From Planctomycetota bacterium (lineage in GTDB: Bacteria; Planctomycetota; B15-G4): a stretch of DNA of 64,000 nt. Below, one piece after another: positions 1 to 64,000 of this stretch. How positions within the stretch are numbered: the stretch's first letter is position 1; each line of letters begins with the position of its first letter. The notes beneath the pieces were generated by a model. That model ran no database searches and had not been told where the DNA came from. It saw only the letters and a list, made by a program, of their open reading frames with translations. The stretch is from contig JBBQUR010000008.1 of assembly GCA_038212275.1 (NCBI GenBank), positions 128,001 through 192,000 of the forward strand. The letters run 5' to 3'. A program made the position numbers and the translations under genes.

Positions 1-1153
<1,153 letters not shown>

Positions 1154-1167
1154 GGGCGTTCTCTTCG

Positions 1168-3474
1168 TCACACGAGGTTGCTGCGCTTGCGCACGATCCA
1201 CTCGGCGGACAACAGCGCGAGGAGAGCCAGCAGCTGGAACCAGCCGGACCACAGCTCCTCGCGTTCGGGCTCGTCCACGGCGCGTTCACGCGGCGCATCG
1301 CGCAGGCTTGCGAACAGCTCGTCCGCGCGCGCCAGCGGCACATAGCGCCCGCCCGTGGACGCGGCCAGCGCGGTGAGCAGCGGCACGTCGAGGATCGGGT
1401 CGTCGGTCTCGGCCGACGGCACGCTCGCGGTGACGATGCGCGGCGAGCGCGGGCCGGCGTCCGGGCTCTCCGGATCCTCCAGCCACAGCCGGTACGGGCC
1501 GGGACTCGCGGCCACGAGCGAACCCGTGAACACGCCGTCCTCCTCGCGCTGCAGCGTCTGCGTCTCGCGGCGTCCGTCGGGCAGCACGACCTGCGCATCG
1601 AAGCTCGGCGCGACGAGCGGCGTGAACTGGCTGTCGCGCACGCGCGCCGTGATCGCGATGCGGTCGCCGATGTTGTAGTTGGCCAGGTCCGTGCTGAGGT
1701 CGAAGCGATAGTCGCTGCGCCGCAGCTTGTTCAGCGCGAGGTAGCGGATGAGGCCCTTCCAGAAGGGCTCGCGATAGGCCTCGAGATAGCGGAAGCGCCA
1801 GCGCCAGGTCTCGTCCGTGCCGAGGTAGGCCGTGCGGCCCTGCGGGTAGTACATCGTGGCGAGCAGCACGTGCGGGCCGTGCGCATTCACCGAGCGCGGG
1901 TGCGTGAGCAGCACGTCGGCGGTGGCGCGGGCCGAGGCCACGGGGTAGTACCAGGTGAGCGGCGCGAGGCCGTCGTCCGCCTCCCACAGCGCGCGGTTGA
2001 GGTCCAGGTCGGGCGTGAGCGTCACCACTTCATGCGGGTCGCGCGGGCGCTGCAGCGTCGGGTGAAAACCGGCGCCGGGGTCCGCCACCGCCGCCCACTC
2101 CGTCGCCGGGTCGCCGATGAGCACCGGCAGGATGTCGGCGATGGGAGTGCCGATGTACTCGCGCGGCGCGTCACGCGGTCCGGCCTGCATGAGGAAGCCG
2201 CCGCCCGCCTCCACGAAGGTCTTGATGTTCTTGAGGTACTGCTCGTGGTCCGGCCCGAGGTCCTGCGGGTGCACGTCGCCGAAGATGATCACGTGGTACT
2301 GCAGCAGGTCCTGCAGAGTCGGCGGGAAGCGCGTGAGCGCGGGCACGCCGTCCGACGACTCCTGGATGAACTCCGGGCTCGCATCGAGCAGCAGGCACTG
2401 CGCCTCGACGTTGGAGAAGCGCAGCAGCGAATGCATCAGGAAGCTGTACTCGAAGCGCGGATAGCCGTCGACGTAGAGCACCTTGATGCGGCCGGGCTCG
2501 ACGCGCAGGAGGCGGCGCTCCGTGTTGTTCGACGTGTCGCGCTCGTCGGGGCGCGGCACGACCGTGATGGCCAGGTCGAGGTCGCCGTCGGTTTCGGGCA
2601 CGAAGCTCACGCGCACGGACTGCTCGGTGGAACCGGCGGACTCCGCAAGCCGGAAGTCCTCGCGTGCGAGCTCCGTGCGGCTGCCGGTGTCGGTGATCGT
2701 CAGCACCGACGGCGCGCCGGAATAGCCGCGCGAGGCGATGTTGATCTCGAGCGTCACCGTGTCGCCGGCCAGCGCGACCTCGGGCGCGGTGACGCCGGAG
2801 ATGCGCACGTCGCGCGGCACGTCGGGGTCACCCACGCCGATGCTGTTCACCGGCACGCGACGGCCGGCGAGGATGGTGAGCGCCGCCTGGGCCTCGCGGC
2901 CGGCGTTGCTCTTGCCGTCGGACACGAGGATGACCTGGCTGACCTCGCGACCGCGCGTCTCGGCCGCCAGCGCGGCCAGCGCATCGCCGAGACGCGTGCT
3001 GCCGTCCGCGGCCTTGAGGTCGGCCAGCCCGCCCACCGCGCGCAGGTTGTCGCCGAAAGCGAAGAGCTGCGTCTCGTAGCGCTCGTCCAGGGCGGCGAGC
3101 GGCGCGGCCAGCTCGGCGCGCAGCACCTCGGTGCGCGAACTGCCCGCCGGCAGGTCGCGGCGCCGGGCGAGTTCTGGCAGGTCGCGCTCGCGCATGCTGG
3201 CCGAGTCGTCCAGCAGCACCGCCGCGACAGGCCTCTCGATGGCCACCTTCTGGGTGAGGCGCACCGGGTGCAGCAGGAACAGCACGAGGAGCGCGAGCGT
3301 CAGCGCGCGCAGCGCGGCCGGCAGCCACGCGCCCTCCGCCAGACCCTGACGGCGATACAACCAGCGCGAGAAGATCACGATGGCCGGCGCGATGACGAGC
3401 GCCAGCACCCACAGCGGCGGCAGGTTGAGGAACTCGATGCGCTGCGTCTGCACGATGTCCGCGAGCGCAATCAT
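1168..3474 (-). CDS. Membrane protein with vWA domain and class I glutamine-amidotransferase-like domain
   Basis: Two N-terminal TM helices, MIDAS motif DDSASM and VSDG, KVLYVDGYPRFEY, GTDETWRWR, and a C-terminal TM ending LSAEWIVRKR. Typical of MoxR-operon vWA proteins. Confidence 0.85.
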   Translation of the reverse strand: MIALADIVQTQRIEFLNLPPLWVLALVIAPAIVIFSRWLYRRQGLAEGAWLPAALRALTLALLVLFLLHPVRLTQKVAIERPVAAVLLDDSASMRERDLPELARRRDLPAGSSRTEVLRAELAAPLAALDERYETQLFAFGDNLRAVGGLADLKAADGSTRLGDALAALAAETRGREVSQVILVSDGKSNAGREAQAALTILAGRRVPVNSIGVGDPDVPRDVRISGVTAPEVALAGDTVTLEINIASRGYSGAPSVLTITDTGSRTELAREDFRLAESAGSTEQSVRVSFVPETDGDLDLAITVVPRPDERDTSNNTERRLLRVEPGRIKVLYVDGYPRFEYSFLMHSLLRFSNVEAQCLLLDASPEFIQESSDGVPALTRFPPTLQDLLQYHVIIFGDVHPQDLGPDHEQYLKNIKTFVEAGGGFLMQAGPRDAPREYIGTPIADILPVLIGDPATEWAAVADPGAGFHPTLQRPRDPHEVVTLTPDLDLNRALWEADDGLAPLTWYYPVASARATADVLLTHPRSVNAHGPHVLLATMYYPQGRTAYLGTDETWRWRFRYLEAYREPFWKGLIRYLALNKLRRSDYRFDLSTDLANYNIGDRIAITARVRDSQFTPLVAPSFDAQVVLPDGRRETQTLQREEDGVFTGSLVAASPGPYRLWLEDPESPDAGPRSPRIVTASVPSAETDDPILDVPLLTALAASTGGRYVPLARADELFASLRDAPRERAVDEPEREELWSGWFQLLALLALLSAEWIVRKRSNLV

Positions 3475-5687
3475 CAGCGTGCCTTTCCCAGGGTGCGTGC
3501 GAGCACGGACTCGGCGAGCGCCAGGCCGAGCAACGCCCAGAGCAGGGCCGTCGCGAGACTGCCGTCGCCCGGCGCGCCTGCCGACTCCGTCGGATGTTCC
3601 AGCTCCTCGCCGAGCACGAAGGGCACGCCGGCAAGCGCCGCGGAGAGCGAGGCGTCATCGATCGAGCGCAGGTCGCCCTCGCGCGCATCGGGCAGCGCGG
3701 CGAGCGCGAGCACCTGCTTGCCCTCGGGGCCGCCGGAGGTCGTGACCTCCAGCTTGTAGGGTCCGGCCTGGTCGAAGGGCGTGCTGTCGAGGCGCAGCAC
3801 CGCGCGCGGCCCGACGCGCTCGCTCGCCGGGCGCTCGAGCATGGTGACCGCGCCCGACGGATCGGTGAGCTGCGCGGAGAGCGGAAAACCCTCCACCACG
3901 AGCGTCGGCGTCTGCCCCACCGGCACGTTGGCGGCGCCCGCGTCCGGAGCGATGAGCGCCGTGAGCAGCTCGTGCACGAGCGGCACCCAGAGCGCGGGGT
4001 TGCGCGGCAGCAGCGACCAGCGCGTGTCCGCCGACGTGCCGACCATGATGATGCGTCCGCGCTGCAGGCGCCCCTCGACGATGGCCGGCGTCGTGTGGCC
4101 GGTCGCATCGGCGAAGGAGGCCAGCACGTGGCTGTCGGGCAGAGGCTCCAGTTCGCGCCACGCGAAGACCGGCACCTGGAGCAGCACCGCGAGGCGCGGG
4201 TCGGCGAAGAGCGCGAGCGCGGCGGGAGGCGGCTCGGGCAGCGCCAGCGTCACGTAGTCCTCGCCGCCGCGGCCGTCCGGGTCGCCGCGCACGGGCACGT
4301 CGGGAATCGTCGCGGGCAGCAGGCCCAGCGGCTCCAGGCGCTCGTCGTAGAGCTGCGGCAGCACGTTGTCGCCCATGAAGACGAGCAGCGGCGTGCCGGA
4401 CGACACGAGTTGCGCGAGCGACTGCGCGGCGGCGGCGGACAGGCCGCCGACGTTGGCGAGGACGATCGCATCCACGTGCGGCAGGTCCGCGGCCGACTCC
4501 TCGAAGCGGCCCACGTCCCAGACGATCGGCTCGAAGCGCGCCGGTGCGTGCTCTTCGTCGCCGGGATCGAGCGCGAGGCGCAGATAGCCGGTGGCCGAGG
4601 AGAGGTCGTCCGCCCCGCCCGGCGCGCCGTCCACCAGCAGCACGTCCAGCGTGTCGCGCACGTCGAAGGCCAGCGCGCGACTGTCGTCGAAGGGCAGGTC
4701 GTCGGCGTCGAGCGTGAACACCATGTGATGCGCGCCGGGCGTGTCGATGCGCCGCCGCACGCTGGCCGTGGCGTCGCCGCCGGGAGCAAGGTCCAGACGC
4801 TGGCGGTCCACCTGCACGCCGTCGAGCAGGAAGCTGCCCTCCACCGAGGCGCGGGCGGTCGTGGACCAGTTGTGAACCGCTGCCGTGAAGGTGACGGGCT
4901 CGCGGGCGCGCAGCAGGGGCCGCTCCGTGACCAGCGACTGCACGCCGAGGTTCACCGTCTCCTTGTCGCCCGACACCGCGGGCACGACGCGCAGCGTGCC
5001 GCCGCCCTGCTCGAACACGGAGGCGAAAAGCGCGCCGAGCGAATCGCCCGCGGCGAGCCAGCTGAGCCGCTGCAGGTCCGTGAGGATGACGACGTCGAGC
5101 CGGCCGGGCCGCGCGGGGCGCACGCGGTCCTTGACGACACGCGCCACGGCGACGAGGTCCGCGACCCCGCCGGGTTCGGGCAGCGGATTGTCGAGTGCGG
5201 CCAGCGCCACCGAAGGCGGCGCGCCGATGGGCGCGAGCAGCACGGGGCCGCTGCCCATCGACAGCAGCGTCACGGCGTCGCCGCGCGCGTCGGAGAGTTT
5301 GCCGAGGCGTCGGCGCAGGTCGTCGATCACGCGCTCGTCGGCGGTGGTGCCGGAGCCGACGAGGCGCCCCATGCTGCCGCTGCGGTCCACGATGCAGACC
5401 AGCTCGCGGCGCCCGCCGGTCACGAGTGCGAGCGGGCTGTCTTCGGGCACGAAGGGCAGCGCCATCGCCAGCGCGGCGAGCAGGATGAGCAGGCAGCGCA
5501 GCAGCAGCAGCAGCAGGCTCTCCATGCGCAGGCGGCGGCGGCGGCGTGCGAACGCGGCCTGCAGGAAGCGCATCGCCGCGAAGGGCACGACCACGTAGCG
5601 GCGGCGATTCAGCAGGTGGATGAGGATGGGCACGCCGACGAGGGCCGCACCCCACAGCATCGCCGTCGAGCCGAAGGCGATGTTCAT
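3474..5687 (-). CDS. BatA N-terminal domain + vWA domain membrane protein
   Basis: Start at ATG 5687 overlaps the DUF58 stop (ATGA). BatA motif PILIHLLNRRR..FAAMRFL, MIDAS DRSGSM, LTDLQ, C-terminal TM. Confidence 0.88.
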   Translation of the reverse strand: MNIAFGSTAMLWGAALVGVPILIHLLNRRRYVVVPFAAMRFLQAAFARRRRRLRMESLLLLLLRCLLILLAALAMALPFVPEDSPLALVTGGRRELVCIVDRSGSMGRLVGSGTTADERVIDDLRRRLGKLSDARGDAVTLLSMGSGPVLLAPIGAPPSVALAALDNPLPEPGGVADLVAVARVVKDRVRPARPGRLDVVILTDLQRLSWLAAGDSLGALFASVFEQGGGTLRVVPAVSGDKETVNLGVQSLVTERPLLRAREPVTFTAAVHNWSTTARASVEGSFLLDGVQVDRQRLDLAPGGDATASVRRRIDTPGAHHMVFTLDADDLPFDDSRALAFDVRDTLDVLLVDGAPGGADDLSSATGYLRLALDPGDEEHAPARFEPIVWDVGRFEESAADLPHVDAIVLANVGGLSAAAAQSLAQLVSSGTPLLVFMGDNVLPQLYDERLEPLGLLPATIPDVPVRGDPDGRGGEDYVTLALPEPPPAALALFADPRLAVLLQVPVFAWRELEPLPDSHVLASFADATGHTTPAIVEGRLQRGRIIMVGTSADTRWSLLPRNPALWVPLVHELLTALIAPDAGAANVPVGQTPTLVVEGFPLSAQLTDPSGAVTMLERPASERVGPRAVLRLDSTPFDQAGPYKLEVTTSGGPEGKQVLALAALPDAREGDLRSIDDASLSAALAGVPFVLGEELEHPTESAGAPGDGSLATALLWALLGLALAESVLARTLGKAR

Positions 5688-6688
5688 CCGCGCCGCCCCT
5701 GCCGCGCTTCGCGTGCGCCGAGATACGCGGAGAGCCCGACGTCGAGCGGCGTGCCCGTGTCGAGCAGGTGGTAGTCCACGCCGCGCCGACCGCAGGCGGA
5801 GCGGACCTCCGCACGCCACTCCTGCAGCACCGCGAGGTAGCTCTCGCGCAGCGACGGCGCGTCCACCAGCAGGCGCGTGTCGTCCTCGAGCCCCTCGAAG
5901 CGCGTGAGCCTGTCGAAGGGAAAGTGCAGCTCGTCGGCGTGCATCACGTGCAGCACGACGGTGTCATGCCGCCGAGCGGCGAGGGCACCGAGGCCCGACA
6001 CCAGGTTCTCCGTGTCGCCGAAGAGATCGGAGATGAGCACCACGATGCCGGGGCGCGCGATGCGCTCGTTGAGCCGGGCCAGCACGGCGCCGAGATCGGT
6101 GACGCCATGCGGGCGGCGCTCCGCCAGTGCGGCGAGGATGGGCAGCAGGTGACCGGGCGACGTGGAAGCGGGCAGCACGCGGTCCAGTTCGTGATCGAAG
6201 AGCGCGAGCGCCGCGCCGTCACGCTCGCGCAGCACGAGGTGGCTGATGGCCGCCGCCGCCTGGCAGGCGTAGTCGTACTTGCTCGGTGCGGCGCCCGGGG
6301 CATCGGGCAGCGGCGCGCCGGCCGCATCGTCCGCGCGGTTCGGATACGCCATCGACGCGCTGCAGTCCACCACGATGGTGCACTCGAGATTGGTCTCTTC
6401 CTCGTAGCGCTTGATGGCCAGCCGGTCGTTGCGCGCGAAGGACTTCCAGTCGAGGTGGCGCAGGTCGTCGCCCTGCACGTAGGGGCGCCGTTCGACGAAC
6501 TCCACCGACACACCGCGGTGCGGGCTGCGATGGCGCCCGGAGAGGAAACCCTCCACGGTGCGCGTCGCCGAGAGCGACAGGTGCTTGAGGCGCTCGGCGA
6601 GCGCCGGATCGAGCGCGAGGCGCCGCCCGCCGGGCGCGCCTCCGACGGACACCCCCTCGTCCGCCGGGGACCGGAACTCTCCGGCCAC
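5684..6688 (-). CDS. DUF58 domain protein (MoxR-associated, vWA-like)
   Basis: GRHRSPHRGVSVEFVERRPYVQGDDLRHLDWK, IKRYEEETN, DCSASM, LISD. Probable GTG start at 6688, just after the moxR stop. Confidence 0.9.
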   Translation of the reverse strand: MAGEFRSPADEGVSVGGAPGGRRLALDPALAERLKHLSLSATRTVEGFLSGRHRSPHRGVSVEFVERRPYVQGDDLRHLDWKSFARNDRLAIKRYEEETNLECTIVVDCSASMAYPNRADDAAGAPLPDAPGAAPSKYDYACQAAAAISHLVLRERDGAALALFDHELDRVLPASTSPGHLLPILAALAERRPHGVTDLGAVLARLNERIARPGIVVLISDLFGDTENLVSGLGALAARRHDTVVLHVMHADELHFPFDRLTRFEGLEDDTRLLVDAPSLRESYLAVLQEWRAEVRSACGRRGVDYHLLDTGTPLDVGLSAYLGAREARQGRRG

Positions 6689-6693
6689 GTCGC

Positions 6694-7746
<1,053 letters not shown>

Positions 7747-7842
7747 GGCTGGCAACTCCCGGGCGGGCAGGTCGGTGGAGCGATCGGACTCTCTGGCGGA
7801 CGGGCAACGGGCCGGCCGACGGCAGCGTTGGAACGGCGCGAC

Positions 7843-7848
7843 AGTATA
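7843..7848 (-). promoter_or_regulatory. Putative sigma70 -10 element (TATACT) for the moxR operon
   Basis: AT-rich TATACT hexamer in a GC-rich intergenic region about 95 nt upstream of the moxR ATG. Confidence 0.45.
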
Positions 7849-7924
7849 TGCAGGCAGGCATGCGGACCGGCGCTCGCTCTCGCCCGCTGTCCCTGAAGGT
7901 CGTCCGCGCCACCCGCTTGGCGAG

Positions 7925-9973
7925 CTAAGGCGCGGAAGTGAACCACTGGAGATACCAATAGCCGCGCTTGCCGGCTCGCGGGAGTTGCGGCGAGAGCGTG
8001 GCCAGCCCGTCGCGCACCTTGAACAGCGCGGCGGTCGCGAAGGGAGCGGCCTTGTCGCGCGGCAGCAGCTCGGGCTCCGCGGAAAGCGGCTCGCTCGCGA
8101 AGTTGAAGACGCCGACGCTGCTGGGCACCAGAAGGAGGCGACCGGCCATCAGCGGCTTGCCCGTGATCCGCGGACCGTCGCTGCCTGGGGCCGAGAGCGG
8201 GAGCAGCGCGCGCTCCAGCACGTGGCCGTCCGGACCGACCAGCACGACGCCGCTCCTGTCGGACCGGGCCCAGGTGCAGATCACCGCCGGTGACACCCGC
8301 CCCTGCGGATCGGGCACCAGGCCGGCGATGTCGAGCCGGTCGAGGCGCTCGATCGGATCATCCAGGATGAGCTGCCCCGACGGCCCCGGCTCGCGCGCCA
8401 GCATGTAAAGGAAGCGGCTGTCGCTCGGCGCGATGATCACGCGCTCCGGTCCCGGGACTGCGCCGGCGCCGGCGCCGGCGCCGGGCGATGTTGCCCCGAC
8501 GCCGGACGTCGGCTCCTCGGGCCACAACCTGACCGGCTCGTCGCGCCACGCACCCGTGTCGAAGAGGAAGGCCGGGTCGTAGCTGACCGGGTCCTGGCTG
8601 AAGGTCCGGTCGTAGCGGAAGGTGTGGCGCACATGGCCCGTGAGGCCGTCCACCGCCGCGAAGACGCCGTGCCCGGTGCAGGCGTAGAGGATGCCGTCGC
8701 GTTCGGCCAGCGCGCTCTCGTCCGCCGTCTTGTCGACCTCCGTGGCCCCGGTGTCGGCGGTCCGGCTTGCGAAGCGGCGGATCTGCGCGGCGTTCACCAG
8801 CGGCGTCTCGAAGAGCACGCGACCGTCGTCCGCCGAGACAGCCAGCAGCGACACGTCCGTCGTCAGCGCGACGCGGAAGACGAGGCAGAAGACGCGCCGC
8901 CCCACCGCGAGCGGCGGGCCGAGCGAGAGGCTGATCCTGGCATCGCCCGGCGGCGAGGGCGGGATGCAGACCCAGGCGGTGCTGATCTCGTGCTCGCCGA
9001 TGTCCAGCGCCGCCAGCCGCGCCGCGCGCGGAATGCCGGGGCTGCGTTCGAACTCGCCACGATCGGCGAAGCGCGGCACGCGCAGGGCATTGACGGGAAT
9101 GAAGAAGCGATTCCCTTCGCGCGCGAGCGCGTGGCGCGAGACGCCGGGCAGGTCCAGGCTGTTGTCGGCGAGCAGCCGCGGCAGCACCTCGAAGGGCTTC
9201 AGCGTGAGATCCGCCGTGATGCGGTCGATCGGGAACAGGCCGCGCGCGTCGAGGAAGAGCAGCTCGCCCCGCCGGCCGTCGGCCACCAACGGGAGTCCGC
9301 CGCTCGGGTTGTCGTCGATGGTCAGGGCGGCGCCGCCCTGCAGCACCCAGCGTGTGGTGTCCGGCGCGGCGTCCGGCCCCGCGTCGGGCTCGGCCTCGAG
9401 CAGCCTCGCTCGCGCGGCGGCCTGCAGCTGAGCCGCTCCCGGCAGCGGGAGCGCGCGCGTCGCCAGCGACGCGGCCTCCCACCAGCGCCCCTCCTCGTAG
9501 CAGAGGCGCGCGGCGCCGAGCGCTGCCTCGCGCGAGGACTCCAGCGCGATGCCGCGCGTGGCGCGGTCGAGCAGCGCGGGCAGGTCGCGTACGGCCAGCG
9601 CTGCCGCCAGTTGCGCGCGCTCGTCGGCGAGCACGGCGAGGTGGCCCCTGCTCTCGCCGCTGGCGACCAGCCGGCGCGCGGCCAGCTCGATGGCGGGCGT
9701 GTCGACGCGCACGCCGAGGCCCACGAGCTGCTCGCGCCGGTCGGCCCGCAGGCTGGCGAAGAGCGCGGCCACGCTGGAGGGCGTGTCGTCCGCCAGCGCC
9801 TTGCGCAGCTCGTTGAGCGTGTCGGCGCCGTCGCCCTCGTCCTGCAGCAGCAGGCTCGAGCCGTTGTGGTAACTGCTGCCCTCCGGCGCCACGAACTGCG
9901 CCGTTGCCGACGAGGAAGCAAGGCACGGCAGCATGGTCGCCAGCAGGACTGCGCCGAAGCGGGCGCCCGTCAC
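7925..9973 (-). CDS. Secreted protein with helical N-terminus and degenerate PQQ-like beta-propeller
   Basis: Signal peptide (..SSSATA-Q). Propeller-like segments [47 protein letters not shown]. Confidence 0.7.
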
Positions 9974-9977
9974 GAAA

Positions 9978-10313
9978 TCACCGCTTTTTCACGGCGGATC
10001 CGGGGCCCCCGGCCTCGGCGCTGTCCGGGTCGGGCAGCTCGCGATAACCAGGAGCATCCGGGGACAGCTTCCAGGACTCGAGCAGGCGCTGGCGCGTGAG
10101 CGGGTCCGCATCGGCGGCCTCGTTCCACTCGACGAGGTGCTGCACCTTGGGCGCCAGCGCGTTCACTTCGGCCGCGGTCACGGCGCGGCGGCGGCGCAGT
10201 TCGTTGCGATCGAGCAGCGCCGGCAACGTGGCCGTGGCAAACAGGTAGACCAGCCCCAGCATCAGCAGCAGGGTCAGGCCTTCACGTCGCAGCAGCCCGG
10301 TCGGGCGTTCCAT
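9978..10313 (-). CDS. FtsB/DivIC-like septum formation initiator family protein (putative)
   Basis: Short N-terminal tail, one TM, a coiled coil, then DP...R..L-type motif (ADPLTRQRLLE). Same strand and close downstream of eno, the usual ftsB position. Confidence 0.55.
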   Translation of the reverse strand: MERPTGLLRREGLTLLLMLGLVYLFATATLPALLDRNELRRRRAVTAAEVNALAPKVQHLVEWNEAADADPLTRQRLLESWKLSPDAPGYRELPDPDSAEAGGPGSAVKKR

Positions 10314-10392
10314 GCCGACATTGCATCAGATCGGAGGCCGCCATTCATCTGGCGAGACGCCGCCGGCGCGGGACGGACGCCGATCGGCGTTC

Positions 10393-10470
10393 GCGAGACG
10401 CCGCCGACGTGGGCGAGACGCTGCCGACGTGGGCGAGACGCCGCTGACGTGGGCGAGACGCCGGCCGACG
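10393..10470. repeat. 20-bp tandem repeat GCGAGACGCCGCCGACGTGG, about 4 copies
   Basis: Copies start at 10393, 10413, 10433 and 10453 (partial), with 1-2 mismatches each. A degenerate copy lies near 10352. Confidence 0.9.
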
Positions 10471-10670
10471 TCTCGTCGTGGCCGCGCGCGCGTCGACACT
10501 GAGCGGCGCGGCGGACTTCGCTCCCTGGCCGTCGCGTCACCGGAAAATGAACGGCTGAATGCGGTCTCTGCACTCTGTATCGTGCGACGCATCGTTCCGG
10601 GCTCCCGAATGGTGTCGGTGCCCCTCACCCGCGCGCGCGTGTTCCAACGCGACGCCACAGGAGCCTGACC

Positions 10671-10775
10671 ATGGCCAAGAAGAAGACCGCGAAGAAGAAG
10701 GCCGCCCCGAAGTCGGCCGCGATCGTCCCGACCGCGAAGCCCGCCGCGAAGAAGGCCGCCAAGCGCAAGAAGTAA
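10671..10775 (+). CDS. 34-aa Lys/Ala-rich histone H1-like small basic protein
   Basis: MAKKKTAKKKAAPKSAAIVPTAKPAAKKAAKRKK*. AGGAG Shine-Dalgarno just upstream, every Lys encoded by AAG, TAA stop followed by two hairpins. Confidence 0.75.
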   Translation: MAKKKTAKKKAAPKSAAIVPTAKPAAKKAAKRKK

Positions 10776-10776
10776 C

Positions 10777-10829
10777 GACTGCCGCAGGGCAGTCCACGCG
10801 GGCCGTCGGCGGAGACGCTGACGGCCCGC
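10777..10829 (+). terminator. Tandem GC-rich hairpins after the small basic gene
   Basis: GACTGCC-gcag-GGCAGTC (10777-10794) and a 14-bp stem GCGGGCCGTCGGCG-gaga-CGCTGACGGCCCGC (10798-10829). No clear U-tract. Confidence 0.6.
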
Positions 10830-11011
10830 AGTGCTTCGTGCGCGAGTCCCGGACGTCGCGTGCCCGAAGCCTGGCGCACGCCGATCTGCCGTGCGCTGAC
10901 GCGCGCCAGATCCGGATCGCACGGCGCCACCTGGCGTTCGTACCGCAGCTCGCGCAGCTCGTGCAGATCGCGCAACCGGCGCTGCACGCGCCGCAGGCGC
11001 CGGCTGGCTCC

Positions 11012-11371
11012 TCAGCCTTCCGCGCCGAAGGGTCCGGAGCCGGGCAGTTTCGCGCCGCAGTAGAGGCATGTCGCGTGGCGCGCGGCGGTCTTGCGCCGGC
11101 AGGCGGCGCAGATCACCGGTGCCCTGGAGAGCCTGCCGTCCGCCTTCCCGTCGAGCAGATCCAGCTCCTGCATCGTGGCGACCAGCTCCTCGTCGCTGTG
11201 ACCGTGCTGCTTGAGCAGCACCCACATCGCGGCGCACGCGAGGTTCATGCGTTCGAACTGCACCTGCAGCTCGCCCAACTCGTCGTGCGTGCGATCGAGC
11301 TTGCTCCGCGCGCGCGTCTCACGCTTTTCCAGCCTGCTGAGGTTCTGCTGGACGGTCCATTCCCAGAACAT
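11012..11371 (-). CDS. Hypothetical coiled-coil protein with C-terminal zinc ribbon
   Basis: GGAGG 8 nt upstream of ATG 11371. Motifs DLLDGKADG and CAAC-x10-CLYCG. Confidence 0.8.
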   Translation of the reverse strand: MFWEWTVQQNLSRLEKRETRARSKLDRTHDELGELQVQFERMNLACAAMWVLLKQHGHSDEELVATMQELDLLDGKADGRLSRAPVICAACRRKTAARHATCLYCGAKLPGSGPFGAEG

Positions 11372-11437
11372 CGTGCTCACCTCCAGAGACCTGCGCGACG
11401 CCAGGCGGTCTCGTCGCGCCGCTGCGCCGCCGCGGCC

Positions 11438-12745
<1,308 letters not shown>

Positions 12746-12863
12746 GTCCGCGCCCCCGGCCAGGCCGGCCTCGGGCGAGAGCCGTGCCGCCCCGCGCACG
12801 ACCGACGGCGCCGGGTCGGCAGGCCGCGTCAGGGGGCGACGAAGGCGTGAGGGGCCGACGAAG

Positions 12864-13754
12864 TCAGGGCGCGATGAAGAGGTAGATGCCGAAGCCCAGC
12901 GTGTCCCGCCCCCACTGCCGCCAGGCCAGCTGCCACGCGGTGACGCGCTGCGCGATGGCCGGCGCGTCGGGGTCTTCGGGGTGCGCCGCGATCCAGGCCT
13001 CGAGAGAGCGCGCATGGCGCCGCTCGTAGCGCTCGAAATCCTGCGCCGAGGTTTCGACGGCGTGCACGCAGGTCAGGCCGACCTCCGAGCCCAGTTCGCG
13101 ATTCCCGGTGTGGTCCGTGAAGTCGTCGGCCGTTGCGCCCAGCACCGCGAGGTACTCGGGCGCCGGCTCGCTGCGCCAGTAGCCTTCGCCCAGCAGCAGC
13201 GCGCCGCCCGGCGCGAGCAGTTGCACGAGCCGGCCGGGCGCCTCGCGCGGCGTACCGACCGCATGGCTTGCGCCGATGCACAGCACGGCATCGAAGCGCG
13301 CGCTGTCCGGCGTGCGCCGCGCGGCGAACTCCGCGAAGGACTCGCCGTGCAGCGTCAGCCGCCCGATCGGCCCGTCCCCATCCACGCCGGGCAGCGCCTG
13401 CGACGGCCGGACGCGAGCGAAGGCGCGGTGCCGCGCGCCGCGAGCGCCGCCCGCCACGTCGCCATCGTGCGCGCCGTGAGGCAGACGCTGTTCCGCCTGC
13501 TGGCGCGCCTCCGCGATGAAGGCTGCATTGCCGTCGACACCGACGCCGTTCACGCCGTAGCGCTCCGCGAGCCGCAACAGCGCCTCCGCCTTGCCGCAGC
13601 CGACATCGAGGACGCGGGCACCCAGCGCGGGCAGCCGCTGCGCGAGCACGGCGAGCGCGTCGTCGAGCACCTCATCGCCCACGGGATTGCAGACAGTCAT
13701 GCCGCGGTGCGCGATAGTGGTGTACCTGCCGTGGTCGACAGAACCCGTCTTCAC
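12864..13754 (-). CDS. Class I SAM-dependent methyltransferase
   Basis: VLDVGCGKAE, GVD, FDAVLCIGASH, LLLGEGYW, C-terminal GRDTLGFG. Start uncertain (GTG 13754 or TTG 13769). Confidence 0.85.
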   Translation of the reverse strand: MKTGSVDHGRYTTIAHRGMTVCNPVGDEVLDDALAVLAQRLPALGARVLDVGCGKAEALLRLAERYGVNGVGVDGNAAFIAEARQQAEQRLPHGAHDGDVAGGARGARHRAFARVRPSQALPGVDGDGPIGRLTLHGESFAEFAARRTPDSARFDAVLCIGASHAVGTPREAPGRLVQLLAPGGALLLGEGYWRSEPAPEYLAVLGATADDFTDHTGNRELGSEVGLTCVHAVETSAQDFERYERRHARSLEAWIAAHPEDPDAPAIAQRVTAWQLAWRQWGRDTLGFGIYLFIAP

Positions 13755-13833
13755 GTGACCACGCGGCAACCCATGCGCCGCAGTGTAGCGGGCGAAGGTG
13801 CAAGTTCGGCGCGTGCTGCGCGCCGTCAGGTCT

Positions 13834-14775
13834 TCAGTTGACGCCGACGCGGGCCGGGCCGCCGTTGTTTCCGTCGTCCGCGGGCGGCGCCGGCGGCGCG
13901 GCCTTCGCCGTGACCTTTGCGGGCGCAGGTTTGCGTGTCGGCGCGAGCACCACGGCCGGCAACTCCGGCTCGTCCGAGCTGGGCTGCATCGCGAAGACCG
14001 CGGCGAGGTCGAAAGGGCTGGCGGCCGGCGCCTGGGCCGGGTCCCATTTCAGCGCCTCGGGCAAGGCGACGGTTTCGGTCCCACCGTGACGGAGCGAGAC
14101 CTGCAGCACGAGGACACCCTCCGGGTTCCAGCAGACCCAGCTGCCGTCGGGGTGGCCGCCCTTGTAGCGGCCTTCGTCGGCGCGCGTGCCGTCGGCATAG
14201 AAGGCGGTGAAGCGGCCGTGCGGTTCGCCGGACTCGAAGACGCCGCGGACACGCACCTGGCCGTTCGGATGGAAGGCCTCGAAGTTCCCTTGGCGGCGGC
14301 CGTGCGCGTACGTGCCGACCCAGACGCGCTGGCCGTTGGCGTCCCATGCGGCGGCCTCGCCGTCGAGGATGCCGTCGCGCCAGGTGCTGCGCTCACGCAG
14401 CACGCCGTGCTCGTCCCAGAGCGACCACTGACCGACGCGCCGCCCCATCGCGTAGCGGCCCTCGCAGGCGGGCGCTCCGCCGGCGTGCCACTGCTGGAAC
14501 TCACCGTCAGGAACACCGCGCACGAAGCTGCTGCGGGACTGCGGCTTGCCGTCCGGATAGAAGGACTCGGTCAGGCCGTGCCGCTCGGGCACGCCGTCCT
14601 CGTCCAGCAAGCGTGCCGTGCGCGAGAGGAGTTGCTCGCTGTCGGGATAGAAGCGCTGCACGTCCTGCGACTCCGGCGGCGGCGCCGCGCACGACGCCAG
14701 GATCAGCGCGCACAGGGGAAGCAGCCGGAACGATCGTCCGGGAAGCTGGCGGGGCAGGCCGACGGGCAGGTGCAT
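13834..14775 (-). CDS. Lipoprotein with MORN-variant (YwqK-like) repeats
   Basis: Lipobox LASC. Repeated G.f..wh.nG....eG.y..G units; Pro/Ala-rich tail. Confidence 0.8.
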   Translation of the reverse strand: MHLPVGLPRQLPGRSFRLLPLCALILASCAAPPPESQDVQRFYPDSEQLLSRTARLLDEDGVPERHGLTESFYPDGKPQSRSSFVRGVPDGEFQQWHAGGAPACEGRYAMGRRVGQWSLWDEHGVLRERSTWRDGILDGEAAAWDANGQRVWVGTYAHGRRQGNFEAFHPNGQVRVRGVFESGEPHGRFTAFYADGTRADEGRYKGGHPDGSWVCWNPEGVLVLQVSLRHGGTETVALPEALKWDPAQAPAASPFDLAAVFAMQPSSDEPELPAVVLAPTRKPAPAKVTAKAAPPAPPADDGNNGGPARVGVN

Positions 14776-14882
14776 GGGTCTCTCCGGTCAAGGCGTCCCC
14801 GGATTCATCGGCAGCCGCTGCGGAGGACTTGTGGAAGCGGGGCTCACGCCCGTCGCGCGCGGCTTTTTTGTACCTTGCGCCC

Positions 14883-15596
14883 ATGCGCTGGCCCTTCACG
14901 CCCTTCGGCACCTCGACGCTGCTCGCCTGCATCACGGTCCTCGCGGGAATGTCCGCGGTCCTGTGGGTGAGCACGGGCAACGCGGCGGTCGCAGCTTCCC
15001 CCGCCCCCCTGCTGCTCTTCGTGCTGAACTTCTTCCGCGACCCCGAGCGGCACGCCGCGGGCGGCGAGCTGGACATGGTCTCCCCCGCCGACGGCCTCGT
15101 GAGCGACATCGTCCAGGTGGACGACCCCGCGCTCGGTCGGCCGTGCACCCGCGTCGGCATCTTCCTCAACGTCTTCGACGTGCACGTGAACCGCGTACCG
15201 TGCGCGGCCGAGGTGGTGCGCGTGGATCGTCGTGACGGCGGCTTCCTCGACGCACGCAACCCGCGCGCGAGCGAGGACAACCAGGCCGCGACGCTCGTGC
15301 TCCTGCGCCCCGACGGGCGCAGCCTCGCCGTGCGCCAGATCACCGGCCTCATCGCGCGCCGCATCATCTGCCCGTCGAAGCTCGGCCAGCGCTACGTGCG
15401 TGCCGAACGCTACGGCATGATCCGCTTCGGCTCGCGCACGGAGCTCATCCTGCCGCGCGAGGAGTGCGCCGCCGTGCTGGTGAAGGTGGGCGACCGCGTG
15501 CGCGGCGGCGAGACGCTGCTGGCCACGCTGCGGCCTGCTGCCGGCGCCGCCCGGCGTGCGACGGGCGACTCCGCTCGCGAGCCAGCTCCCCGGTGA
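14883..15596 (+). CDS. psd: Phosphatidylserine decarboxylase proenzyme
   Basis: FFRDPER, SPADG, IFLNVFDVHVNR, and the cleavage motif GMIRFGSR. Confidence 0.95.
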   Translation: MRWPFTPFGTSTLLACITVLAGMSAVLWVSTGNAAVAASPAPLLLFVLNFFRDPERHAAGGELDMVSPADGLVSDIVQVDDPALGRPCTRVGIFLNVFDVHVNRVPCAAEVVRVDRRDGGFLDARNPRASEDNQAATLVLLRPDGRSLAVRQITGLIARRIICPSKLGQRYVRAERYGMIRFGSRTELILPREECAAVLVKVGDRVRGGETLLATLRPAAGAARRATGDSAREPAPR

Positions 15597-16498
15597 ACAG
15601 CTCCCCGGTGAAGGCGCCCGCACGGCGGCCGCTGATCCCCGTCCTGCCCACCGCACTGACGCTGGGCAATCTCGTCTGCGGCTTCATCGCCATCGCCAAG
15701 ACCGTGGACGCGCTGCAGGGCGCCGCGCGCGACGGCAACGCGCTCGACCCGCTCTTCGCCGACAAGATCGTGCAGGCCTGCTGGTTCGTGCTGGCCGCGA
15801 TGGTCTTCGACGCGCTCGACGGCCGCGTCGCGCGGCTCATGAACCAGTCCTCGCCCTTCGGCTCGCAGCTCGACTCGCTCGCCGACATGGTGACCTTCGG
15901 CATGGCGCCGGCGCTGCTCGCCAAGGTGACCTACGAACACACGCTCAACCAGCTCGGCATCCCCTTCCACCACGGCATCGTGACGCTGCTGTGTTCGCTC
16001 TACATGATCGGTGCGGCGCTGCGCCTGGCGCGCTTCAACGTCACCACCACCGAGGACGCGGACAGTCACGACACCTTCCTGGGCCTGCCCTCGCCGGCCG
16101 CCGCCGCGATGGTGATCACGACCTGCTTCTTCATCTTCATCGGGCGCCACGAGGTGGGCCTGGACGATCACGTGGCCGACAAGCTGGCGATCTACCTGCT
16201 GCGCGGCCTGCCCGGCCTGGCCTGCGCGCTGGGGCTGCTCATGTTCTCGCGCGTGCGCTACGTGCACATCGCGCAGCGCTACATCAAGTCGCGCACGCGC
16301 TTCGGCACCTTCGCGTGGATGGTGCTCGTGGGCTGGATCGTGGTGCTCTTCCACGAGTGGCTGCTCTTCGCGGCCTCGCTGACCTACGTGCTCGGGGGCC
16401 TCGTCATCGGCCTCATCGCGCGCTCGCGCGGCCGCTCGCCGGTGGAGTCGCTGCCGGACCCATGGGACGCCGACGACGACGAGACCGGCGCGCCGTGA
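15593..16498 (+). CDS. pssA: CDP-diacylglycerol--serine O-phosphatidyltransferase
   Basis: LPTALTLGNL..GF, DALDGRVAR..FGSQLDSLAD (CDP-alcohol phosphotransferase motif), LRLARFN, FLGLPSPAAA. Confidence 0.93.
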   Translation: MNSSPVKAPARRPLIPVLPTALTLGNLVCGFIAIAKTVDALQGAARDGNALDPLFADKIVQACWFVLAAMVFDALDGRVARLMNQSSPFGSQLDSLADMVTFGMAPALLAKVTYEHTLNQLGIPFHHGIVTLLCSLYMIGAALRLARFNVTTTEDADSHDTFLGLPSPAAAAMVITTCFFIFIGRHEVGLDDHVADKLAIYLLRGLPGLACALGLLMFSRVRYVHIAQRYIKSRTRFGTFAWMVLVGWIVVLFHEWLLFAASLTYVLGGLVIGLIARSRGRSPVESLPDPWDADDDETGAP

Positions 16499-16977
16499 CG
16501 CTTGCGCTGGTGGCGCTCGGCAGCAACATCTCCCCGCGGCGCAGGACGCTGGCCGCCGGCGTCGCCGAGCTTGCGGCCCTGCCCGGCACGGCCGTGCTCG
16601 CCGTCTCGGAGCTGCGCGAAACCGATCCCGTGGAGTGCGCCGCCGGCGCGCCCGTTTTCGTGAACGGCGCCTGCCTGCTGGAGACGGAGCTGTCGCCGCG
16701 TGAGCTGCTCGACGCGCTGCTGGCCATCGAGCGCCGCCACGGCCGCGTGCGCGATGCGGCCGACGCGCGCCACGCACCGCGCACGCTCGATCTCGACCTC
16801 ATCCTGCACGGCTCCGCCGTGCTGGATGAACCCGGCCTCACGCTGCCCCACCCTCGTGCACACGAGCGCCTGTTCGTGCTGCAGCCGGCGGCGGAGATCG
16901 CTCCCGAGCTGATCCACCCGCTGCTCGGCGCGAGTCTGGCGCAGTTGCGCGACGGACTGAGCTCGTGCGGACGCTGA
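16495..16977 (+). CDS. folK: 2-amino-4-hydroxy-6-hydroxymethyldihydropteridine diphosphokinase
   Basis: VALGSN, FVNGA, PRTLDLDLI, LPHPRAHERLFVL. GTG overlaps the pssA stop. Confidence 0.95.
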   Translation: MTLALVALGSNISPRRRTLAAGVAELAALPGTAVLAVSELRETDPVECAAGAPVFVNGACLLETELSPRELLDALLAIERRHGRVRDAADARHAPRTLDLDLILHGSAVLDEPGLTLPHPRAHERLFVLQPAAEIAPELIHPLLGASLAQLRDGLSSCGR

Positions 16978-17834
16978 GGTCGGTCGACGAGGCAAGCCGC
17001 GCCTGCCGCGCGGCCGGGAGCACGGGGCGTCTCGGCTTCGTGCCAACCATGGGCGCGATCCACGCGGGACACACGTCGCTCGTGAAGCGCGCGCGCGCGG
17101 AGAACGACACGGTCGTGGTGTCGATCTTCGTGAATCCGCTGCAGTTCAACGACCCTGCCGACCTGGCCCGCTATCCGCGCACCCTGGAGGCCGACGCCGC
17201 CCTGCTTGCCGCCGCCGGAGCCGACCTGCTGGCAGTGCTCCCCGCGGATGAGATGTACCCGCCGGGCTTCGCGACGAGCGTGAGCCAGCCCGCCGCGCTC
17301 ACCGCGGTGTTCGAGGGCGCTGCGCGGCCCGGGCACTTCGACGGCGTGCTCACCGTGGTGGCCAAGCTCTTCGGAATCAGCGGCCCGTGCCGCGCATACT
17401 TCGGCCGCAAGGATTTCCAGCAGACCGTCGTGATCCGCCGCCTTGCGCAGGACCTCAACCTGCCCGTCGAGGTGGTCTGCTGCGACACGCTTCGGGACCC
17501 GGACGGCCTTGCGCTGTCCAGCCGCAACGTCTTCCTCGGGCCGGAGGATCGCGCGCGCGGGCTGTCGCTGGTAGCAGCGCTGTCCGCCGTGCATCGGGCT
17601 TTCGAAGCCGGCGAGCGCGACGTGACGGCGCTGCTCGCCGCCGGAGCTCCGGCGCTCGCGCGGCTGGCCGGCCCCCCCGACTACTACGCCATCGCCGATC
17701 CGGGCGATCTGACCGTGCGCGAAAAGGCCCGCGTCGGCGATGTCGTCCTGCTGGCGGCCCGGGCGGGCCCCGTGCGGCTGATCGACAACCACGTGCTCGG
17801 TGCTAAGCTGGGCCCCTTTTCGCCGGGGCCCTGA
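16965..17834 (+). CDS. panC: Pantoate--beta-alanine ligase
   Basis: GFVPTMGAIHAGH, SIFVNPLQF, RPGHFDGV, FGRKDFQQ, GLALSSRN, RLIDN. Confidence 0.97.
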   Translation: MRTLRSVDEASRACRAAGSTGRLGFVPTMGAIHAGHTSLVKRARAENDTVVVSIFVNPLQFNDPADLARYPRTLEADAALLAAAGADLLAVLPADEMYPPGFATSVSQPAALTAVFEGAARPGHFDGVLTVVAKLFGISGPCRAYFGRKDFQQTVVIRRLAQDLNLPVEVVCCDTLRDPDGLALSSRNVFLGPEDRARGLSLVAALSAVHRAFEAGERDVTALLAAGAPALARLAGPPDYYAIADPGDLTVREKARVGDVVLLAARAGPVRLIDNHVLGAKLGPFSPGP

Positions 17835-17835
17835 C

Positions 17836-18186
17836 ATGCAGCGCTTCATGCTCAAGAGCAAGCTTCACGGAGCCACCGTGACGCAGTGCAACCTGCACTA
17901 CATGGGCAGCCTCACCGTCGACAGCAACCTGCTCGAACTGGCCGACATGCGGCCCGACGAGAAGGTGCAGGTGGTCAACGTGAACACCGGGGGACGCTTC
18001 GAGACCTACCTCATCGCGGGCAAGGCCGGCAGCGGGATCATCGGCGTGAACGGCGGCGCCGCACGCATGGTCGCCGAGGGCGACAAGATCCTGATCATCA
18101 CCTACTGCATGCTCGACGACGCCGAAAGCGCGCACCACAAGCCGGTGGTCATCCTGCTCGACGGCGACAACCAGCCAACGCCATGA
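17836..18186 (+). CDS. panD: Aspartate 1-decarboxylase
   Basis: MLKSKLHGATVT, YMGSLTVD (pyruvoyl cleavage site), RFETY, NGGAAR. Confidence 0.97.
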   Translation: MQRFMLKSKLHGATVTQCNLHYMGSLTVDSNLLELADMRPDEKVQVVNVNTGGRFETYLIAGKAGSGIIGVNGGAARMVAEGDKILIITYCMLDDAESAHHKPVVILLDGDNQPTP

Positions 18187-19178
18187 GCGCACCCGGCGGC
18201 CCGGCCGCACCGGCCGGCCGCGACGACAAGCGCGACGCCGAGCGTGACGACAAGCGCGACGCCGAGCGTGCCCCTGGCCGCAACGGCGCGGGCGGCGACA
18301 TGCGGGGCGGCTGGCTGGCGCTGGAGGCGCCAGCCAAGATCAATCTCCTGCTGCGCGTGCTCGGGCGACGCACGGACGGCTATCACGAGCTGGTCACCGT
18401 GCTGCAGACCGTGGACCTCTGTGACAGTGTCCGCCTGCGGCTGCGGACGCGCCGGCGCGGTGCGGCGCCCGGCGCCCCGGACGTCTCCCTCTCGGTGAGT
18501 CCCGAGGCGCACGACGTGCCCTCCGGCCCCGACAACCTCGTCGTGCGCGCGGCGCAGGCGCTGCTGGCCGAGGCGGGCGCGTCCGGCGACGTCGGCCTGG
18601 ACATCGAGCTGGTCAAGCGCATCCCCGCCGGAGGCGGCCTCGGCGGCGGCAGCTCGGATGCCGCCACCACGCTCGCCGGGCTGAATCGGCTGCTCGGGGC
18701 GCCGCTCGAGTCCTCGCGCCTCACGGCGGCCGCCGCCGCGCTGGGCAGCGACGTGCCCTTCTTCCTGCACGGCGGCACAGCCCTCTGCACGGGGCGAGGC
18801 GACGTCGTGAAACCCATCGAGCCGCCCGCTCCCTTCCGGCTCGTGCTGTGCGTGCCCCCGTACGGGGCGCGCACGCCGGCCGTCTACGCCGCGCTCGGCG
18901 CGGGACCGGTGCAGGCACTGCGCCCCGATGCGTTGGCGCGACTGGCGAACGACTTCGCAGGCGCCGACGAACCGCGCCTGCACGCGCTCTTCCACAACGA
19001 CCTCCAGGCGGCCGCGGAGGCCGTGCAACCTGAGCTGCGAGCACTGCTCGCGATCCCCGGCATGCATCTCTCGGGAAGCGGGAGCACCGTCTTCACGTTC
19101 GGTGCTGAAGTGGATCAGCCGACAGGTGCATGTCGAACGATGTTGATATGTTCACGCGCAGCCATGAGAAATGCGTGA
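18183..19178 (+). CDS. ispE: 4-diphosphocytidyl-2-C-methyl-D-erythritol kinase
   Basis: APAKINLLL, DGYHEL, KRIPAGGGLGGGSSDAA, LGSDVPFF, SGSGSTVF. Start could instead be ATG 18300. Confidence 0.95.
   Translation: MSAPGGPAAPAGRDDKRDAERDDKRDAERAPGRNGAGGDMRGGWLALEAPAKINLLLRVLGRRTDGYHELVTVLQTVDLCDSVRLRLRTRRRGAAPGAPDVSLSVSPEAHDVPSGPDNLVVRAAQALLAEAGASGDVGLDIELVKRIPAGGGLGGGSSDAATTLAGLNRLLGAPLESSRLTAAAAALGSDVPFFLHGGTALCTGRGDVVKPIEPPAPFRLVLCVPPYGARTPAVYAALGAGPVQALRPDALARLANDFAGADEPRLHALFHNDLQAAAEAVQPELRALLAIPGMHLSGSGSTVFTFGAEVDQPTGACRTMLICSRAAMRNA
18221..18269 (+). repeat. 24-bp tandem duplication in the ispE 5' extension
   Basis: (c/t)gacgacaagcgcgacgccgagcg twice, encoding DDKRDAER twice. Confidence 0.85.
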
Positions 19179-19246
19179 CGAGATTTCCAGCGCCTCTGCA
19201 TATCCTGTGCGCCTTCGGGTCTTTGTGGCAGTTCCGGGAGGGGTGC

Positions 19247-19783
19247 GTGGAGATCAGCGAAATCCGTGTGAAGCTGGTGGACCAGGCGCAGGAACGCCTG
19301 AAGGCCTTCTGTACGGTGACGATCAATCGCGAGTTCGTGATTCGCGACGTGAAGGTCATCGAGGGGCCGCGCGGGCCTTTTGTCGCCATGCCGAGCCGCA
19401 AGGTGATGGACCGCTGTCCGAATTGCGGCGGCAAGAATCATCTACGCGCCAATCATTGCAACGACTGCGGCCGACCACTGCTCGCCGATCGTGCGCCGCG
19501 CGATGATCGCGGCCGTGCACGACTGCATATCGACGTCGCGCACCCGATCAACCAGGAATGCCGCAGCTTCATCGAGAGCCGGATCCTGAACGCCTACCAG
19601 GCGGAACTGGAGCGCTCGCGCGATCCGAACTACGTCGCGCCCGAGATTCCCGACGACGATGACTACATCTTCGACCACGACCCGTTCTTCGCTCCCGCGC
19701 ACGGCAACGGCTCGCCGAACGGAGATCGCGCCGTTCAGGAGCGCCACAATTCCGGGCACGACGGCATCAACCATCAGAGCTGA
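19247..19783 (+). CDS. spoVG: SpoVG family nucleic-acid-binding protein with zinc-ribbon insertion
   Basis: GGGAGG RBS with GTG start. ISEIRVKL, LKAFCTVTI..FVIRDVKVIEG..FVAMPSRK, inserted CPNC..CNDC, DVAHPIN. Confidence 0.92.
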   Translation: MEISEIRVKLVDQAQERLKAFCTVTINREFVIRDVKVIEGPRGPFVAMPSRKVMDRCPNCGGKNHLRANHCNDCGRPLLADRAPRDDRGRARLHIDVAHPINQECRSFIESRILNAYQAELERSRDPNYVAPEIPDDDDYIFDHDPFFAPAHGNGSPNGDRAVQERHNSGHDGINHQS

Positions 19784-19784
19784 C

Positions 19785-20711
19785 GTGCAGCTGCCGCGCC
19801 TGTGCATCGCGGGCGCCGGAGCTGCCGGCACCGCACTGGCGCGCGCTCTGGGCCAGTCCGGCTGGCCGCTGGGAGAGATGGCCTGCCGCACGGAGACGCG
19901 CGCGCAGGAACGCTGCGCGCTCATCGGCGGCGGAACGCCCGTCACGCTGGAACACCTCGCGGCGGCCGGCTCGGCGAGCCACGCGACGGACGCGCCGGTG
20001 CTGCTGATCCTCGGCGTGCCGGACCGGCTCATCGCACGGACGGCGACCGACCTGGCCCGCCGCAGCTGGCCCGCAGACTCCGCGGCGCTGCACCTCTCGG
20101 GCTCGGTGGAGATCGAGGCCCTCGCGCCGCTGCGCGCGGCGGGCCTGGCCGTGGGCGGGCTGCACCCGCTGCACAGTTTCGTCCATCCGGAGCAGGACAG
20201 CCGCTCGCTGGCAGGCAGCGTGGCGGCGCTCGAAGGTGACGCGGCGGCGCTCGCGCTCGGCGAGCTCATCGCGGAGCGACTGGGGATGCGCGCCTTCCGG
20301 CTCGCGCCGGGCGCGCGCCCCGCGTGGCATGCGGCGGCAAGCCATGCCTGCAATCATCTCGTGGCGCTTCTCGATCAGGCGCTCGACCTCATGCAGTCCG
20401 CCGGCCTGCCGCGCGACGAGGCCCGCGCCGCGCTGCTCCCGCTGATGTCCGGCACGCTGGATCATCTCGAGCGACACGCGCCCGCGCAGGCGCTCACCGG
20501 CCCCATCGTCCGCGGCGACGCGTCCGTCGTGGAGCGCCACCTGCGCGCGCTCTCCGGCGTCGCGCCGGACATCGGCGCGGCCTACGTCGCACTGGCGCTC
20601 CGCGCCCTGCACCTGGCGACTTCGGAACGCGGCCTCGACCCGCACGCGGCCGCCGCGCTGCGGGCCGCGCTGGACGCAGCCGGCCCCTCCGGTCCGGGTG
20701 ACGCCGCGTGA
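19785..20711 (+). CDS. Rossmann-like + DUF2520 oxidoreductase (PanG-type ketopantoate reductase candidate)
   Basis: IAGAGAAG, VPD, HLSGS, LHPLHSF, WHAAASHACNHLV, ALTGPIVRGD..VERHL. Confidence 0.88.
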   Translation: MQLPRLCIAGAGAAGTALARALGQSGWPLGEMACRTETRAQERCALIGGGTPVTLEHLAAAGSASHATDAPVLLILGVPDRLIARTATDLARRSWPADSAALHLSGSVEIEALAPLRAAGLAVGGLHPLHSFVHPEQDSRSLAGSVAALEGDAAALALGELIAERLGMRAFRLAPGARPAWHAAASHACNHLVALLDQALDLMQSAGLPRDEARAALLPLMSGTLDHLERHAPAQALTGPIVRGDASVVERHLRALSGVAPDIGAAYVALALRALHLATSERGLDPHAAAALRAALDAAGPSGPGDAA

Positions 20712-22195
20712 GCGCGCAACTCGTCGCCACGCTCATGCCGCGCACGCCCGCCGAGGCGGCGGCCACGCTGAGATCTCCACCTCCGGGCGCCGACTTCCTG
20801 GAACTGCGCCTCGATGCGCTCGAGGAGCCGACGCCGGCCGCCGTGACGGCGCTGCTCGCGCTGCCGCGCAGCATCGCGGTCATCGCCACGTGCCGCGCTG
20901 GCGGCCACGTCGCCGCGGACAGCCAGCGCCTCGCGCTGCTCGCGCAGGCCGGCGAGGCCGGCGCCGATGTCCTGGACGTGGACGACACGCTGCTGCCCCA
21001 GCTGCCCGACAGCGTCCCGGGCGAACGCCTCGCGAGCTGCCACGTCACGCACTTCGCGCCGCGGCTCATCAGCCTCGCCCGGCGCATCGCGAGCCAGGGC
21101 ACGCGCCTCTGCAAGCTCGCCGTGCCGGCGGGCAGTCCGCGCCAGCTCGTCGAGTTGCTCGCCCTGCAGGAGCAGCTCGGGCCCGGCTTCGCCATCGTGC
21201 CCACCGGCCGGCTGGCGGAGACGGGCCGCGTGTTCATCGCCGGGCGCGGCGCCGCACTCTCCTACGGCGCGATCGACCTGGAGCGGCGCGGCCACCCCGA
21301 CCAGCCCGGCGTCACGCGCCTGCACGAGATCTTCGGCATCGGCACGGTGGGTCCGTCGACGCGCTTCTTCGCCGTCGTCGCGAATCCCGTCGCGCACAGT
21401 CTTTCACCCGCTTTTCACAATGCGGTCTACCACGGCGTGGGGCAGGACAGCCGCATGGTGACGCTCGACGTGGACCGGCTGTCCGACGTGCTGCAGTGTG
21501 CCGACGCGTTGCGCCTCGATGGACTCGCGATCAGCCACCCCTTCAAGCGGGAGGCGCTTACGCTGGCGACATCCGCGCTGCCGGGCGCGCAGGCGACGGG
21601 GGCGGCGAACACGCTGCTGCGCACGCGCAGCCCGGCCGGCTGGCAGGCGCGCAACACGGACTGGAAGGCTTCCTGCGACCTCTTTCCGCGGCTGCTCAAG
21701 TCCTGGCGGCGTGCGCACGCCGGGCAGGCGCCGCGCGTGCTGCTGCTCGGATCAGGCGGCGCGGCGCGTGCGGTGGCGGTGGCGCTGGTGGATCAGGACA
21801 TCGAGCTGGCCATCTGGTCGCGGCGGCTTTCCAACGCACGCGAGCTCTGCGCGGCGCTCGAAAACACGCTGCCGGCCACCGCGGTGCCCGATCCGGACCA
21901 CTTTCCCGCGGACGTGATCGTCAATGCGACGCCTGTCGGCATGCCGGGCAGCGAGCCGGACGAGTTGCGCCTCGGTGCAGCAAACTTCAGGTCCGGTGCG
22001 CTGGCTGTCGATCTGGCCTATGGAGCGGCCTCGTCGCCTTTCCGAAGCGCCGCCGCGGAGGCGCATGCTCAACTGACCAGCGGGGAGGATTTCTTCTGCT
22101 TGCAGGCGCGCCGACAAGCCGAACTCTTCACCGGAGCGCCAGTGCCGGAGAGCGTGCGCGAGCTGGCAGCTCGTCGCTGCGGCCTGACTCGCTGA
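20708..22195 (+). CDS. aroDE: Bifunctional type I 3-dehydroquinate dehydratase / shikimate dehydrogenase
   Basis: N-terminal ELRLD, IATCR, SCH, KLAV; C-terminal HSLSP, HPFK, GAANT, NTD, LGSGGAAR, VNATPVGM, DLAY. Confidence 0.92.
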   Translation: MSAQLVATLMPRTPAEAAATLRSPPPGADFLELRLDALEEPTPAAVTALLALPRSIAVIATCRAGGHVAADSQRLALLAQAGEAGADVLDVDDTLLPQLPDSVPGERLASCHVTHFAPRLISLARRIASQGTRLCKLAVPAGSPRQLVELLALQEQLGPGFAIVPTGRLAETGRVFIAGRGAALSYGAIDLERRGHPDQPGVTRLHEIFGIGTVGPSTRFFAVVANPVAHSLSPAFHNAVYHGVGQDSRMVTLDVDRLSDVLQCADALRLDGLAISHPFKREALTLATSALPGAQATGAANTLLRTRSPAGWQARNTDWKASCDLFPRLLKSWRRAHAGQAPRVLLLGSGGAARAVAVALVDQDIELAIWSRRLSNARELCAALENTLPATAVPDPDHFPADVIVNATPVGMPGSEPDELRLGAANFRSGALAVDLAYGAASSPFRSAAAEAHAQLTSGEDFFCLQARRQAELFTGAPVPESVRELAARRCGLTR

Positions 22196-22391
22196 GCGCG
22201 CTTTCCAACCGAGCAGGTCATCCGCATCGAGCAGGGCGTGCAGGACACGCAGGGCTCATCGGGTGCGCGCCGGGAGAATGCAAGGGTCCCGGCCCGAAGC
22301 GATGGGCTAAGATGCCCCCGCCCGTCGCCGATCCCCACCATGGCGACGCTCCCGCGAGGCTCCCTCGCCGTCACCACCCGGACTGAACACC

Positions 22392-24044
22392 GTGCGCAGC
22401 CTGAAGATCATTTTCGTCAGCCTGAACAACACGATCTTCGCGGATGGCTCGCGGATCCTGTCTGCGGCGCTGCGCAAGCAGGGGCACGACGTGAACTTCG
22501 TGTGCCTCACCCAGGACGGCGTGAACCTGTACGGCGAGCCGGTGCTCAAGCAGTTCTCCGACCTCATCACGGAGAAGCGCCCGGCGCTCGTGCTGTACAG
22601 CTTCCTCTCCGACAACTTCCTGCGCGCCAGCCGCGTGACGGAGCGCATCTACCGCGACCACCCCTCGGTCATGCAGGTCTGGGGCGGCGTGCACTGCACC
22701 ATCGCCCCCGAGGAAGCCATCAAGCACGTCAAGGTGCTCTGCCAGGGCGAGGGCGACGAGGCGCTGCCCGAGTTCGTGGAGAAGGTCGCCAACGGCGAGG
22801 ACTACACCGACGTCGCCAACTTCTGGTTTCGCGACGAGCAGGGCGTCATCAAGCACAACGAGATGCGCCCGCTCATGCTGGATCTCGACCGGATGCCGTG
22901 GCCCGACTATGAGATCGAGAGCCACTACATCCTGGATGAGGGCACGCTCAAGCCGATGACGGTGGCGCTGCTCGAGAAGTACCACAACAACGCGCCGCTG
23001 GGCTTCCCCACGTATCCGGTGCTGTCGTCGCGCGGCTGCGCCTTCCGCTGCAGCTTCTGCTACAACGCGACCTACAAGCAGATCTTCGCCGGGCAGAAGT
23101 CCGTGCGCTTCCGCAGCCTGCCCGACGTCGTCGCCGAGCTGCGGCACATGAAGGATCGCTTCCCCTTCTTCCGCTCCTTCTTCTTCAGCGACGACGACTT
23201 CTTCCTGCGCAGCAAGAAGGCGCTCGAGGAGTTCTCGACGCTCAGCAGGGAGAAGATCCCGGACCTGCTCTTCGACGCCTGGTGGGGCTCCACCGCCACG
23301 CCCGCCTCGCTGAGCAAGGACAAGCTCGACCTGATGTACGACATCGGGTTCCGCGTGGTCGCCGTCGGCGTGCAGACCGGCAGCGAGGAGTTCAACAAGC
23401 GCATCTACGACCGCGACTTCCCGAACCAGCTCTTCATCGACAAGATGTGGATGATCGACAAGCACTACCACCGCAAGATGGTGGTCACGCTCGACTTCAT
23501 CGTGGACTGCCCCTACGAGTCCGAGTTCGACACGCTGGAGACGGTGCGCCTCATCGAAAAGCTGCCCAACTGGGTGAGCCTGTCTGTGTTCACCTTCGTC
23601 TTCTACCCCGGCAGCCCGCTCTACAAGCGTGCGCTGGAAGCCGGCGAGATCACGGCCGATCCGGAGCTCTACAACTCCAAGAGCTTCCAGCCCTTCGAGC
23701 ACAAGGGGCACAGCTACGTCGGGCACCTGCTCATCGCGATGGGCTGCGCCAACTACGTGACGCCGCGCTGGGCCAAGCGGCTGCTCATCAGCGCGCCGGC
23801 GCTCTGGCTCGGCCGCCACACGCCGCAGTGGATTCTCGACCTGTGGGACTGGAAGCCCATCTACAACAAGCTCTGGGGCTACAACCAGAGTTGCGCCCTC
23901 GGCATGGGCCGGCCCAAGAAGCGCTGGTGGCAGTTCTGGAACTTCTTCCGCGGCGCCGAGGACAGGCTTCCCGCTCAGGAAGCGGCCGTCATGCAGGACC
24001 GCGGCCAGATCGACCAGTGGACCAAGGGCTCGCTCACGGGCTGA
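22392..24044 (+). CDS. Cobalamin-binding radical SAM enzyme (class B-like)
   Basis: N-terminal B12-binding-like region (WGGVHCT..GEGDE), RGCAFRCSFC (CxxxCxxC), DDDF, GVQTGS, YPGSPLY. Confidence 0.92.
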   Translation: MRSLKIIFVSLNNTIFADGSRILSAALRKQGHDVNFVCLTQDGVNLYGEPVLKQFSDLITEKRPALVLYSFLSDNFLRASRVTERIYRDHPSVMQVWGGVHCTIAPEEAIKHVKVLCQGEGDEALPEFVEKVANGEDYTDVANFWFRDEQGVIKHNEMRPLMLDLDRMPWPDYEIESHYILDEGTLKPMTVALLEKYHNNAPLGFPTYPVLSSRGCAFRCSFCYNATYKQIFAGQKSVRFRSLPDVVAELRHMKDRFPFFRSFFFSDDDFFLRSKKALEEFSTLSREKIPDLLFDAWWGSTATPASLSKDKLDLMYDIGFRVVAVGVQTGSEEFNKRIYDRDFPNQLFIDKMWMIDKHYHRKMVVTLDFIVDCPYESEFDTLETVRLIEKLPNWVSLSVFTFVFYPGSPLYKRALEAGEITADPELYNSKSFQPFEHKGHSYVGHLLIAMGCANYVTPRWAKRLLISAPALWLGRHTPQWILDLWDWKPIYNKLWGYNQSCALGMGRPKKRWWQFWNFFRGAEDRLPAQEAAVMQDRGQIDQWTKGSLTG

Positions 24045-25368
24045 GCGGCTCGGCCTCCGCGCGCTTTCGGCCGTAGAAGAAGAAACCCGCGGCCAGCGCG
24101 AGGCGCGTGGCGTCATCCAGCGGATGCAGCGTGGCGGGCGGCACGCCGCGCGAGAGCGAGGCCAGCAATTCGCCCACGGGCGTGGCGTCGAGCTCTCGGC
24201 GCAGCGCGTCGTCGGGCAGGCCCTCGCGCAGCAGGCGCAGGATCCAGCCGAACGCCACCCACGGCTCCTGGTGCGGACCGATGCCGCCGTCCAGCTTGTC
24301 GAAGCCGGACAGCAGGCGGTCCAGCCCGGTGCGCGTGAAGTTGTGATAGTGATCCGGGAAGGCATGGAAGGGCGCGATGAACGGCGCGTCGACGCGGATC
24401 ACGCCGGCCGACTTGAGCACGCGGTGCAGTTCCGACGCCACGGCCCACGGGTCGGGAACGTGCTCGAGCACGGACTCGCAGATCGCGGCGTCGAAGGCCT
24501 CGTCCGCGAAGGGCAGCGCCGCCGCGCTGGCCACGATGTCCACGTTGGGAAAGCGCAGGATCTCCAGGTTGACGACGTGCGGCAGGTTGTCCGCCGGCTG
24601 CCCGCAGCCGCAGTCCAGCACCCAGCCGTCGCGGTGGCCATCCATGAGGGCCAGCGACTGCCGCGAGTAGCTGTTCGAAGAGATCTCGCCGGGCGGCGGC
24701 TCGCCGTCGGCCGCCGGATCGCGCAACAGGATGGGCGTGCCGGAGCGGATCGCGTAGTGCTCGCCGCAGGCGGTGCACGTCAGCGCGTCGCTTGATGCTG
24801 CGAGCGGCGCTCGGGCCGCGCAGCGCACGCAGCGCAGCAACGGCAACAGGCGCCTCCACTTCGGGACGGGCGCCTTGGAAAACTGAGCCTCGCCCGCCGG
24901 GGCTGGCAGGACTGCCACCCCGCCAACGGACGTGTCCTGCGCCAGCCGCGCCGGATCGCCGTGCGGCGTGGCGCGCGGCAGCCGGTGCTGCAGCGCCAGC
25001 GGAGCCCGCGCGAGATCCGTGCCCAGCACCGTCATGGCCCCGCTGTCGCGATCGAGAATGACCACGCAGCTGTCGCCGGAGAGCAGCGCCAGGGCCTTCC
25101 CTTCCACCACGGACACGACGGGCACGAACACCGGCTGGCGGGAGTCGGCGCCCTGCCGCACCAGGTCGATCTCCGCGACGGCGATCGGATCTGGCAGAGC
25201 CGACAGCGCGTCGAAGGCCGCCGAGAGCCGTCCCAAGTCGCTCGCACCCGCCACCGACACGCGCACCGGCGCGCCCCGCCAGCGCGCCTCGATGAGATCG
25301 CCCCGCCGCGCGATGACGTGTGCGCCGTGGTGGCGCAGCAGGTCCAGCAGGTCAGCCTCGCTCGGCAT
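24034..25368 (-). CDS. Multidomain methyltransferase: unknown N-terminal domain + Trm112-like zinc knuckle + class I MTase
   Basis: LRCVRC..LTCTACGEHYAIRSGTPIL, VLDCGCG, LPFADEAFD, VLEHVPDP, P.H.FPDHY. Confidence 0.85.
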   Translation of the reverse strand: MPSEADLLDLLRHHGAHVIARRGDLIEARWRGAPVRVSVAGASDLGRLSAAFDALSALPDPIAVAEIDLVRQGADSRQPVFVPVVSVVEGKALALLSGDSCVVILDRDSGAMTVLGTDLARAPLALQHRLPRATPHGDPARLAQDTSVGGVAVLPAPAGEAQFSKAPVPKWRRLLPLLRCVRCAARAPLAASSDALTCTACGEHYAIRSGTPILLRDPAADGEPPPGEISSNSYSRQSLALMDGHRDGWVLDCGCGQPADNLPHVVNLEILRFPNVDIVASAAALPFADEAFDAAICESVLEHVPDPWAVASELHRVLKSAGVIRVDAPFIAPFHAFPDHYHNFTRTGLDRLLSGFDKLDGGIGPHQEPWVAFGWILRLLREGLPDDALRRELDATPVGELLASLSRGVPPATLHPLDDATRLALAAGFFFYGRKRAEAEPLSP

Positions 25369-25484
25369 GGGCGCTCCGGGTCGGTGAGCGCGGGATCCTA
25401 ACCCGGGCACGGGCTGCAGCGCCCCGTCACGCGCCCGCGCCATGCATCAGCGCCGGCGCAATACGGAGGCGACTCTCCGGCCCG

Positions 25485-26876
25485 TCACGGCAGGAAGTCG
25501 AGCCGCACCGCGTTGGAAAAGCCCACGCCGCCGGGAAGGGAAGCATCCATGAGCACGCCCTGCACGAACAGGGACGCCGGCCCGCCGCCGCCGGGGATGA
25601 GAAGCACGAGGGTGCCCGTCGGACCGGTCGAGACGTTCGTCAGCAGCAGCAGCGGCAGCGGCACGAGCGTCCCGCCCTTGTAGGGCGTGGGCGTCGCGGA
25701 GATTCCGGCGAGCAGGAAGACCGTGCCGGCCTCGGGCCCGCCCCACAGCGTGAGGTTCGCGCTCGTGCCCGACGACAGGTCGCCGCCGCAAGCCGAGAGC
25801 TTCGACGGGCCTGGCCCCGAGAAGCCGAGGTCCGCCTGGCAGACGCCGAGCGGCGTGAGCAGCACCGCACCAGTGACGCCGGTGACGGTGTTCGTCGCGA
25901 TGGCCGCGAGCTGGCGCGCGTCGTTGATGTCCATCGAGAAGCTCTGCACGATCGACCATGGTCCGGCGCCCGGCGCGACGAGCTGCTGCGCGTTGAACTC
26001 GCCCAGCCCCTCGAGATGCAGGATGTTCGTGGTGAGGAAGGCCTGGTAGATCACGTCGCCGAGGTCGTTGATGTCGTAGGCGTTGGCCAGCGGGCTGCAC
26101 GGACTCAGCAGTTGCCAGCCGTAGTCGTCCATGTGGCGCGCGGCCTGGTAGACGCAATTCGTGCTCGTCGCCAGGACGGCGGTGCCCGCGATCTGACCCA
26201 GCTCGTTGATGGAGTAGCCGGTGGTGGCCTGGTAGTTGATCGGACCCGGCGGCGTGCCGAACGTGTCCAGCGTCATGGTGTCCAGGTCCAGGCGCCTGCA
26301 CTGCTTGTCGAGCATCTGGCGCTGGTCGTTGATCGCCTGCGGATCGAAGACGCCCAGCGGATTGAGGTCGAGCACGCCGCCCGGCGCGCTGAAGAGCACG
26401 GCGTAACGGAACATGCCGCTGTTCGACCAGCCGACGATGTCGCCCACGTTGTTGAGCGCCGTGGCGATGCTGCCGGAGTGGCCCGGCAGCTTGCCCAGTT
26501 CGTGCACCGTGTAGCCGCCCATGCCGTCGGGCAGCCACTGCGCCGCGCGCCCGAAGAACTCCGGCGACAGGAACGTGGACACGGCGCCCACGATCACGCC
26601 CTGCTCGTTGATGTCCAGCGCCCAGCTGCTCTTGTCACCCGCGGGCAGCGGAAGCAGCGTGAGCGCCGAGGTTGCGGAGGCCACCCAGCCGCGCGTGTTT
26701 CCCGCCACGCTCAGCTGCCCCACCACCACGCCGGCCTCGCTCAGCGCCGTGATGCTCTGGGCCGCGCCCAGGAAGGTGACGGAGCACGACGGCGGCGATT
26801 GCGCGCCGAGACTCAGCGACAGCGCCGGAAGGCAGACTCCGAGCAGGGCAAGACGCATGCAGCGGGAACTGGACAT
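25485..26876 (-). CDS. Secreted HAF-like extracellular repeat protein with shared C-terminal domain
   Basis: Signal peptide and repeated A..IN..G.IVG units (DINEQGVIVG, ALNNVGDIVG, SINELGQIAG). Ends ..KGGTLVP..Q..D..G.GFSNAVRLDFLP. Confidence 0.85.
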   Translation of the reverse strand: MSSSRCMRLALLGVCLPALSLSLGAQSPPSCSVTFLGAAQSITALSEAGVVVGQLSVAGNTRGWVASATSALTLLPLPAGDKSSWALDINEQGVIVGAVSTFLSPEFFGRAAQWLPDGMGGYTVHELGKLPGHSGSIATALNNVGDIVGWSNSGMFRYAVLFSAPGGVLDLNPLGVFDPQAINDQRQMLDKQCRRLDLDTMTLDTFGTPPGPINYQATTGYSINELGQIAGTAVLATSTNCVYQAARHMDDYGWQLLSPCSPLANAYDINDLGDVIYQAFLTTNILHLEGLGEFNAQQLVAPGAGPWSIVQSFSMDINDARQLAAIATNTVTGVTGAVLLTPLGVCQADLGFSGPGPSKLSACGGDLSSGTSANLTLWGGPEAGTVFLLAGISATPTPYKGGTLVPLPLLLLTNVSTGPTGTLVLLIPGGGGPASLFVQGVLMDASLPGGVGFSNAVRLDFLP

Positions 26877-26958
26877 GAGAGAGGTCTCCGGAAGGTGATG
26901 ATCAGGGAGAGCGAATGAGCTGTGCGAGGTGCGGGAGGCACGTGCAACGAGACACTAG

Positions 26959-26973
26959 GCAATCGGTGCGCCG
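26959..26973 (-). promoter_or_regulatory. Putative sigma54 -24/-12 promoter (CGGCGC-ACCGA-TTGC)
   Basis: Exact GG-N10-GC spacing with TTGC, about 83 nt upstream of ATG 26876. Deviates from TGGCAC at two positions. Confidence 0.55.
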
Positions 26974-27024
26974 CGCGGTGCCGGCCTTGCTGCCGACACC
27001 GCGCGGAATCCTCCGCACCGCGAC

Positions 27025-30000
27025 TCACGGGACCAGGGCGCGCAGGCCGCCGCTCGCCGCGAGGCCGAACGGCGCGCTGGCGTCGCTGATCCACGTCTGG
27101 AACCACGCCTGCGTCCCGGCGGGCAGGCCGGCCGGCCAGGTGCCGACAAGCAGCCAGCTGCCGCTCGCATCGGTGCCGATGCCGGAAAGCACGAGGTCCG
27201 GGTTCGGGACCAGCACCCCGCCCTTGAACGGGGCGTTCAGCGCGGAGAGCCCGATGATGAGCGACGTCGGCGCCCGTGCGGCGGCGCTGCTCAACTGCAG
27301 TTGCACCGGCGCGTTGGCCGCGAGGCTGCCCTCACCCACGAGCACGGGCAGGCCACCGGCGCCCGCGACGCCGCCACCGAGCTGCGTCCATGTCTGCGCA
27401 CCCGGCGTGACGGCGAAGGCGCCGCTCGTCGAGGACGTGTTCTGGAAGCGGAGGTCGCGAGCGATGACGCGCACGCGCACCGACTCGATGCCCGAGCTGC
27501 CCGGCAGGATCCACGCGTAGGACGACGCGGCGGCGGGGAGATTGTCGGCCACGACCTGCCACGTGCGGCCGTTGTCGTACGAGGCGTGAATCGCGAAGGA
27601 GCGCAGCGCCTCGTCGTCGGAGGCGGACCAGAGGACCGGCACGGTGCTCCCGCCCGCGAAGGACTGGCCGGCCTGCGGCGACGTGAGCTGCACCACCGGC
27701 GGCGCATCGCCAAGCAGCGCGGGATCCGGGCGGATGGAGAACTCGGGCGTGAACTCCCAGCGATCGCGACCGCCCGCGCCGGCGCTGTAGCGCAGGCCGA
27801 CCCGCGCCGTGTCCGTGCTGACGCCCGGCGCCTTCAAGCCGAGCGGCATGCAGGTGATCGCCGTCGAGGCGCCGCCGAGCGAGAAGAGCTGTTCGTCGCT
27901 GTCGAGGAACAGGAAGGCATCGACGAGCCCCGACGAGCCGGGCAGCACCGTCCAGCAGAGGTCCACGTTCTGGCCGGGACGCAGCGTGCCGGCGATGGGT
28001 TGCGGCAACACGCCCTTGTTGCCGAAGTCCACGTAGGGCGTGTTGAACTGGATCTCGTCCCAGCCTTCCTGGCCGGCGGCGTCGGTCGCGACGACGCGCA
28101 GCACCGAGGCGCCGTTGTTCGACGAGGGCGGCGCCTGCGGCACGGTGATCTCGACCGAGCGCGCGCCGGCCGGGATGCCGTCCAGCAGCAAGGCAAGGGC
28201 GGGATTCTCGCTGTGCGGCGAGTAGAGCACGCGGAAGCCGGCGATGCCGTCATCGTCCTGCGCGTCCCACGTGAGCAGCAGCTTGCGGCCTTCCTCGAGC
28301 AGGAACGAATGCTCGTGCAGGCGCACGATCGGCGCGTGGTTGTTCGCATTCGGCGCCGACGTGAGGAAGGGCACGATCACGGCGTTGCCCGTGACCAACT
28401 CGCCGGTGCCGCCCGGGTTGGAGGCCGCCATCGGGCCGCTCGGTGCGTTCCACCAGTTGTATTTCCCGGACTCGATGTTGAGCGGCGCCAGCACCTCGAA
28501 GGCGATGCCGTTGGCTGCGAAGGTGTTGGGGTTCGTGAGGCCATCGAGGTCGGCATGACCGGCCGCGAAGCCTCCCGTCGCCGGCAGTCCTGCCGACGTC
28601 TGCACGCCCGAGGCGTTACCGAGGAACGCGCAGGAGCGCGCCACGATGTTGCCGAAGCTGTAGGAATTCGCGCCGATCGCATTGCCCTCCAGCAGGCACG
28701 ACTCGAGGCGCACCACGGTCTCGTCCGCCCCGAAGGCCCGCAGCCCGCCGCGCGCGATGCAGTTCTCCAGCTTGGGCCGCCGCGAGCTGCGGAAGGAAAT
28801 CGTCTGCCAGGCCTGTCCCGGGTTGAGGCGCTCGAAGGTGATGGGCGCGTCGGGCAGGCCTTCGGCGATCACTGTGCCGCCGGCGTAGCTGTGGATCTTC
28901 GCGTCCGGCCCGAGCTTCAGCGTGACGCCGGGCTCGATGGTCAGCTCGCCCTCGTTCACGTCGCCCGAGGTGTCGGCGTCGATCCGGTACGGCAGGCCGG
29001 CATTCGCGAAGGTGACCCGGCCATGCACGTTGCCGAGACCGCCGTGCACGTAGTTGTTCGCGTTGCCGCCCGTCGGCAGCGTGCTGCCCGGCGCGATGCC
29101 GCCGCCGGTGAGGTGCACTGGATACAGGTTGTTGGCGATGGTGTTGTTCGCGCCGAAGAAGTGGTCGAAGCCGGACAGCACGAAGGGCGCGTCGCCGGCG
29201 ACGTTGTGCGCGCTGACGTGGTCGATGAAGAGCGGCTGCCCGGCCTTGTATCGCGTCGACTTCAGCACGGTGCCGTTGAGGTTCAGGCCGTCCACCAGCA
29301 CGTAGCTGTCCTGCGCGCTGATCGACGGGCCGGTCACGGTCGTGTTGCGGATGACCAGCGTGCCCGAGGCGATGAAGATGTCGCCATCCCCGCTGAAGGT
29401 CGAGTGGTCGATGGAGATGGTCTTGGTCTGCGTGCCGTAGATCACGTCCTGGTTGTTCACGAAGACCGGGAGGTCCGACACCACGTGGTCGAGGCGCACC
29501 GTGGCGCCTGGCGCCACCTCGATGCCCTTGCCGAACGGGCCGCCGGCGCCGCCGGTGAGCGCGACGGGTGAGGCCGCACTGCCGAGGAACTCGCCGAGAC
29601 CCTCGACGCGCACGTTGCCGGTGGCCGCGACGTCAAGCGCCGAGCCCGCCTCGAAGCGCAGCGTGCCCGGCACGTACAGCGTCGCGCCGGTCTTCACCTG
29701 CACGCTCACGCCGCCGTCCACGATGAGCGTCCCGCCCGACACGACCGCCGTGTCGGAGGCCAGCACCACCGGGCTGAGCGCGCTCGTCCAGTGCACCGTC
29801 TGGCCGGCGACCGGCATCGGCGGGCCGGGCGGAGGCGACTGGTTCACGGTCAGAGCATCGATGCCGAGGTACGAGGCGAAGCAGCCAAAATTGCACGCGT
29901 TGTCCACGAAGTTGCGCAGCGCGAGCCTCCCGGTGCCAGGCACGGTGACCGACACCACGGTCCAACCGGTGAGCTGGACGGGGTTCAGGTCGGCAAGGAG

Positions 30001-30480
30001 CGTGGTGAAGTCGCCCACGGCGGCGCCGCCCGAGCCGGTCGAGGTGCCGCCGCCGGGCGCGTAGCGCACCTGCAGCGTGTCCACGTTGCTCGAATCGACG
30101 CGGCGCACGAAGAAGGTCAGTCGGTCGCCCGCCTTCTGGTTCGCGATCGCGGGGAGGATGGCCCACTGGCTCACGTCTCCGCCGAGAAACGCCGTCGACT
30201 CGCTGCCGACGGAGAGGTATCCGGCGCCGCTCTGTGACGGGAACAGGCTGTTCGTGCCGGTGTGCCAGGTCCCCGTCGCGACGGGAGCGCTCTGGTTGCG
30301 GAAGATCCAGCCTTGCGCAATCAGGTTCACAGGGCCGTCGGTGCCGGCCTGCACGGGGCCGTTGTTGTCGAAGGCCTGGCTGAAGCTGGCCTGGGCAATC
30401 GCCGCGCGGGCCGTAGCCAGCGACAAGCACAGCGTGATCGCACTCACGACGCCGCGGGACATCTTTCGATTCGCAAACAT
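27025..30480 (-). CDS. Large secreted adhesin-like protein (cleaved-adhesin-like domain, parallel beta-helix, Ig-like modules, shared C-terminal domain)
   Basis: Signal peptide. GWIFRNQS..SQWAILP..DTLQVR N-terminal domain, beta-helix repeats (PITF..W.TI.F, NWWNAPSGP), two P.V.L..W.A.DD Ig-like repeats, C-terminal domain. Confidence 0.85.
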   Translation of the reverse strand: MFANRKMSRGVVSAITLCLSLATARAAIAQASFSQAFDNNGPVQAGTDGPVNLIAQGWIFRNQSAPVATGTWHTGTNSLFPSQSGAGYLSVGSESTAFLGGDVSQWAILPAIANQKAGDRLTFFVRRVDSSNVDTLQVRYAPGGGTSTGSGGAAVGDFTTLLADLNPVQLTGWTVVSVTVPGTGRLALRNFVDNACNFGCFASYLGIDALTVNQSPPPGPPMPVAGQTVHWTSALSPVVLASDTAVVSGGTLIVDGGVSVQVKTGATLYVPGTLRFEAGSALDVAATGNVRVEGLGEFLGSAASPVALTGGAGGPFGKGIEVAPGATVRLDHVVSDLPVFVNNQDVIYGTQTKTISIDHSTFSGDGDIFIASGTLVIRNTTVTGPSISAQDSYVLVDGLNLNGTVLKSTRYKAGQPLFIDHVSAHNVAGDAPFVLSGFDHFFGANNTIANNLYPVHLTGGGIAPGSTLPTGGNANNYVHGGLGNVHGRVTFANAGLPYRIDADTSGDVNEGELTIEPGVTLKLGPDAKIHSYAGGTVIAEGLPDAPITFERLNPGQAWQTISFRSSRRPKLENCIARGGLRAFGADETVVRLESCLLEGNAIGANSYSFGNIVARSCAFLGNASGVQTSAGLPATGGFAAGHADLDGLTNPNTFAANGIAFEVLAPLNIESGKYNWWNAPSGPMAASNPGGTGELVTGNAVIVPFLTSAPNANNHAPIVRLHEHSFLLEEGRKLLLTWDAQDDDGIAGFRVLYSPHSENPALALLLDGIPAGARSVEITVPQAPPSSNNGASVLRVVATDAAGQEGWDEIQFNTPYVDFGNKGVLPQPIAGTLRPGQNVDLCWTVLPGSSGLVDAFLFLDSDEQLFSLGGASTAITCMPLGLKAPGVSTDTARVGLRYSAGAGGRDRWEFTPEFSIRPDPALLGDAPPVVQLTSPQAGQSFAGGSTVPVLWSASDDEALRSFAIHASYDNGRTWQVVADNLPAAASSYAWILPGSSGIESVRVRVIARDLRFQNTSSTSGAFAVTPGAQTWTQLGGGVAGAGGLPVLVGEGSLAANAPVQLQLSSAAARAPTSLIIGLSALNAPFKGGVLVPNPDLVLSGIGTDASGSWLLVGTWPAGLPAGTQAWFQTWISDASAPFGLAASGGLRALVP

Positions 30481-30538
30481 GAGGACTCTCCGTGGACGCC
30501 GTGAGCCGGATCAAATCGAATCCGGCGGCAGCCACAGG

Positions 30539-30553
30539 GCAAGCCGCGTGCCA
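30539..30553 (-). promoter_or_regulatory. Sigma54 -24/-12 promoter (TGGCAC-GCGGC-TTGC)
   Basis: Matches consensus TGGCACG-N4-TTGC, about 59 nt upstream of ATG 30480. Confidence 0.8.
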
Positions 30554-30706
30554 GCCTCCGTCCGCCACGATCGAGGCGAGGAACGCCCCGTTCAGCGCCC
30601 GGCGCGATCCACGCACCAGACACGGCGTCCACGATCCGGACAGGCGACTGGACATCGCGGACGGCGAGCGCGGACGCAATCGGTGAGACGCGAGCGCTGG
30701 GGAGGC

Positions 30707-30721
30707 TGGCACGGTGCTTGC
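30707..30721 (+). promoter_or_regulatory. Sigma54 -24/-12 promoter (TGGCAC-GGTGC-TTGC)
   Basis: Matches consensus TGGCACG-N4-TTGC, about 77 nt upstream of ATG 30798. Confidence 0.8.
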
Positions 30722-30797
30722 GCTTGCCTCCGCACCGGACCGCAGGCGTCCGCGCCTTGCTGCCCCGCACTTTCCCGATGACCCAAGGAAGCCCGCC

Positions 30798-33461
30798 ATG
30801 TCACGTCATCGTTCCGCGCTCGTGCTTGCCGCCCTCGCCGCGATCGCCGCCGCACCAGGCGCCCGCGCGCAATACCAGGACTTCGCCAGTTGGACGGGCA
30901 TCGATGTCGGCACGCCGGCCGACATGCAGTTCGCGCAGGAGTTCGTGCGCGCGGACTTCGACGGCGATGGCCACGCCGACCTCGCCGTCGTGAGCTGGGG
31001 TCTCTCGCAGCACAAGCTCGCCATCCTGAAGAACCTCGGCGACGAGCGCTTCGGCCCCGCCACCTTCTATCCGCTGCTCAAGGGAAGCCAGGCCCTGGCC
31101 GTCGCGGACATCGACGGCGATGGCGACCTGGACCTCGGCGTCACCGAGGGCGAGAGCACCTCCAGCGGCACGACGGTGGCCATCTTCCGCAACGCCGGCG
31201 ACGCCAGCTTCACGCTCAGCCAGCGCATCACCGTGCCCAAGGGTCCGCTCGGCATCGCCGCGTGCGACTACGACGGCGACGGCGACAAGGACTTCGCCGT
31301 GGCCATCTACGGCGTCTCGGCCTCCGGCACGTCGGTGAAGCTCCTCGTCAACAACGGCGCGGGCACCTACTCCAGCGGCGCGTCCATCGCCGTGTCCGCC
31401 GCACCGGCCTGCATCGCGGCCGCGGACTTCAACGGCGACGGCCGCGACGACCTCGCGGTGGGCCACGACAAGTTCGACGTCATCGACATCCTGCTGGGCG
31501 GCGGCGCGACCTTCGCGGCTCCGATCACCTTCAACGTGTCGGCCGGCATGGCGGGCGGCTCGAGTCTCTTCTCGTGCATCAACGTCGTGGACCTCGACCG
31601 CGACGGCGACCTCGACATCGCCTTCAGCGACAACAGTCACCAGAAATTCATCCCCTTCCTTCGCGGCCTCGTCACGACCATCCTCAACCAGGGCGGCGGC
31701 TCCTTCGCGCAGGGCCCCGACATCGTGTTGCGCCCGGGCGCCAACGGCTTCACCGACATGGCCTTCGCCGACCTGAACGGCGACGGCTGGCCGGACGTGC
31801 TGGGCACGGACCACATGGACTGGGACTTCGCGCTCTCCGACGGCGCGGGCTCCTACGTGCAGCCGCTCGTCGCCAACTACGGATTCCTCGGCACCGACGA
31901 GCCCACCGCGATCGACGCCTTCGATGCCGACGGTGACGGCGACCTCGACGCGCTCGTGCTCGGCAGCCACTCCGTCGCTCTGACGGTGCACCGCTTCCAG
32001 GACGGCGTGCCGCTCGAAGGCGCCGTCTATGCAGGCCCGGACGGTGATCTCGACGCGGCCGACATCGACGGTGACGGCGACATCGACCTCGTGGGCGGCG
32101 GTGGCGGTCCGATCCACGTGCTGCGCAATCTCGGCGACGGCAGCTTCGGCGCTGATGTCACCTATCCCAGCGGCGCCTTCGGCGGCCCCAAGGCCGTCAA
32201 GCTGCGCGATCTGAACGGCGACGGCTTCCCGGACCTCGTCATCGTGACGCTGGGCGGCTTCAACACGAAGCTCAACCTCGGCGACGGCAACTTCGGCACG
32301 CTCGTGCAGTGGAATCTGCCGAGCTGCGGCCAGGATGACGTGGATCTCGTGGACCTCGACGAGGACGGCGACCTCGATGTCGTCGTCGCGGAATCGGCGG
32401 GCTGCCCGAACGTCCCCTTCCCTCGCGTGTGGATCATCGAGAGCAACGGCGACGGCACCTTCGTGCAGCCGGCCGGCCCCGCGTTCAGCCCCACCGGCCT
32501 CACGCCCACGCTCACGCACGCCGACCTGAACCTCGACGGGCACCAGGACCTCGTGCTCGCGCAGAACAGCTGGCTCGAGATCTACCTCGGCACCGGTTCG
32601 CTCTCGGTGTTCGCGCCGAAGATCACCGCCACGGCGGCGTGGGCGCCGCACGGCATCGTCGCCGCGGACTTCAACGGCGACGGCCTCCCCGACCTGGCCT
32701 CGTGCAACTGGGGCGGCGTGGGCAACGACTTCATCAACGAGACGATGACCGTGCTGCTCGGCAACGGCGACGGCAGCTTCACGCCGCCGGCGGTGCTGCC
32801 ATCCGGCGCCTCGTGGGACCTCGGCTCGTCCACCGGCATCCAGGCCGGCGACATCGACCGCGACGGCGACATCGACCTGCTCGTCGCGAACTTCGACTCG
32901 CACGACGTGTCGCTCTTCCGCAATGCAGGCGACGGCAGCTTCCTGCCGCAGACGCGCGTCGGCGGCGCTCTGTACCTCTCCGACGCGGTGCTCGCCGACT
33001 TCACCGGCGACGGCATCGACGACCTCGCGCTCGCCGGCCAGTCGGCCATCATCGCCGTGCCTGGCGCCATCGTGATCAAAGGCCTGGCCAACGATCCGTG
33101 GCTGCCCGTCGGCGCGGCGCTCGCCGGCAGCGACGGCCTGCCGCACCTGGACCTCGACGGGGCGCTGGTTCAGGGCGAGACGATCACGCTCCGACTCGTG
33201 AAGGCGAAGCCCGGTGCGGCCGGCTTCCACATCCTCGGTCTTTCGCAGCTCAACGCGGCGCTGTCCGGCGGCGTGCTCGTGCCCCAGCCGGACATCCTGC
33301 TGCCCTTCGTGGCCGACGCGTCCGGCGAGAACACCTTCTCGGCGCCTCTGCCGATCACGCTTCCCGCCGGCACGCAGCTCGTGCTCCAGAGCTGGCTCGT
33401 GGATGCCGCAGGCCCCGCCGGTCGCGCGGCCTCCCACGGCGTGCACGCCACGGCACCGTGA
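30798..33461 (+). CDS. Secreted FG-GAP/VCBS repeat protein (probably two beta-propellers) with shared C-terminal domain
   Basis: AAGGAA upstream of ATG 30798, signal peptide (..ARA-Q), about 14 D(F/L/I)(D/N)GDG..D repeats. Confidence 0.92.
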   Translation: MSRHRSALVLAALAAIAAAPGARAQYQDFASWTGIDVGTPADMQFAQEFVRADFDGDGHADLAVVSWGLSQHKLAILKNLGDERFGPATFYPLLKGSQALAVADIDGDGDLDLGVTEGESTSSGTTVAIFRNAGDASFTLSQRITVPKGPLGIAACDYDGDGDKDFAVAIYGVSASGTSVKLLVNNGAGTYSSGASIAVSAAPACIAAADFNGDGRDDLAVGHDKFDVIDILLGGGATFAAPITFNVSAGMAGGSSLFSCINVVDLDRDGDLDIAFSDNSHQKFIPFLRGLVTTILNQGGGSFAQGPDIVLRPGANGFTDMAFADLNGDGWPDVLGTDHMDWDFALSDGAGSYVQPLVANYGFLGTDEPTAIDAFDADGDGDLDALVLGSHSVALTVHRFQDGVPLEGAVYAGPDGDLDAADIDGDGDIDLVGGGGGPIHVLRNLGDGSFGADVTYPSGAFGGPKAVKLRDLNGDGFPDLVIVTLGGFNTKLNLGDGNFGTLVQWNLPSCGQDDVDLVDLDEDGDLDVVVAESAGCPNVPFPRVWIIESNGDGTFVQPAGPAFSPTGLTPTLTHADLNLDGHQDLVLAQNSWLEIYLGTGSLSVFAPKITATAAWAPHGIVAADFNGDGLPDLASCNWGGVGNDFINETMTVLLGNGDGSFTPPAVLPSGASWDLGSSTGIQAGDIDRDGDIDLLVANFDSHDVSLFRNAGDGSFLPQTRVGGALYLSDAVLADFTGDGIDDLALAGQSAIIAVPGAIVIKGLANDPWLPVGAALAGSDGLPHLDLDGALVQGETITLRLVKAKPGAAGFHILGLSQLNAALSGGVLVPQPDILLPFVADASGENTFSAPLPITLPAGTQLVLQSWLVDAAGPAGRAASHGVHATAP

Positions 33462-33500
33462 TCACCGACGCAGTGCTCCCGGCGCCGGATCCTCGCGTCG

Positions 33501-33547
33501 TGAGCACCGCGTCGCGCGCCATGAGCACCGCGTCGCGCGCCATGAGC
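33501..33547. repeat. 21-bp tandem repeat TGAGCACCGCGTCGCGCGCCA, 2 copies plus partial
   Basis: Two perfect copies at 33501-33542 followed by TGAGC. Confidence 0.85.
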
Positions 33548-33553
33548 CGCGAT

Positions 33554-33589
33554 CCGCCCGGCTGACGAGACGAGTGGTCAGTCGGGCGG
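33554..33589. terminator. GC-rich hairpin between convergent genes
   Basis: 13-bp stem CCGCCCGGCTGAC/GTCAGTCGGGCGG (one G-U pair) with a 10-nt loop. Confidence 0.55.
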
Positions 33590-33823
33590 GCCGCGTGGCC
33601 GGCACGCAGGTGGCCGGACGCCGCCCGCGCCGCGGTCAGGCGCCAGGGACTGCGCGGACACCGCATCGAGGCGCTCCGTGACGCCGCGCCGTCGCTGGCA
33701 CGCCACGAACTCCGCCACGGCCTCCGCGTAGAGCGCGCCGCGGGACAGGCCGAGCCTCCGCGCCAGCACTTCCGCCGCTGCGAAGACCTCGTCCGGAAGC
33801 GCGATGACCGTCTTCAGCTCCAT
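33578..33823 (-). CDS. Orphan ribbon-helix-helix antitoxin-like protein (ChpI/MazE6-like), possibly degenerate
   Basis: GAGGA RBS upstream of ATG 33823. LKTVIALPDEVFAAAEVLARRLGLSRGALYAEAVAEFV...VTERLDAV resembles the KTAIS.PD..F..A..LA..LG.SRS.LY pattern; the C-terminus is atypical. Confidence 0.65.
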   Translation of the reverse strand: MELKTVIALPDEVFAAAEVLARRLGLSRGALYAEAVAEFVACQRRRGVTERLDAVSAQSLAPDRGAGGVRPPACRPRGPPD

Positions 33824-34046
33824 GGCAATGTCCTCGTGCTGCCCAACTGACCAACTGACCGGCCCGCCGCGCCAGCCGTCCCGACCGCGGGCCTCATGCT
33901 CGACGGTCATGCACGGCGCGCGTTACCTCCTGTCGCGTCCTGAGCTCCGGCGCGAGCGACGTGCCGCTCGTCTTCCTGCTCCGGCGGGAGTGAGCGCACA
34001 GTTCACGCTCCGAACGGCCGCGCGAGGCGTCTAGAATCCGGCGCAC

Positions 34047-36731
34047 ATGACCAACGCCGGGGAGACGTGCGCATCGACGGGCCCGCTGGACGGCGAGCGC
34101 TCGCGGCTGCCCGTCGGCGCGTGCCTGCTGCTGGGCCTCGCGATCGCGCTGCTCAACACGACGCTGCCCGACGCCGTGCTGCTCCCCGCGGTGGATCGCC
34201 TGCCGCCGCGGCATCTCGGGCTCGCGATCGACGGCGTCCTGCTCTCGCTCGGCGCGTGGGCGATGTCGCGCTCGGCGAGCGGGCTGGGACGCGGCCGGCT
34301 GATGCTCCTCGGCGCGGCCAGCCTCGTTGGTTCCCTCACCAGCGCGACCCTGCTGCCGCCGCTGCACGACTGGCTCGCCTCGGGCCTGCGCGGCGAAGGC
34401 TTCCTGCCGTATTACCCGCTGGTGGTGCTGGCCTCCGCGGCGGCCGCCGCGCCCGCCGCGCTGCCCCTGGGCGGGCTGCTCGCCGTGGCGCTGGGGACGG
34501 GCCGACGCGGCGCGCTTGCCGCGCTGCTGGCCGGCCTCGCCGGCGGCTTCATGCTCGCCCCGTGGAGCGCGGACGTGCTGCTCGGCGCCACCCGCACGCT
34601 GCATGTCACGGCGCTCGTCGCCGCCAGTGCGGCGCTGCTCTTCGCCGAGCGCACGCCGAGACCGGTGCGCGGCGGCCGGCTCATGGCGGGCGGCGGGGCC
34701 GCCGCGCTCGCGCTCGGCGCGGCGCTGGTCGTCGCCGTGCGCCTCGTGCAGCAGCAATCGGATCGCGGACCTCTCGTCGGACCGGCGCTCGCCGCGCTGC
34801 TGTGCCTCGCCGCGATGGCGGGTCTGCTGCTGCCCGCGCCGCGCTCGCTGCCGCTGTTCATCGCAGCCGTCGCGGCGGGGCTGCCGGCGCTCTGCCCCGC
34901 GCAGACGTGGATTCCACGCGAGCTGGTGCGCGACACCGGCGCCGAGCTCTTCACGCTGTCGCTCATGGCGCTTCCTGCCGGGCTGCTGCTGGGTGGACTG
35001 GCGCAGCAGGCGCTCGGTGCCGAAGGCCGGCGACGAGCCGGCGCGAGCACCACGGCCTTCGCGACGCAGGCCGCGCGCAGCTCGTCGCACGGAGCCGCTG
35101 CCGGTCGCGTGCCGCTCACGTGGTTGCCGGCGCTGCTGCTGCTGCCGGCGCCCTTCACCACGCTCGTGCTGCTGCCGCACGTCGGGGCGCGGGCTGCAGC
35201 CGTGCTTGCGGCCGCGCTCGTCGTGCTGGTGCTGGCGCGGCAGTGGCGCCAGCAACTCGCGGGGCTCCTCACCCTGGCCATCGTCGCCGCCCTGTCGCTG
35301 GGAGGCGTCGGCCCGCCGCCGCCGCCGGAGGCCGTGCGCGCCGACGACGTGGTGCATCTGCCGGACGGCGATGCCGCGCTCGTGCGCGATCCGGAGACCG
35401 GTCGGCGCCTGCTGGCGATCGACGGCCACGCGGCCTTCGGACGTTCGGCCGGCCAGGAGCGACGCTTCGCGCTGCTGCCGCTGCTGCTGTGGGGCCATCC
35501 GCAACGCGTGCTCGTCATCGCGTCGGGCTTCGGCGAAACGGCCAGTGCCGCGTGGAGCACGGGCCTGAACAAGCTGCACTGGTTGCGGCCCTTTGCGCAC
35601 CCGGAGCGCTGGAACGACACGCCGTGGCCCGGTGAAGACCCGCCCACCGTCGGCAGCGAGCGGCAGTTTCTCGCGGTGCCGCGCGAACGCTACGACGCGA
35701 TCATCATGGCCCCTGACGTGCGCGTGGCCAGCCGCGGAGCGCTGGTCGGCTCGTCGGAGTTCTACGCCCTCGCGCAGGAGCGGCTCGCGACGGGAGGGCT
35801 GCTCTGCCAGTGGTGGGATCTGGCCGACACGGACATCTCGGACCTCAAGGCCGTCATCGCCTCGGCCACCGAGGTCTTCCCCTTCTGCTCGCTGATCATG
35901 GACCACCCGCGGACGCGACGCGCCTGCGTCGGGCTGCTGCTCAGCGGCGTCCCGCTGAGCGTGGAACCCTCGACGATCGACATGGTGCTCGCGGAGAACG
36001 CCGTGCTGGCTGCCGACATCCACGGCATCGGCCTCGACGGTCTGAGCATGGCGGCCCTGGTCAGCGCCGATCGCGGGCTGCTCGAACTCATGGCGCCTGC
36101 CGAGAGCGCCATCCACGACGACCGGCCCGTGCTCGGCGTGCAGGGTGCGCTGCGCAGCGAGGGTGGCCGGCAGCGCCTGCTCACCGGGCTCACCACGCTG
36201 GCGCTGCAGCGGCGCGACCCGATGCCGTGGATCCTGGTGCCGCCGGACAATCGGTACGATGTCTCGCTGCTGGTGCGCGACCGTTTCCGCGCCTGGCAGC
36301 ACCTCTTCGGTGGCGCACAGCGCGTGGTGGCGGAGGCCGGGCCCGCGGGCGCGCCCTTCGAGCGCGAGTCGCCGGGCAGCGGACCCGACAGCGAGGCGGC
36401 CAGCTTCCTCCAGGCGCTCGCCCCGATGCCCGACAGCCACGAACTGGTGGAACTCGTGCTCGGCCGCGCCAGCTTTCTGCAGCAGCAGGGCCGGCCCGAC
36501 GAAGCCGACACGTGGTTGCGCCAGGCCATCGCCATCGACGCCGGCAATCCCGCGCTGCACTTCGCGCTGGGCAGGCTGCAGGAGCGTCGCGGCATGCGCG
36601 AGGACGCCGCGGTGCACTACACCTCGGTGCTGACGATCGACCCGGGCCACGGCCCCGCGCGCGACGCCCTCGACGCGCTGCGTGCCGCGGGCATCGCGCT
36701 GCCCGAGGGCGCGCCGCTCAAGGACCGCTGA
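34047..36731 (+). CDS. Polytopic membrane protein fused to a degenerate spermidine-synthase-like domain and C-terminal TPR
   Basis: Many TM helices, then RLLAIDG, PQRVLVIASGFGETA, RYDAII, EFYALAQERLATGGLLCQW, VFP, and TPR-like helices at the end. Confidence 0.8.
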   Translation: MTNAGETCASTGPLDGERSRLPVGACLLLGLAIALLNTTLPDAVLLPAVDRLPPRHLGLAIDGVLLSLGAWAMSRSASGLGRGRLMLLGAASLVGSLTSATLLPPLHDWLASGLRGEGFLPYYPLVVLASAAAAAPAALPLGGLLAVALGTGRRGALAALLAGLAGGFMLAPWSADVLLGATRTLHVTALVAASAALLFAERTPRPVRGGRLMAGGGAAALALGAALVVAVRLVQQQSDRGPLVGPALAALLCLAAMAGLLLPAPRSLPLFIAAVAAGLPALCPAQTWIPRELVRDTGAELFTLSLMALPAGLLLGGLAQQALGAEGRRRAGASTTAFATQAARSSSHGAAAGRVPLTWLPALLLLPAPFTTLVLLPHVGARAAAVLAAALVVLVLARQWRQQLAGLLTLAIVAALSLGGVGPPPPPEAVRADDVVHLPDGDAALVRDPETGRRLLAIDGHAAFGRSAGQERRFALLPLLLWGHPQRVLVIASGFGETASAAWSTGLNKLHWLRPFAHPERWNDTPWPGEDPPTVGSERQFLAVPRERYDAIIMAPDVRVASRGALVGSSEFYALAQERLATGGLLCQWWDLADTDISDLKAVIASATEVFPFCSLIMDHPRTRRACVGLLLSGVPLSVEPSTIDMVLAENAVLAADIHGIGLDGLSMAALVSADRGLLELMAPAESAIHDDRPVLGVQGALRSEGGRQRLLTGLTTLALQRRDPMPWILVPPDNRYDVSLLVRDRFRAWQHLFGGAQRVVAEAGPAGAPFERESPGSGPDSEAASFLQALAPMPDSHELVELVLGRASFLQQQGRPDEADTWLRQAIAIDAGNPALHFALGRLQERRGMREDAAVHYTSVLTIDPGHGPARDALDALRAAGIALPEGAPLKDR

Positions 36732-37677
36732 CGGGAATCCCGAGGACGCGCCACGTGTCGCCCTCGGGCGCCGTGGTGCGCGCGAGCAGACCGGCCAGCC
36801 ACCAGTCCGTCGTGCGCTGCTCGGCATCGTCGCGCACCTGCCCCCACAGCGGGCCGACGTAGTACCAGCCGTCGCTCGCATCCTGGATGTTCATGTAGAG
36901 CGGGAAGATCCATTCGCGCACGAAGGGATCGTCGCCGCGACCGCGCCAGCTGCGCAGCGGCGAGAGCATCTCGCTGCCGAGGAAGGTGAAGGCGCGCACC
37001 TCGCGCCGGTCGCCCACGTCGTCGTAGCCGAAGAGCGTGATGATGTTGAAGAGGTTGGCAACCTCGATGCGGCGGCTGCTGCTGCGCCCGAGAGCGGGCA
37101 CGGTCTCGCCGTCCGCGGGGCGGCCCACCTCCACCTTGAGCAGCGTGGCCAGGCCGAACAGCGTGAGGAAGACCACGTCGTCGGCGGGCCCGTCGTGACG
37201 CCAGTCGTAGAGCAGGATGATGCCGGAGCGGTGGAAGTCGGAGATCTTGCTGCGCTGGTTGTAGAAGAGCGGCAGCAGCACGTAGTCCGTGCGCATCTCC
37301 GGGTTGTCCTGGTATCCGTAGAGCAGGGACCAGAAGCGCGTCTCCTCGTACGCACTGTGACGGCTGTACCAGAGCGGGAAGAGCAGCGTGTTCTCGCTGT
37401 ACGGCGGGTTGTCGTCGTGCCACCAGAACGGCAGCAGCCGCGAGTGCGTGTGCGCGCCCTCGTGCTCCTGGCCCACGAGCCAGACCAGCGCGTTCCATTC
37501 GCCGCTCGTGCCGTCGGACGATTCGCTGCTGGTGAACAGCGGCGGCAGGTAGACGCGGCTCTCGCGCACCTGGCCCGGGCCGTCCAGCACCGGCGTGCGA
37601 CAGGCCGGCAGCAGCACGCCGGCCGCGGCGAGCAGCACGGCGGTCCGGAGGTGGCTGGCGGCGAGCCGAAGGCGCAT
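36718..37677 (-). CDS. Hypothetical lipoprotein with aromatic beta-rich repeats
   Basis: Lipobox LPAC. Repeats LPPLF, LLPFWW, LFPLWY, LLPLFY, IFPLYM, VGPLWG. Confidence 0.7.
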   Translation of the reverse strand: MRLRLAASHLRTAVLLAAAGVLLPACRTPVLDGPGQVRESRVYLPPLFTSSESSDGTSGEWNALVWLVGQEHEGAHTHSRLLPFWWHDDNPPYSENTLLFPLWYSRHSAYEETRFWSLLYGYQDNPEMRTDYVLLPLFYNQRSKISDFHRSGIILLYDWRHDGPADDVVFLTLFGLATLLKVEVGRPADGETVPALGRSSSRRIEVANLFNIITLFGYDDVGDRREVRAFTFLGSEMLSPLRSWRGRGDDPFVREWIFPLYMNIQDASDGWYYVGPLWGQVRDDAEQRTTDWWLAGLLARTTAPEGDTWRVLGIPVSGP

Positions 37678-37831
37678 GGCGGGGTTCTCGCGAAAGGGTG
37701 CGGATCATAGCGGCCGCGCCCGCCTTCCGGCCCGGGCGGAATTCCTGCGGGGATTCACCGGATTCTCCTGCCGCGCACTCAAGGCCCCGGGCCGGAAGGG
37801 CCGAAGAGGGTTGCGAGCAGGAGGCAATCCC

Positions 37832-38377
37832 ATGAATCCGAACAGCAGCAAGACACCCGCGCGTCGTGGCAAGGGCCCCGGTTACCTCGAGGCCCTCGTG
37901 GCGATGTCCATCCTCGTGAGCCTTTCAGGCGTGCTCATGCCGGCCGTCGGCGAGCAGGTCGGCCAGGCACGCGTCGATCAGGCCTACGCCGACATGATCG
38001 ACATCGCGAAGGGCATCGCGCACTACTCGCGCGACACGCTGTTCCTCCCCACCGGCGTGCAGGGCCGCACCAACCTGGCCTGGATGTACGGTCCGGGCGA
38101 GATTCCGTCGGGCCACCAATTCGGCTCGGGCGGCGAGGCGCGTCCGCTGGAGGACGTGCTCTCCAACAACTCGATGGGCGGCGCCGCGTGGGCCGGCCCG
38201 TACGGCGGGACGCTCACGCCCGATCCCTGGGGCCACGCCTACCTTGTGAACGTGGACGGCTGGATCAACGCTCGCGAGCACGCGGTCGTGCTGTCCGCCG
38301 GCCCCGACGGCATTGCGGAGACGCTGCCGCTCTCGGCCTCCCCCGCCGGCGACGACCTGCTCTACGTGATGGACTGA
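37832..38377 (+). CDS. GspG-like pseudopilin (T2SS protein G domain)
   Basis: AGGAGG RBS, basic leader, hydrophobic helix with Glu at +5, WAGPY..DPWGHAY..LSAGPDG..DDL. Confidence 0.8.
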   Translation: MNPNSSKTPARRGKGPGYLEALVAMSILVSLSGVLMPAVGEQVGQARVDQAYADMIDIAKGIAHYSRDTLFLPTGVQGRTNLAWMYGPGEIPSGHQFGSGGEARPLEDVLSNNSMGGAAWAGPYGGTLTPDPWGHAYLVNVDGWINAREHAVVLSAGPDGIAETLPLSASPAGDDLLYVMD

Positions 38378-38476
38378 GCGTCGGGCCGCCGCGCCGCGCG
38401 GCGGTCGCACGCTCCTCGCTTTGGCCCCGGCCGGTGCGGACCGCATACTGTCGGCCCGATCCCCTCGGAGCCGACC

Positions 38477-38986
38477 ATGCCGTCACGCCCGTTCGCCCGC
38501 CTGCGCCGCGCTTGCCCGGCGACCCTGCCGCGCCGCGCTTCCGCCGCCCTTGCCGCCGCCGTCACCGGGGCGCTGCTGCTGACGGCCGCCTGCTCGAGGG
38601 CGGAGACGGCGGAGACTGCGGGGCAGGCAGCGCCGGCAGCGCAGGCCGCGACGCGTGGCGCGCCGACGCGCCTCGCCGCATATGACCTGTCGTGGACCAC
38701 GACCATGGAGATCCGCTTCGACGGCGAACTCGTCGGCTACCTCGTCGAGGTGAACCCGGTGCCCGAGGGCATCGTGGACAGCCGCCCGTGGGAGCCAGGC
38801 ACCGCGATCATCGAGGACAAGGACTTCCAGCCCATCGGCTTCATCTCGCCGCGCGGCACGACCTATCGCTTCGACGAGGACAACAAGGCGAAGCCCGTCG
38901 GCTTCGGCAGTCGCGACTCCGGCATCGCCGCCTTCTTCCGGCGCAACGGCAAGCCGCAGATCGTGGCGCCGCACATCGGCGGCTGA
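38477..38986 (+). CDS. Hypothetical lipoprotein
   Basis: GGAG RBS, Arg-rich leader, lipobox-like TAAC, coding-like composition. Confidence 0.7.
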   Translation: MPSRPFARLRRACPATLPRRASAALAAAVTGALLLTAACSRAETAETAGQAAPAAQAATRGAPTRLAAYDLSWTTTMEIRFDGELVGYLVEVNPVPEGIVDSRPWEPGTAIIEDKDFQPIGFISPRGTTYRFDEDNKAKPVGFGSRDSGIAAFFRRNGKPQIVAPHIGG

Positions 38987-38994
38987 GGGCCGCT

Positions 38995-40878
38995 TCAGCG
39001 CGGCGCGACGCGGTAAAGCGCGAGCGGAATCGCCAGAGTGCCCTCCTGCAGTTCGATGACGTGCTCCGCGATCAACTGGCCCGGATGCGCCAGGCGCCAG
39101 GCGTCCACCATGGCCGCCACATCGGGCAGCTCGGGCGAGCAGTAGAGAAAGGCCGGGCGGCCCTGCGGCGTGTCGAGCACCAGAGCGCGCGCCGCCGTGT
39201 CGAAGCGCAGCGGCGTCGTGGGCAGGCCCGTCAGCTCGTGGATCATCTTGGGGATGTCCGACATCACGAGGTCGTCCGTGCCGGCGCGGGCCAGCAGCGC
39301 GTCGAGCAGCGAGAGCAGCTCGGGGCTGGTCTTGATGCGGTCAAAGCGCGGCTGCACCGGCTGCGCCATGCGCTGCGCGAGGAACGCCTCGTGATCGGAG
39401 CGCAGCTCGCGCAGGCTGCCGACGAAGGACACGCCCCACGCCAGGGCAAGCGCCGCGAGGGCCACGCGCTCGACGACCGGACGCGCCCCGACGAGGTCCA
39501 GCGAGCGCCAGCGCTGACGCAGGGCGAGCACCACGAAGCCCGCGCCGATCAGCGCGACGGCGAGGATGAGCGCCGCGTAGGCGCGTGACCAGCGGCCAGC
39601 AATCACCGGCGCCTCCGACGTGACCGTCGACAGCGTGAAGGCGAGGGCCAGCGCGCCGACAGCCAGCGCGATGCGCCCGGCGCGACTCGACGCGAGGCGC
39701 AGCACCAGTCCAAGCACGGGTCGCGCGCCCCACGCGAGCAGCACCAGCAGCACAGGCGCGAGCGGCTGGTAGAAACGCTGCTGCTGATTGAAGGGCCAGA
39801 TGGCGTACAGGCCGAGATAGACGATCGTGCTGACCACGGCGACCACCAGGCCGGCGCGCGCCGCCACGACCAGCCCGAGCAGGAGCAGCGCCAGCAGCGC
39901 GTAGCCGCCGGCGTGCAGCGCCCCGCTGCGTGAACTCACCGCGAGGTTGGCGCCCTTGTTGTCGTCGGCCACGAACTTTCCGAGCGAGAGCCCCAGCGCC
40001 GCCAGATTGCCCTGCACGCGCTCCGCCATCGCCGCCGACCACAGCGCGATCTTCGGCCGCGCCACGTCGACATTCTTCGTGAGGTCGAGCGCCGCCGCGG
40101 CGAAGAGCTCGTCGCCATAGTCCGAGGACGCGGCGCCGGGCGACGCCGTGCGGCTGGCGACGTAGGCCTTCTGCGCCACCATCGGCGCCACGCCGAGCGC
40201 CGCGAACAACAGCAGTTGCGCCAGCGTCCGCGGCTGCAGGTCCAGCCCTGGACGCGAGCGCGGGGCGTCGCGTGAGGCGTCGCGTGAGCGCAGCAGGCGC
40301 GCAAGGGCGATGCCGGCGATGGCGGCGAGGCCCGCGCTGCGCACCGAGACGGCGGCAGCCGCGCACAGTCCCGCCAGCAGCGCGCCGCGCCAGCCGCGCT
40401 GCTCGCGCCACGACTGCCCGGCCAGCAGCGCGGCAAGGAAGCACGCCGTGAAGAGCGTCTCGCTGCGCAGGTAGGCGACCGAGTACTGCACCAGGTAGAT
40501 GCTCGTCGCGCAGGCGAAGGCCGTCAGCAGCGCCGGGCCCGGCGCGAGCTTGAGCACGCGGCGGGCGATCGCGTAGGCCAGCACGATGTCGGCCAGGCCG
40601 AAGAGCGTGACGACATCGCGCATCGCCCCGTAGCAGGCCGGGTCGCCGGTGACGCGGATGGCCAGCGCGAGCACTGCGGGGAAGCCCGGCGGAAACTTGC
40701 CGTGCGGCACGCCCTGAAGCGCATAGCCGTCGCCCGCGACGACGGAGCGCGCGAGGCCGACGTACGCCGCGGCGTCCGGGTCGATGACCCAGTAGCCGCG
40801 CCCGGGCGCCGTGACGAGCAGCGCGCCGACCACGAAGACCAGCAGCGCGAGCAGCACGACCGCACGGCGCGAACTCAA
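38995..40878 (-). CDS. GT-C-like (PMT/ArnT family) polytopic membrane glycosyltransferase
   Basis: DAAAYVGLARS, FPPGFP, RSETLF, VRSAG, QRFYQP, many TM helices. Start uncertain (TTG 40878 chosen). Confidence 0.78.
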   Translation of the reverse strand: MSSRRAVVLLALLVFVVGALLVTAPGRGYWVIDPDAAAYVGLARSVVAGDGYALQGVPHGKFPPGFPAVLALAIRVTGDPACYGAMRDVVTLFGLADIVLAYAIARRVLKLAPGPALLTAFACATSIYLVQYSVAYLRSETLFTACFLAALLAGQSWREQRGWRGALLAGLCAAAAVSVRSAGLAAIAGIALARLLRSRDASRDAPRSRPGLDLQPRTLAQLLLFAALGVAPMVAQKAYVASRTASPGAASSDYGDELFAAAALDLTKNVDVARPKIALWSAAMAERVQGNLAALGLSLGKFVADDNKGANLAVSSRSGALHAGGYALLALLLLGLVVAARAGLVVAVVSTIVYLGLYAIWPFNQQQRFYQPLAPVLLVLLAWGARPVLGLVLRLASSRAGRIALAVGALALAFTLSTVTSEAPVIAGRWSRAYAALILAVALIGAGFVVLALRQRWRSLDLVGARPVVERVALAALALAWGVSFVGSLRELRSDHEAFLAQRMAQPVQPRFDRIKTSPELLSLLDALLARAGTDDLVMSDIPKMIHELTGLPTTPLRFDTAARALVLDTPQGRPAFLYCSPELPDVAAMVDAWRLAHPGQLIAEHVIELQEGTLAIPLALYRVAPR

Positions 40879-41033
40879 GGCGCGGACCTGCGGAAGAGGA
40901 ATGCTTGCAACGGAGGACGCTCCCGGGAACACGCCTTGCGGCGGCGCAGATCGTCCAACATCGCGGGGTCCGGTACGAGCCGGGAGTGCGGCCTCTGCGC
41001 GCCGGCCGCGCGGGGAATCGGCACCGGGAGCCG

Positions 41034-42986
41034 CTACGCCGTGGCGGCTGCGGCGAGGTAGGCGCCGAAGAGGTCCGACTCCGTGAGCCGGCCGACGACG
41101 CGGCCCTGCGCATCGACGACCGGAATCTCGGCCAGGTCGGCTGCGAGCATCGCGGCGGCCGCGGCGTGAAGGTCGTCGTCCGGGCCGACGGACACGGGCG
41201 GCTGCGCGATGTCCTCCACGATGGTGAAGGGCTGCGCCTCCGGATTGACCGCGAGAAAACGCACCGTCTCCGCCAGGACGAGGCCGACGAGCCTGCCGTC
41301 GCCGTCCAGCACGGGGATGACGTCCTGCCCCGCGGCGGCGGGCAGCCGCGCCATGAGTTCGTCGGCGCGCGTGGACTTCAGGACGGTGAGCCAGGCGCTC
41401 GGTGGCTTGAGCACGTCCGCGACGCGCCGTCCCGCGAGCAGCGCCAGCCCCAGCGTGCGGCGGTGCACGGGCGATTCGCGTCGCGTGGCCACCTGCGCTT
41501 CGTAGAGCGTGCGATGCCGCAGCAGCAGGAAGGCCACGCCGCCCGCGAGCATGAGCGGCACGAGCAGGTCGTAGCTGCCGGCCAGTTCGCACGTGAGGAC
41601 GAGCGCCGCGACGGGCACGTGCGCGATGCCGCCGTAGAAGGTGCCCATGCCGACGAGCGCAAAGGCGCCCGGATCGATCGATGGGTCGTGGAAGAGTTCC
41701 TGCGCCGCGCGCCCGAAGGCGCCGCCGAGCAGCGCGCCGAGCACGAGCGAGGGGGCGAAGTCGCCCGCACTGCCGCCGCTGCCGATGGTCGAACTCGACG
41801 CGAGCAGCTTGACCACGCAGAGCAGCAGCAGCAGTTCCGCGCCGCCCCAGCCCTCCGGCACGAGCGCCGAGCCGTCGATGGCGGCCTGCGCCGCGCCGTA
41901 GCCGCCGCCGAGGATGCCGAGCGACTGCCCCTCGTGCCCCACCTGCGTGCCGACGTAAAGCAGCAGCGGCAGCGTGAGCAGCCCGACTCCGAGGCCGCCG
42001 ATGCCGGGCCGGACCCACTCGGGCACGGGCAGCCGGCCGATGCCGCGTTTCACGCGCTCCAGCGTGGACTGGAAAAGCGCCGCCAGCGCGGCCACTCCCA
42101 CGGCCATGAGCACGTAGAGCGGCAGGTGCACCGGCGTGAACGGAAAGTGCCGCGTGACGCCGAACAGCGTGTGCTCACCGTGAATCAGGATGACGACGGA
42201 GTACGACACGACGCTTGCGAGAATGGCGGGCACCAGCGCCTCGGACTCGAAGTCGTCGCGGTAGAGCACCTCGATCGCGAGCAGCGCCGCGCCGAGCGGC
42301 GTGCGGAAGACGGCCGCGATGCCCGCCGCCACGCCGGCCACGAGCAGCAGCCGCCGCTCGCGGCGGTCCAGGTGCAGCAGTCGGCCGACGAGCAGGCCGA
42401 TCGCGCCGCCCATCTGCATCGTCGGCCCTTCGCGACCGCCTGCACCGCCGCTGCCCAGCGTGAGCACGGAGGCCAGGCCCTTCACCCAGAGGACGCGCCA
42501 TGGCGTGGGGCGGCCCGGTGCATCGTCCACGCCGTGATGGAATTCCTCGATCATCGCGTTGCCGCCGCCGCCGCGCGTGATCGGCGTGCGCCGCATGACC
42601 CAGCCCGCGAGCAGCGCGCCGAGCGCAGGCAGCACGACGACCATCCACGGCCGGAAGATGCGCGTCTCGAGATCCGGCGTGCCGTTCTCGCCGGCGGCGC
42701 GCAGCAGGGTCAGCCCCGCGCCGCGTTCGAGCAGCAGGTGCTGCGTCCACTCCAGCGCGGTGAAAAACACCGCGCCGAGCAGGCCGGCCAGCAGACCGAC
42801 GAGCGCCGCGTGCAGCAGCGCGCGCCCCACCATCTGCATCTCGAGCCCCGGGCCTTCGGGCACGAGCAGCTCCAGCAGTCCGCGGGCGCGGATGAGCGAG
42901 CGGGCACCGGGCCCTGGCGCCGAGGGCCCCTCGGGGCTGGTCTCGTCGGGTCGCGCAATCGGTGGCTGCGAGGGCATTGGAGGCAT
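41034..42986 (-). CDS. CLC family chloride channel/H+ antiporter with two CBS domains
   Basis: GGAGGREGP, FRTPLGAALLAIEVLY, GGSAGDFAP, C-terminal CBS pairs (PVLD..GRLVG, PVVD..GRVVG). Confidence 0.95.
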   Translation of the reverse strand: MPPMPSQPPIARPDETSPEGPSAPGPGARSLIRARGLLELLVPEGPGLEMQMVGRALLHAALVGLLAGLLGAVFFTALEWTQHLLLERGAGLTLLRAAGENGTPDLETRIFRPWMVVVLPALGALLAGWVMRRTPITRGGGGNAMIEEFHHGVDDAPGRPTPWRVLWVKGLASVLTLGSGGAGGREGPTMQMGGAIGLLVGRLLHLDRRERRLLLVAGVAAGIAAVFRTPLGAALLAIEVLYRDDFESEALVPAILASVVSYSVVILIHGEHTLFGVTRHFPFTPVHLPLYVLMAVGVAALAALFQSTLERVKRGIGRLPVPEWVRPGIGGLGVGLLTLPLLLYVGTQVGHEGQSLGILGGGYGAAQAAIDGSALVPEGWGGAELLLLLCVVKLLASSSTIGSGGSAGDFAPSLVLGALLGGAFGRAAQELFHDPSIDPGAFALVGMGTFYGGIAHVPVAALVLTCELAGSYDLLVPLMLAGGVAFLLLRHRTLYEAQVATRRESPVHRRTLGLALLAGRRVADVLKPPSAWLTVLKSTRADELMARLPAAAGQDVIPVLDGDGRLVGLVLAETVRFLAVNPEAQPFTIVEDIAQPPVSVGPDDDLHAAAAAMLAADLAEIPVVDAQGRVVGRLTESDLFGAYLAAAATA

Positions 42987-43329
42987 CGTGGCCAGCCGAC
43001 GCCCGCAGCGCCAGCCTCTCGCGGGAATGCGGGCAGGAAAGTTGCAGCCAGACGGCGGACTGGCTTTCCTCGCGGGGCCCGCGTGCGTATGGTCGGAATG
43101 CCGGTGGCGAGCGAGCGTGTGTCGAGCCTCGCGAGGAGGCGCGGGCGCGACGTGCAGGTGGTCGGGAGCGACCCGCCGATGGATGAGCCCGCCGATGTCC
43201 GCGACAGACTCAGGCCCGCCCCGAAGCGACGCGCTTTCGGACGGCAGAGTTCCGGCCGCCGCGCTTCCAGCCAGCCCGCTGCCAGTCGGCCCGCTGCCAG
43301 CAGGCGGGCCTCCGACGAGCGAAGCACCC

Positions 43330-43696
43330 ACCGGCGCGCGGCGCGACGCTGGCGCGCCGGCTCGGCTGCTTCACGCAGTCCCTCGACGGCGAGAACCCCG
43401 ATGCCTCGCTGCTGCTGCTGCCCACCATCGGCATCCTCAGCGCACGCGATCCGCGCTTCCTGCGCACGCTGGACGTCTTCGAGCGCGTGCTGGCGTACGC
43501 CAACCCGGTCGGGCTTTTCTCCGAGGACATCGATCCGAAAACGGGCGCGCTGCGCGTGAACTTCCCGCAGGCCTGCACCCACGTCGGGCTGATCAACGCG
43601 GCCATGACCATCGGGGATCTGATCGAGGCGCGGGTCGGACGCCTCGGCGCCTGGGCGCACAACACCGGCTCCCGACCGGCGCATCCCGCGCGCTGA
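43330..43696 (+). pseudogene. Glycoside hydrolase family 15 (trehalase/glucoamylase) C-terminal remnant
   Basis: In-frame LGCFTQSLDGENPDASLLLLPTIGILSARDPRFLRTL joined directly to DVFERVLAYANPVGLFSEDIDP..NFPQACTHVGLINAA. No N-terminal portion; in-frame stop at 43184-43186. Confidence 0.8.
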
Positions 43697-43797
43697 GGCC
43701 CCCAAGGTGCACGGGCGTCTGGCACCCCTCGCCCGGTACACTCGCCGCTTCGCGCGCGACGACGCGCACGGCCACACTCCGGAGCCTCGGGAACACG

Positions 43798-46695
43798 ATG
43801 TCGAAGATCACACTGGCTGCGTTGCTCGCGGCGTGCACCGTCACCTTCACGGCCTGCACCAGCACGAAGCACGACGAAGCGGCGCCGGCACCCGCCACCT
43901 CGACCTCGACCGCGACCGCAACCGCAGCCGCAGCCGCAGCCGTGACTGCGAACGCCATCGCCACCGCGACCGGCGGCGCCTTTCCCTACGCCACGCAGAC
44001 CACCGTGCTGCCCAACGGCCTGAAGGTCGTGCTCATTCCGATGCCAAGCCACGGGCTGTCCTCGTACTGGTCCGTCGTGCGGACGGGCAGCCGCGACGAG
44101 GTGGAACCCGGCGTGTCCGGCTTCGCGCACTTCTTCGAACACATGATGTTCCGCGGCACGGAGAAGCTGCCGGGCAGCGAGTACGACAAGATCGTCAACG
44201 GCATGGGCGCGGACGCCAACGCCTTCACCACCGACGACTTCACTGCCTACCACCTCGGCATGGCCACTGCGGACCTGCCGACGGTCATCGAGATCGAGGC
44301 GGACCGCTTCGCCAACCTCACGTACGACGAGTCGCAGTTCAAGACGGAGAGCGGCGCGGTCTACGGCGAGTTCCGCAAGGGGCGCACGAGCCCCTTCGAG
44401 GTGCTCTTCGAGTCCATGCAGAACACGGCCTTCGACAAGCACACCTACAAGCACACAACCATCGGCTTCGAGGCGGACGTGGCCGCGATGCCGGAGAAGT
44501 ACGAGTACAGCAAGGGCTTCTTCCAGCGCTTCTACAGGCCGGAAAACGTGGTCATCGTCGTCGCGGGAGACTTCGACCCGGCCTCGACGCTGGCGCTCAT
44601 CGAGAAGAACTACGGCGGCTGGAGCACCGGCTACAAGGCGCCGGCCGTGCCGACGGAACCGGAGCAGACCGCGCAGCGCCGCATCGACGTGCCCTTCGAC
44701 GGGCAGACGCTGCCGATCCTCGCGGTGGCCTTCAAGGGCGAGCGCCTGCTGCCGAACGACCGGCTCATGCTTGCAGGCACGCTCGCCGGCGAGCTGGCCT
44801 TCGGCGAGACCTCTCCGCTCTACAAGCAGCTCGTGCTCGACCAGCAGCGCGTGGACAGCATGTTCCCGATCTTCGGCTACAACCGGGACCCGAGCCTGTG
44901 GGCGGTGCTCGCGCTGGTGAAGGATCCGTCGGACGTGGCCGCCGTCGAGGGCGACATCTGGAGCGCCGTCGACGCGCTGCGTCGCGCGCCGCCCCGCCAG
45001 GAGCAGCTCGACGCGATCCGCTCGCGCATCAAGTACGGATTTCTCACCGGGCTGTCCACGCCGAACGGCGTGTGCTCGAGTCTGGCGCAGATGATCGCCA
45101 TCACCGGCGGCATCGAGGCCGTCAACCGGATCTACGCGACGATCGACGCGATCACTCCGCAGGACGTGCAGGACGCGGCCATCGCGTACCTCACGCCGGA
45201 GCGCAGCACCGTCGCCGTGCTGCACACCGCGGGCGAGCCGATTCCCGCGCCGAGGAGCGCCGCGCCGCAGGTGCTGCTGCCCGTCGCGCAGGACCCCAAC
45301 GTGGGCTTCGCCGTCTGGTTCAAGGTGGGCAGTCAGGATGATCCGCCGGGCAAGGAAGGCCTCGCGGAGCTGACGGCGAACATGCTCACCGGCGCCGGCA
45401 CGGCCACGCGCAGCTACGACGAGATTCTCGCGGCGCTCTACCCGCTGGCCGCGGGCATCGGCGCAAGCGTGGACCGCGAGATGACCGTCATCTCGGGCAG
45501 CACGCACCGCGACAACGTGTCGGCCTTCTATCCGCTGTTTACCGACACGCTGCTCGCGCCCGGTTTCCGCGAGGATGATTTCGCGCGCCTCAAGGACGGC
45601 GCGATCACCTATCTGGAGAAGGAGCTGCGCTACTCGTCGGACGAGGATCTCGGCAAGGCGACGCTGTCTTCGGTGGTCTTCGACGGCACGCCGTACGCGC
45701 ACATCGAGCAGGGCAGCGTTGAATCGCTGAAGTCCATCACGCTGGACGACGTGCGCGCCTTCTGGGCCGCCCACTACACCGCGGACAATGCCGTCATCGG
45801 GCTGGCGGGCGGCTACGCGCCGGCGCTGCCCGATCGGCTGCTCGCGGACCTCGCGCGGCTGCCGGCCGGCACGCCGGCCGTCACGCCCGCGCCGAAGCCC
45901 GCGGCCATCACGGGCCGGCACGTCACCATCGTGCAGAAGCCGGGGCCGTCCACGGCCATTTCCTTCGGCGCGCCCATCGAGGTGCTGCGCGGAAGCCGCG
46001 AGGCCTACGCGCTGGCCATCGCCAACTCGTGGCTCGGCGAACACAGAAACTCCAGCAGTCACCTCTACCAGGTCATCCGCGAGGCGCGCGGCATGAACTA
46101 CGGCGACTACAGCTACATCGAGGCCTACCCGAACGGCGGCCGCCGCAGCCTGCCCGGCACCGGTGCCGGCCGTCGCAAGCAGATGTTCGAGGTGTGGGTC
46201 CGCCCCGTGCCCGAAAAGAACGCCTTGTTCGCCCTGCGCGCCGCGCTGCGCGAGGTGGAGCTGCTCAACACGAACGGCCTCACGCAGGAGCAGTTCGACT
46301 TCACGCGCAAGTTCCTCAAGAGCTACGTGCTGCACTATGCCGAGACCAGCGACGACCGCCTCGGCTGGGCCATCGACGACCGCTTCTACGGCATCCCCGA
46401 GCCCGGTCACCTCGAGACCTACCGCCAGATGATGGACTCCATCACGCTGGAGGAGTGCAACGCCGCCATCCGCAAGTCGATCCAGGCGAACAATCTGCAG
46501 ATCGCGATCGTGACCGAGCACGCGCAGGAACTCGCCGACGCCCTCGCGGCGGACAAGGCCTCGCCCATCGACTACGGCACGATCGAGAAGCCGGCCGAGG
46601 TGCTGGAGGCGGACAAGCTGATCGAGAGCTGGCCGCTGAAGGTCGCGAAGAAGGACATCACGATCGTGCCGGTGGACGAGATGTTCCAGAAGTAG
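43798..46695 (+). CDS. M16 family zinc protease (pitrilysin-like), lipoprotein with two fused subunits
   Basis: Lipobox-like FTAC, GFAHFFEHMMF (HxxEH), ANAFTT, FYRPEN. The second half (GKEGLAELTANML, REARGMNYG) lacks the zinc motif. Confidence 0.95.
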   Translation: MSKITLAALLAACTVTFTACTSTKHDEAAPAPATSTSTATATAAAAAAVTANAIATATGGAFPYATQTTVLPNGLKVVLIPMPSHGLSSYWSVVRTGSRDEVEPGVSGFAHFFEHMMFRGTEKLPGSEYDKIVNGMGADANAFTTDDFTAYHLGMATADLPTVIEIEADRFANLTYDESQFKTESGAVYGEFRKGRTSPFEVLFESMQNTAFDKHTYKHTTIGFEADVAAMPEKYEYSKGFFQRFYRPENVVIVVAGDFDPASTLALIEKNYGGWSTGYKAPAVPTEPEQTAQRRIDVPFDGQTLPILAVAFKGERLLPNDRLMLAGTLAGELAFGETSPLYKQLVLDQQRVDSMFPIFGYNRDPSLWAVLALVKDPSDVAAVEGDIWSAVDALRRAPPRQEQLDAIRSRIKYGFLTGLSTPNGVCSSLAQMIAITGGIEAVNRIYATIDAITPQDVQDAAIAYLTPERSTVAVLHTAGEPIPAPRSAAPQVLLPVAQDPNVGFAVWFKVGSQDDPPGKEGLAELTANMLTGAGTATRSYDEILAALYPLAAGIGASVDREMTVISGSTHRDNVSAFYPLFTDTLLAPGFREDDFARLKDGAITYLEKELRYSSDEDLGKATLSSVVFDGTPYAHIEQGSVESLKSITLDDVRAFWAAHYTADNAVIGLAGGYAPALPDRLLADLARLPAGTPAVTPAPKPAAITGRHVTIVQKPGPSTAISFGAPIEVLRGSREAYALAIANSWLGEHRNSSSHLYQVIREARGMNYGDYSYIEAYPNGGRRSLPGTGAGRRKQMFEVWVRPVPEKNALFALRAALREVELLNTNGLTQEQFDFTRKFLKSYVLHYAETSDDRLGWAIDDRFYGIPEPGHLETYRQMMDSITLEECNAAIRKSIQANNLQIAIVTEHAQELADALAADKASPIDYGTIEKPAEVLEADKLIESWPLKVAKKDITIVPVDEMFQK

Positions 46696-46825
46696 GGGTT
46701 GAGCGGCAAAGGCGCCAGGCAGACGGGCGCGCGGGGTGAGATGTGACCAACTCCGAGAACGCCGAGTGATGGGCGTCCAGCTTCAAGCGTTGGCCATCGT
46801 TTCATGATGCCGAGATCGTGCGCGC

Positions 46826-49800
46826 TTAGTTCTCCCCCGACTCCCGCACCACGATCCGCCCGTCCGTCCCCACGCTGAAGACCTCGCCCGCCGCGAAGGC
46901 CAGCGCGCTGGTGCCTGCGCCGCCCGGCTCGAAGTCGATGAGGTTCTCGGCGAGGTGCGGGTCCCAGACGCGCAGCAGCTTGCCGTTGTAGGCCGCGGTG
47001 AAGAGGCGGCTGCCGTCCCGTGAGAAGGCGAGGCAGGGCACGCCGGATTCCAGGTCCGTGATCTCGCCTTGCGGCGCGAGTGTCGCGGTGTCGTAGATGC
47101 GGATCGTGCCGCCGGCGGCCAGTGCGACGGCGAGCTGTCGGCCGGGGCCGTCCAGCGCGATGACGTTGTCGTCGAAGGGCTCGCCGCGCTCCACGACGAC
47201 GCCGGTGCCGGCGGGCACGTCCCACAGGCGCACGCTGCCGTCCACCGAGGCGGTCGCGGCGCGGCGGCCGTCGGCGGAGACGGCCAGGCCGGTGATCGGC
47301 GCGGTGTGCCCGGCGAGCACGCTGCGCGCGCCGCTGGCGACGTCCAGCCGCACGAGCGTCGCACCGACGGCGGCCAGCAGGACAGCTCCGTGCTCGACGA
47401 GGGCCAGCGCCTCGATGCCGTCGTTGCCGGCGCGCAGTTCCGGGAGCCGACGGCCGGTGGCCAGCTCGATGAGCTGCACGGTGCCGTCCGTGCGGCCCGC
47501 GGCGAGCAGCGCGCCGTCGGCGTCCAGCGCCACGGCGCCGAGGTTTCCGGGGCCGAGCTCCAGCACGGAGGTCGCGCCGTCGCGCCAGACGGTGGCGCGC
47601 GCGGCGAGCGAGCTGCTCCACGCGACGACGCGCCCGTCGGTGCTGATCGAGAGCGAGTGCGGGCGCGGCCCGGGCCCCGACAGCTCGTGCACCGGACCGG
47701 CACCGAGGCGGTCCCACACGTAGGCCGTGCCGTCCATGCAGCCGCTCACGACGCGCCGGCCATCGGCGCTGAGGCCCAGCGAGGCGATGCGTCCGCCATG
47801 CCCCGCAAAAACCCCGACGACCGCACCGCGGAGCGGCAGCGCGACGGCCACCTCGGCAGCCGCATCGGCCGCGAGGTCCGCGACGCCCGCGCTTCCCGCG
47901 TCGAAGACGACCGGCGGGTCGGCCGGGGCCAGCGTCGGGGCCGGGGTCGTGTCCTGGGTCGGAGCGCTCGGCTCCTCTGCCGACGCGACCGGCTGCGCTT
48001 CCGACGGCGCCGCACCCGACAGCTCCGCGGGGTCAGTCGCCGCCCGCGTCGGCGTCGCGGCCGGCGCATCGAGGTCGTAGAGCACGACGGGCTCGTCGCC
48101 GGCGCTTGCGGAGGCGGCCCAGCGGCCGTCGGCGGAGAGCGCGAGCTTCGTCACCGGCCGCTCGTGCGCCTCCAGCCTGTCGCGCAGGACCCAGTCCGGT
48201 GCACCCCAGACGCGGACGCTGCCATCGGGCATGCCTGCCGCGACGATCTGGCCGTCCTTGCTCACGGCGACGACGGCCGGGCCGCGCTCGTAGTCGTTCA
48301 GCGCGAAGGGCAGCAGCTCGCCCGAGAGCGACCACAGCGTGACGACGCCGTAGGGCGAGCCCGTCACCAGCGTGCTGCCGTCGGCGGAGAGCGCGGCCGA
48401 CGCGATGCCCGCGACCTCGGGCGGCGAGCCGGGCAGCAGCGTGACGACGCCGCTGTCCCACAGCAGCACGCGGCCGTCGCGGCCGCAGGCGACGACGCGC
48501 GAGCCGTCGGCGTTCAGCGCCACCGCCGCCCACGCGCTGCCGTCGCCTGGAATCACGCCCAGCAGCGTGTCCCGCTGCGCGTCACGGATCTGCACGTCGC
48601 CCTCGGCGCCGGCGATGGCCAGCCGCCGCCCGTCCTCGGAGAGCGCGAGGACCTCGATGGTCCCGAGCCCCGCGCCGAAGGCCCCGCCGCGCGCGCCGGA
48701 GGCATCCCAGCTGCGCACGACCGAGTCCGCCGCGCCCGTGATCACGCGCCGACCGTCCGGCGAGATGACCACGGCGGTCGTGCCGCCCTCGTGCCCCGGC
48801 AGCAGCGTCACCGCGGAGTTCACGAGCAGCTTCGCGTGGCGCCACTCCCAGCCGCGCAGTTCCGGCGGGCAGGCCTCCAGCCGCTGCAGCGCCTCCACCG
48901 GATTGCCGCGCTGCATGTGCGCGGCGGCGGCGCGCAGGTTGGCGAGATACCCCTGCGCCCGCGCCTCCACCGTGCGCGACTCGGCCTCGCGCCTCAGACT
49001 GGATTCGCGCACCAGCATCGAGGCCACAATCACCAGCGAAAGGCCGCCGAGGAGCAGCCCCACCGCGCGCCCGGGGTGCCGCCGCGACCAGCGCCAGGCG
49101 CGGCCCGCCGCGCTCGGCCGCCGCGCGAGCACAGGCTCGTGCGCGAGCAACCGCCGCAGGTCGCCCACGAGCGCGCGCATGTCCTGATATCGCGCGTCCG
49201 GGTCCTTCTCCAGCGCCTTGAGGCACACTGCCGCCAGGTCTTCCGGCACGTCGCGAGCGCGCCGCGCCGGGTTCAGCGGGCGCTCGTCGCGCACCGCGGC
49301 CAGCACGTCCGTGATGGAGTCGCCGTCGAAGGCGCGTTCCAGCGTGAGCGCCTCGTACAGCACGGCGCCGAGGCTGAACACGTCGGAGCGCGCGTCCAGC
49401 GAGGCTCCACCCTCCGCCTGCTCCGGACTCATGTAGGCGCAGGTGCCGACGAGACTGTGCGAGGCGATTTCTCCGAGCCGCAGCGCAAGGCCGAAGTCGG
49501 ACACGCGCGGCCGGCCGTCCGGATCGATGAGGATGTTCCGTGGCTTGAGGTCGCGGTGCAGGATGCCCTGCTCGTGCGCGGCCTGCAGCGCTTCGGCGAT
49601 GTCGATGAACAGGGCCGCGAGACGCAGCGCGGAGGGTTCGCCGCGCGTGCGGCGACGCTCGATGAGATCGGCGAGCGTGGTGCCGTCGCCGACGATCTGC
49701 TGCACCACGAAGTGCACGCCCGAGGCCTCGCCCGCCGCGAAGACCGGCACGATGCCCGGATGGTTGATGCGCCCCGCCGCGCGCGCCTCGTGCAGCAGTC

Positions 49801-50317
49801 GCTCGCCGCCGAGGAAGCCTCGTCCCGGGCGCAGCATCTTCAGCGCGACGCGCCGGCCCAGCGAGACCTGCTCGGCCTCCCAGACCTGCCCCATGCCGCC
49901 GATGCCGAGCTGCTGCACGAGGCGGTAGTCGCCGATCAGCGCGCCGACCCGGAACTCCGTGCGTGCGTCGTCACTCGCGGAAGCCTGGGGCTGGCGGCCC
50001 TCGGCCATGCTGCCGTCGGTGAGGGTCGCGCCGGCGAGGCTGGCATCCAGGCGGCCGGCGCCGGCGGTTCCTGCACCCGACCGGCGCTCCTGCGGCAGGT
50101 CCTTGGGACCGCGGGGCACGCCGGCACCCGTCGCTGCGCTCTCCGGCATGGCCGCGCAGAGCTTGCGCCAGGCGCCATGCAGTCGGCGCAGCTCCGGGGC
50201 CTGCGCCGTGTGGCGCGCGACGAACGTGTCGAAGTCCTCGCCGCCCTGCTCGAAGGCATCCAGCCAGAGCTCGAAGAGGCTGTCCACGCTCTCCGGCGAG
50301 GAGGACGGCGTTACCAT
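46826..50317 (-). CDS. Ser/Thr protein kinase with TM helix and WD40 repeats
   Basis: GIGGMGQV, VALKML, HRDLKPRN, DFG, GT.AYMSPEQ, DVFSLG, TM, RGWEW, multiple GH..WD repeats. Confidence 0.95.
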   Translation of the reverse strand: MVTPSSSPESVDSLFELWLDAFEQGGEDFDTFVARHTAQAPELRRLHGAWRKLCAAMPESAATGAGVPRGPKDLPQERRSGAGTAGAGRLDASLAGATLTDGSMAEGRQPQASASDDARTEFRVGALIGDYRLVQQLGIGGMGQVWEAEQVSLGRRVALKMLRPGRGFLGGERLLHEARAAGRINHPGIVPVFAAGEASGVHFVVQQIVGDGTTLADLIERRRTRGEPSALRLAALFIDIAEALQAAHEQGILHRDLKPRNILIDPDGRPRVSDFGLALRLGEIASHSLVGTCAYMSPEQAEGGASLDARSDVFSLGAVLYEALTLERAFDGDSITDVLAAVRDERPLNPARRARDVPEDLAAVCLKALEKDPDARYQDMRALVGDLRRLLAHEPVLARRPSAAGRAWRWSRRHPGRAVGLLLGGLSLVIVASMLVRESSLRREAESRTVEARAQGYLANLRAAAAHMQRGNPVEALQRLEACPPELRGWEWRHAKLLVNSAVTLLPGHEGGTTAVVISPDGRRVITGAADSVVRSWDASGARGGAFGAGLGTIEVLALSEDGRRLAIAGAEGDVQIRDAQRDTLLGVIPGDGSAWAAVALNADGSRVVACGRDGRVLLWDSGVVTLLPGSPPEVAGIASAALSADGSTLVTGSPYGVVTLWSLSGELLPFALNDYERGPAVVAVSKDGQIVAAGMPDGSVRVWGAPDWVLRDRLEAHERPVTKLALSADGRWAASASAGDEPVVLYDLDAPAATPTRAATDPAELSGAAPSEAQPVASAEEPSAPTQDTTPAPTLAPADPPVVFDAGSAGVADLAADAAAEVAVALPLRGAVVGVFAGHGGRIASLGLSADGRRVVSGCMDGTAYVWDRLGAGPVHELSGPGPRPHSLSISTDGRVVAWSSSLAARATVWRDGATSVLELGPGNLGAVALDADGALLAAGRTDGTVQLIELATGRRLPELRAGNDGIEALALVEHGAVLLAAVGATLVRLDVASGARSVLAGHTAPITGLAVSADGRRAATASVDGSVRLWDVPAGTGVVVERGEPFDDNVIALDGPGRQLAVALAAGGTIRIYDTATLAPQGEITDLESGVPCLAFSRDGSRLFTAAYNGKLLRVWDPHLAENLIDFEPGGAGTSALAFAAGEVFSVGTDGRIVVRESGEN

Positions 50318-50324
50318 GTCACCC

Positions 50325-50331
50325 ATACTAT
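50325..50331. promoter_or_regulatory. Bidirectional overlapping -10 element (TAGTAT on minus, TACTAT on plus)
   Basis: ATACTAT in the 33-nt gap between the divergent kinase and ECF genes. The minus-strand hexamer is 7 nt from the kinase ATG. Confidence 0.55.
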
Positions 50332-50350
50332 CGGGAGCCTAGATCATCCG

Positions 50351-50986
50351 ATGACCAGCAGTCACGACAAGGTGTCCAGCATCGCCGGCGCGCTGCCACA
50401 CCGCGAGGACACCTGGGTGTCCATGGACCTGCTCAACCAGGCGAAGGCCGGCAATGAGAAGGCCCTCGACGAACTGCTCTCACGCTACCAGGACCGGCTG
50501 CGGCGCGTGGTGCGCGTGCGCCTCGATGCGCGCCTGCGCGGCCTGCTCGAATCGGCCGACGTGGTGCAGGAAACGCTTTCGGCGGCGCTCACCCACATCA
50601 AGGAGCTGAACGTCCCGGACCGCGGGGCGATCCTGCGCTGGCTCACGAAGATCGCCGAAAACGAGCTGCACGACCTGCGCCGGCGTGCCTACAGCCAGAA
50701 GCGCTCGCGGCAGAAGGAGCGCCAGCTGGACACGCTGGACATCCACGCCGGCGCGGCCGCCACGCCCGCGGACGAGGCCGCCAGGCGCGAGCTCTTCGAC
50801 CGCGTGGATCGCGCCGTGGCCGGCCTGCCGCCGAAGACGCGCGAGCTCATCCTGCTGCGCACCTACTGCGACGCGAGCTGGGAGGACGTGGCAAAGGCCA
50901 TCGGCTCACCGAGTCCCGAAGCCGCCCGGAAACTGCACAGCCGCGCGATGGTGAAGCTCGCGCGGCTGATGGAAGAAATGGACTAG
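50351..50986 (+). CDS. ECF sigma-70 factor (kinase-associated type)
   Basis: LLNQAKAG..ALDELL.RY, LESADVVQET, WL.KIA.N, region 4 LP..RELILLR..SWEDVA. Start at ATG 50351 or 50423. Confidence 0.93.
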   Translation: MTSSHDKVSSIAGALPHREDTWVSMDLLNQAKAGNEKALDELLSRYQDRLRRVVRVRLDARLRGLLESADVVQETLSAALTHIKELNVPDRGAILRWLTKIAENELHDLRRRAYSQKRSRQKERQLDTLDIHAGAAATPADEAARRELFDRVDRAVAGLPPKTRELILLRTYCDASWEDVAKAIGSPSPEAARKLHSRAMVKLARLMEEMD

Positions 50987-51019
50987 CGGCGGACGCCAGG
51001 CCGCAGCCCGGACGAGCCC

Positions 51020-52153
51020 TCAGCGCGGCGCGTCGCGATACTCGGAGTGGCAGGACTTGCACGAGCTCTGGAGCGACTTGTAGTTGGCCTCGAGCTCTTC
51101 CTTCGACGCACTCGACAGCAGCTTCTGCTCCAGCGCGCTGGCCTGCGCGAGGGCGGCGGCAAGTTTCTCGCCGAAGCCGTCGCCGAGGTCGCGCGCTTCC
51201 TCGGACTGGCTGCCGAAGCGCAGGTTGTCGGCGAGCTGACCGGCTTCCGCCGCGGGGACGAGGTCCGGGTGTTCCGTGGGCACGGCCCACGACGCGGCGC
51301 GGATCGCGCCGAGATGATCGAAGGCGACGTCCACGTTGACCATCGCCGCCACCAGCCCGGCGGGTTTCGCGACGCTCGGGAAGTCGGACGGCACGCCGTC
51401 GATCGCGGCCTTGTCGGCAGGCTTCGCGCCTGCAACGCAGGCATACAGGCCGGTGTAGTTGGCTGCCGTGCCCGCCAGTTTCATGAAGGCGACGCCTTCC
51501 TCCGGCGTCATCGTGCCGAGCAGCACCTCAGCCGAGGCCACCGCCGCGGGGCCGCGGTGCTTGCCGTGGTGGCAGTGCATGTAGATCGGACCCGGGAGGT
51601 CGCGGACCGCCTTGGCGATCTCGAGCTGCTGCTCCGGAGTGACCTCGGCATAGGTCACGGGGATGTGCACGTAGCGCATGCCGTGGGCTTCGGCCTGCTT
51701 CACATCCGGGGCCGAACCATCCACGGTCAGGATGGTCTTCACGCCCAGGGCTTGCAGTTCCTCGAAGGCCTGTTCGTTCTCCGGTGCTGCGCCGCTGAGC
51801 ACGCGGTCGCCCACGCGGAAGACATTCTCGAGGGACTTCAAGCCCGTCACCGGCACGCCAACGCTTGCGGACGCCGCCGCCGGGGAACCGCCAGCCGCAG
51901 GAGCTGCCGCTCCGGCTGCCGCCTTGGGCGTCGCCACGGCAGGCACCCCCTGCTTCGCCGCCGCGGCAACCGCGGCAACCGCGGCAGGCGCCGCGGCCAC
52001 TGCGGCAGGTGCCGCGGCCGCTGCTGCTTCAGGCTTCGCGGCCTTGTCGCCCATCGGAGCCTTGATGCCCGGCTCATCACCCGTGACCTTGGAGGAGCAC
52101 GCTGCAAGTACGGCGAGCACGGAGGCGAAGGCGACGCTGCGGATCGTGGTCAT
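51020..52153 (-). CDS. Lipoprotein: CX5R phosphatase/sulfurtransferase-fold domain fused to C-terminal cytochrome c
   Basis: Lipobox LAAC, Ala-rich linker, GVKTILTVDG, YVHIP, HCHHGKHRG (CX5R), C-terminal CKSCH. Confidence 0.85.
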   Translation of the reverse strand: MTTIRSVAFASVLAVLAACSSKVTGDEPGIKAPMGDKAAKPEAAAAAAPAAVAAAPAAVAAVAAAAKQGVPAVATPKAAAGAAAPAAGGSPAAASASVGVPVTGLKSLENVFRVGDRVLSGAAPENEQAFEELQALGVKTILTVDGSAPDVKQAEAHGMRYVHIPVTYAEVTPEQQLEIAKAVRDLPGPIYMHCHHGKHRGPAAVASAEVLLGTMTPEEGVAFMKLAGTAANYTGLYACVAGAKPADKAAIDGVPSDFPSVAKPAGLVAAMVNVDVAFDHLGAIRAASWAVPTEHPDLVPAAEAGQLADNLRFGSQSEEARDLGDGFGEKLAAALAQASALEQKLLSSASKEELEANYKSLQSSCKSCHSEYRDAPR

Positions 52154-52290
52154 CGAGAGCTCATCCGGAAATGACAGCCCGGAGATCGTCCACATGGCTC
52201 CCAGCCGTGTCGACGCCTTCGGGCCCGGCGAAACGCACGACCTGCGTCCGCAGGACAGCGCCCTTCGGCGGTCGGTCGAGCCGGACGAGC

Positions 52291-53010
52291 TCAATGGGCC
52301 GCCCCGCGCACCTTGCGCGCCTTCAGATTGAGCAGCTCCACGAGCAGCGAGAAGGCCATCGCGAAGTAGATGTAGCCCTTGGGGATGTGCTGGCCGAGGC
52401 CGTCCGCGACGAGCATCACGCCGATGAGCAGGAGGAATGAGAGGGCCAGCATCTTGATGGTCGGGTTGTGCTCGACGAAGTCCCCCACCGCTCGGGCGAA
52501 AAGGAGCATCACGCCCACGGCCAGCACGACCGCAGCCACCATGATGGCCAGTTCCGAGGCCATGCCGACGGCCGTGATGACCGAGTCGAGCGAAAACACG
52601 ATGTCGAGCACCATGATCTGGGCGATGACCGCGCGGAAGCTCGGCGCCCGCCGGCTGGCTGCCATGGCCGGGGTCTCGCCCTCCACTCGCTCGTGGATCT
52701 CGAAGGTGGCCTTGGCGATCAGGAACAGGCCGCCGACGAGCAGGATGAGATCGCGGCCGGAGAGCTCGTGACCGAAGGGCGCGAAGAGCGGCGCCGTGAG
52801 GCGCATCACCCAGCTCAGCGCAAACAGCAGCGCGATGCGCATGAGCATCGCGCCCCCCATGCCCAATCTCCGCGCCCGGCCGCGCACATCCGCCGGCAGC
52901 TTTCCGGTCAGGATGCTGATGAAGACGATGTTGTCGATGCCGAGCACGATCTCGAGCGCTGTCAGCGTGGCCAGGGCGATCAGGTTCCCGGCGGTGAAGA
53001 GCTCACTCAC
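52291..53010 (-). CDS. TerC family membrane protein
   Basis: LEIVLGIDNIVFI, GGLFLIAKATFEIH, DIVFSLDSVITAVG, IPKGYIYFAMAFS. Confidence 0.96.
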   Translation of the reverse strand: MSELFTAGNLIALATLTALEIVLGIDNIVFISILTGKLPADVRGRARRLGMGGAMLMRIALLFALSWVMRLTAPLFAPFGHELSGRDLILLVGGLFLIAKATFEIHERVEGETPAMAASRRAPSFRAVIAQIMVLDIVFSLDSVITAVGMASELAIMVAAVVLAVGVMLLFARAVGDFVEHNPTIKMLALSFLLLIGVMLVADGLGQHIPKGYIYFAMAFSLLVELLNLKARKVRGAAH

Positions 53011-53120
53011 GAACGCAGCCCTCGAGAAAAGGTCGGAGCACGGCTGCGCGCGGGATGCGCGCAGCCGTGCTCCGCATGATCAGAGACGATCTCCGGGCGC
53101 CGCACAAGCGACGCGGCAGG

Positions 53121-55316
53121 TCACTGCACGTCGAGCGTCAGCACGTTGGCCAGCTTGACGAGGTGCAGCGGGCCGGTGGTGACGTCGGCACCCGCGATGA
53201 CCAGCGTCAGCCCCGAGAGCTCGACCGGCACCGCGAGCGTGACGTCCGCGTTGCCGTTCCCGTCGATGGGCAGCGGGCCGACCAGCACCGGCTCGGACAG
53301 CGGCACGCCGCCCACGCTGATGAGTGCCGCGATGGCGAAGTTCGAGCCGCCACGGAACTGCAGGTCGAAGTTCTCGGTGACCACCGGCGCCAGCTTGCTG
53401 GACGACAGGTTCACGCCGGCCGGGCCGATCGTCGACGCACCGAGCAGGTTGCCGCCCGGACCCGGCACCTGGATGCCCAGCGCCGCGTTGCGCGTGCCCG
53501 GGGCCACCGTGCTGGTGAAGCCGAAGTTGTAGAGCGTCCCGAACTCGAGCGGGCCGCCGACCTTGTCGCCCGCGAGGAAGACGTCCGGGAAGGTCCAGGT
53601 CAGGTTGCCGCCGGAGACCGCGGGCACCCAGTCGTTGCCGGCCTGGTCGTCCACGTCGTGGAAGTAGAAGTCGCTGGCCGCGCCGCCGCCCGTGGGCACC
53701 GAGAAGCTGCGCACCTTGCGGTCGAGGCTCCAGTTGAACAGCGCGTACTCGTAGCGCCACTGGCCGCCACCGAGGTCGGCCGTCTGCACGGCGAGGATCA
53801 CGTCACCGTCGCTCGGCGCGAGGCCGGCCTGCGTGCGCATCTCGCCGTAGCGATTGATCGCCGGACCGCTGATCAGGGGGTTGCCGCTCGCCGCCGGCGT
53901 GGAGAACGACCAGCTGCTGTTGCCGGCGTTCGGAACCATGAGGCACTTCTTGCTGCCGATGTTGTTGCTGATGTCGGCGTCCTGCTGGACCATGTACATG
54001 GCCTCGTAGAAGTACTCCGCCCCCGGGTTGTTCAGGTCGGCGTCGAAGGCCTCGAGCCGGTGAGCCACCCCGTCCAGGCCGTTGCCGTTCTGGCTGCGCA
54101 CGCAATCCACCGGGATGCCGTCGAAGTAGCTGCCGAGGCAGGTCCAGTGGTTGGTGAAGGCGTTGAACTCGCTGCGCGGCCCGAGCCACGTGCGGTCACC
54201 GTTGTTGGTAGTGCCGTAGGTGTCCGAGCAGCCGATGCCGAGGAACAATCCCTGCGCGCTGCCGCCCTGGCACGGCGTGCACTGGCTGTTGGCCAGCGCG
54301 AAGAAGCCGTGCTTGATCCACGAGACACCCACCTGCTCGAAACGCAGGCCGCTCTGGCGGTACAGCTGCATCGCGATGCCGGGGTGGTTCTCGTTCATGG
54401 CCGCGAGCCAGGTCACCGTGTTCGTGCCGTTGTTGCACGAGGTCGTGGACATCGAGAGGCCCACCCGGCCGGAGCCGAAGCTGCCCACGTGTCCCAGCGA
54501 CGTGATGCCCGACAGCAGGCCGAGCCGCACGTCGATGGCCGCATCACCGGGGTTGCCGGAGTCTCCGGGACCCGTGCCTGCGTAGGGCGTGAAGGGGTTC
54601 TGCCCCGCCGGATACTGCCACGGGTCGGCCCAGCCGGTCGCGTTGCCCTCCACCTTGCCGGTGGCCAGGATCACGCCGGCAAGTTCGGGCTTGCCGAGCT
54701 TGGCCGCGAGCTTGTCGCTGATGAGCATGTCCCAGGACTTGATCAGCAGCAGCGGCTGCGGGTGGTCGCCCGGGCTCGACGGCTGCTGGTACTGGATGCC
54801 GTCGATCGCGAACTGGATCTTCACGTTGCGCAGGATCAGGTCGTTGTCCGGCTTGCCCGTCGGCGAGTAGGCGGACACGGCGAAGTAGTCGGGGTCCGGA
54901 GCGCCGGCCGGGCCGTCGTTGCGCACCTCGAAGGGATGCACGACGAAGTTGTGGAAGTCCACGCTCCTGCCCGTGACGTTCGAGACGAGGCGGAAGCCGC
55001 CGATCGCGCGGAGCGAGCCGCCGAGGATGCCGTACGGCACGAAGCCGGAGTTGCTGCCGCTGAGGAAGAGGAGGTTGGAGCTGCCGTCGATCGCGAAGCT
55101 CACGAGCGGCTGCTCGTAGAGTTCCGTCAGCGAGTCCCCCACATCGGCCGTGGTGTCCATCTCGACCAGCGAGAGGTCGGCCGTGTCGAGCACGGACTGC
55201 TCGAAGTGGATCACCACGCGGCCGCCGTCGACGCTCCACGCGTCGTACTGTGCCGCCGCAGCGACAGGCCATGCAGCCAGAACGATCCCGGACACGAGAA
55301 GACGGGACAACAGCAT
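53121..55316 (-). CDS. Large secreted Cys-containing hypothetical protein
   Basis: AGGAG RBS, signal peptide (..AAA-Q). Motifs RFEQVGVSWIKHGFFAL, CTPC, GCSDTY..NG..LGPRSE, WRYEYALFN, GTLYNFGF. Confidence 0.8.
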   Translation of the reverse strand: MLLSRLLVSGIVLAAWPVAAAAQYDAWSVDGGRVVIHFEQSVLDTADLSLVEMDTTADVGDSLTELYEQPLVSFAIDGSSNLLFLSGSNSGFVPYGILGGSLRAIGGFRLVSNVTGRSVDFHNFVVHPFEVRNDGPAGAPDPDYFAVSAYSPTGKPDNDLILRNVKIQFAIDGIQYQQPSSPGDHPQPLLLIKSWDMLISDKLAAKLGKPELAGVILATGKVEGNATGWADPWQYPAGQNPFTPYAGTGPGDSGNPGDAAIDVRLGLLSGITSLGHVGSFGSGRVGLSMSTTSCNNGTNTVTWLAAMNENHPGIAMQLYRQSGLRFEQVGVSWIKHGFFALANSQCTPCQGGSAQGLFLGIGCSDTYGTTNNGDRTWLGPRSEFNAFTNHWTCLGSYFDGIPVDCVRSQNGNGLDGVAHRLEAFDADLNNPGAEYFYEAMYMVQQDADISNNIGSKKCLMVPNAGNSSWSFSTPAASGNPLISGPAINRYGEMRTQAGLAPSDGDVILAVQTADLGGGQWRYEYALFNWSLDRKVRSFSVPTGGGAASDFYFHDVDDQAGNDWVPAVSGGNLTWTFPDVFLAGDKVGGPLEFGTLYNFGFTSTVAPGTRNAALGIQVPGPGGNLLGASTIGPAGVNLSSSKLAPVVTENFDLQFRGGSNFAIAALISVGGVPLSEPVLVGPLPIDGNGNADVTLAVPVELSGLTLVIAGADVTTGPLHLVKLANVLTLDVQ

Positions 55317-55603
55317 GAAGGAACTCCTGGGTGGAGGGTCTGTGAGACTTGCCGGAGGACACGGAGATCGTCGGGCGACCCGGAGAGACGGATCACCCGC
55401 CGCAAGGTGCCGGCGCATGCCGCCGGGTCACCCGAGGGACGGGTCGCGAAGTGTAGGGTCTCTGCGGCGAAGCGGCTACCCGGCAGCTTCGAAGAAGCAA
55501 ATCAATTGCGACGCGCCGTGCGGCCCGCGCAGGCGCATCGCCGGATTGATCGCGGCGGCGAGGTGCCTAGAGTACGCCGCTCCCGCACCCGGACGCGTCC
55601 CCG

Positions 55604-57817
55604 ATGCCATCCCGCAGACCGCGTTCGTCCTCCGCCGTCGACAAGCCGCGCAAGGCCCCTGCGGCGACGGCGCTCGGGAAGCTGACCGTCACGCCCGCGG
55701 CGAAGCGGCTGCTCGCGGGCCTCAACGCCGACCAGGCGCAGGCCGTCACCACGACGTCGGGCCCGCTGCTCGTGCTCGCCGGCGCCGGCACCGGCAAGAC
55801 GCGCGTCATCACGGTGCGCATCGCCTACATGCTGGCGTGCGGCCTGTCGCCGGAGCACGTGCTCGCGGTCACCTTCACCAACAAGGCCGCGAAGGAGATG
55901 AAGGAGCGCCTGGGGAAGCTCGTCGGCCGCGACGCGGCGGCGGCGCTGACCGTCGGCACCTTCCACGGTTTCTGCCTGCGCACGCTGCGCGAGTTCGGCG
56001 AGGCGCTCGGGCTGCCGCGCCAGCTCGCGATCTGCGATGCATCCGACCAGCTCGCCACGCTCAAGGGCGTGCTGCGCGACCTGCGCGTGCCCGAGACCAC
56101 GCTGCACCCCTCGGCGCTGCAGTCCGCCATCTCGCTCGCGAAGAACCGCCTGCAGACGCCGGACACGTTCGGGCGCGGCGGGCCGGCCGGCGGCGCGAGC
56201 AGCGGCGCGGCCGGACGTGGCGGCGGCGGGCCGCGCGAGACCGCACGCCAGCGGCGCGGCACGCACGATGCCCTCATCGCGCGCGCCTGGGAGCGCTACG
56301 ACGAGCAGCTGCGCCGCACGCGCGCACTGGACTTCGACGATCTGCTGATCTTCACGGTGCGCCTGCTCGCCGAGCGCCCCGAGGTGCTCGCCGCGCTGCA
56401 GGACCGCTTCCACCACGTGCTCGTGGACGAGTATCAGGACACCAACGCCCCGCAGTACCAGATCGTGCAGCGGCTCGCCGCGCGGCACAGGAACCTCTGT
56501 GTCGTCGGCGATGATGACCAGTCCATCTACGGCTGGCGCGGCGCGGACGTCTCCAAGATCCTGGGCTTCAAGGACGACTTCCCCGACGCGCACGTCGTGC
56601 GCCTGCAGACCAACTACCGCAGCACGGCGCAGATCCTGACCGCCGCGAACACGGTCATCGCGCACAACCCCGACCGCCACGACAAGCAGCTGCACTCCGC
56701 GCTGGGCGATGGCGATTCCCCGACCGTGAAACCGGTGGAAGACGAGGCCGCGGAAGCGGACCACATCGTGCGCGACATCGTGTCGCTGCGCGAGCGCGGC
56801 GCTCAGCCGGGAGAGTTCGCCATCCTCGTGCGGGCCGCCGTGCAGACGCGCGCCTTCGAGGCGGCGCTGCGCGCGGCGGGCCAGCCCTACGTGCTCGTCG
56901 GCGGGCCGTCCTTCTTCGACCGCAAGGAGGTGCGCGACGTGCTCGCCTACCTGCGGCTGCTGGCCAACCCCGACGACGAGGTCTCGCTGCTGCGCATCAT
57001 CAACTGCCCTGCGCGCGGCATCGGCAAGGCCTCCATCGACAAACTCATCGCGTGGGCCACCGAGCACGGCGTGTCCTTCGGCCGCGCGGTGGATGCCGCG
57101 GCCACCGTGCCCGACGTGCCGCCCGTCGCCGTGCAGGCCGGCCTCGCGCTGCGGGCGACGCTGGCGGAACTGGGGCGCGCCGATCCCGGCAAGGGCCTCG
57201 TCGCGCACGTCCGCAAGCTGCTCGCGGCGGTGGACTACCGCGTGGAGATCGACCGGCTCTACACCGAGGCGAAGATCCGCGAGGAACGCTGGTCGGCCGT
57301 CGAGGAAGTCGTGAACTTCGCGGAGAATTACGTGCGGCGCGCGGCGGCCCCGACGCTGGCGGAGTTCCTGCAGCGCGTCGCGCTCAATGCCGAGGACGAC
57401 CGCGACGACGACAAGGGCACCGCCGCCGACGGCACGCGCAGCGCGATCACGATCATGACGCTGCACGCAGCCAAGGGCCTGGAGTTTCCGCGCGTCTACC
57501 TCGTGGGCGTCGAGGAGGGCCTGCTCCCCCACCAGCGTTCGGTGGACACCGACACCGTGGACGAGGAGCGGCGGCTCATGTACGTCGGCATCACGCGCGC
57601 GCAGCACCAGCTCACGCTGACCTTCTGCGGCTCGCGCGCGAAGTACGGCCAGCGCGTGCCGTCGATGCCGAGCCGCTTCCTGTTCGAGATGACCGGCCGG
57701 CAGCCGCCGGTGCAGTGGCATCCCGCGCAGCCCGCCGACGCGCAGGGCAAGCGTCGCGGCAAGCGCGGCTCTCGTCCCGGCTCCGCCTCCGGACTGGCCG
57801 ACAAGCCCCCGGCCTGA
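55604..57817 (+). CDS. UvrD/Rep/PcrA family SF1 DNA helicase
   Basis: AGAGTGKT, TFTNKAA, LVDEYQDTN, VGDDDQSIY, NYRS, TLHAAKGLEF, EERRLMYVGITRA. Lacks the C-terminal Tudor-like domain. Confidence 0.97.
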   Translation: MPSRRPRSSSAVDKPRKAPAATALGKLTVTPAAKRLLAGLNADQAQAVTTTSGPLLVLAGAGTGKTRVITVRIAYMLACGLSPEHVLAVTFTNKAAKEMKERLGKLVGRDAAAALTVGTFHGFCLRTLREFGEALGLPRQLAICDASDQLATLKGVLRDLRVPETTLHPSALQSAISLAKNRLQTPDTFGRGGPAGGASSGAAGRGGGGPRETARQRRGTHDALIARAWERYDEQLRRTRALDFDDLLIFTVRLLAERPEVLAALQDRFHHVLVDEYQDTNAPQYQIVQRLAARHRNLCVVGDDDQSIYGWRGADVSKILGFKDDFPDAHVVRLQTNYRSTAQILTAANTVIAHNPDRHDKQLHSALGDGDSPTVKPVEDEAAEADHIVRDIVSLRERGAQPGEFAILVRAAVQTRAFEAALRAAGQPYVLVGGPSFFDRKEVRDVLAYLRLLANPDDEVSLLRIINCPARGIGKASIDKLIAWATEHGVSFGRAVDAAATVPDVPPVAVQAGLALRATLAELGRADPGKGLVAHVRKLLAAVDYRVEIDRLYTEAKIREERWSAVEEVVNFAENYVRRAAAPTLAEFLQRVALNAEDDRDDDKGTAADGTRSAITIMTLHAAKGLEFPRVYLVGVEEGLLPHQRSVDTDTVDEERRLMYVGITRAQHQLTLTFCGSRAKYGQRVPSMPSRFLFEMTGRQPPVQWHPAQPADAQGKRRGKRGSRPGSASGLADKPPA

Positions 57818-58639
57818 TCAGCCGCGCGAGCCCCCGCTCCGGGCCACCGGCGCAGCGGGCACGCCCGCAACCGCCGACCCGGCGGACGGCGCCCTGCCGG
57901 GGGCCTCGATGACTTCGCGGATGGGAATGCGAATGGCCCGCTGGCGCATCCACGCCACCGCGATGAGGTCCTTGGTTGCGCGCCAGGCGCGGTTGCGCAG
58001 GCCGTACTTGCTCGTGCCGGCCGTGCGCGGGTGGTGGCTGACGCCGTGCTCGATGACGTCGTAACCGTGGTAGCGCAGCAGCGTCGGCAGGAAGCGGTGC
58101 ATGCCCTCGAAGAGCGGGATGGACTGGATGGCCTCGGTGCGGAAGACCTTCAGCGAGCAGCCGGTGTCGCGCACGGAGTCGTGCGTCACCCGGTTGCGGA
58201 TGCGGTTGGCCAGCTTGCTGCTCCAGCGGCGCACGGCCGTGTCCATGCGCTTCATGCGGAAGCCCACGACCGCGTCGTGGCCGGGCAGCAGCGCGAGCAT
58301 CGCAGGAATGTCGCCAGGATCGTTCTGCATGTCGGCGTCCAGAGTCGCGACGACCGGCGCGCGCGCCGCGCGGATTCCCGCCGCCATCGCCGCCGTCTGC
58401 CCGCAGTTGCGCTCGAAGATCACGCCGCGCACGCGCGGGTCACGCGCCGCCAGCTCGCGGATGATCTCGATGGAGCGATCCGTGCTGCCGTCGTCCACCA
58501 GCACGAACTCGAAGGGCAGGCGCCCGTCGAAGATCTCGACGACGCGTGCGTAGAGCGGCCCCAGGTTCTCCTGCTCGTTTCGCACGGGCGCCACCAGCGT
58601 GAGTTGCGGAACGGGCGGCAACGGGGACGTCTCCGGCAC
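57818..58639 (-). CDS. GT2 polyprenol-phosphate glycosyltransferase (ArnC/DPM1-like)
   Basis: PVRNEQEN, VDDGSTD, NCGQTAA, LDADMQND, DTGCSLK, MHRFLP, R.AG.SKYG. Confidence 0.93.
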   Translation of the reverse strand: MPETSPLPPVPQLTLVAPVRNEQENLGPLYARVVEIFDGRLPFEFVLVDDGSTDRSIEIIRELAARDPRVRGVIFERNCGQTAAMAAGIRAARAPVVATLDADMQNDPGDIPAMLALLPGHDAVVGFRMKRMDTAVRRWSSKLANRIRNRVTHDSVRDTGCSLKVFRTEAIQSIPLFEGMHRFLPTLLRYHGYDVIEHGVSHHPRTAGTSKYGLRNRAWRATKDLIAVAWMRQRAIRIPIREVIEAPGRAPSAGSAVAGVPAAPVARSGGSRG

Positions 58640-58759
58640 GGAACTGCTTTCCTCGCTGCGACATCGTGGAACATCGTGGCCGACCGCGCCAGCCTGGGCT
58701 GCCGTGCGCCGCCGTGGAGTCGCTGCGTTGCCGTGCTCGCGCACCACGCAGCACCCGGA

Positions 58760-61222
58760 TCATTCGGCGGATGATACCGCTGGCAGCCGCCGCCACCACA
58801 GCAGTGCTGCCCCTGCGTAACAACCGGCTCCGCACAGAAGCGTCACTCGGAAACCGACCTCCATCGCCAGCATCGTGGCCAGCGGCCCGCAGAGCACGGA
58901 GGCCAGGCCGTTGCCGAGGAAGGCCGTCGACAGGAAAATTCCGTCGGCGGCAGCAGCGCCACGCCCGCCGCGCGACAGCAGCGCGCGCACGGCCAGCGGA
59001 AAGGGCATGCCGAGCAGCAGCCCCGGCAGTGCGAGGTAGGCGATGACCGCGGCCACGCGCTCAGACTGGTGCATGCCCGCGATCGCGGCGACGAGCGCAT
59101 CGTGCCCGCCGACCAGCAGCCCGGAGATGACGACCGCCGCAAGCAGAGCGACCCACGGCAGCACCGACGCCGTCCGCGCCGACGGCACGCGCGAGGCGAG
59201 CAGCGCCCCGAGTCCCGACCACACGAGCAGCGCCACGAGCACGACGGCCACGGCGAACACCGGATGCCCGAGCGGCAGCGCCAGCCGCTGCATGAGCGGC
59301 AGCTCGACGGCGAGGTAGCCGAAGCCGAGCAGCACGAAGGGCAGCACGATGCCGCCGGCAGACTCGCTCGGCCCTCGCGCGTGGGCGCCGGGCGCGTCCC
59401 ATCCCGAAGCCTCTCCGGGACGCCGCGTGCCGCGCGCGAGCAGCAGCAGCGGCACGCAGAGCAGCGCCAGCACCGCGAAGCTGGCCACGAGCACTTCCTG
59501 CCCGCCCATGCGGTCGCGGACCCAGTCACCCTCCGCGCCGAAGAGCGTGCCCAGCCGGCTGTACTCGAAGAAGAAGGGCCGGTCGTCGGTGGTGGGCTCC
59601 ACGTCGTAAGGGTAGGTGGCGATGAAGTGCGTGGGGTCGGGCGGCAGGAGCGCGGCGAGGTAGGTCTGATGGCTGGGCGTGTCGAGCCCGAACATCGGCG
59701 CAGCGCCGCGCTGTTCGCAGGCCGCCCGCAGCCGGGCGATCATCGCCGAGTCGAAGTCGCCGTTGCGCAGCAGGAAGAGCGAGTTCAGCTCGGCCCGCGC
59801 GATGAAAATGCGCAGCCCGGGCTGCGCCACGCCCTGCTCGCGCAGCACCTTCGCGGCGGTGAGCGCGAGGCGCAGCGTCTGGCGCGGCGGCTCGAACCAC
59901 CAGCGCGTCATGCCCAGCACGCCGCCGGGCTGCAGGTGTCGCAGGTAGGTCGCGAAGGCCTCGGTCGTGTAGAGGAAGTTCTCCGACAGCGCGAAGGCGC
60001 CGGCCTCCGTCGCCGCAAACGTGTCCACGCCCGAGAGGACGATGCGGTCATAGCGGCGGGTGTCGCGCTCGAGAAAGGCGCGACCCTCGCCGACGACGAC
60101 CTCCACGCGCGGGTCGTCGTACAGGCCGTCGGTCCAGGCGCGGAAACGTTCGCGCACGGCGTCCACGATGAGCGGGTTGAGCTCCACCGCGGTGACGTGT
60201 CGCGCGCCTGCCGCCAGCGCGGCCTGCACGTCGATGCCGCCGCCTGCGCCGATGACCAGCGCGTCGAAGCCCGGCGCGGCGCCCTCGTAGAAGAGCGTCG
60301 GCGGGTAGTAAGGCAGCACCGCATCGTTGTCGGCGCCGGGCACGCGCCGCAGCACCGGCGTGATCGCCCAGGCGTCGATCGCGATGCCCTTCGTGTCCGG
60401 CAGCGGTGCCGTGCAGGACGGCGGCAGCGCCCAGAGCCCCTGGTGCTCAGGGTTCTCGTAGAGCGTGACGCGGGAGAAGCTGTTCCATTCTTCGGCGATC
60501 ACGCGCTCGGGTGGCACGTGCGGGTAGTGCTTGCGACTGTCCACCGGCAGCACCTCGTCCGGCGCGAGCAGCAGCAGCGCAATGACCGCCACCGCGACGA
60601 CGCGCCCCGCCAGGCTGCCGCGACCCGCGGCGCTCGCGATGGCCGGTGCGCCGCCGACCTGCGCCTTCGCGAGCAGCATCGCGCCGACGAGTGGCAGCGC
60701 CGCCAGCGCGGCGAGCACCGTGGCCGGCTCGATGAAATCCATCGCCGCCACCGTCAGCGCGGCGCCGGCGGCCCCGCCGAGAAAGGTCGCCGCGTAGGTC
60801 GGGGCGAGCCCCTCGCCTGCGCGGTCCAGCAGCGCACAGATAAGCGTGCCCAGCAGCGCGAAGGGCACGGCGAGGAGCAGACCCATCGCGAGCAGCACAC
60901 CGGGCGCGGACCAGTCGGCGAGCAGGGCCGTCGGGTCGAGCGGCAGCTTCACGACGACGATGAGCGCCAGCGGCAGCGCGATCGCGGCCAGCGCCGCGAG
61001 CCGCGGCAGGTTCAGGCCGCCGCCACGCAGCCCCGTCCTGCGGACTGCGCGCCGCACGACCACGCCGCCCGCCGCATATCCCAGCAGCGCGAGGCTCACC
61101 GCAAAAAACGCGAGGTGGTACCAGAGCAGCACGGAGAACACGCGCGGCAGCAGCACCTGAGCGCCGAGCACGCAGGCGGACAACAGCGCCGCGACGAGGA
61201 CCTCTGCCCGGCGCATCGACAT
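58760..61222 (-). CDS. Polytopic membrane protein with central spermidine-synthase-like SAM-binding domain
   Basis: TM block, WNSFSRV, LVIGAGGGIDV, VTAVELNP, GEGRAFL, ENFLYTTEAF, TTDDRPFF, second TM block (LGFGYLAVE, MPFP, NGLASV). Confidence 0.9.
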   Translation of the reverse strand: MSMRRAEVLVAALLSACVLGAQVLLPRVFSVLLWYHLAFFAVSLALLGYAAGGVVVRRAVRRTGLRGGGLNLPRLAALAAIALPLALIVVVKLPLDPTALLADWSAPGVLLAMGLLLAVPFALLGTLICALLDRAGEGLAPTYAATFLGGAAGAALTVAAMDFIEPATVLAALAALPLVGAMLLAKAQVGGAPAIASAAGRGSLAGRVVAVAVIALLLLAPDEVLPVDSRKHYPHVPPERVIAEEWNSFSRVTLYENPEHQGLWALPPSCTAPLPDTKGIAIDAWAITPVLRRVPGADNDAVLPYYPPTLFYEGAAPGFDALVIGAGGGIDVQAALAAGARHVTAVELNPLIVDAVRERFRAWTDGLYDDPRVEVVVGEGRAFLERDTRRYDRIVLSGVDTFAATEAGAFALSENFLYTTEAFATYLRHLQPGGVLGMTRWWFEPPRQTLRLALTAAKVLREQGVAQPGLRIFIARAELNSLFLLRNGDFDSAMIARLRAACEQRGAAPMFGLDTPSHQTYLAALLPPDPTHFIATYPYDVEPTTDDRPFFFEYSRLGTLFGAEGDWVRDRMGGQEVLVASFAVLALLCVPLLLLARGTRRPGEASGWDAPGAHARGPSESAGGIVLPFVLLGFGYLAVELPLMQRLALPLGHPVFAVAVVLVALLVWSGLGALLASRVPSARTASVLPWVALLAAVVISGLLVGGHDALVAAIAGMHQSERVAAVIAYLALPGLLLGMPFPLAVRALLSRGGRGAAAADGIFLSTAFLGNGLASVLCGPLATMLAMEVGFRVTLLCGAGCYAGAALLWWRRLPAVSSAE

Positions 61223-61312
61223 GGGCGACAGGCTAACCGGCTCGCAGCGCACTTGCACCCGGCGCGGCGTCCGCGCTTGCACCACGACATCCACCGCACC
61301 ACACTGCGGCGC

Positions 61313-63208
61313 ATGAGCCCGTCGCCGCCGCGCTGGATCCTGCCCGCGATCCTCGCGCTCGCCGCCGCGCTGCGCCTGCTGGCCTGGCACGGCGCGGTGG
61401 TCATGACCAACGACGGCCCGGACTTTCTCTGGCAGGCCGGGCGACTGCTGGAGGGCGACCTGCCGGGCGCGCTGTCGCACCCCTATCACCCGCTCTACGC
61501 GGCGGCGACGGCGCTGGCGACGCCGCTCGCCCGCAGCGTGCTGCACGCCGCGCTCGCCGTGTCGATTCTTTCCGCGCTGTCGATCGTGCTCGCGGTTCGC
61601 GCGCTGGCCGCCCGCCTCTTTCCGGGGCAACGCGCGGTGCCCGAGGTGGCGGCGCTGCTTGCCGCGGTGCACGGTCGCCTGGCCATCACGACCTCGGACA
61701 TCCAGAGCGACGGACTCTTCCTCGCACTGGTGGCGCTGGCCTTCGCCACGCTGCTGGCCGCCAGCGAGCGCGGCGGTTGCCGACGACGCCTCGCACTGGC
61801 CGGCCTGCTCACCGGCCTCGCCTACCTCGCACGGCCCGAGGGACTGTTCCTCGTCGGCGTCGCCGTCCTGTGGTGGTTGGTCGCCGTCACGCGCCGCGCC
61901 CCGTCGGTGGTGGCCGGCGTGCCCAGTGCGTCGGGCGCGTCGGGCGCGTCGGGCGTGCCGGGCGTGCCGGGCGTGCGGGCGGCGTCGGCCGAGACGCACG
62001 CGACGGGACACTCACTTGCCGCCGGGCCGAGACCGGATGTCGTGCGTGCGAGCACCGGCCTGGCGTGCTTCCTTGTCGGCACCGCCGTCTGCGTGCTGCC
62101 GTATGTGTGGGCGCTGCATGATCTGTCCGGGCGCTGGGGACTGTCGCTCAAGCCGTCGTTCGCGGCCGTCGGCCTGAGCGAGGCCGGCGCGGAGTGGGCG
62201 CTGCCCGCCGGCTGTCCGCTCGCCAGCCCTGTGGTCTACCGGGCCCCGGCCGGCGCCGTGACCGCGATGCCCGAGGGCGTGCGCCGCACCGCCGAAGACG
62301 CAGGGGCCTCGGGCGCCACGGCCTCCAGCCTCCCCGCCGCGTCGACCGACGACACGCAGATCGCCGCCACGGAGCCGCCCGCGGCGCCCGCGGCGCACGG
62401 AGCGCACGGGGCGCGAGTCGATCCGGGCGTTGACACGTCGGCTGACGCGGAAGACAGGGACGATGATGCGACGACGGAGCGCGGCGCCCTCGCGGCCTTG
62501 CTGCCGTCCGTGGTGCATGCGGCCGCCGTGCTCATCGCTGCGTTGCGCGTGGACACCGCGCTGCTGTCACTCGTCGGACTGGCGCTGCTCTGGCGCAGCC
62601 GACGCGGCATGGCAAAGGCGACGCTCGCCCTGGTCGGCGCGTGGTTCGTGATCGCCGCGCTGCACTCATGGTTGAGCCACGGGCTCAGTGCGCGGCACAC
62701 GCTGCTGGCCACGGTGCTGCTGCTGCCGCTGGCCGGCGCGGGCCTCGTCCGGCTGTGGACGCTGGCCGGCGCCTGGCGTGCCGCGCGCACCCACGGCTCG
62801 GGCACGGCCGGCCGCCGCGTGGCAGGAGTGTCCCTGCGCATCGCGCTCGTGCTGGTGCTGGCGGCGCATGCCGTCGCCGGCGTGCGGCCGCGGCATGTCG
62901 GCTCGGAGCCCCGCCTCGCCGCCCTCGCGTGGGCCGCGCAACACACGCAGCCCGGCCAGCGCCTCGCGGTGGAGCGGCGCAAGGACAGCTTCTACAGCGG
63001 CCGCCCGGTGCTCGAGGTCGCGCTGCCGTGTTTCGATGCGGAGCTCCTCGACAAGCTGACGCGCCACGACGTCGCGCTGCTCGTGCTCGACGAGCAGTCC
63101 GTGCAGCGCGCCGCCCCCCACTGGTTGACGGGCGGCCGCTTCGTCGAGCGCGCCCGCTTCGGCAGCGGATCGGACACGGTGCTGGTGCTGGCGCTCGTCC
63201 GCGACTGA
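61313..63208 (+). CDS. GT-C-like (family 39-like) membrane glycosyltransferase
   Basis: AALRL..NDG, YHPLY, QSDGLF, GLAYLARPEG, ARH.L, many TM helices. Confidence 0.8.
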   Translation: MSPSPPRWILPAILALAAALRLLAWHGAVVMTNDGPDFLWQAGRLLEGDLPGALSHPYHPLYAAATALATPLARSVLHAALAVSILSALSIVLAVRALAARLFPGQRAVPEVAALLAAVHGRLAITTSDIQSDGLFLALVALAFATLLAASERGGCRRRLALAGLLTGLAYLARPEGLFLVGVAVLWWLVAVTRRAPSVVAGVPSASGASGASGVPGVPGVRAASAETHATGHSLAAGPRPDVVRASTGLACFLVGTAVCVLPYVWALHDLSGRWGLSLKPSFAAVGLSEAGAEWALPAGCPLASPVVYRAPAGAVTAMPEGVRRTAEDAGASGATASSLPAASTDDTQIAATEPPAAPAAHGAHGARVDPGVDTSADAEDRDDDATTERGALAALLPSVVHAAAVLIAALRVDTALLSLVGLALLWRSRRGMAKATLALVGAWFVIAALHSWLSHGLSARHTLLATVLLLPLAGAGLVRLWTLAGAWRAARTHGSGTAGRRVAGVSLRIALVLVLAAHAVAGVRPRHVGSEPRLAALAWAAQHTQPGQRLAVERRKDSFYSGRPVLEVALPCFDAELLDKLTRHDVALLVLDEQSVQRAAPHWLTGGRFVERARFGSGSDTVLVLALVRD

Positions 63209-63390
63209 GGCGCCGCGCGACGGCGGACGGTCCGCGTCGCGCACCATCCGCGAGGCGCACCGTCCGCGTCACGCGACGGCACAACGGCGCGACGGCATGA
63301 CCGCGGGAGCCGGTTGCGCGAGCTGCGCAAGGCATGCCAGCCCGCGCGCGGGGTCTGCTATCGTCGGCCGTCCTCACCGGGAGAGTCGCC

Positions 63391-63915
63391 ATGAAACTGA
63401 TGCGCGTCGCGATGCTCATGCTGCTGCTGCTGGTCCTCGGCGCGGTGGCGCTGTACCAGTACCGGTCCATGCCGTCGGTCGCCTTCGTGGGCGGAGTCGG
63501 CGACGAGATCCACCTCGACGACTTCGGCGCGACGCTGGTCTCCAGCGAGAGGCGGCCGGGGCTTGGCGAGGGCCCGTCGCACATCGGCGCCAAGGGCGTG
63601 TTCGTCCTGGTGCAGGTGCGCATCAGCAATCACGCACGGCGCGTGAACTTCCAGTTCGAGGACCGCTACCTGCGCCTCGTGGACAAGCGCGGCCGCGAGT
63701 TCGAGGTGGCTCCCGAAGCGCAGAAATACCTGCGCGCCTCGCGCGCCAGCGGCTGCGCCGGCGCGCTGCCGCCCGGCGGCGTGTGCACCACGGAGCTGGT
63801 CTACGACGTGCCGGTCGACGCGCAGGACCTGCAGCTGCGCATGCGCTTCGCCGGCCAGCTGCTCGACATGCTGGACACGCTGGTGTACGGCAAGCAGCGC
63901 CTCAAGCTGCCCTGA
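63391..63915 (+). CDS. DUF4352-like membrane-anchored Ig-fold protein
   Basis: GGAG RBS, N-terminal TM, GVFVLVQVRISN, LVDKRGREF, LPPG..ELVYDVP. Confidence 0.75.
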   Translation: MKLMRVAMLMLLLLVLGAVALYQYRSMPSVAFVGGVGDEIHLDDFGATLVSSERRPGLGEGPSHIGAKGVFVLVQVRISNHARRVNFQFEDRYLRLVDKRGREFEVAPEAQKYLRASRASGCAGALPPGGVCTTELVYDVPVDAQDLQLRMRFAGQLLDMLDTLVYGKQRLKLP

Positions 63916-64000
63916 GAACGCGGCACAGGCGAGTGAGCGCGCGCGCGCGCCGCGCTTCGGGCAGCCCGCGGACAGCACCGTCGCCCCGCGCCCGAGGCGC

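Follow-up and report, generated by a model that had tools for sequence, protein, structure and literature searches.

In Planctomycetota other than the one studied here, dockerins of type I (PF00404) and of the GC type (NF041540) are single modules at the extreme C-terminus of signal-peptide proteins, with tens to hundreds of copies per genome. Dockerins are calcium-binding helical modules of ~60-70 aa, and to our knowledge no cohesin-like partner is known for them in Planctomycetota. The C-terminal domains of type IX secretion systems (T9SS; type A, TIGR04183/PF18962, and type B, TIGR04131) in Bacteroidota and other members of the FCB group are beta-sandwiches, and many Sec-exported proteins whose bodies vary carry one at their extreme C-terminus. 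PEP-CTERM/exosortase signals are carried by HAF and choice-of-anchor proteins of other bacteria (a passage in bioRxiv 10.1101/2023.03.06.531300 explains what 'choice-of-anchor' stands for).

In the window analysed here, which is the whole 64,000-nucleotide stretch of DNA from a Planctomycetota genome, three neighbouring secreted proteins end in a common domain of ~120 residues (hereafter CTD). It resembles dockerins in its single copy, its extreme C-terminal place on signal-peptide proteins and its high copy number, but it is an all-beta sandwich to which dockerin models show no sequence match, and we know of no cohesin-like partner for it either. With the T9SS domains it shares the beta-sandwich, the position and the varied Sec-exported bodies. 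However, no HMM or profile similarity to them was found, the planctomycete domain is longer (~120 aa, against 72 positions in the T9SS model), it also occurs in N-terminal and internal placements and on an inner-membrane enzyme, and T9SS components were not found in the genome. PEP-CTERM signals differ in having a PEP motif, a transmembrane helix and a basic tail, all of which are absent from the three ends as read from their sequences, and the window's own genome has no match to exosortase (PF09721).

The shared end of three proteins

The three genes and their CTDs are located as follows.

25485..26876, (-) strand: gene A, HAF-repeat-like body and CTD (463-aa ORF, signal peptide)
25488..25841, (-) strand: CTD of protein A, Cys-containing sub-variant with Pro end (HMM envelope 372-486, numbered on the stop-to-stop ORF; alignment; BLASTP)
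27025..30480, (-) strand: gene B, 1151-aa ORF with signal peptide and choice-of-anchor J domain
27028..27390, (-) strand: CTD of protein B, canonical form and subject of the AF2 model (HMM envelope 1041-1160)
30798..33461, (+) strand: gene C, signal peptide, 12 FG-GAP repeats and CTD (start placed at the ATG that precedes the signal peptide)
33099..33458, (+) strand: CTD of protein C (HMM envelope 805-923)

The longest ORF of gene C begins at an upstream GTG (30714), and the ATG preceding the signal peptide is at 30798. The first-pass annotation of this DNA had described unrelated secreted proteins with homologous ends, and both parts of the description were confirmed. The CTDs of B and C are 44% identical over 121 aa (E = 3e-25), while that of A is 33% identical to B and 29% to C (E = 3e-9 and 3e-5, BLASTP). 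All three proteins start with a Sec-type signal peptide, and their bodies fall into different families: A has a weak HAF repeat (TIGR02913, 22.4 bits, just below the cut-off of 22.65), B a choice-of-anchor J domain (NF038128, E = 2.7e-19) followed by a long beta-rich body, an Ig-like domain and the CTD, and C 12 FG-GAP_3 stretches (E = 2.2e-82). The lack of a transmembrane helix and basic tail, by which the ends had been set apart from PEP-CTERM, was borne out by the sequences. The statement that all end in Pro is true of A, B and C but does not extend to the genome, where a final Pro was found in 87 of the 132 C-terminal copies.

As a module, the common end is self-contained and non-catalytic, with an Ig-like beta-sandwich fold. 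With the three CTDs as queries, no family was matched in Pfam and NCBIfam at E <= 10, a sequence search of the PDB gave no match and PDB fold searches gave nothing specific. The AF2 model of the CTD of protein B (pLDDT 97.3) is all-beta with 11 strands, and according to the fold searches it is a generic Ig-like beta-sandwich, a common fold without a diagnostic site. Its best structural match is an alpha2-macroglobulin MG domain (6tav_A, Z 9.5, rmsd 2.6 over 99 residues, 16% identity); the fold-search tool itself notes Z 7-8 as background for models of this kind, and MG/Ig-like domains have no sequence relation to the CTD and occur in another context. Near-invariant columns are few (e.g., those of the PFKGG-x-LVP hairpin, and of a Gln and an Asp close to the terminus). 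CTDs on unrelated bodies have a median identity of 37.6% and a maximum of 66.9%, which, with these columns, suggests selection on the CTD itself. In pairs with related bodies the median rises to 42.3%, so the domain has spread partly by duplication of whole genes. CTD copies end in a beta-strand.

Copy number and placement in proteins

An HMM search found the CTD on 138 ORFs of the 4.65-Mb genome (~4% of predicted proteins), one copy per protein. The closest relatives of the CTDs of A and B (~51% identity) are on other contigs and are neither each other nor C, which argues against a recent local duplication; a family confined to these three genes is equally at odds with its presence throughout the genome and the clade. 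A signal-peptide-like start was recognised by our heuristic in 120 of the 138 carriers, in line with a domain borne mainly by exported proteins. Pfam analysis of 62 carriers left 27 without a family; among the 35 annotated ones, FG-GAP was the most frequent (15), followed by DUF642 (3) and sulfatases (2), with peptidases M10 and S8, LTD-nuclease, CHRD, propellers and others making up the rest.

The domain lies at most 8 residues from the stop in 133 of the 138 ORFs. A preference of this kind for the extreme C-terminus is equally expected of an export signal. Outside this genome, the HMM matched at least 14,054 cluster representatives among 1.84 billion proteins, the CTD being at the extreme C-terminus in all of the best 150 of these matches, and 109 of 113 copies at 78 loci of other MAGs were C-terminal. 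The strict C-terminality expected at first thus holds for the great majority of copies but not for all. In one family, conserved between the window's genome and four further genomes (its enzyme part is 55-69% identical), a signal peptide is followed by the CTD and then by a metallo-beta-lactamase-like domain (so labelled from an HxHxDH-type motif read from the sequence, without a Pfam scan). Two giant Kelch/TIG proteins have a Cys-variant CTD directly after the signal peptide, and there is a single internal copy. A polytopic inner-membrane enzyme of the GT-C type (PMT_2) bears a CTD on a Gly-Ala tether; the GT-C part of this fusion occurs in just 16 CTD-positive genomes and in 0/8 of the window's own family, and is therefore accessory. 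The position of the CTD is therefore preferred yet not obligatory, which fits a binding module.

End modules across Planctomycetota

Of the 301 Planctomycetota genomes sampled, 64 have the CTD, which is mostly present or absent throughout a family, and some relatives have well over 150 matches per genome. At least seven Dockerin_1 matches were found in 34 of the 301 genomes, spanning 16 families, and none of these dockerin-rich genomes has the CTD (0/34; Fisher P-value = 2.4e-4, which is overstated because the pattern lies between clades and relatives are not independent). Conversely, 23 CTD-positive genomes have just one to five dockerin matches each, and the GC-type dockerin is high-copy solely in CTD-negative families, so that high-copy dockerins and the CTD are mutually exclusive across the sampled families. 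The window's own genome has no match to Dockerin_1, GC-type dockerin or exosortase. The presence of exosortase is unrelated to that of the CTD (26/64 CTD-positive and 104/237 CTD-negative genomes).

A new finding is that, in other lineages, homologues of the HAF and choice-of-anchor J bodies are terminated by a T9SS type A domain, a dockerin or a GC-type dockerin. Among 120 listed homologues of the body of A, 59 have the CTD, 25 a precomputed FlgD_ig and 2 Dockerin_1; when 12 of these homologues were scanned, three passed the cut-off of TIGR04183 at the extreme C-terminus and two that of the GC-type dockerin. For the body of B, the CTD is found on only 2 of 52 homologues, while a GC-type dockerin forms the end of 17 among the 33 scanned (10 above cut-off), and the closest ones (57-69% identity) terminate in dockerin-like tails. 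These comparisons of passenger sequences support the assignment of the CTD to a sorting or anchoring slot, which would be held elsewhere by the T9SS type A domain or by dockerins.

Beside CTD genes, only Ser/Thr kinases (12/36) and ECF sigma factors (8/24) were enriched, weakly, over a background of 12%, and no translocon-like gene was. An OMP-like candidate partner did not co-occur with the CTD. Neither gene-neighbour enrichment nor the co-occurrence analysis of this candidate gave a binding partner.

Possible roles of the domain

Since relatives carry dockerins and T9SS tails in the same slot, the CTD is probably a common docking tag of the cell surface. For the reading as a dockerin-like docking or anchoring module for Sec-exported proteins, we put the chances at about even. 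From the observed domain and fold class, its copy number, position in proteins, taxonomic distribution and exchange with anchor modules, we infer binding by the CTD, its target and the final location of its carriers as follows. The carriers would leave the cytoplasm via Sec, as their signal peptides indicate, and the CTD would then most likely bind one common partner, located in the envelope or at the surface of the cell, which may be a protein receptor or a glycan of the envelope. Passengers as different as FG-GAP and HAF adhesin-like proteins, sulfatases, proteases and nucleases would thereby be held at one place, and the CTD would be the functional counterpart, without kinship, of the dockerins and GC-type dockerins of other Planctomycetota families. 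To say that it works like a dockerin is to transfer an inferred function, as the dockerins of Planctomycetota are themselves uncharacterised.

A T9SS-like export signal would explain several of the same observations. Under this alternative an outer-membrane translocon, either an unrecognised system or a dedicated one among the many secretin-based systems, would recognise the CTD in the periplasm, and the CTD would be required for passage across the outer membrane and perhaps be cleaved later, as are the C-terminal domains of T9SS. The single domain at the extreme end of signal-peptide proteins (133/138 copies and 150/150 best database matches) is as expected, the range of cargo (adhesin-like repeats, proteases, sulfatases, a nuclease) is like that of T9SS, and on HAF homologues elsewhere the corresponding slot is taken by the T9SS type A domain. 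T9SS CTDs also share the fold class, with the region of PorU that holds its CTD matching the model at Z 6.7 (rank 27), and the eight secretin-family matches in the genome are possible exits. However, models for PorV and PorU (NF033710, NF033707) matched nothing in the 91%-complete genome, with controls that responded weakly, and neither did those for SprA and GldM/PorM (TIGR04189, TIGR03517), whose blanks are weak because the controls responded in 0/14 genomes. The CTD was matched by neither TIGR04183, TIGR04131 nor Pfam, and an hhalign comparison of 62 CTDs with 25 T9SS-tailed homologues of the HAF body yielded only 0.2% probability. The junction shows no conserved motif usable as a cleavage site, and the neighbourhoods of CTD genes are not enriched in translocon-like genes. 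The conserved N-terminal family, the internal copy and the inner-membrane fusion are unsuited to a C-terminal translocation signal; the first and last of these point to docking rather than export. An outer-membrane export signal is thus unlikely, and less likely than a docking module. Of the earlier proposal of a T9SS-analogous export or anchoring tag, the sorting or anchoring slot is supported by the passenger homologues, whereas the closer analogy to T9SS export is not supported, since neither T9SS genes nor profile similarity were found.

The CTD could instead hold proteins on external polymers or particles, not on the cell, as a carbohydrate-binding or adhesion module. Beta-sandwiches are common among CBMs, glucan-binding and LPMO-type domains appear among the weak Foldseek rows, the conserved residues are aromatic and polar ones (Trp, Phe, Lys, Gln, Asp, Asn), and the CTD is not tied to one position. 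Some carriers are sulfatases, and the GT-C enzyme bears its CTD periplasmically, much as the mycobacterial Emb and AftD glycosyltransferases bear sugar-binding modules. Nevertheless, we consider a role of this kind rather improbable: most scanned carriers are not carbohydrate-active (15 of the 35 annotated are FG-GAP proteins, besides HAF, CHRD, proteases and a nuclease, and few are sulfatases or enzymes of similar kind), and CBMs are seldom exclusively C-terminal, single in each protein or present on ~4% of a proteome. No CBM family was matched by sequence in Pfam or the PDB, and the modules exchanged with the CTD are anchors and sorting tags. Still less probable is that there is no common targeting role and that the CTD, with its stable Ig-like fold, serves as an end-cap or spacer for folding or protection from proteases and has spread by duplication within one clade. 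The generic Ig/macroglobulin-like fold, the lack of a detected partner and the greater similarity of CTDs on related bodies are consistent with such a cap, but spacer Ig domains are usually internal and tandem, while the CTD is single and terminal. Its swapping with dockerins and T9SS tails on homologous passengers, its exclusion from dockerin-rich families and the near-invariant surface-type residues retained across unrelated carriers also argue against a mere cap.

In sediments, soils and sludge, Planctomycetota are abundant as degraders, and little is understood of the way in which they position enzymes and adhesins on their surface. As the CTD has no Pfam or NCBIfam model, its recognition would improve the annotation of thousands of 'hypothetical' proteins and would define a surface proteome for uncultured Planctomycetota lineages, and its exchange with dockerins and T9SS tails offers a concrete handle on the partner. 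It is possible, though we hold it only tentatively, that one large group of Planctomycetota families has a new protein-display system marked by the CTD, in which a dedicated receptor or translocon brings ~4% of the proteome (>130 proteins per genome) to the surface and which has replaced the dockerin-type anchors of sister families. Should a new receptor or translocon prove to be the partner, the CTD would belong to a new sorting system.

A shared C-terminal domain on secreted proteins

The window has a G+C content of 72%, and three of its genes, here called A, B and C, encode proteins with a common C-terminal domain (CTD).

Genes carrying the CTD in the window
25485-26876, minus strand: gene A, 463 aa, HAF-repeat-like protein (TIGR02913, 22.4 bits, just below the cut-off); DUF3466 also matches weakly
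27025-30480, minus strand: gene B, 1151 aa, choice-of-anchor J protein (NF038128, E = 2.7e-19) with a weak Ig-like match
Stop side at 33461, plus strand: gene C, FG-GAP protein with 12 FG-GAP_3 stretches; the start is most likely the ATG at 30798

A Sec-type signal peptide was found at the start of each protein, and pairwise alignment of the ends (B and C, 44% identity over 121 aa, E = 3e-25; A and B, 33%, E = 3e-9; A and C, 29%, E = 3e-5) confirmed the first-pass annotation, which had described three ORFs with signal peptides and homologous ends of about 120 residues. The three tails seeded an HMM, which was run iteratively against all six-frame ORFs of the genome that the window belongs to (4.65 Mb, 40 contigs, 91% complete), with a domain threshold of E <= 1e-5. 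The CTD was found in 138 ORFs, about 4% of the about 3,200 predicted genes, and is thus not limited to these three genes; such a limit would have spoken against the original proposal. The CTDs of A, B and C are not one another's nearest relatives, and the median identity of CTDs on unrelated bodies in this genome is 37.6%. By these sequence relationships the CTD is an old module spread over the genome rather than a local duplication.

In 133 of the 138 ORFs, no more than 8 residues separate the end of the CTD from the stop, and proline is the last residue in 87 of 132 C-terminal copies. A simple rule recognized a signal-peptide-like start in 120 of the 138 carriers, and a signal peptide is visible by eye in several of the remaining 18. 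Neither a low-complexity linker nor a conserved motif was found at the junction of body and CTD. A Pfam scan of the 62 carriers within 20 fetched regions identified families in 35 and none in 27. The carrier families were FG-GAP (15), DUF642 (3), sulfatase (2), DUF7948/SBBP (2), Kelch/TIG (2), matrixin, subtilase, LTD with endonuclease/phosphatase, CHRD, NHL/SGL propellers, PD40, sortilin/BNR, TSP_C and PMT_2.

The earlier expectation of a strictly C-terminal position stands for most copies and fails for a few, since N-terminal and internal copies exist (the CTD is internal in one protein of the genome).

Unusual carriers in the window's own genome (contigs C4, C7 and C20)
C7:48390-49715, also loci L036, L045, L068 and L075 of four other genomes: signal peptide, N-terminal CTD, metallo-beta-lactamase-like part
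C4:144061-155149 (locus L020): a pair of adjacent secreted proteins of giant size (1301 and about 1670 aa), with Kelch, TIG, GSDH and malectin
C20:72769-75138 (L004:17562-19931): polytopic GT-C (PMT_2) membrane protein with a C-terminal CTD, tethered by a Gly-Ala run of about 35 residues

The first architecture is conserved between this genome and four other MAGs (55-69% identity in the enzyme part, which was called from a metal-binding motif in the sequence and not from a Pfam scan). In the giant pair, a Cys-containing variant of the CTD directly follows the signal peptide (domain E = 1.6e-18 and 3.8e-15). Apart from the fused enzyme on C20, the genome has another large GT-C enzyme, encoded at 59069-63205 of the window; it has 1379 aa, with PMT_2 at residues 804-942, and lacks the CTD.

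Relation to known families and distribution

The first reading had recognized no named family for the CTD, and every search agreed with it. The three tails alone had no Pfam or NCBIfam match even at E <= 10, and a search of PDB sequences with a profile of 62 tails found nothing (best E = 0.063). Matches in the protein atlas were to unnamed Planctomycetota clusters only, and the public names of 47 relatives were either 'hypothetical protein' or a description of the passenger. No description of the CTD was found in the literature on Planctomycetes sorting signals and secreted proteins, type IX secretion in Phycisphaerae or the GC-type dockerin, nor is it mentioned in the accessible part of PMC11131199, which touches on Phycisphaerae and type IX secretion. 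The AlphaFold2 model (62-row alignment) is very confident (pLDDT 97.3, pTM 0.90) and all-beta with 11 strands. The modelled fold is a generic Ig-like sandwich, because Foldseek gave no PDB match with E < 0.01 and, in an exhaustive structural aligner, many Ig-like domains followed the top-ranked macroglobulin domain (Z = 9.5) at Z = 6-8, a range that the aligner itself calls background. The score for a two-copy complex (self-association) was 0.00, which tells neither way. The CTD is a real, very large and undescribed domain family.

Searched with a CTD profile, 1.84 billion cluster representatives gave 14,054 matches at E <= 1e-3, 1,157 of which reach E <= 1e-30; in all of the best 150 of the 14,054, the CTD stops at most 7 residues short of the C-terminus. 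All 41 genomes of the window's own order carry the CTD (6 to at least 107 matches each), as do 64 of 301 genomes in an even sample of Planctomycetota (CTD-positive genomes). Presence is mostly all-or-none per family (8/8, 6/6, 8/8 and 6/6 in some; 0/16, 0/16, 0/11 and 0/11 in others). Related loci in other MAGs were searched with 7 closer CTD rows, and the named records with close copies were MAGs labelled Planctomycetota, Phycisphaerales or Phycisphaeraceae. One MAG that bears the gammaproteobacterial family name Pseudohongiellaceae (locus L039 and other loci) has 149 or more CTD matches; the label or the binning looks wrong for those contigs.

Gene neighbourhoods and candidate partners

Other genes were noted in the window besides the three with the CTD.

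Other genes in the window
3477-5819, minus strand: BatA-domain protein, in a group (1171-7755) with two large unannotated proteins
6697-7755, minus strand: MoxR-type AAA ATPase, near the BatA-domain gene
22392-24041, plus strand: B12-binding radical SAM gene, in a low-G+C stretch (0.649 against about 0.72)
24037-25443, minus strand: 469-aa methyltransferase-domain gene, adjoining the radical SAM gene and directly upstream of the three CTD genes
34047-36728, convergent with gene C: protein of 894 aa whose long N-terminal half is polytopic and whose end is TPR, the TPR being its sole Pfam match

The stretch 1171-7755 looks like an aerotolerance-type (Bat/MoxR) cluster. A gene resembling T2SS protein G (pseudopilin) lies at 37595-38374, 4 kb downstream of gene C.

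No partner of the CTD was found in gene neighbourhoods, among outer-membrane candidates or in the GT-C fusion. When 3,233 predicted proteins were clustered all against all, just two groups were enriched, weakly, at a distance of up to two genes from CTD genes: Ser/Thr kinases (12 of 36) and ECF sigma factors (8 of 24), with a background of 12%. This enrichment may reflect regulation of surface proteins. Outer-membrane candidates, chosen by a C-terminal aromatic signature, were mostly ordinary (BamA/TamB, porins, a TonB receptor, DUF481); candidate L100 is present in 60 of the 301 genomes with no relation to the CTD, and candidates L117 and L099 are patternless across 5 genomes. The GT-C part of the fusion has matches in 17 of the 301 genomes, 16 of them CTD-positive, and in none of the 8 in the window's own family; it is too sporadic for a core component, and we take it to be accessory. 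In a windowed self-BLAST for a scaffold bearing receptor repeats in tandem, several proteins that lack the CTD showed internal repeats. Three of them are very long, have repeat units of about 1 kb and are, at a guess, modular synthetases, and two have repeats of about 170-200 aa (contig C10:184258-187344 and C10:38751-41612).

Exchange with other C-terminal modules and possible function

Homologues of the A body (about 50% identity, with about 95% of the queried stretch aligned) group by tail type. Among the 120 matches listed, the CTD was present in 59, precomputed FlgD_ig in 25 and Dockerin_1 in 2. Twelve A-body homologues were scanned; three exceeded the cut-off of TIGR04183 (T9SS type A) at the extreme C-terminus, one of them named by NCBI as a T9SS type A sorting domain protein, and two exceeded that of the GC-type dockerin (NF041540). 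For the B body, only 2 of 52 homologues carried the CTD, a GC-type dockerin ended 17 of the 33 scanned (10 above the cut-off), and the six closest (57-69% identity) had dockerin-like tails. Judged from these tail types, identical passenger types bear different C-terminal modules, lineage by lineage.

At the genome level, at least 7 Dockerin_1 matches were found in 34 of the 301 genomes (16 families), all of which lack the CTD. Dockerin matches occur in 23 of the CTD-positive genomes, at 1-5 each, and high-copy GC-type dockerin occurs solely in CTD-negative families. Matches to dockerin, GC-type dockerin and exosortase were absent from the window's own genome. Because relatives are not independent, the exclusion shows a clade-level replacement and not a statistical law. 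Exosortase is unrelated to the CTD (PF09721 in 26 of 64 CTD-positive versus 104 of 237 CTD-negative genomes).

As in all that is said here of function, we infer the role of the CTD; the best-supported reading, to which we give an even chance, is that Sec-exported proteins carry it as a docking or anchoring module akin to a dockerin. The first-pass annotation had inferred an export or surface-anchoring tag analogous to that of the T9SS, and the overwhelming C-terminal preference, together with eight secretin genes (family matches) in the genome, favours an export signal. Four lines favour docking. Models of PorV, SprA, GldM and PorU had no match in the genome (two of these blanks are weak, since their controls matched nowhere), and T9SS membership was rejected; the T9SS tails, which occupy the same C-terminal slot on A-body homologues, gave a profile-profile probability of only 0.2% against the CTD. 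The C-terminal position is also preferred rather than required, given the N-terminal family, the internal copy and the N-terminal Cys-variants. Moreover, an outer-membrane export signal would be useless on the polytopic GT-C enzyme of the inner membrane, where a binding module would be useful, which favours the latter. An export signal is unlikely; a substrate-binding module seems somewhat less probable still, and a plain structural end-cap is the least probable of these readings.

The accessible part of bioRxiv 10.1101/2023.03.06.531300 uses 'choice-of-anchor' for the same passengers with differing C-terminal modules across lineages. The exchange of the CTD with other C-terminal modules at the passenger level is the main new addition here. 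P0364, a B-body homologue from the cultured Engelhardtia mirabilis, has a tail of about 110 aa that is faintly CTD-like (single-sequence E = 0.026). This tail could be a distant variant of the CTD, and if so, a culturable test organism would be on hand.
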